Shown piece by piece: positions 1-27,064 of a stretch of 27,064 nucleotides of DNA; position 1 is the stretch's first letter; each line of letters starts with the position of its first letter. The stretch is from positions 1-27,064 of IMG/VR virus record IMGVR_UViG_3300032320_001532, one strand, 5' to 3'. This DNA comes from a virus. Taxonomy: Duplodnaviria; Caudoviricetes. Both the position numbers and the translations under genes were made by a program. The notes under the pieces are model-generated. The model did no database searches. It was not told the origin of the DNA and saw only the letters and a program-made list of their open reading frames with translations.

Positions 1-558
1 GTTGAATAACGTATCGTCAAATACAGTCTTATACATACTTACTTTACGATCCGGATCTGGTTGGATCAAGTTTTCGTAAAACATGTGAATATGAAAGTCT
101 GTGGCAAAGTAGTTGTGATCAAAAGCATGGTAGAAACTTTTTTCTGCATGCCTTACCCAAGGTTTATCTCCAACCAATCGTCCTAAAAAGTCTTGCGGAT
201 CATAACTGCCAGCATGCCATAAGCCATGTGTTGTTACTGGGATGCCTAGTAACTCACTCATGTACTTTAAGTTTATAATGCCCGGATGCCAAGCGTCAGT
301 AAAAATAAAGTGGTCGCCGGGACAAACGGATCCGCTACAAAATAGACGGCCCATTTGCTCAACTTGACTAGACTTGTATATATTGGTGCCACCAAAATTA
401 AGAAAAGCACCAGGAGTAGTGGCTGTAGGAATATCCTCAGGGCCAGCGATAATTTGAACATCATAGCCTTTCTTTTGTAAAAGTGCCGGTAGGTGGGTTT
501 TCCACTGCGCTGTATAGCGTGTTTCTACCGGCTCAAGGTCTACTAAGTAGACAGTCAT
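1..558 (-). CDS. Glycosyltransferase (GT-B type), N-terminal part; runs off the left edge; absent from the supplied ORF track
   Basis: Manual translation from ATG at 558 (ATGA overlap with the stop at 555-557) is open to position 1: MTVYLVDLEPVETRYTAQWKTHLP...GAFLNFGGTNIYKSSQ...FIFTDAWHPG...HGLWHAGSYDPQDFLGR...YFATDFH. This resembles the N-terminal domain of phage GT-B glycosyltransferases; the C-terminal donor-binding domain is outside the window. Confidence 0.7.
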   Translation of the reverse strand, partial: MTVYLVDLEPVETRYTAQWKTHLPALLQKKGYDVQIIAGPEDIPTATTPGAFLNFGGTNIYKSSQVEQMGRLFCSGSVCPGDHFIFTDAWHPGIINLKYMSELLGIPVTTHGLWHAGSYDPQDFLGRLVGDKPWVRHAEKSFYHAFDHNYFATDFHIHMFYENLIQPDPDRKVSMYKTVFDDTLFN

Positions 559-785
559 TGACGACCGTTCCTGTAGTTGTTATTGTACCCGTTGTTATTA
601 CGGGGACGATTTTCAAATCGTCTGTCGTTGTTATAACGACGAGGACGCTTAGACGCCTCGTATGCCTGCCAAGTTTTACTTTGGCGGTTATACAAGTCTG
701 CCTCATTGTAAGGCAGAAGGTTGAATCTGCAAAAATCTAGCAGATTGTCAAGATCGTCAAAAATTTGAACGACTTCTTTTTTCAT
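555..785 (-). CDS. Small hypothetical protein with N/R-rich low-complexity tail
   Basis: AAGGA SD upstream; coupled to the downstream GT gene; start is either 788 or 785. Confidence 0.75.
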   Translation of the reverse strand: MKKEVVQIFDDLDNLLDFCRFNLLPYNEADLYNRQSKTWQAYEASKRPRRYNNDRRFENRPRNNNGYNNNYRNGRQ

Positions 786-796
786 CATTGTTTCCT

Positions 797-1192
797 TTAG
801 TATTTGATGAATGAACCATTTTCTCCGTCTTCGGAGACCTCAATCCAAATCTCTCGATTTGGGTACTTACTGCTAATGATGTCATATAATTCATCTGACA
901 TCATTTCGCAACTTTTATAGTCAAGGCTTATAGTGGCACCTTGACCATTATACAGCGACTCGAGCCATCGTTTGAACTGGATGAACTCAATGTCCCTGTC
1001 ATTGTGTTGCACACTGATCCACACCCTGAAATGAAAAATGTGGCGATGGGGATAACCCAAAAACGATACGTCATATTCGTCTCCTGTTGCTAACGCAGGA
1101 TCCGTTAGTGCCGCAGGATACTTATGAATGCCTTCTTTGCGGAAAGTCACCCAGATCATTTTGTTAGGTCGAATGTCTTGTTTGATAATCAT
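797..1192 (-). CDS. QueD/6-pyruvoyl-tetrahydropterin synthase-like T-fold protein
   Basis: Metal-ligand-like pattern GIH...YPHRHIFHFRV, SCE motif and C-terminal EVSEDGENG strand fit phage QueD-like proteins. The start was moved to ATG 1192 (ATGA overlap with the upstream gene). Confidence 0.65.
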   Translation of the reverse strand: MIIKQDIRPNKMIWVTFRKEGIHKYPAALTDPALATGDEYDVSFLGYPHRHIFHFRVWISVQHNDRDIEFIQFKRWLESLYNGQGATISLDYKSCEMMSDELYDIISSKYPNREIWIEVSEDGENGSFIKY

Positions 1193-1728
1193 GTTGGTGT
1201 ATCTTGAGTATACTGATCCCAATGAGTGTACTTGTCCATACTCATTAGTTCATGTAATTGATGTGTCCACACGCCTGGATTTGTAGCACCCCAAGTTCGG
1301 TCATCCAGTTTAAGTGTGGCATTATAATTGAGTTGATTAATGTAAGGTAGTTTAACACTAATCATGGGGACAAAGCGAGGATATTCGTTATATGCGGATT
1401 CCAATACACCTTCGATGTGTTCAACACCAAAATCTAAAGTAACCCAGTAGCCTGCTTTTAGACAGCCTATAATAACTTCATCCCATGCTCGATATTCTTC
1501 TTGACTGATCGATTTAGGATTAAAACTCTGACTGGTGCCAAAGTAAATGTGTCGAATACGTTTAGATTCATCCAAGAGTGCTTGGGTGTCATCTGCCTTA
1601 CGTAAAATTTCTTCAAGCGGAGGAGTGCCCACTACAAATAGTGTAAACATACCATGACAAATAGTATGCTCGACTTCATAACCTGTAAAGTAAACGACGT
1701 CTTGTCGTTCTTCAGTGTTTAGTCCCAT
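1189..1728 (-). CDS. Hypothetical protein inside the base-modification operon
   Basis: 179 aa ORF overlapping both neighbours; motifs GYEVEHT, TLFVVG, HIYFG, KLDD, NPGVW; no family assigned. Confidence 0.8.
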   Translation of the reverse strand: MGLNTEERQDVVYFTGYEVEHTICHGMFTLFVVGTPPLEEILRKADDTQALLDESKRIRHIYFGTSQSFNPKSISQEEYRAWDEVIIGCLKAGYWVTLDFGVEHIEGVLESAYNEYPRFVPMISVKLPYINQLNYNATLKLDDRTWGATNPGVWTHQLHELMSMDKYTHWDQYTQDTPT

Positions 1729-2612
1729 TTAATATAACCTCTGCTGTAGCCATTTGGACGATCCACACCATCCGCAAATGCTTGTTGCCATTCTGTATTA
1801 CGATTATAACCTTTAGTCCAAAAATTGTCAACAACTAAATCGCCATTCTCTATCCAAATAGCCGCATCCTTCATGCAATCGTAAAATCTATCTGTTCGAG
1901 GACTTGGAAAAACCATAGTACAGGCTTTCCAAAGTAAATTACTAAAATCTGTAGTCACAGTTTTTTGACTGCCAAATACAATTAGTGCTTCGTTGTTTAC
2001 TATTGATTTATCAAAAACATCTGTTCGACTGCTTAGATCTATAATTACATCAAATGTTCCTGTATAAGAATTGGAAAGATTATCTCCCCATAACTCTTTA
2101 TTACTATTACCAACTACAGTAATATCAAAGTCCAATCGATTTAATCGGATTGTATTATAGGCCACCCATGCTAAGAATCCAGAACCTAATATTAGTAACT
2201 TTTTGCCTTCTCCACTTCTTTTATAGATATCAGAGATTGATTGTTGTACTACATTGATTCCGCAAGCCACCGGCTCTAAGATATATTTTGGATCTGCTTC
2301 TGGAACTTTTACATATTCGAATTCTCGAACATTATATATGTCTGCGTATGCCGGTTCTCCACGAGTAGCAACATAATCGCCTATAGAGACATCTTTAATA
2401 TTTGCACCAACAGCAATTACCTGTCCTAGTCCTTCATGACCTTGCATGTGAAGTGGCAATGGTCCAAAGTTTCCTTGCATCATATCAATGTCGCTACGAC
2501 AAACACCTGTCATAACAGCACGGACACTGATCTCGGTTTCTTGGAATGCAGGAACATCATATGTTACTTCTTCAAAGTAACCTTGCCCATTAGTTTGTAA
2601 ACAGCGTGTCAT
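1719..2612 (-). CDS. Zn-dependent medium-chain dehydrogenase (GroES-like ADH / sugar-alcohol dehydrogenase family)
   Basis: GVCRSD and GHEGLGQV catalytic-Zn motifs, EP motif, ILGSG Rossmann loop; no four-Cys structural-Zn lobe. The start was moved to ATG 2612 (ATGA overlap). Confidence 0.85.
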   Translation of the reverse strand: MTRCLQTNGQGYFEEVTYDVPAFQETEISVRAVMTGVCRSDIDMMQGNFGPLPLHMQGHEGLGQVIAVGANIKDVSIGDYVATRGEPAYADIYNVREFEYVKVPEADPKYILEPVACGINVVQQSISDIYKRSGEGKKLLILGSGFLAWVAYNTIRLNRLDFDITVVGNSNKELWGDNLSNSYTGTFDVIIDLSSRTDVFDKSIVNNEALIVFGSQKTVTTDFSNLLWKACTMVFPSPRTDRFYDCMKDAAIWIENGDLVVDNFWTKGYNRNTEWQQAFADGVDRPNGYSRGYIKWD

Positions 2613-3487
2613 AGATTTTCTATTCTTTCGTGAATCCAATAATCGTATTCTAATTGTTGTTGCCAAAATTTATCATTATCTACATTGGCAACAGCATCTG
2701 CAATCATTCTTTGATATGCATCTTCAGGGCATAGACCTAATTCAAAGACTTCACAGAAGCCTTCTTTTAAAATAAATTCAATTTTACGAGCATCTAGATT
2801 ATTACTACGCCAATCTGCTTGTAAATTCCACTTGCTACCAAACTCAATGTAACAAAAATCGTCTACATCATATATTCCATCGGATTTAACAATGCCATAG
2901 TCTGTGGTAGTTAAGTCGCTTAATTCCCATTCTCTAAGAGAACCTTGATCAGTCATAGATTCATTCTTCCAATTGGGATTTAATGCAATATATAGACTTA
3001 GCAAGTGTGGCATAAGATCTCTACTAACTCCACCGAATGCTAATTTTTTAGTAGTAAACCAAGTTCCAGGATTTGGAACACGATCCTTGTTAATCCACAT
3101 AAGTTCTACATTAGAGGATTTGTCTGCAAGTGTTTTTAATTCTTCAATATTACTACGCCACATATTGTTCTTAACCATCATGAAGCGTGTATTTTTAAAA
3201 GTGTGACAAAGGGTGGCCCAATTCTCTGCCTTAGCAACTCCAGGTTTTTCAATAAACACAATTCTACTAAATGGAGCAACCTTTGCGGCTAATTCAAAGT
3301 GTGTAAAATTTGGTGTACAAATGTGTACAGTATCAAAAAATTCATGAACTAAAATAGCCGCATCTATGCTAGGCATATCTGCACCTCGACTAATATCGCT
3401 GTCGACAGTAACTACTTCGTGACCTAAATTAGTAAGGACAGTTTTATATAACTGTCCTATACCCATTCCTACTATTAAACTTTTCAT
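2609..3487 (-). CDS. Gfo/Idh/MocA-family NAD(P)-dependent oxidoreductase
   Basis: IVGMGIG Rossmann start, ICTPNFTH, VFIEKP, GGVSRDLMPH (GG..D...H catalytic motif). Confidence 0.88.
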   Translation of the reverse strand: MKSLIVGMGIGQLYKTVLTNLGHEVVTVDSDISRGADMPSIDAAILVHEFFDTVHICTPNFTHFELAAKVAPFSRIVFIEKPGVAKAENWATLCHTFKNTRFMMVKNNMWRSNIEELKTLADKSSNVELMWINKDRVPNPGTWFTTKKLAFGGVSRDLMPHLLSLYIALNPNWKNESMTDQGSLREWELSDLTTTDYGIVKSDGIYDVDDFCYIEFGSKWNLQADWRSNNLDARKIEFILKEGFCEVFELGLCPEDAYQRMIADAVANVDNDKFWQQQLEYDYWIHERIENL

Positions 3488-3744
3488 CTATATGTGGGAA
3501 GTTTGTTAATACATTGAATGTCTGCACCAGACTCTTTGCTGGCAAATGTATGTAATTGATAATCGGCGGAATTTACACAGTTATCGTAACCGATAAATTT
3601 ATCTGATAGACCGATTGTATTTCCCGTTTTTGCAACTTTGATTACAATATAATAATCATTAACACCGACAGTGTCTTTTGCCGTGACCTGTGCCGCAAGA
3701 AATCCCAATAGTCCTGAAATTACGAATAATATGCCTAGTTTCAT
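3484..3744 (-). CDS. Small exported or membrane-anchored hypothetical protein
   Basis: Hydrophobic N-terminal signal-like segment, two Cys; ATGA overlaps on both sides. Confidence 0.7.
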   Translation of the reverse strand: MKLGILFVISGLLGFLAAQVTAKDTVGVNDYYIVIKVAKTGNTIGLSDKFIGYDNCVNSADYQLHTFASKESGADIQCINKLPTYR

Positions 3745-5288
3745 TTGATGCCTTCTTCAAGTTTGTCAAGTTTTGCTATTTCATCATCGGTAAATTCTTC
3801 ACCGTGTTCTAATTGTACACTCTCTTCTTCGACTTCGTCAAATAGTTTGGCAAATTGAGTACTAGCATTAACCGTTTTCTTACCTACAGCACCCCTAGTA
3901 CCGGGAATAGCCATCCAAAATTTACTAAAACTGTCAATAACTGCATCAGCAGTACCTCTATCATTAGCACTAAAAATGGCATCTACTACATCTTTAAAAT
4001 ATAGTCTGTCAAACTTTTCTTGAACTAACATAGTTGGACATAGTCCTGCATCATATTGACGATTGGCTTCTTGTACTGCGTTAAGATGCATCCAAACATT
4101 ATGACCCATTAGAATTGCATAACTAAAACTATCCCAAGATGTCTTACCTTCCTTACCAATTTTGTTCAAATCTCCAGGTGCATATATACATACGTCTTTA
4201 ATTTGAACACCATCTATGATTGGACTATTATCGAAATTTTTAAAATGTCCATCTTGCATTACTGCATCTCTGAACAATCTAGTATCGCCAGCATATTTTT
4301 TATCGTCGATGCTAGGCAACATTCTATAAACCCATTTAGTTCGGTCTTGAGTTTCTGTTTGAACATATACTTGTCCATTAGCAGTAGCCAAGAATGGACT
4401 GGCACAGTCAAACGATATTGTAAAGTTAGGATTGTGATATTTGCGTACAGCACGTTGAATGTCTGTTAATAAACAAGCCCATTCTAATTTACTTGTACCT
4501 AAGAAGTGCATCCAATCTTGATGACCCTGTTCTAACAAACCATCAAATCGTAATGCCACTAGCCGTTTTAAAACTAGATGTACATCACACATATTTTGGC
4601 CACCCATGGCCCAACCATTGAATGCACGGTCACCGTATACTTTTGGATCGCAGTATTTCTTCATACGGTCATACCAATCATCGGCATCAGTATGATTTTC
4701 ACCTTGAAGAACATTTAAGAACTTACAGTTACCATTACGATTGTTTACAAACCAATCATTATTAATGTAAGTTCCTTGAACTGCTTCTGCGTATGTAGTA
4801 ATGCCTGTGGCTTTTTGACCAGCGGGACTACGAGCCACCCAGGCAGGAATATCAAGGCACATTCCATAATCCATAAGTGCATCCATCCACTTAAGAACCT
4901 GTTCACGTTTCTTTTGTGCTTTAGGACAGTTAGGATTTTTCCAATCGCCTTCCCATACACCTTTACCAATCTGGAAGCCACCTGAATCACCTAACACCCA
5001 ACTTGTGCTACGATCTCTATTACGAAACATATCTTCGCTGTGATCTACTTTGTTTAAATCTAAGTTAGCATGTCCAGCACTATACAAACAGTGATCGTAA
5101 TAAAATGCACCTTTTTCAGGTTCTAAGTAGTTTAGACTTTCTACTCCATTTTTAAAACTAGCAGGTATTCTTGCCGGGTCAACATAGTTCCCATAACGTT
5201 GTTTACCGATAAAGGTACTATAGAAACCACTTGTTGCTGGTAAAAAATATGCGTAGTCGTTCTGTGTTGCTGTTAGGTTTTTATTCAT
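3741..5288 (-). CDS. tRNA-guanine transglycosylase-fold protein, probably a DpdA-type DNA 7-deazaguanine transglycosylase
   Basis: TGT motifs in the canonical order: DSGGFQ, MCLDIP, VLQG, AMGG, HFLG, FDCASP, GHN. The start was moved to ATG 5288 (TAATG overlap). A DNA substrate is inferred from context only. Confidence 0.85.
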   Translation of the reverse strand: MNKNLTATQNDYAYFLPATSGFYSTFIGKQRYGNYVDPARIPASFKNGVESLNYLEPEKGAFYYDHCLYSAGHANLDLNKVDHSEDMFRNRDRSTSWVLGDSGGFQIGKGVWEGDWKNPNCPKAQKKREQVLKWMDALMDYGMCLDIPAWVARSPAGQKATGITTYAEAVQGTYINNDWFVNNRNGNCKFLNVLQGENHTDADDWYDRMKKYCDPKVYGDRAFNGWAMGGQNMCDVHLVLKRLVALRFDGLLEQGHQDWMHFLGTSKLEWACLLTDIQRAVRKYHNPNFTISFDCASPFLATANGQVYVQTETQDRTKWVYRMLPSIDDKKYAGDTRLFRDAVMQDGHFKNFDNSPIIDGVQIKDVCIYAPGDLNKIGKEGKTSWDSFSYAILMGHNVWMHLNAVQEANRQYDAGLCPTMLVQEKFDRLYFKDVVDAIFSANDRGTADAVIDSFSKFWMAIPGTRGAVGKKTVNASTQFAKLFDEVEEESVQLEHGEEFTDDEIAKLDKLEEGIK

Positions 5289-5551
5289 TAGAGCCATCCA
5301 CCTGCTCGTGCAATGCCTATTATTCCAACTAAAATCCAAAAAGCATTTAGTAGCGTATAAGCCTTATCGTTCTTAAGTGTAGCACAATACGTTAAGAGTA
5401 CAGCATCTATAGTATTAAAGATCCAAACAAACATAAACGGACTTGCTGGACCTAACCACGATACTAGGGTAAAACTAATAATACGCATAATAACCCCAAT
5501 CATTTCCATTTGGGGTATATGCGACTTAATATAGTCTAAAATAAAATTCAT
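5288..5551 (-). CDS. Small membrane protein with about three TM helices (SemiSWEET/PnuC-half-like size)
   Basis: 87 aa, three hydrophobic segments; resembles 9083..9376. Confidence 0.7.
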   Translation of the reverse strand: MNFILDYIKSHIPQMEMIGVIMRIISFTLVSWLGPASPFMFVWIFNTIDAVLLTYCATLKNDKAYTLLNAFWILVGIIGIARAGGWL

Positions 5552-5553
5552 AA

Positions 5554-6288
5554 TTACTTGCTCTGTGCTGGTAAGATGTAATCATATACAGCAACACCGC
5601 TGTCAACAGTAATTTGCATAGCACCTGCATCTGCAATCTTCATAGTAACTTTACCATCAAGATTTAAAATGCTCTGTACTTGTGCAACAGGCCAAGACCA
5701 TGTGTGCTTTAACTTGCCGCCAACATCGTGTTGGAAAACAAATGAACCTGCGTGTGTACTTGCATCTCCAAAGAAGAATACAAGATTGTTGTCTTCTGTA
5801 CGAACTTGAAAAACAGTTTCTTCACTGTGTGCCGCACTCTGTAATTTCAAACGACTAATAGCCGCAACACTTGGTTCGAACTCGACTTCCCAACTAGCAC
5901 CTTTGAACTTAACTGATTTTAATTTTTCATTGATAAGTTCTGCGGCCATAAAACGATAATCGTTTTGGAAATCGCCTGCTTGGTTTTCAAAGTGTAAACC
6001 TACTGGAACATCTGCACCATTGCGGTTTGCTTTGACAACATCAATCTTAGCGTTCTCTTTATATTCTGGATTCTTCAAGTGAAGATTTAACTTGTCTAAG
6101 TTTGGCATACCAAATGTGCCGTCAAATTCTGCCACAGGTGAATGTGCAGTAGCAGTTACAATTACACTACGATCTTCTGCCATAGATTCGATAGTTGTTG
6201 AATCTTTAGCACCGCTGATCTTAACCAATGGCAAAAAGCCTAGGCTGTGTGTATGTGCTACGATATCTGTTAAAATGTCCTTAATCAT
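5554..6288 (-). CDS. DNA polymerase sliding clamp (T4 gp45/PCNA-like)
   Basis: 244 aa, beta-rich, ending YDYILPAQ; directly downstream of DNA polymerase; AAGGAG SD. The call rests on size, context and general pattern. Confidence 0.65.
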   Translation of the reverse strand: MIKDILTDIVAHTHSLGFLPLVKISGAKDSTTIESMAEDRSVIVTATAHSPVAEFDGTFGMPNLDKLNLHLKNPEYKENAKIDVVKANRNGADVPVGLHFENQAGDFQNDYRFMAAELINEKLKSVKFKGASWEVEFEPSVAAISRLKLQSAAHSEETVFQVRTEDNNLVFFFGDASTHAGSFVFQHDVGGKLKHTWSWPVAQVQSILNLDGKVTMKIADAGAMQITVDSGVAVYDYILPAQSK

Positions 6289-6308
6289 TATAGTTCTCCT
6301 TAATGTTG

Positions 6309-6337
6309 ATTATATTTAGGTTTTTGTTAAAAGTCAA
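6309..6337 (-). promoter_or_regulatory. Sigma70-type promoter for the clamp and modification operon
   Basis: TTGACT (6337-6332), 17 bp spacer, TATAAT (6314-6309); also overlaps CTAAATA, a late-like element. Confidence 0.85.
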
Positions 6338-6340
6338 GCC

Positions 6341-9010
6341 TTAAAATTCAAACAATTTGTTGAATGTATTCTTTTCTTCTGTGCTTGCGATGTCCCAATT
6401 TAGAACACCAATTAAGTTAGATAATTTGTTATCAATAATTGTCTGTTCCATTTCTGCATCATCAAACGGTAACTCCATAAACCATTTAGGTAAACGTAGT
6501 TCATCAACCGGATAAGCCACTGATGTATATCCGAGCGGATTCTGTTTAAGTTTACAGACAATAACTTTGGCGCCGTCTGTAACCTGCATACTGTACTTGT
6601 CTGAATTCATTCTACGCAGAGTGTTCCAATTAAGACTTGCACGTACATGTCCGGGCATATTAGTCTTGCCTGCCTTTGTTTCTTTGGCTTGGTACTCTGT
6701 GATGTTGTTGGCACGTTTGGGTGAACCTTTCTCCCAACCAGGACGACTTTTAAATTCTGTTCTAAATGCAGTAATAAAATCTAATACCTCTTGTTCAGTA
6801 GAACCAGTTAGTACTTTTTCAAGTACATCACTTAGGAAGTCTTGAATAAATGCCGGAGTATCTGAACGTTTCAAGTCTAAGCCCATGGCTTTGATCTTAC
6901 CTGGCTTGCCATCGGTATCGGCACGTTTGCCTTCCTTGTCATAATACAATACAGCATAACGCTTCTTAGTAATGAACAAACCTTTACTGGCAACAATTTC
7001 TCGACCTGCCCGGATAACTTCTCCTCTACTAGGAGGACAATGAAATGCTTCCTGCATAAACTTAACAAATGTCGAGTTTACTTCTTCACCAATTTGGTCA
7101 TACAATGCAGTGACATTTTCCTTAGTCCAAGGAATAACACCGGACTCAATATCTTTCTTTAGTGTAGTGTATGCTGAGAAGTAACAGGAGTCCGTGTCGC
7201 CATAGATAATTGCTTTACCACGGTAATCATATTCACCTGTGATAATTTCATTAACTTTGCCAGCCATATGCTTAACTACTTGTCTTCCAGTGAGTGTAGT
7301 TGACTGTCCAATGCGTTTGTCAAAGAACCTACAGCCGGCATTAAGAATAGCACCATACAAACTATTTAGGTTAATCTTCTTAACTAACTGGCGTTTGTCC
7401 CAATATTCTTCTTCAATTTTATTGCCGCTGGCAATACATTCTTTGAGCTTGGCTTGCATCTCTTTACGTTCGGCATACCAACGTTTTAGCAGTCCAGGGA
7501 TAATACCTTCTTTCTCGTAGGTAAAGATTGTACCATTAGCAGATATAGTCCAAGGTTGATTGCTATCAAAAATTAATTTGTAGACTTCTGCGGCACTGTG
7601 TACTGTTTCGTTGCCATCTTCCCAGTCGATGATAATCTCTGTATCTCTGCGCTGTTCCATAACAGCAGTATATTCCATACTGCCAAACATTCCCTCCCAT
7701 GCACCTGCAAATGATTTTTTCTTAAGAGTAGTTTGTTCGTGAATATATGCTTCAGTATGTGTTGGGCGTAACTGACCAATAATAGTTTCTGGCCCCATGT
7801 TCAATGCACGGATGGCACTTGGATAAAGACTGTTAATGTCCAATGAGCCAATCCAGTCTTGCAATCCCTCCTTAGGATAGGCAACATACGCACCTGCTGC
7901 CGCTGAGTTCTCATCGTCATCTCGTTTAGGACGATTCGGTACTTGGAAGCCTCTGCGATGCGCTTCATTAATAATAGCCTGTTCAGTAACAGCCACAGCA
8001 CCCATTGTTGTCTGTAACAATACAGTACATTCGTGTGCTAGTTTATTAGCAAGGTCGATAAACTTTAATTTGTCGTCTAATTTGTTTAATAGTGCAGTGT
8101 CTTGTCTATTATAGATAATAAACTTTTTAAAGTCATTGTTGTATAGTTGATCCAACGTGCCTTCGTAAACAGTCTTGTTTTCGCCAATCTCCATCTCGCC
8201 AATAGCATCTAGTCGATATGTATGACGTTCTTCATATGTATATTTGCGATATAGTTCCAAACTATCTAAGTGTACACGACCGTGGAAGTCATATGTTACA
8301 GCAGTCTTTCCATATTTTTCATATTCACGTCTTTTAGGAAATTGATCCCACAAACAGAATCTACGTGTATCTTCTTTACTCAATACCTGAGTAACACGAT
8401 TAACAGTATACGGAACGTCATAACCTTCGCTGTTCCAACCACTGATAATATCTGCGTCTTGAATTAAGTCTAAGAATGTTTCCAACATATCTGCTTCGCT
8501 GTCAAACAGATGTGTGTCTGGAATATCTTCTAGTAATTTTTTAGCATCATCCATATTCATACCTTTAGGAGGTATGGCTAATGTGATTAACTTGTCTAAC
8601 CACTTGAGGTGAACAGTGATTGCTGTAATTGGCATGAACGCATCTTCTGGTGTAGAATAACCACGTTCTGGATCAAAGTCCACCTCAATGTCAAAGAAGC
8701 AAATGTTTAGTTTAGGTGCATCTTGATTTAGATAGTTTTCGCTTAGATGTACAAAGATTGGATTGATGTCACTTTCATAAAGTTCTTTGCCACTGTTAAT
8801 GGCCTGTTCTTTACGGAAGTCTTTGGTATTTTTACAAACTACCCTTGTCAGCGGATCACCATAGATAGAAGTAAATTTACCTCGGGGATCTGGATAGTAA
8901 AATGTGTAGCGTACTGGGTGTTCTTTAAAAACCCTTTCGCCTTTGTCGTTTCTTTCAACGACCTTAATAATATCATTCTCTCTATCAAAGAGAGCGTCTA
9001 CATAACTCAT
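6341..9010 (-). CDS. Family B DNA polymerase with 3'-5' exonuclease (T4 gp43-like)
   Basis: FDIEV (ExoI), GWNSEGYD (ExoII), YNRQD (ExoIII), DINSLYPS, KINLNSLYG, YGDTDS, KKRY; C-terminal NKLFEF clamp-binding-like tail. The start was moved to ATG 9010 after the AAGGAG SD. Confidence 0.97.
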   Translation of the reverse strand: MSYVDALFDRENDIIKVVERNDKGERVFKEHPVRYTFYYPDPRGKFTSIYGDPLTRVVCKNTKDFRKEQAINSGKELYESDINPIFVHLSENYLNQDAPKLNICFFDIEVDFDPERGYSTPEDAFMPITAITVHLKWLDKLITLAIPPKGMNMDDAKKLLEDIPDTHLFDSEADMLETFLDLIQDADIISGWNSEGYDVPYTVNRVTQVLSKEDTRRFCLWDQFPKRREYEKYGKTAVTYDFHGRVHLDSLELYRKYTYEERHTYRLDAIGEMEIGENKTVYEGTLDQLYNNDFKKFIIYNRQDTALLNKLDDKLKFIDLANKLAHECTVLLQTTMGAVAVTEQAIINEAHRRGFQVPNRPKRDDDENSAAAGAYVAYPKEGLQDWIGSLDINSLYPSAIRALNMGPETIIGQLRPTHTEAYIHEQTTLKKKSFAGAWEGMFGSMEYTAVMEQRRDTEIIIDWEDGNETVHSAAEVYKLIFDSNQPWTISANGTIFTYEKEGIIPGLLKRWYAERKEMQAKLKECIASGNKIEEEYWDKRQLVKKINLNSLYGAILNAGCRFFDKRIGQSTTLTGRQVVKHMAGKVNEIITGEYDYRGKAIIYGDTDSCYFSAYTTLKKDIESGVIPWTKENVTALYDQIGEEVNSTFVKFMQEAFHCPPSRGEVIRAGREIVASKGLFITKKRYAVLYYDKEGKRADTDGKPGKIKAMGLDLKRSDTPAFIQDFLSDVLEKVLTGSTEQEVLDFITAFRTEFKSRPGWEKGSPKRANNITEYQAKETKAGKTNMPGHVRASLNWNTLRRMNSDKYSMQVTDGAKVIVCKLKQNPLGYTSVAYPVDELRLPKWFMELPFDDAEMEQTIIDNKLSNLIGVLNWDIASTEEKNTFNKLFEF

Positions 9011-9021
9011 ATTTCTCCTTA

Positions 9022-9068
9022 TGTCGTTTGTGGCCGACAAATACCAAAACAGCGACTTATGGCTCGCT
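9022..9068 (-). promoter_or_regulatory. Twin stem-loops immediately 5' of the DNA polymerase SD; candidate translational operator
   Basis: mRNA reads AGCGA-GCCAUAAG-UCGCU ... UGUCG-GCCACAAA-CGACA-UAAGGAG. Both have 5-bp stems and related 8-nt loops. Confidence 0.65.
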
Positions 9069-9082
9069 AACCTTTCTCTATA

Positions 9083-9376
9083 TTAATTAATTAGCATTCG
9101 GACAAGGCCGATGGTATCTATTGTGGTCAACAAGATGTAGTTAGCCAACATGCCAAATGATTGCCTAGTATAAGCGCACCAAGCATAGATAGCGCAACCA
9201 GCGATCCACACAGGATACAAAGCAAGAAGAGGCGGATTAGGGACAGTGACAGCCATAGTGATGCTACACCCAATTGAAATTGCCCAAGCCAGTATTTCAA
9301 GTACAAAGCGTAATTTATCGCTGTGCCAGTCATCTTTGATCCAATCAATAGTAGGTTTAAAAATATTAACAATCAT
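9083..9376 (-). CDS. Small membrane protein with about three TM helices
   Basis: 97 aa, three hydrophobic segments; ATGA-coupled to the upstream gene. Confidence 0.78.
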   Translation of the reverse strand: MIVNIFKPTIDWIKDDWHSDKLRFVLEILAWAISIGCSITMAVTVPNPPLLALYPVWIAGCAIYAWCAYTRQSFGMLANYILLTTIDTIGLVRMLIN

Positions 9377-9633
9377 TTATCTTTACCAACAGTGACAATG
9401 ATAGTTTCTAAATCGTCAAAGTCGCTGAATACATCATTCCAATTGCCTTTGTGTGCAATACTAATTGCCTTGTTAATTAATGCTGGTTTGACGTCTAATT
9501 CTTCCGCTACTGCCTTAACAGTTTCTTTTAAGCCTTCTGTTAGACTTTCAATTTCGTATTTGATTTGAACGCCTTCGTTGATTAATCTTTCTAATTTGGC
9601 CTTTTCCTCTGGTCCGTAGGTGCGATCGCCCAT
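9373..9633 (-). CDS. Small helical dsDNA-binding protein (T4 DsbA/GapR-like)
   Basis: 86 aa coiled-coil pattern EIESLTEGLKETVKAVAEELDVKPALINKAISIAHK; AGGAG SD. Confidence 0.65.
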   Translation of the reverse strand: MGDRTYGPEEKAKLERLINEGVQIKYEIESLTEGLKETVKAVAEELDVKPALINKAISIAHKGNWNDVFSDFDDLETIIVTVGKDK

Positions 9634-9658
9634 GTAAATCTCCTAAGTAATAAATTTT

Positions 9659-9687
9659 ATTATATATGTATGCTTGACGGAAGTCAA
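9659..9687 (-). promoter_or_regulatory. Sigma70-type promoter for the replication module
   Basis: TTGACT (9687-9682), 17 bp spacer, TATAAT (9664-9659). Confidence 0.88.
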
Positions 9688-9707
9688 TGATTATTTTTTC
9701 AAAAGAT

Positions 9708-9733
9708 AAAAAAAGCGGCCGAAGCCGCTTTTT
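9708..9733 (-). terminator. Rho-independent terminator, possibly bidirectional
   Basis: Minus strand AAAAAGCGGC-TTCG-GCCGC-TTTTTTT: a cUUCGg tetraloop hairpin with a U-tract, just downstream of 9747..11969. Confidence 0.93.
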
Positions 9734-9746
9734 AATTGAACAAAGT

Positions 9747-11969
9747 TTAAGCAGTTGGGGGTGTGTTAGACGCTGCCGCCGCTTGATTTTGCCCTGGAGC
9801 CGCCTTTGCTTTAGCCTGCTGTAGTTTGTTTAACTTGCCTAATACTGTTTCTAAACGTTTCTGAACTTCTACAGGTAAACCTTTAACTACTTCTGGGTTT
9901 TTACCAAACTCTTCAAGAACTTTTAGATGTTTTTGTAATTCAGCCAAGTCAGCAGGATCCATTTCTAGATCTCCGCCTTTGATCCAATCCATAAACTTAC
10001 TGATACCAAATCCAGCAGCCGCAGTAGATAGAATAGCCACACCTGCGGCTATTCTTGGATTTCTCATAGCCGCACCAGCAACCTTGCCGCCTACTTTGTT
10101 TAATACGCCCTTGGCTTTATCTAACCAACTGGCCTTTCCAGGTTCTGGTGCTGGCGCTGGTGCAGGTGTTGGTGTTTTAGGTGCTGGATTACCAGGAGTA
10201 TTACCTAAGTAGTCTGGTCTAATTGGATTGCCTTTGGAATCCACTGGAGCCTTGCCAAAGTCTTTGGGGACATCAACACTGCCGGTAACACTGCGTTTTG
10301 GTTTTGTATCTGGTGCTGAATCTGGATAGAATTTACCGTTAACAAATTTTTCGTCTAATTTTGCAGACTCATCGATAAATTGTTTCATAATCGACATCTG
10401 CTCAGACTCAGAAAACACTTTAATGTTTGCCATAACAAATGAACGTAGTTCATCTTCTGTCATAGATTCTAAATTTTCTACAGTAATAGACTCTGTAATT
10501 TTATATTTGGTCATTAACGCTTCGATAGCAGTTAATGATTGTGTTAACTTACTGCGAGCAATAACATTTTTACCGTCTGCTAGAAGTTTTTCTAATTCTG
10601 GAGTAATTTTTCCAGTTTCAGGTAGTCCTGCTAATTTTTCAAATGCCTTAATGCCTGCAACAGTTTTTGGTCCCATACGTCCATCAATAGGACCTGGATC
10701 AACACCTAATGCTTTAAGTTGTTCTTGAACCTTTTGTACTTTTGGATCAGCAACTCCAGGTTTTTTATCATTAGGTTTTGTTGGATCTGTTGGATTTGTT
10801 GGATCTGCTGGCTTTTCGTCTGAACTAAATTGTGCTGGTAGGTCTAATGCTTGTTTAGTTAGTGTTTGGATTTCAGGATCGTCTTTAAAATCTGTTCCTA
10901 AATCTGCGGCCAGTCTTTGTAATTCTTTATATTCGTCTGCGGTCAATGCTTCAGACAATGTTGTACCTTCGGCAATACGTTGGATACGATTCATTAACTC
11001 ACTCATGCTTTCAGTTTTAGGAGCCGTTTTGGGCACAGCCGCTTTAGACTCTTTTGCTTTAGCAAGTAATTCTTTTATTCTTTTTAATTTTGCTTCTTTG
11101 TCGCCACTTGTGGCTACAGTAGATTGTGCGCCTGTACCGCCGCCCGATGTTGCTGGAGCAGCCGCAGGTTTTTCTACACCATCTTTTTCTGCTGTGGCCA
11201 TAGCAGTCTTGGCTGTTTCTAGTTCTTTGGCCATTTCTGGATCTTTGCCTATGCCATCTTTTTCTGCTGTATCCAATAGTGCTTTTAATTCGTCATAGAC
11301 TTGCTGTACTTCAGGTGCTAATTTTGCACCAGGACTATCTACACCAACTACTCTTTCTTCGATACCTTGATCAATAACTTCGTCTTGGAATTCCTTTAAT
11401 AGACTTTCAAAAATTGAACTTTCGAAAGGCTTGTTAGGAAGTTTAAGGCCAATACCGCTGGATTGACTGAGACTACTACCGCTTTTTACAGCAGATACTG
11501 TGGAATTTAATTTTGTCACTAGATCTTTTAATTTTGGCAGTGTATCTGTTTTAAATTTTTCAACTTTTTGTTTAGTAATAGCACCAGTACTTGCATTTTT
11601 AACATCTGTATCGTATTGACCTTTATCATCGCCACGGAACATACGTCCTAAACCAGTTGATGTTTTTGCGTTTTGTGGAACTAAACCTAGATCTGCAAGT
11701 TCTTTATCTGCACTAGATGATGCTGTTGCGGCAATACTATATCCTTGATTGCCCATGCCAGTTGGCATACTTTGCTTACGAACAAAATAACCGCTAATGG
11801 GATCATACAAACCAGGAAGTTTGTGTTTCCATGCTAGATCGTTTAAAATATTTGCACGACCTTGTTCGTCTTTTTCTTTGCCTTGCACGGCGGCTTCAAC
11901 GTCCTGTAATGTAATTGCTTCAGATAGAACTACATTATCTAGTTTGTTTAGAATTGATCTAATATCCAT
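9747..11969 (-). CDS. Large mosaic protein with a peptidoglycan-binding (PG_binding_1-like) domain; putative virion or ejected protein
   Basis: VQKVQEQLKALGVDPGPIDGRMGPKTVAGIKAFEKLAGLPETG (about 10600-10740); Pro/Ala linkers; hydrophobic Gly/Ala helix near the C-terminus. Confidence 0.8.
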   Translation of the reverse strand: MDIRSILNKLDNVVLSEAITLQDVEAAVQGKEKDEQGRANILNDLAWKHKLPGLYDPISGYFVRKQSMPTGMGNQGYSIAATASSSADKELADLGLVPQNAKTSTGLGRMFRGDDKGQYDTDVKNASTGAITKQKVEKFKTDTLPKLKDLVTKLNSTVSAVKSGSSLSQSSGIGLKLPNKPFESSIFESLLKEFQDEVIDQGIEERVVGVDSPGAKLAPEVQQVYDELKALLDTAEKDGIGKDPEMAKELETAKTAMATAEKDGVEKPAAAPATSGGGTGAQSTVATSGDKEAKLKRIKELLAKAKESKAAVPKTAPKTESMSELMNRIQRIAEGTTLSEALTADEYKELQRLAADLGTDFKDDPEIQTLTKQALDLPAQFSSDEKPADPTNPTDPTKPNDKKPGVADPKVQKVQEQLKALGVDPGPIDGRMGPKTVAGIKAFEKLAGLPETGKITPELEKLLADGKNVIARSKLTQSLTAIEALMTKYKITESITVENLESMTEDELRSFVMANIKVFSESEQMSIMKQFIDESAKLDEKFVNGKFYPDSAPDTKPKRSVTGSVDVPKDFGKAPVDSKGNPIRPDYLGNTPGNPAPKTPTPAPAPAPEPGKASWLDKAKGVLNKVGGKVAGAAMRNPRIAAGVAILSTAAAGFGISKFMDWIKGGDLEMDPADLAELQKHLKVLEEFGKNPEVVKGLPVEVQKRLETVLGKLNKLQQAKAKAAPGQNQAAAASNTPPTA

Positions 11970-11994
11970 TTGTTTGTCCCCAAAATCTTATTAT

Positions 11995-12002
11995 GTATTT
12001 AT
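11995..12002 (-). promoter_or_regulatory. Late-type promoter element ATAAATAC
   Basis: About 26 nt upstream of ATG 11969; the same 8-mer precedes two other genes; resembles the T4 gp55 late promoter TATAAATA. Confidence 0.65.
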
Positions 12003-12004
12003 CA

Positions 12005-12091
12005 GTGCTCACTTTAAATCGTCAGGGTAGCGAATCCGTTGATTAGCCCAGCAGCCGGGCACATAACCTCTAACGGTCCCGAGGTATGTTC
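12005..12091 (-). ncRNA. Candidate structured RNA (three hairpins plus possible pseudoknots), family unknown
   Basis: GC-richer intergenic segment. Stems ACAUACCUC/GAGGUUAUGU, GCCC/GGGC and AAUC/GAUU; loop CCGUU is complementary to downstream AACGG. Strand assumed from the neighbouring genes. Confidence 0.5.
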
Positions 12092-12190
12092 TTATTCATC
12101 ATAAGGAATTCCTGCTAACCCGCAACCAAAGCGAGCAAGCCCTTCTACAATATCATTAAACAGGGCTGTAAGGGTTTCTCGGACGGTCAT
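12092..12190 (-). CDS. Putative 32-aa microprotein MTVRETLTALFNDIVEGLARFGCGLAGIPYDE
   Basis: GGAGG SD followed by three in-frame ATGs (12199, 12196, 12190); below the ORF-track length cutoff. Confidence 0.4.
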   Translation of the reverse strand: MTVRETLTALFNDIVEGLARFGCGLAGIPYDE

Positions 12191-12230
12191 AACCATCATC
12201 CTCCGGGTAAACTGGGTATTCGTTTTCCAT
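12156..12230 (-). CDS. Putative 24-aa microprotein MENEYPVYPEDDGYDRPRNPYSPV
   Basis: The ATG overlaps the dps stop (TAATG), the same coupling used by neighbouring genes. Confidence 0.4.
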   Translation of the reverse strand: MENEYPVYPEDDGYDRPRNPYSPV

Positions 12231-12664
12231 TATTTTAATGTTGCTCTTAACATCCATGAATGCTTACGATGTGCATCTTGACGATCTGCTAGGAAATTAG
12301 CAAGACCAAATTCGTTGTTTGTTTCTGCAATTTTATAAACCAAGCCGAATAAGTTGGCCATTTTATCAGAGTCTTCTAACAATATCTGTGTCATAGACAT
12401 TGCATCTGGAATTTCTGTTTCGTCATCGATTTTACTAAGCATAGTAAAACGTTCAAAACTACCAGGAGTATAACTACCGCTCTTACGAATGTTTTCCGCA
12501 AACGGATCTATGCTTCCATATACTTCTTCGTAGATGTTTCCAAACAAGTCATGAAACTCTGCAAAGTCTGGACCTTCTACGTTCCAGTGAAAATAATGTG
12601 CCTTTAGATAGAAACTAAATTCACTTGCGAATACTATTTTAAGTGCTTTTGCTAATTCTTCCAT
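12230..12664 (-). CDS. dps: Dps / DNA-binding ferritin-like protein
   Basis: KAHYFHWNVEGPDF..FHDLF...YEE....D..AE ferroxidase signature; C-terminal KHSWML. Confidence 0.93.
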   Translation of the reverse strand: MEELAKALKIVFASEFSFYLKAHYFHWNVEGPDFAEFHDLFGNIYEEVYGSIDPFAENIRKSGSYTPGSFERFTMLSKIDDETEIPDAMSMTQILLEDSDKMANLFGLVYKIAETNNEFGLANFLADRQDAHRKHSWMLRATLK

Positions 12665-12898
12665 TTATGCCACCTGTGCTATTGCGTATATTGCTGTAAC
12701 TAACATAGTTTTTAAATTTATGTCGTCAGCCTCTTCTTCTAATTTATCTGTCCTAACTAAGTCTAACATTAGTTCTTTAAACTCGTCATTGTCAATTTGT
12801 TGTTGTTGATATGCTTCGCATATACTTAGTGCTAATGTAGCACGTTCTGCGGCCCAAGGGCGACCACATTGTGTTAACTGCTGTAACTGTTCAATCAT
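12665..12898 (-). CDS. Small helical hypothetical protein
   Basis: 77 aa; TAATG-coupled to the upstream lipoprotein gene. Confidence 0.75.
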   Translation of the reverse strand: MIEQLQQLTQCGRPWAAERATLALSICEAYQQQQIDNDEFKELMLDLVRTDKLEEEADDINLKTMLVTAIYAIAQVA

Positions 12899-13284
12899 TA
12901 GAATCTCCCCAATATAGCACTAGCGGCTTTTTCTGATTGGGTAGTCATTAATTTCTTTTTAATTTCGCAGTAGGTTTCGCTACCCTGCTTTTCATTACTA
13001 CGTTTGTAAAAATCATCTACTGTTTCCTGCATAGGCTTAACTAATTTAAGAACATCATTTTGTCTCCAACCTTTGCTTTCGCTGTAAAGTTGAAACCAAT
13101 CTAAATTGTCTTTAATACGTTTGACCTGAGGAGCATGTGTTTGTTTGCAATCTAATTGCTGAACACTTTGACGCACATCGATAATACGTGCGGATTGATT
13201 TGGATCACTGAAACTAGGAACCCATTCCTTAACAGTAGCGCAACCTGTTAATGTTAGTGCTAGTGCTAAGACAAGGGCTCGCAT
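12898..13284 (-). CDS. Putative lipoprotein
   Basis: MRALVLALALTLTGC: signal peptide II with LTGC lipobox; two further Cys. Confidence 0.82.
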   Translation of the reverse strand: MRALVLALALTLTGCATVKEWVPSFSDPNQSARIIDVRQSVQQLDCKQTHAPQVKRIKDNLDWFQLYSESKGWRQNDVLKLVKPMQETVDDFYKRSNEKQGSETYCEIKKKLMTTQSEKAASAILGRF

Positions 13285-14153
13285 TACTCTTTTGGTACAC
13301 AGTTAGGAACTGTGCGGCCACCTTTTTTCTTGGTACCTACTGGCTTGTAGCCTTTCCAGCATGGATTGTCTTTAGGGTCTTTAAGACCTTCTTCAATCAT
13401 TTGTAGGTAATCTGCAAAAGATTTTCTAGATTCAGCAGTTGGTGCTGGAGCAGGCTGTGGAGTACCGCCCGTAGGAGTTACTGTATTTTGTACAGCACCA
13501 CCAGCAGTCTTTTTCTGTGCAACAGTTTGTGTGCCCATATCGTATTCAGCATTACTATCGCCAGTCTCTTTACCAGTCTTGTCATATGTTTTAACAATAT
13601 TCATAGGACCGTTAATATACTTTACAGTAATGTTACCAGTAACTAGATCGTGTTCTTGACTGAGTCCGGAAAAGTTAGGACTAGTGTATTTGATAGCCTT
13701 GCCTGCTTTATCGTAGGTAAATGTTCCAGCGCCAGATGAGTGTACTCTAGTACCGTCCTGATTTACAGTAAGTTTTTCACCATTGCCTAAATCATATGGG
13801 CCGGGTTGAGAAAAATCGCCTTCGGGAAATGGAGGTGCTTGTGGAACTTGAAGATTGGGTTTAAATCCTGGATCACCGGGCTTGCCCGCTTCCTCTAAAT
13901 CACTATCTTCTTTTTTAGCAGAATTATTTGCAGTTTTGACACCATACATCTTAGCCACTGCTTTTTCGTCATATGGTCTAAAGTCGCTGAGTTTTTCTTT
14001 TGCGGCATCTGCTGCCGAAGAAATTTTGTCAGCAACTGTTTTTAATGTATTGTTTTCATGAACAATAGACACAAAACGGCGCATATCATTTGCGCCTTCT
14101 ACTTTGCGACTAGAGGCTTTATCTAGTGCTTGTAAAATTTGTTTCATGTCCAT
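13284..14153 (-). CDS. Mosaic hypothetical protein, putative internal head protein
   Basis: Central beta-repeat-like region; C-terminal mini-module CWKGYKPVGTKKKGGRTVPNCVP after an IEE junction. Confidence 0.8.
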   Translation of the reverse strand: MDMKQILQALDKASSRKVEGANDMRRFVSIVHENNTLKTVADKISSAADAAKEKLSDFRPYDEKAVAKMYGVKTANNSAKKEDSDLEEAGKPGDPGFKPNLQVPQAPPFPEGDFSQPGPYDLGNGEKLTVNQDGTRVHSSGAGTFTYDKAGKAIKYTSPNFSGLSQEHDLVTGNITVKYINGPMNIVKTYDKTGKETGDSNAEYDMGTQTVAQKKTAGGAVQNTVTPTGGTPQPAPAPTAESRKSFADYLQMIEEGLKDPKDNPCWKGYKPVGTKKKGGRTVPNCVPKE

Positions 14154-14157
14154 GTTA

Positions 14158-15420
14158 TTATCCGTTCAAACGTGTCATTAATTGTTTCATACGAGATAAG
14201 TCAGCAGATTCTTTAACTGTTTCTTTTTTCTTATCTGCTTTACCGCCCATCTCGTCTTTGCCTAAACGACCAGCAATGACATCGCCTTTAGTTACTTTGT
14301 CGTATGGTTTGGCATTGTTGGCTAAGTTACCGTCGCCCTTTTTCTTTTCAGCAACAACTTTTCTAACAATAGACTTAACTAGGTCTTGATCTTCTTTAAA
14401 TTCTGGATTTGTTGGCCCAGGAGTCTTTTCACTCCATTCTTTACCTTTATTAGGTCCAGAAGTTACTTTTGGATACTTACCAGTCTTTGGATCTTTCTTA
14501 GGAGCGGCTGTAGCACCATCTGGTGGGCTCATTACTTGACCTTCGTCAGTTTTCTTTGCTTTCTTTTCTGGAAGACCTTTGTGTTTTGTACTAGCAAAGT
14601 CTTCAGCAGATTTCTTGCTCATACCTTTAGCGGCTTTTGCAACTTCTTTACTGGCTGGCTTTTCGCCTTTCTTAGCGGCGTGTACCATGCCCATGAACTT
14701 TTGTTGTGCTTTACTTACAGCCTTTTCAACTACTTGTGTAAGGGCTTCTTTAACCATCTTGTCTTTTTCTTTTTTGCTCTTAGCGTCTTTTTCAGCCTTG
14801 GCAATCTTCTCGGCGGCTTCGTCGATTTCATCCTTAACACGGATGCTGGCCACAGTCCAACCTGGATTATCACGCTTCATGCGATCACGCACTTCGCCCT
14901 GTGATTCGCCTTCGTCGGCAACAGTGGTAACGCCACGAGTCTTGTTATCTTTTTCAAGTTTAACAAAGTATTGTTTACGTTCTGATTTGTCAACTTGACC
15001 TTTCTTTTTGTCTGTTGCACGTACACCAGATGCTTCTTTAACTGCACCCTCTAACAAGGATTTTAATTTTTGTTCATATGTAGTCATTTCGTCGATTTTC
15101 CTTTCTTCGTCATCCATATCAGATACTGGTTCATCGCTTGGTAGCTCTTGTTCAGCATCTCCTGTAATGTCGTCGATGTTGGATGCGTGACTTCCATCGC
15201 CGAACTTAACTTGATATTCCATATAGTGATAAACACTATCTAGATAATCTGCACTCTTAGTGATCTTAGCCTGTACCCAACCCTCTAAATCCTGTCCATC
15301 TTGAATCATTTGGAACAGTTTCATTGAATATTTGGCGGCCCTGTATAGTTCAGAACGGGCCATAGAACCTTCATGGTCATCTACGGGTCCTGGCATTACT
15401 GGTCTCATTTCGTCGTGCAT
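14158..15420 (-). CDS. Mosaic Lys-rich hypothetical protein with a DUF3008-like module, putative internal head protein
   Basis: AVSKAQQKFMGMVHAAKKG...MSKKSAEDFASTKHKGLP recalls DUF3008; AGGAG SD; late-type promoter upstream. Confidence 0.8.
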   Translation of the reverse strand: MHDEMRPVMPGPVDDHEGSMARSELYRAAKYSMKLFQMIQDGQDLEGWVQAKITKSADYLDSVYHYMEYQVKFGDGSHASNIDDITGDAEQELPSDEPVSDMDDEERKIDEMTTYEQKLKSLLEGAVKEASGVRATDKKKGQVDKSERKQYFVKLEKDNKTRGVTTVADEGESQGEVRDRMKRDNPGWTVASIRVKDEIDEAAEKIAKAEKDAKSKKEKDKMVKEALTQVVEKAVSKAQQKFMGMVHAAKKGEKPASKEVAKAAKGMSKKSAEDFASTKHKGLPEKKAKKTDEGQVMSPPDGATAAPKKDPKTGKYPKVTSGPNKGKEWSEKTPGPTNPEFKEDQDLVKSIVRKVVAEKKKGDGNLANNAKPYDKVTKGDVIAGRLGKDEMGGKADKKKETVKESADLSRMKQLMTRLNG

Positions 15421-15439
15421 GATTAAATCTCCTGATATT

Positions 15440-15447
15440 GTATTTAT
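15440..15447 (-). promoter_or_regulatory. Late-type promoter element ATAAATAC
   Basis: Overlaps the stop of 15444..16451; about 20 nt upstream of ATG 15420. Confidence 0.6.
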
Positions 15448-16451
15448 CGTTTTGCTATACTGCCGCCTGTCAACAGATTAGCCTTCATATCTAGTGCATT
15501 TTTAGCAGTACCGTCTTTATTTTTAGGGGTTTTACCTGCTTTATTTTTATAAATTGCGCCCACTTGCATATTTCCAGAATTAGTAGTACCGGCAGATGGA
15601 TCTTCGTTGAATTTTTCAATACCACGACTTTGTACCCCGCCTTTTTTGCGTTTAGCGGCTAGTTCCTCTAGACCATGACGTACTTGTTCTAAGTTCTGTT
15701 CTAAACCCATAAACATTCCGCCTTTAGCAAGTTTTGTAATCTGTACCCAAATTGCCAAGTCATCGCTTTCGGCCATCTTTGCTAGTTCTTGTAGTTGTCT
15801 ACGTGTTTGTAAAATGCGTCCTTTTAATGTCATGGGATTTGCTTTTTCGTGACTATGAATCATAGGATCCATTGGATCATCTGTAGCGGCAATGGGTGTT
15901 TCGTCTATTCGTTTTGCTTTTGAGATATACTGATTAAGAGCAACGGATACTTCAATCGAATGATCGGGATTTGCACATCGAACAATAGGTTTGTTTGTTG
16001 AATCTACTACATAAGAATCCATAGGCTGACAGGGTAATTTATATTGACCTGCTAGACTTTTTTCATATTTTTCTGCTGATAGTTTTTCTTGTTTAGCACG
16101 TTTGGCATCGGCATGTGCTTGAGTAAAACCATCGGTAAGTTGATCTGCTACAGTTTCCTGCATCTGTGCCATTTGTACAGCCTGCGCGGCCAATCTTGCA
16201 GGAATGCCTTCTTTAACAAGTTTATCCTGTGCTTGTTGTTCGCTCATACCCTGTGCTAATAATGCTTTGGCACGTTTAGCCAGTTCCATCATGTCGATAA
16301 CCCCGCCTTCATTTACTTTCTTTTTACCAGCACAATGCGCCTTTTGACTGAAACCTTTAGGATTAGAACAATTAATACTGTTCTTATATTTTTGACTCCA
16401 TTTTTCTTCTAAGTCTTTTTTATCTTCAATAACAATATCTATTAGTTTCAT
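15444..16451 (-). CDS. Mosaic hypothetical protein, putative internal head protein
   Basis: N-terminus MKLIDIVIE; mini-module KWSQKYKNSINCSNPKGFSQKAHC after LEE. Confidence 0.8.
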   Translation of the reverse strand: MKLIDIVIEDKKDLEEKWSQKYKNSINCSNPKGFSQKAHCAGKKKVNEGGVIDMMELAKRAKALLAQGMSEQQAQDKLVKEGIPARLAAQAVQMAQMQETVADQLTDGFTQAHADAKRAKQEKLSAEKYEKSLAGQYKLPCQPMDSYVVDSTNKPIVRCANPDHSIEVSVALNQYISKAKRIDETPIAATDDPMDPMIHSHEKANPMTLKGRILQTRRQLQELAKMAESDDLAIWVQITKLAKGGMFMGLEQNLEQVRHGLEELAAKRKKGGVQSRGIEKFNEDPSAGTTNSGNMQVGAIYKNKAGKTPKNKDGTAKNALDMKANLLTGGSIAKR

Positions 16452-18184
16452 TTCTTTTTTCCTTGACGCATATTAATTTGCCAGTGCGCTAATTGTTTTT
16501 TACGTGGACTGGCGGAATCACTGCTACGTATCTTTTTTAGTTGTGCTATACTCATACCCTTGCTGATACCGTGACGTTTACTGTCGCCTTTGTCCTGTGG
16601 ATTCTTTCCATCGGCAAAGTTTTCACCCACATTGTAAGTAGGATCAACTTTTTGTTTTTTCATGTTCTTAGGCTGATTAGGGTCAACAGGATCGATGTCT
16701 GTTGTTGTTAACCCTGTTTTTTGCAAAGCCTTGATATACTTGTGTTCTTCTTCTTCGCTACCAAAGGAAAAAATTGTACTAGGAGGTCCTTTACCAAAGT
16801 CATGTTTACCTAGTCCTTCTAAGTCACTGATATGCTGTCCTAACTTGTACCAATCATATACATCGCTTACATCAACTCTAACAGTGCCAGCAGGCATTGT
16901 AGGTTTAACTTCAGGACCCCTTGGTCTTTCATTAGGGTGTTGATCTTCTTCGGCATGTTTAAAGTATTGAACTTGACGTTCACGTTTTTCAGCACCAGAT
17001 TTTGTAGGGTAGGTTCCTAAATTTTTACCAGTCTTTTTACTTTGTAGTTGATATCCGCCTTTAACTTTAACAATATGTTCGTTAAATTGATCAGGATTCT
17101 TTCTACCCCACCAACGTAACAGCACACCTGCTAGAGCATTAGCCTCATTTTCATCCGGACTACCTGTTTCGCCATTTAGTTCACGTGCTTCATTTTGTTT
17201 ACGATGTACTAGTTCATGTGCTAGTGTTCGCATGATATCCATTTGATGACGATCTTTAACAGTAACAACAATGTCCTGTGTTTCTGGATCAAAATACCCT
17301 AGCGCACTAGTCCCACTGTCAGAAACTAATTTAATACGTGGAGCCTGTTGTATTTCTAAAAGTTTAATCGCCCATAGAGCAAATTCTTTAATACGTTGTT
17401 TTTTATCAGGAGTCCATGCTTCATTAAGACGACTTTCCATACCACCTCCATCTCCACCGGCATCACCGCCGCCCTCTCCGGAAGATACTCCGGCGGCACC
17501 ACTATAACCAGTATTCCAACCGTATAGTCCGTAAGGACCTGGACCGTATAGCGCACCGTATTTGTTTTTACGTTTTTTCTTTTTACGTTCTTCTAAAGAT
17601 TTAACATCACCGTTTCCTGTGATATGATAAGCATCAAATGTTACATCAGGATATTCTTGTTCCAATTCTTTAAACACACGCAAGTTAGTCATAGAATCGT
17701 CATACAAACTTACTTGATTAAATTTTCCGGTATCTAAATAACGTCTTACCCATACTGCTTTCTTTTCAGCAGGACCTTCTTTGCCTGGTAAGTTACCAGC
17801 ACGGTGTACATGAATTTTACTCATGTCTATACCGTGGTCGGCAAAGGTTTGTAGGAAAGTTTCTTTATTGTCAAAATCTGCACGGGCAGTTAGCATTATA
17901 ACTTTGCCCTGTGTATGATCTAATATTGTTTTTAGTTCGTCAAGCATTGGACCAATTGGTTCACTTTCTTGACGGAATTTTTCAGCATTACGGAATTCGC
18001 CAAAGTCGTATTCTTCCCCGTCTTGCAATTCGTAAGTATTAAATTCTTGATTAGTTAGAGAGCGCACAACTTCACCGTCTTTAATAACATTAATTTTAGC
18101 AGTCGTGTGAAACAGTGTATCGTCTATATCAAATATAGTTAAGATACCTTTGGGTCTGTCTTTAATAAAATCACTTGCTCTCAT
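16448..18184 (-). CDS. Multidomain protein: N-terminal HAD-family phosphatase, zincin-like HExxH domain and small basic modules
   Basis: IFDIDDTL (motif I), LTAR (II), K (III) and LYDDS (IV) are typical of PNKP-type HAD phosphatases; RTLAHELVH...ENEANA is a zincin motif. Confidence 0.82.
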   Translation of the reverse strand: MRASDFIKDRPKGILTIFDIDDTLFHTTAKINVIKDGEVVRSLTNQEFNTYELQDGEEYDFGEFRNAEKFRQESEPIGPMLDELKTILDHTQGKVIMLTARADFDNKETFLQTFADHGIDMSKIHVHRAGNLPGKEGPAEKKAVWVRRYLDTGKFNQVSLYDDSMTNLRVFKELEQEYPDVTFDAYHITGNGDVKSLEERKKKKRKNKYGALYGPGPYGLYGWNTGYSGAAGVSSGEGGGDAGGDGGGMESRLNEAWTPDKKQRIKEFALWAIKLLEIQQAPRIKLVSDSGTSALGYFDPETQDIVVTVKDRHQMDIMRTLAHELVHRKQNEARELNGETGSPDENEANALAGVLLRWWGRKNPDQFNEHIVKVKGGYQLQSKKTGKNLGTYPTKSGAEKRERQVQYFKHAEEDQHPNERPRGPEVKPTMPAGTVRVDVSDVYDWYKLGQHISDLEGLGKHDFGKGPPSTIFSFGSEEEEHKYIKALQKTGLTTTDIDPVDPNQPKNMKKQKVDPTYNVGENFADGKNPQDKGDSKRHGISKGMSIAQLKKIRSSDSASPRKKQLAHWQINMRQGKKK

Positions 18185-18389
18185 TTTTTCCTACTGGTGG
18201 TTCGCCTGTTAAGTACGGTTTACTAAACCATAACTGAAACCATTCATCTGTTCCTGGTTTGATATTATGTTTACGTTCTAATTCTCTTTTTTCTGTGCCT
18301 GTGATACTGACATTACTACCGCCCCATGGTTGGTAGCCTTTAAATTCATTTATTCCTGCTAACTTCTTTAATTGAGAAATTTCATCCAT
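18171..18389 (-). CDS. Small hypothetical protein
   Basis: 72 aa overlapping both neighbours; LKKLAG and PGTDEWFQLWF motifs. Confidence 0.75.
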   Translation of the reverse strand: MDEISQLKKLAGINEFKGYQPWGGSNVSITGTEKRELERKHNIKPGTDEWFQLWFSKPYLTGEPPVGKNESK

Positions 18390-19425
18390 TGTCTTTATCT
18401 TCTGGATTTTTAGTTAGCAAGATTTTGCCTTGAAGTTCGGGTTTATTTTTTAGAATGGCAAGTGCATAGTTATTAGCACCTTTTTTCCAATCAAATACTT
18501 TTACTTCGCCTCTAGACTTTAGGATCTTACCATCGATACGAATATACCATGGACCGCGATCCTGCTCTTTTTGTTTTGCTAGTTGACGCTGATAGTACTC
18601 TTCTTCGTCACCTAGTTCGTGTTCCATTTCGCGACGTTTGAATTCGCGTCTTTCTCTATCACCAAGACTGGGCGCATTTGGATCAGCAAATCCATGCTCG
18701 TATCCTGATTCTGCTAGATCTTTCATTTTCATATCGTCTTTATCCTTCTTAGATTCTTTTTCTTTTTTAGGCTCTTCTTTTTCTGGTTCTTCTTTTTTCT
18801 TAGATTCTGGTTTCTTTTTAGCCTTGTCTGCTTTGGCCTTGGCCTTTTCTTGATAAGGCAGTAGGTATTCAGCAACTAAATCGAAGAAAGGCTTGCCCAT
18901 TACTGGAGTTTCTGAACTTACTCCAGCGGCATCTGTGAACCCTTGTCTATCACCTCTTGCCACAGCATCTCGCAAACTAGTGGCAGAACTCTTACGAAGA
19001 TCTGATTTTGCGTCTTCTATGGTATCGTGGAATAATCTAATTTCTGGAAAATTATATTCTCCGTGCGGGCCTGATTTTCCGTTGTATTCTTTTACAGTAG
19101 GTACTACCCACTCTTCGTCAGTGACAATAATTAAATTTATAGCACCGTGTTTTTGATACACATAACTGGCCAGTGTTAACCAACTGGTTTCTGGAACAAT
19201 GTGATCCGCAACTTCAGGCCAAATCACTTTCATGCATTCTACTTTAACTTCGTATGGTAATGGATCCTTTGGACCTACAGTACTTTGATTAGTGCCTACG
19301 TACCATACATCTTTAGTATCAGCAGTTTCCCATGCGGCTTTATGACCTTTATGCGGAGGATTGAAGCGACCAAATATAATGGCTACTTCACTGACTTTTT
19401 CTTCAAATAGTTGTCTTAATCTCAT
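18382..19425 (-). CDS. Cytidylyltransferase-like (HxGH) nucleotidyltransferase with C-terminal extensions
   Basis: IIFGRFNPPHKGH, KDPL, SSATSLR (SxTxxR motif). Confidence 0.85.
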   Translation of the reverse strand: MRLRQLFEEKVSEVAIIFGRFNPPHKGHKAAWETADTKDVWYVGTNQSTVGPKDPLPYEVKVECMKVIWPEVADHIVPETSWLTLASYVYQKHGAINLIIVTDEEWVVPTVKEYNGKSGPHGEYNFPEIRLFHDTIEDAKSDLRKSSATSLRDAVARGDRQGFTDAAGVSSETPVMGKPFFDLVAEYLLPYQEKAKAKADKAKKKPESKKKEEPEKEEPKKEKESKKDKDDMKMKDLAESGYEHGFADPNAPSLGDRERREFKRREMEHELGDEEEYYQRQLAKQKEQDRGPWYIRIDGKILKSRGEVKVFDWKKGANNYALAILKNKPELQGKILLTKNPEDKDNG

Positions 19426-19426
19426 A

Positions 19427-20575
19427 TTATTCTCCAGGAGTCCACTGATCTCTGTTTACTAATTTAACATTGCCAAACTTCTTTTCAGGGCCAGCATAAC
19501 GCACACGACCTTCACCGTGGGTGTCCCAGATATCTCCTTGTTCGCCTTCAATCTGTTGCAATATGTTATTCTTCATTGATTGTATTTGTTTAACCATAGA
19601 AAACATTGATTCAACAGCATTTGGATGTGCATCCATTTTTTCTTGTATCTTTTGTTGTTTACCGGCGCTGACTTTAGATGCTTCTAACCAGTTTTTAAAA
19701 TTTTGCATACCTAAGTTGGCCAACTGACGTGCCTTGGCTGTTTGATTGACATAGGTATATAAAATATTCTTAAGATCACTTAATCCTGCCGTATCTGAAA
19801 GGAACCCTTCTATTTCGGCATTGTGTTGTTGAGCAAATTGTTCTATAGCGTCAACTTTACTGGTATCGATCTCTACAGGCTTTTTATTATAGATAGGACC
19901 TTGTACAATTAATTTAGGGTTAGCATTAAACTGATCAAAACTATCTAAAGGTTCTTGAGCACTGTCATCCATGCCAAACTCTGGAAAAAATGCGTGTCCA
20001 ACAACCATTACGTCTGCACCAGCAATACGTTTACCTAGTTCGCTTTCTCCACGTACATGATAACAGGTTTCTGATTTAGGATTAGGACAGAATGTATAGA
20101 CGCCATCTTTTAATTCTGGTCTTTGTAAAAACAGCGCATCGGCATAGACAAAGCCTACAAAGTCCTTCGGAGTAGCCGCGTCAAACGCTGGATACAAACT
20201 GGCAAACTTTTCTGCAAATGCTTCTCGCTGTTGCTTTTCTTCAGGAGTCTTTGGAGTACCGCTTTTATTAGCAATAAAATCTTTTACTGCTTCTGGGTTA
20301 TCTGTTTTAGCACCACGTGCCCAACCGTTGTGCCCTGATAGAATTAATGGACCGTTGGCTGTTTCTCTACCCCAATATACTTGTGGATTGCCGTCCCATT
20401 TCATACGAATTGATTCTGCACCTTGTTGTGTGGCAACTTCTTTAACGTGCTCTAATGCTTCCATAGTTCCGTCGATGCCGTAGAAAAACACTAGGTCTTC
20501 TAAGTGATTAAATGCACGACCTAGTTTCTTTTTTACCGCTTCTGCAGATTCTGTAAACAGTTCACGTAATCTCAT
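19427..20575 (-). CDS. ATP-dependent ligase-like nucleotidyltransferase (KxDG), possibly RNA-ligase-like
   Basis: HLEDL, MKWDGNP (motif I-like), ADALF (III-like), GEGRV (IV-like), VKLVNR (V-like). Confidence 0.6.
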   Translation of the reverse strand: MRLRELFTESAEAVKKKLGRAFNHLEDLVFFYGIDGTMEALEHVKEVATQQGAESIRMKWDGNPQVYWGRETANGPLILSGHNGWARGAKTDNPEAVKDFIANKSGTPKTPEEKQQREAFAEKFASLYPAFDAATPKDFVGFVYADALFLQRPELKDGVYTFCPNPKSETCYHVRGESELGKRIAGADVMVVGHAFFPEFGMDDSAQEPLDSFDQFNANPKLIVQGPIYNKKPVEIDTSKVDAIEQFAQQHNAEIEGFLSDTAGLSDLKNILYTYVNQTAKARQLANLGMQNFKNWLEASKVSAGKQQKIQEKMDAHPNAVESMFSMVKQIQSMKNNILQQIEGEQGDIWDTHGEGRVRYAGPEKKFGNVKLVNRDQWTPGE

Positions 20576-21426
20576 TCACTACTCCTAGACTGCTTAGGGC
20601 TTTTACGTTGTTTCCATTTTTTATCCGTACTGCACCAGTAGCGTCCGTATGTGCCTTCTACCACGCCCTGCATCCATGCAAACCATTCAGTAGAACCTTC
20701 CTTGACATCTTCGGGTTTCTTACCTTCATTGCCTGGCCAGTTTTCATCAGCCAATGCGTGTTGTATTTTAGGATTTCTTTCTTTGCCAGGCAATGCGTCG
20801 ATAATTCTTTCAACGTTGCCTAAATCTGCGGCAGTGGCCTGTGCACCGATTAAAATTCTAGCAACTTCATCTGCATTACTAGAAACAAAATCAGCCTTCT
20901 TACCATTTTCGTCTCTGGCAAATAATCCTTGGAATCCGCTCCACATTAATCCATATGGATACATTTGATTGCGTGTTTCTTTAGCAATACTGGAAAGTAA
21001 AATATGTTTGTGTAGACCTTTGAATGGAGTATTTTCTATACTGTAGTCATGCTGGTGAAACTTGCTAACAGCGCCAGCATCTTTGACAAACATAATATCT
21101 GCCTGTGCAAACTTATCACCATTAGGTACTTTAATATGTACATTGATTCCAGTTAGTGCAGATTCAGTTCCGTGATCTTGAAAATATGTTTTTAATTTTT
21201 GTCTTGCTTCTTTAGCCGTCTTAACTTTAAAAAAGTCCAGCATAGCCTGTTCGTCAACCATTAAGTCCATGTCTCCAGAACTGGCTTTATGTCCAGCACT
21301 ACCGACAGGAATTAAATCAATGCCACTAGGCATCATTGATTGTGCTTTGGCTAGTACTTCCTTGGCTTCTTCTTTACCAAAAGGTTCTACATCAGAAAAT
21401 ACATTGCCGCCTTCTAATAGGATCAT
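20572..21426 (-). CDS. Pol-beta superfamily nucleotidyltransferase
   Basis: VGSAGHKASSGDMDLMV (hGS...DxD) and third acidic residue in QADIM. Confidence 0.75.
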   Translation of the reverse strand: MILLEGGNVFSDVEPFGKEEAKEVLAKAQSMMPSGIDLIPVGSAGHKASSGDMDLMVDEQAMLDFFKVKTAKEARQKLKTYFQDHGTESALTGINVHIKVPNGDKFAQADIMFVKDAGAVSKFHQHDYSIENTPFKGLHKHILLSSIAKETRNQMYPYGLMWSGFQGLFARDENGKKADFVSSNADEVARILIGAQATAADLGNVERIIDALPGKERNPKIQHALADENWPGNEGKKPEDVKEGSTEWFAWMQGVVEGTYGRYWCSTDKKWKQRKSPKQSRSSE

Positions 21427-21767
21427 TTGTCGCTCCTATTATAAACTCCGTCTTCGATATTTGTTTTTTCTTCGTGAAACATTTTAACTGCGAGATCTTT
21501 GATCTCTTCGTCGTCAAAGATTTTTTTTGGATTTTGTGTTATTTTAAATTTGTTACAGTACGCAGGTATGGCTTTATCGATGCAAGGCATAAAACTCATT
21601 TCACTGCACTTAGCACCTGATTTAATTTTTGTTTTTAATTCAGAAATTACAGGATATGTGACTGTACGATAAAATCTCGGATCGTTGTGCATAAAGAATT
21701 TCAAGTCGTCGACCCAGTCAACATCCTGAAATTTTTCCATTTGATTGTCTACTTCTTTTATTTTCAT
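21423..21767 (-). CDS. Hypothetical protein
   Basis: Likely start MKIKEV at 21767, just past the upstream stop; the longer ORF-track start overlaps the upstream gene by >100 nt. Confidence 0.72.
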   Translation of the reverse strand: MKIKEVDNQMEKFQDVDWVDDLKFFMHNDPRFYRTVTYPVISELKTKIKSGAKCSEMSFMPCIDKAIPAYCNKFKITQNPKKIFDDEEIKDLAVKMFHEEKTNIEDGVYNRSDK

Positions 21768-21771
21768 AATT

Positions 21772-22194
21772 TTACCATGCCCTACAAGACCAATAGCGAG
21801 CTTTCCATCTTGGACCTGGATTAGCACAATTATGTCTTGCTCTAAATGATTTACGACGCCCTGGAATACTCTTTTTGATACGCATTTTTTTATCACCGAA
21901 GTTTACTTTAACCACAGTGCCTTTAGCGTTTTTTACATAAACTTTGGATTTTTTAACATCGCCCTTCATAGGTTTACCCAACGGAACCGAGCGCCCTTGA
22001 TAGGTTGCTTCCTCTAGATATAAACCTTCGGATGTTATTAGGTGTTCTCCTGTGTTATCGACACTGATAACAACACCGTCTTCTGTTAGATCTACAATCA
22101 CAGATTCAATGACGATATCGCCCAACTCTAGGCTGAAAACATCGCCTATAGCAGGATCTGCATCGATTTCACTTAAAAGTTCGCGAATATTCAT
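21772..22194 (-). CDS. Hypothetical protein: acidic N-terminal half and very basic C-terminal module
   Basis: MNIRELLSE start; after LEE comes ...VNFGD...RRKSFRARHNC...ARYWSCRAW; GGAG SD. Confidence 0.82.
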   Translation of the reverse strand: MNIRELLSEIDADPAIGDVFSLELGDIVIESVIVDLTEDGVVISVDNTGEHLITSEGLYLEEATYQGRSVPLGKPMKGDVKKSKVYVKNAKGTVVKVNFGDKKMRIKKSIPGRRKSFRARHNCANPGPRWKARYWSCRAW

Positions 22195-22212
22195 AGATAC
22201 TCCAGTAATAGA

Positions 22213-22220
22213 GTATTTAT
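22213..22220 (-). promoter_or_regulatory. Late-type promoter element ATAAATAC
   Basis: In the 40-nt gap, about 19 nt upstream of ATG 22194; heads the mosaic-protein block. Confidence 0.65.
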
Positions 22221-22234
22221 GCTATTTTGCCGCT

Positions 22235-22882
22235 CTATGAAATTTCACTTTCGAGAAACATTTCATCTACCCTGCGTATTTTGTCCCCTAGAAATATTTT
22301 ACACATTCCTAGGGTTTTTTCGTTAGCCGCATAGAAGTAACCTTCTGTGTGATAGGTTCTTCTAAGCAGTTTAATGCTGGGTATTTTTTCAGCCCACCGG
22401 TGAAAGTTTTCACTGGCATCTCTTAACGGATTTACAGTAACTCTGTACTTGTGAGTATATTTTTTAGCGATTATCGAGTTAGGCGTTGTTAGTAGGAAAT
22501 TCTTTATTACATCGTTAGCAGGTTTAGAAATATCTCTAATTTTACCTAGTTTTTCAATATTTGCAATCACAGTATCATCGTTAGTGTACACGCCAAGACA
22601 TTCGCCCTCGACACGTATGCCGTAGTCTGATTGGCTTTTTAGTATATTACAGAGATTAGATACATGAAAAATATCATTTGTGTTTACAAATTTTCTATAA
22701 TATGTGCCTAACTGAATTTTACCGTCTTTAGTTTTTTCTATCTGACTGGCAATAGCCTGGATTTTTGCAATAGTTCTAGGTAAATTTTTATAACGAAACT
22801 CCGAGGCTAATACAGTATTCAAACTAATCTTATAAACATACTTGTCAAAGAATAATTTAGATGTTTGCTTGTACAGTTTCAT
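22235..22882 (-). CDS. Basic hypothetical protein
   Basis: 215 aa ORF overlapping the clpA end; no family recognised. Confidence 0.78.
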   Translation of the reverse strand: MKLYKQTSKLFFDKYVYKISLNTVLASEFRYKNLPRTIAKIQAIASQIEKTKDGKIQLGTYYRKFVNTNDIFHVSNLCNILKSQSDYGIRVEGECLGVYTNDDTVIANIEKLGKIRDISKPANDVIKNFLLTTPNSIIAKKYTHKYRVTVNPLRDASENFHRWAEKIPSIKLLRRTYHTEGYFYAANEKTLGMCKIFLGDKIRRVDEMFLESEIS

Positions 22883-25097
22883 GTTTGACTTCTAATTTTA
22901 TTTCACCGTCTGCAACTGTAATGTTTACTGCACCGCCGTTTTTAAGACTACCAAACAGCATTTCTTTGGACAGTGGACGTTTAATATCTTTGTCAATAAC
23001 ACGTTGCAACGGACGGGCACCCATCTTAGGATCAAATCCTTTGTCCACCAAATAATCGATAGCATCGTTATCAATAGTAATTTTAATAGACTTTTCTTTA
23101 ACTTGATTTTTAAGTTCAACTAAGAATTTGCCCACAATCTTGATCATAATCTCTTTGCTGAGTTTACCAAAGGTAATTACGCCGTCTAAACGATTACGGA
23201 ATTCAGGAGCAAAGAATTTCTTAAGTTCCTTGTCTTCATAATCGTTATCCTGACTACCAAAGCCAATTGTGTTCTTTTCTGCATCACTAGCACCCAGGTT
23301 TGTAGTCATAATCAATACAACATTACGTGCATCGGCTACTTTGCCATTACTACCTGTGACAAAACCGTTATCCATAATCTGTAACAAGATTGTTGCAACA
23401 TCTGGATGTGATTTTTCAATTTCGTCTAACAACAGAACACAATGTGGATTCTCTTGTAGTTTAGTAATTAACAAGCCAGCATTTTCTTCAAAGCCAACAT
23501 AACCCGGTGGACTACCAATTAACTTAGATACACTGTGCTTCTCCTGATACTCACTCATATCAAAGCGGATTAACGGAACGCCTAACTGTTTACTGAGTTG
23601 TTTTGCGGCTTCTGTTTTACCAACACCAGTTGGCCCCATGAATACAAAACTGCCTACAGGTTTGTTTTCACTCTTTAGTCCTGCTTGTGCTACAAGAATC
23701 TTATCAACAATTTCTGTAATAGCATCATCTTGTCCATAGACTTCGCCTTTGAGATTCTTTTCAAGATTAGCAAGATTGTCGTTTTCTTTTTCCTTAACAG
23801 TATCTTCAGGAAGTTTAACCATCTTTGCTAATTCATATTGAATCTCAGCAACATCCACAACTTTATTGTCGCTGGATTTAATATTGAAACGACTGCAAGC
23901 CACATCAATTAAGTCGATAGCCTTATCAGGCAACTTCTTATCAGTCATATAACGCACAGATAATTTTACAGCACTTTCAATAGCCGCATCGGTGATTTCA
24001 GCACCGTGATGCTTTTCGTAATACTTTTTAATACCTTTAAGGATTTCCACAGCCATTTCTGGAGTAGGTTCGTCAACTGTAACACGTTGGAACCTACGCA
24101 TCAGCGCACGATCCTTTTCAAAGTACTTGCGATACTCTTCCCAAGTAGTTGAAGCAACAACTTTGATGTTACCTTTGCTCAGTGCAGGCTTCATCATGTT
24201 AGCAAGGTCGTTGCTGTTGCCATTACCCCCAGCACCCGCACCGTTGATCATGTGTGCTTCGTCGATGAACAGCACAGTTTTACCTTTTCCTTGCAAGGCT
24301 TTGAGAACCATTTTAAATCGTTCTTCAAAGTCACCTCGGTACTTACTACCTGCCAGCATAGCACTGATGTCTAAGTTAAACACAGTATAGTCTTTCAGGA
24401 ATTCTGGAACATTGCCGTTGATGATATTAAAAGCAAGACCTTCTGCAATAGCAGTCTTACCGACACCTGGATCGCCTACTAACAATACGTTGTTTTTAGT
24501 TCTACGTCCAAGACCCAGTGCAATAGATTCTAGTTCTTCTGTGCGACCAATAACTGGATCGATTTTTTGTTTCTTGACTTGGTCGTTTAAGTTGGTAGTG
24601 TATGCACGTAAGGCTTTTTCGCTTTGTGCATCAGTGACATTTTCTTCTTCGTCTTCTTCGATTTCACTGTTAATAAAATCAGCAAACTTTTCGCGATCAA
24701 CGCCGCCTTTATTAATATAGAAAACAGCGTAACTACGTTTTTCGCTAAGTGCGCTCATGAATACATCGACGAGTTCGATACTTTGACGGCCACTAAACAG
24801 AACTTGTGTAAATGCACGGTTGAGTACACGTTCAACAGTTTGTGTTTTTTTAGGCTTAAATCCTTTGGGGATCGGATCTATTTTAATTTCGTCTAATTGA
24901 TTCTTAAGATAGTGTTCGAGATTCTTTTTAATATAATCTCCATCGCCACCAAAGTTTACAAGAAGTTCGTAAAACTTTTCTTCACAGAGCATGGCAAAGA
25001 TAAGATGCTCTAGGGTTACATACTCGTGCCCTAGTTTTTTGCAATCTGCAACTGCTTTTTCAAAAACTACTTGTAGTTGTTCACTTGGTTCTACCAT
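22857..25097 (-). CDS. clpA: ClpA-type AAA+ ATPase / Clp protease ATP-binding subunit
   Basis: Clp N-domain (HEYVTLEHL), two Walker A motifs (GDPGVGKT, GPTGVGKT), KYRGDFEER, PDKAIDL, GSPPGYVG, IGF loop, GARPL; no ClpB middle domain. Confidence 0.93.
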   Translation of the reverse strand: MVEPSEQLQVVFEKAVADCKKLGHEYVTLEHLIFAMLCEEKFYELLVNFGGDGDYIKKNLEHYLKNQLDEIKIDPIPKGFKPKKTQTVERVLNRAFTQVLFSGRQSIELVDVFMSALSEKRSYAVFYINKGGVDREKFADFINSEIEEDEEENVTDAQSEKALRAYTTNLNDQVKKQKIDPVIGRTEELESIALGLGRRTKNNVLLVGDPGVGKTAIAEGLAFNIINGNVPEFLKDYTVFNLDISAMLAGSKYRGDFEERFKMVLKALQGKGKTVLFIDEAHMINGAGAGGNGNSNDLANMMKPALSKGNIKVVASTTWEEYRKYFEKDRALMRRFQRVTVDEPTPEMAVEILKGIKKYYEKHHGAEITDAAIESAVKLSVRYMTDKKLPDKAIDLIDVACSRFNIKSSDNKVVDVAEIQYELAKMVKLPEDTVKEKENDNLANLEKNLKGEVYGQDDAITEIVDKILVAQAGLKSENKPVGSFVFMGPTGVGKTEAAKQLSKQLGVPLIRFDMSEYQEKHSVSKLIGSPPGYVGFEENAGLLITKLQENPHCVLLLDEIEKSHPDVATILLQIMDNGFVTGSNGKVADARNVVLIMTTNLGASDAEKNTIGFGSQDNDYEDKELKKFFAPEFRNRLDGVITFGKLSKEIMIKIVGKFLVELKNQVKEKSIKITIDNDAIDYLVDKGFDPKMGARPLQRVIDKDIKRPLSKEMLFGSLKNGGAVNITVADGEIKLEVKHETVQANI

Positions 25098-25608
25098 TTA
25101 ATTTCCTCTGTTTTTTCAATGCTAAATCTAACTTTAACTTACTTACTCGATTAGTAAATGTAATACCGTCTAAATGGTCAATTTCGTGTTGAACGCATTT
25201 AGCATCGTACCCCGTTAATGTAAGTGTACATTCTTTGTTATTTTTGTCAAGATATTTTATAGAAACACTATTGGCTCTGGGGACTTTGATAAACAAATTT
25301 GGAAAACTTAAACAGCCTTCTTCGTCTATTTTTTCATCGGCGGATGATATGATTTGTGGATTGAACAAAGCAAACGGGTCTTGGCCGTTTAATTTTAATA
25401 CAATTACTCTACGATCGAACCCGACTTGATTTGCGGCAATGCCTATACCACGATCCCGATTCATAATATCAATCATACTACGTTCGATTTCTTCTGCATT
25501 TAGCCCGCAGTTGAAATCGTAGTTTTCTAATTTTTGATATAATATTGGATCAGGATCCAATCTAAGAACGAAATCCTTAGGATCCGTAACGCTGTGATAT
25601 TCTTTCAA
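25081..25608 (-). CDS. def: Peptide deformylase
   Basis: [24 protein letters not shown]. The start codon is uncertain (TTG). Confidence 0.95.
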
Positions 25609-26398
25609 TTTCTCTTAGATCTTCTGTAAACAATGTTTTTGGAATGACAACTTTTATTTCAACAAACAAAGTGCCGCGATGTGTATTGTGTGGACCTGCT
25701 GGTAATCCGTAACTATCACATTTAATCATTTGTCCAGGTTGTATGCCTGCTGGAATTTTAATTTCTAGTTCTTTATTTTCTAAAGTTCTAAATCGAATAC
25801 TTTTACCTAGTATAGCATCAAACGCTGAAATTTCAAATTCAGCATAGAGGTCTCTTCCGTTTCTTTTAAATTTCGGATGAGGAATCTCTATGATCTGTGC
25901 AATCAAATCTCCGCGCGGTGTGCCCGGAACCATATCATCGCCTAATCCTCTAAAACGAATATTGTCTCCGTTTTGAACTCCGGCAGGAATTGATATTTGA
26001 ATATTTTGATCTTTACCGCTAGGTAGTCGAATATTTCCTGTAACTTCTTTTCCAACAAGTACTTCTTCTAATGTCATTTCGACACGTATGTTGATATTTC
26101 GATTTTTTCTCTGTCTTTGTTGAAAGCCACCAAATGGTCCACCTCCAAACATTGCTCCAAAGATATCTCCCATATCACCCATGTTACCAGTGTGGAAATG
26201 ATATTGAGGCATCGGGTTATCGTACTCTGCTCGCTTTTGATCATCACTGAGTGTACGATATGCTTCTTCAAGTTGTTGGAATTTAGCAGTATCACCTCCT
26301 CTGTCGGGGTGATGTTTAGCGGCCAATTTACGATATGCTTTTTTGATATCGTCCTGACTGGCAGATTTTGAAACTCCTAGTATTGAATAATAATCCAT
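25577..26398 (-). CDS. DnaJ-class co-chaperone without zinc finger (CbpA-like)
   Basis: DYYSILGV...HPD J-domain, G/F-rich linker, DnaJ C-terminal domain; no CxxCxGxG repeats. Confidence 0.93.
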
Positions 26399-26409
26399 AG
26401 TGTATGATG

Positions 26410-26443
26410 AAAAAAGGTATAGTAGTAATTATACTATACCTTT
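26410..26443 (-). terminator. Intrinsic terminator-like hairpin overlapping the dnaJ promoter
   Basis: 12-bp inverted repeat AAAGGTATAGTA (26413-26424 / 26432-26443), 7-nt loop, ending in a T6 run on the minus strand. Confidence 0.65.
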
Positions 26444-26456
26444 CTTAGTTAGTCAA
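26428..26456 (-). promoter_or_regulatory. Sigma70-type promoter for dnaJ-def-clpA
   Basis: TTGACT (26456-26451), 17 bp spacer, TATAAT (26433-26428). Confidence 0.85.
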
Positions 26457-26460
26457 GAAA

Positions 26461-26667
26461 TTATTTCTTCTTTTCTGGCTTAGTATCTTCTACTTTGGTG
26501 CCTTCGTGTTTCTTGTGTACTTTGACTGTTTTACAAACTTCTTTTTCCTTGCCAGTCTTTGCATCCTTTTGAGTTACACAGGCCTTCTTAGTTTTTGGTG
26601 CTTCATCAGCAGCCAATGTTGGCATTGCAAATGCCGCTGTTAGTAATAATGCTACGAATGTCTTCAT
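26461..26667 (-). CDS. Small secreted Lys-rich protein
   Basis: Sec signal MKTFVALLLTAAFAMPTLA; Cys pair; AAGGAG SD. Confidence 0.82.
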   Translation of the reverse strand: MKTFVALLLTAAFAMPTLAADEAPKTKKACVTQKDAKTGKEKEVCKTVKVHKKHEGTKVEDTKPEKKK

Positions 26668-26680
26668 TTGATTTCTCCTT

Positions 26681-27064
26681 TTAGAGTTCTGGTTGTTCTG
26701 GTTGCACTGGCATAGGTTTTCCGGATGATGAAAAACCTACTGTGGCTGGCGCTGGAGTTGCTTTAGGTGCGCTTCCAAAGCCGCTTCCGCCGCCCAAGGG
26801 TTGTGAGCCAAAGGAACTTGTGACTGGTGCTGGAGCACTGAAGCCCCCAGGTGCGGCACCAAATCCTGGCGCAGGTGTGCTAGGTGCTGTAAAGTTGCTT
26901 GATGGTACTGTTGCTCCGCCATTGTTTGCTCCGTTTAGTTTTTCTTGTGTACGACCAAATGCCGCAATACCAAGAACTGCACCCATTGCGATGTGGAATA
27001 AACCAGCACCTTGAAGTGTTAATGGATTCCATTGTGTGATTTGTGTATGGGTAAAGGTCTGTAA
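26681..27064 (-). CDS. Holin-like membrane protein (GTA 3-TM holin-like), C-terminal part; starts beyond the right edge
   Basis: Frame is open to 27064: ...QWNPLTLQGAGLFHIAMGAVLGIAAFGRTQEK, then a Pro/Gly/Ala-rich tail. Confidence 0.6.
   Translation of the reverse strand, partial: LQTFTHTQITQWNPLTLQGAGLFHIAMGAVLGIAAFGRTQEKLNGANNGGATVPSSNFTAPSTPAPGFGAAPGGFSAPAPVTSSFGSQPLGGGSGFGSAPKATPAPATVGFSSSGKPMPVQPEQPEL

What the first reader, a model, noticed from the sequence alone, without database searches (positions are those of the whole stretch)
1..5288. Candidate glycosylated 7-deazaguanine DNA hypermodification pathway
Seen: one operon, coupled at almost every junction, encodes a TGT-fold transglycosylase, a Gfo/Idh/MocA oxidoreductase, a Zn-MDR dehydrogenase, an unknown protein, a QueD-like protein and a GT-B glycosyltransferase, all downstream of the sliding clamp under one promoter. 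Established: phage DpdA enzymes with FolE/QueD/QueE/QueC insert 7-deazaguanines (preQ0, preQ1, G+, ADG) into DNA as anti-restriction marks, and phage glycosyltransferases usually decorate hydroxymethyl-pyrimidines. Inference: a deazaguanine may be inserted and then decorated with an unusual sugar made by the two oxidoreductases. I know of no characterised sugar-bearing deazaguanine in phage DNA.
Basis: partly seen in the sequence, partly recalled or inferred. Interest (0 to 1): 0.85.

Follow-up and report, generated by a model that had tools for sequence, protein, structure and literature searches.

The report
Phage deazaguanine genes with sugar transferase
This giant-phage fragment carries the known gene set predicted to swap guanine in viral DNA for 7-deazaguanine, plus a predicted sugar-adding enzyme that sits beside that set in several distantly related phages, so its DNA likely bears a sugar-decorated purine that has not been measured and could be tested in cultured relatives.

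Summary
The operon is real. Part of it is already in print, and the 'QueD-like' gene is misnamed. The 515-aa gene is a DpdA-type transglycosylase; Cui 2023 lists its PA5oct homolog as DpdA3. The 131-aa gene is DpdL, the proposed carboxy-deazaguanine decarboxylase. Relatives add FolE and QueE, and five cultured genomes lack QueC, so the predicted base is plain 7-deazaguanine. I did not find the GT4-like glycosyltransferase in print. It follows DpdL in 53 of 53 relatives and lies near DpdA/DpdL in six cultured phage groups. It is absent from phiST, where plain dDG was measured. A 179-aa protein, possibly a cluster-less QueE relative, travels with it. The two oxidoreductases are accessory: they occur in 25 of 73 loci, no transferase residue covaries with them, and their motifs have decayed in Paride. 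'They make the donor sugar' is therefore not supported. PA5oct DNA resists restriction at G-containing sites, but I found no mass measured for it. Best reading: 7-deazaguanine is inserted behind the replication fork and then glycosylated (about 0.5). This scan noted the same idea before on other DNA.

The parts
6309..6337 (-). Sigma-70-type promoter site, TTGACT-17-TATAAT (predicted)
   Evidence: 11/12 match; at least 11/12 within 160 nt of the clamp start in 56 of 69 relatives vs 0 of 222 windows inside polymerase genes
5554..6288 (-). Likely sliding clamp, 244 aa
   Evidence: phrog_12062, unknown function; the gene after the polymerase in Phosso is annotated as a sliding clamp and visibly similar proteins match it at E about 1e-32 to 1e-41; the window's protein was not compared with it directly
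5288..5551 (-). 87-aa hydrophobic ORF, accessory
   Evidence: cluster of 4 members among 84 sequences
3741..5288 (-). DpdA-type DNA-guanine transglycosylase, 515 aa (long PA5oct type)
   Evidence: 33% to PA5oct QCG76197, listed as DpdA3 in Cui 2023 Data S1; D101-SGGFQ, D146, G230, H261-x-LG, D294 invariant in 18 sequences; profile match to DpdA2 prob 94.5; tail motif FAKLFD like the polymerase's FNKLFEF
3484..3744 (-). 86-aa ORF with hydrophobic N-terminus, accessory
   Evidence: in 6 of 84 sequences
2609..3487 (-). Gfo/Idh/MocA oxidoreductase, 292 aa, accessory
   Evidence: PF01408 E 4e-6; GxGxG, EKP and DxxPH in 22 of 22 distinct relatives; best solved relative DgpA, E 4.5e-8
1719..2612 (-). 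Zn-dependent MDR dehydrogenase/reductase, 297 aa, accessory
   Evidence: PF08240 E 3e-11; CxSD and GHE in 21 of 21, structural-zinc CxxCxxC in 0 of 21
1803..1831 (-). Internal 12/12 sigma-70 consensus inside the MDR gene, 103 nt before the 179-aa start (predicted)
   Evidence: at least 10/12 in 16 of 21 loci with the pair vs 2 of 41 without; may partly follow from the protein sequence
1189..1728 (-). 179-aa conserved protein, possibly a QueE-like partial barrel without the iron-sulfur motif
797..1192 (-). DpdL, proposed 7-carboxy-7-deazaguanine decarboxylase, 131 aa
   Evidence: LGYPHRHIF = LxxxHRHxF; 56% to PA5oct DpdL and 34% to phiST DpdL
555..788 (-). 77-aa ORF, common but not constant
   Evidence: cluster in 39 of 84 sequences
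1..558 (-). N-terminal 186 aa of a GT-B, GT4-like glycosyltransferase

Best explanation
The operon encodes a transglycosylase and DpdL that are predicted to replace some guanines in newly made phage DNA with 7-deazaguanine, and a glycosyltransferase that likely adds a sugar to that base as an anti-restriction mark. Steps: FolE, QueD and QueE (found in relatives; established chemistry) make 7-carboxy-7-deazaguanine. DpdL decarboxylates it (proposed by Cui 2023, not shown in vitro). The long DpdA, held on the clamp by a polymerase-type tail motif (inferred), swaps it for G. The GT4-like enzyme then transfers a sugar from an NDP-sugar (inferred), possibly helped by the 179-aa protein as a base-binding partner (speculative). 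The site is unknown. I favour the freed C7 position in the major groove, directly or through a hydroxyl handle, because the GT goes with decarboxylation; N2 is the second choice (huimycin precedent). The Gfo/MDR pair most likely tailors the attached sugar by oxidation and re-reduction in about a third of lineages and is not needed for the core mark (inferred).
For: DpdA/DpdL identity. Tail motif FxxLF[DEN] in 43 of 79 DpdA tails, 73 of 81 polymerase tails, 2 of 1548 other proteins. GT fold and catalytic residues. GT after DpdL in 53 of 53 loci; DpdL before GT in 60 of 61 GT-anchored loci. All 17 phage records with a full-length GT hit also have DpdL, and the GT lies inside the deazaguanine cluster in Wroclawviruses, Phosso, ACP17, BUDD, BCSR5 and BUCT-ZZ01, with two different DpdA types. 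No GT in phiST, where plain dDG was measured, or in Vibrio phage 2.275.O, which pairs the same long DpdA with QueC and QueF. No QueC over cut-off in 5 of 5 cultured GT-positive genomes. Sugar-type enzymes vary beside the constant GT: PIG-L-like protein, fused to DpdL in L091 and L092, a second GT-B in BUCT-ZZ01, a UDP-sugar-dehydrogenase-like gene in 29 of 39 loci (named from its sequence, not by a library search). PA5oct DNA resists five enzymes, read by the authors as a modified G.
Confidence: 0.5

Rival explanations
1. The DNA mark is plain dDG (or dCDG), as in phiST, and the GT acts on something else in the same pathway, such as a pterin intermediate or surplus free base.
For: dDG is the only measured product of a DpdL system; nearest GT structures act on small molecules, pterin glucosyltransferases among them; dDG offers no hydroxyl.
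Against: phiST-type phages run the same pathway without a GT; the GT often directly abuts dpdA; varied sugar-tailoring genes would be hard to explain for a waste product.
Confidence: 0.25
2. The GT glycosylates the free deazaguanine base first, and the long DpdA inserts the glycosylated base; the end product in DNA is the same but the order differs.
For: The GT resembles small-molecule GT4s; GT-positive phages have long DpdA (413-549 aa) while the GT-negative DpdL phages examined have the short phiST type; ACP17 DpdA plus DpdL alone gave no dDG; huimycin shows glycosylation of a free deazapurine.
Against: The same long DpdA family occurs with a preQ1 pathway and no GT in Vibrio 2.275.O; the pocket was not modelled.
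Confidence: 0.12
3. One reading: the two oxidoreductases build an unusual NDP-sugar that the GT requires.
For: Intact catalytic motifs in all freshwater copies; always paired and always just upstream of the 179-aa gene, also at a second locus in Paride and PA5oct.
Against: Present in 25 of 73 and 9 of 51 loci; no GT residue tracks the pair (best p 0.0025 of 627 tests) and the label is not clustered on the GT tree (12 changes vs 11.9 shuffled); not found elsewhere on 4 of 4 long contigs lacking it, though these are only 33-46% complete; motifs lost in Paride.
Confidence: 0.08
4. The transglycosylase modifies tRNA and the GT serves surface or protein glycosylation; the clustering is incidental.
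For: The TGT fold includes tRNA enzymes; jumbo phages carry many auxiliary genes.
Against: Polymerase-type tail motif; nearest profile is phage DpdA2; PA5oct DNA is restriction-resistant; the cluster recurs in distant phage groups.
Confidence: 0.05

Closest known systems
DpdL/DpdA3 dDG system of Cellulophaga phage phiST (Cui et al. 2023, PMC10516641)
   Same: FolE, QueD, QueE, DpdL and a DpdA without QueC; DpdL motif intact; the PA5oct orthologs of both window genes are in that paper's Data S1.
   Different: phiST has a 259-aa DpdA3 and no GT or 179-aa protein and replaces all G. Here the DpdA is 515 aa, nearer DpdA2 by profile, and comes with a GT4-like enzyme that the paper's main text does not mention (0 word-start hits for 'glycosyl' and 'sugar').
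Acidovorax phage ACP17 and Xanthomonas BUDD DpdA2/DpdL clusters
   Same: ACP17 order is queD, folE, 179-aa homolog, dpdA2, GT, dpdL, queE.
   Different: DpdA2 type; no Gfo/MDR hit; BUDD and BCSR5 carry PIG-L-like and PAPS-reductase-like genes instead.
T4 alpha-glucosyltransferase on hydroxymethylcytosine
   Different: Its acceptor is a hydroxymethyl-pyrimidine; here the predicted acceptor is a deazapurine with no hydroxyl.
Huimycin and dapiramicin (PMC7439116)
   Same: A glycosyltransferase in a FolE/QueD/QueE cluster attaches a sugar to N2 of a 7-deazapurine.
   Different: Small-molecule product, needs QueC and methylation, no DpdA; HuiG was not compared with this GT.

Membership tests
DpdA/TGT transglycosylases | TGT-type catalytic motifs (DSGGFQ, second Asp, QG, HxLG, catalytic Asp) | tested here: met
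   D101, D146, G230, H261, G264, D294 invariant and Q195 at 90% or more in 18 sequences; the TGT equivalents are recalled
DpdA/TGT transglycosylases | Direct match to the Pfam TGT model or a solved TGT | tested here: inconclusive
   no Pfam or PDB sequence hit; linked through DpdA2 (prob 94.5), of which 1 of 6 hits PF01702 at E 0.0055; not folded
DpdA3 subfamily (phiST type) | Closer to phiST DpdA3 than to other subfamilies | tested here: not met
   prob 13.7, E 0.002 to the phiST type vs prob 94.5, E 8e-8 to DpdA2, although Cui 2023 lists the PA5oct homolog as DpdA3
DpdL | LxxxHRHxF motif in place of QueD CxxxHGH | tested here: met
   54 of 54 vs 0 of 54
DpdL-type dDG system | FolE, QueD and QueE present | tested here: met
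   in relatives only: FolE 34 and QueE 29 of 39 loci; QueD in PA5oct, ACP17; not visible in the window
DpdL-type dDG system | QueC absent | tested here: inconclusive
   0 of 5 cultured genomes over cut-off; one partial over-cut-off hit about 70 kb from the cluster in G001; the window's own genome is incomplete
DpdL-type dDG system | dDG detected in DNA | not testable with these tools
   needs LC-MS
QueD | Catalytic CxxxHGH | tested here: not met
GT4-like retaining GT-B | GT-B fold | tested here: met
   on the L001 ortholog
GT4-like retaining GT-B | Ex7E motif and conserved His | tested here: met
   E264, E272, H115 invariant in 12 diverse sequences; motif meaning recalled
DNA-base glycosyltransferases | Transfers a sugar to a base in DNA | not testable with these tools
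   no assay
QueE radical SAM (179-aa protein) | CxxxCxxC iron-sulfur motif | tested here: not met
   no conserved Cys
QueE radical SAM (179-aa protein) | QueE fold | tested here: inconclusive
Zn-dependent MDR | Catalytic zinc ligands Cys, His, Glu | tested here: met
   21 of 21
Gfo/Idh/MocA | GxGxG, EKP and DxxxH motifs | tested here: met
   22 of 22; PF01408

The most novel reading that the evidence does not exclude
A widespread family of phages carries a glycosylated purine in DNA: 7-deazaguanine inserted by a clamp-tethered transglycosylase and then sugar-coated, possibly as a C7 C-glycoside, with lineage-specific tailoring (epimerisation by Gfo/MDR, deacetylation by a PIG-L-DpdL fusion, a second sugar in BUCT-ZZ01).
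Probability: 0.45. Interest if true: 0.85.

Novelty: new variant of a known kind. Interest (0 to 1): 0.66.

Why it matters
The sugar marks on phage DNA that I know of, and those in the papers searched, sit on pyrimidines. A glycosylated deazaguanine would join the two main hypermodification strategies, add a new base and a new enzyme activity, and may explain why DpdA plus DpdL alone failed in E. coli. It is directly testable: the cultured Pseudomonas phages PA5oct and Paride encode homologs of every core gene, and PA5oct DNA is already known to resist restriction at G-containing sites and to be sensed by END nucleases.

Full report
Setting. The window is a 27-kb virus record with all main genes on the minus strand: a family B polymerase, ClpA-like ATPase, DnaJ, peptide deformylase and ferritin-like protein. 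Its closest cultured relatives by the 515-aa gene are the Pseudomonas jumbo phages PA5oct, Paride and kin (33%), Vibrio phage 2.275.O and Sinorhizobium phage Phosso (13 records).

Observation. The gene order is as described. Seven of nine junctions overlap. The GT is cut at the contig end, so its analysis used the ortholog in L001, whose DpdA is 91% identical to the window's. There is a conserved promoter-like site before the clamp and a second, 12/12 site inside the MDR gene. The second falls on codons for a conserved D...YN stretch, so its conservation may partly follow from the protein.

The transglycosylase. It has no direct Pfam, PHROG or PDB hit. Its PA5oct homolog is QCG76197, which Cui et al. 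2023 list as DpdA3, with FolE, QueD, QueE and DpdL and no QueC. TGT-type residues are invariant across 18 sequences. By profile it is closer to the DpdA2 of ACP17 and BUDD (prob 94.5) than to phiST-type DpdA3 (prob 13.7). Following a lead from note e1-6023020, I found FxxLF[DEN] in 43 of 79 complete DpdA tails, 73 of 81 polymerase tails and 2 of 1548 other proteins; many of the other tails end in LFEF-like words. Clamp binding is inferred from this. It favours a DNA substrate.

DpdL. Cui et al. define DpdL by LxxxHRHxF in place of QueD's CxxxHGH and propose that it decarboxylates 7-carboxy-7-deazaguanine; they could not show activity. The window's protein reads LGYPHRHIF, and 54 of 54 distinct relatives keep the motif. 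FolE and QueE lie downstream in 34 and 29 of 39 loci with at least 5 kb of flank. QueC is below cut-off in Paride, Phosso, ACP17, BUDD and BCSR5. One partial QueC-like hit lies about 70 kb from the cluster in G001, and the QueC hits in G006 come from a mixed MAG. The expected base is therefore 7-deazaguanine, as measured in phiST.

The glycosyltransferase. The model (pLDDT 82) is a GT-B of GT4 type, with invariant His and Ex7E residues in 12 diverse sequences. It follows DpdL in 53 of 53 loci with enough flank. In 80 GT-anchored metagenome loci, DpdL is upstream in 60 of the 61 with at least 1 kb, the 179-aa gene in 46 of 46 and DpdA in 30 of 30 with longer flanks; the exception is L174. These loci are kin, so the cultured phages matter more. 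Of 22 records with a GT hit, the 17 with at least 80% coverage all have DpdL; a profile search adds BUCT-ZZ01, giving 18 of 28 DpdL records. The GT lies inside the deazaguanine cluster in Paride and PA5oct, ACP17, Phosso, BUDD, BCSR5 and BUCT-ZZ01. It was not found in whole records of phiST, RHph_I1_18, Ahp1, Bakedbeans, D479 or MA9V-3 (positive controls in the same call). It is also absent from Vibrio 2.275.O, which has the long DpdA with QueC and QueF. The 5 partial hits have no DpdL hit; PhiXhv-12 has its GT beside GlmS, a PIG-L deacetylase and a Gfo-like gene.

The oxidoreductases. Both keep their catalytic motifs in all distinct freshwater copies. They are always paired and always sit just before the 179-aa gene, also at a separate locus in Paride and PA5oct, which ties them to the module. 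But they occur in only 25 of 73 and 9 of 51 loci, need 7 changes on a quick DpdA tree, show no covariation with the GT, and have lost their cofactor and zinc motifs in Paride. The best solved relative of the Gfo protein is DgpA (E 4.5e-8), which I recall as a glycoside 3-oxidase. That fits tailoring of an attached sugar better than donor synthesis, but the margin over other family members is small.

Mechanism and odds. Shown here: gene identities, motifs, GT fold and co-occurrence. [quoted passage not shown] Inferred: clamp coupling, glycosylation of the base, its site and the role of the accessory enzymes. I put insertion followed by glycosylation at 0.5, plain dDG with another GT target at 0.25, glycosylation before insertion at 0.12, the donor-sugar version at 0.08 and tRNA or surface roles at 0.05.

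Literature seen. Cui 2023: preprint text parts 1-5 of 6, passages of the journal version, a supplement search and parts 1 and 9 of 19. END nuclease preprint PMC12191111: passages and section 8; its supplements and any later version were not seen and could hold a PA5oct mass. Huimycin PMC7439116 and Paride PMC10761892: passages. Eight searches (listings only for the other papers) showed no report of a glycosylated deazaguanine in DNA; the library lacks most subscription papers.

Verdict. The DpdA/DpdL core is a known, predicted system. The GT and 179-aa additions make a new variant whose product is unmeasured and testable in cultured phages. Earlier notes of this scan reached the same idea on other DNA; they are not counted as evidence.

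Noticed in passing
L091:6797-7591, L092:6746-7606: A PIG-L-like deacetylase domain is fused to DpdL; a PAPS-reductase-like PP-loop gene is adjacent, as in BUDD and BCSR5.
   Followed up: partly
L111:3388-7545 (Synechococcus phage BUCT-ZZ01): Two GT-B genes flank dpdA2 and dpdL, a candidate for a disaccharide mark.
   Followed up: partly
L095:6140-7908 (Paride): The Gfo and MDR homologs are full length but lack GxGxG, EKP and the Cys/His zinc ligands.
   Followed up: partly
L105:5189-11174 and L104:3675-8101: DpdL, a radical SAM gene and the GT occur with QueE (plus QueD and FolE in L105) outside the jumbo-phage context; L105 is labelled Candidatus ainarchaeum and no DpdA was recognised there.
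   Followed up: partly
L089:5669-9755 (Xanthomonas phage PhiXhv-12): A distant GT homolog sits with GlmS, a PIG-L deacetylase, a Gfo-like gene and acyltransferase-like genes, with no DpdL hit: possibly a separate amino-sugar modification system.
   Followed up: no
L174:725-3689: A short-chain-dehydrogenase-like gene stands where DpdL usually is; a PP-loop-like gene follows the GT.
   Followed up: partly
L113:534-1172 (G001): Stand-alone QueC-like PP-loop protein about 70 kb from the deazaguanine cluster.
   Followed up: partly
downstream of the GT in L001-L080: A phosphoribosyltransferase (31 of 39 loci), a cupin-like gene (33 of 39) and a HIT-like gene (18 of 39) recur between the GT and folE; family names are from their sequences.
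   Followed up: no
window 9747-26398: Peptidoglycan-binding protein, ferritin/Dps, cytidylyltransferase-like, ClpA-like ATPase, peptide deformylase and DnaJ genes.
   Followed up: no
L083:14905-21931 (Vibrio phage 2.275.O): The same long DpdA family is paired with QueF, YhhQ, QueC, an amidotransferase and FolE, so the family likely accepts different bases.
   Followed up: partly
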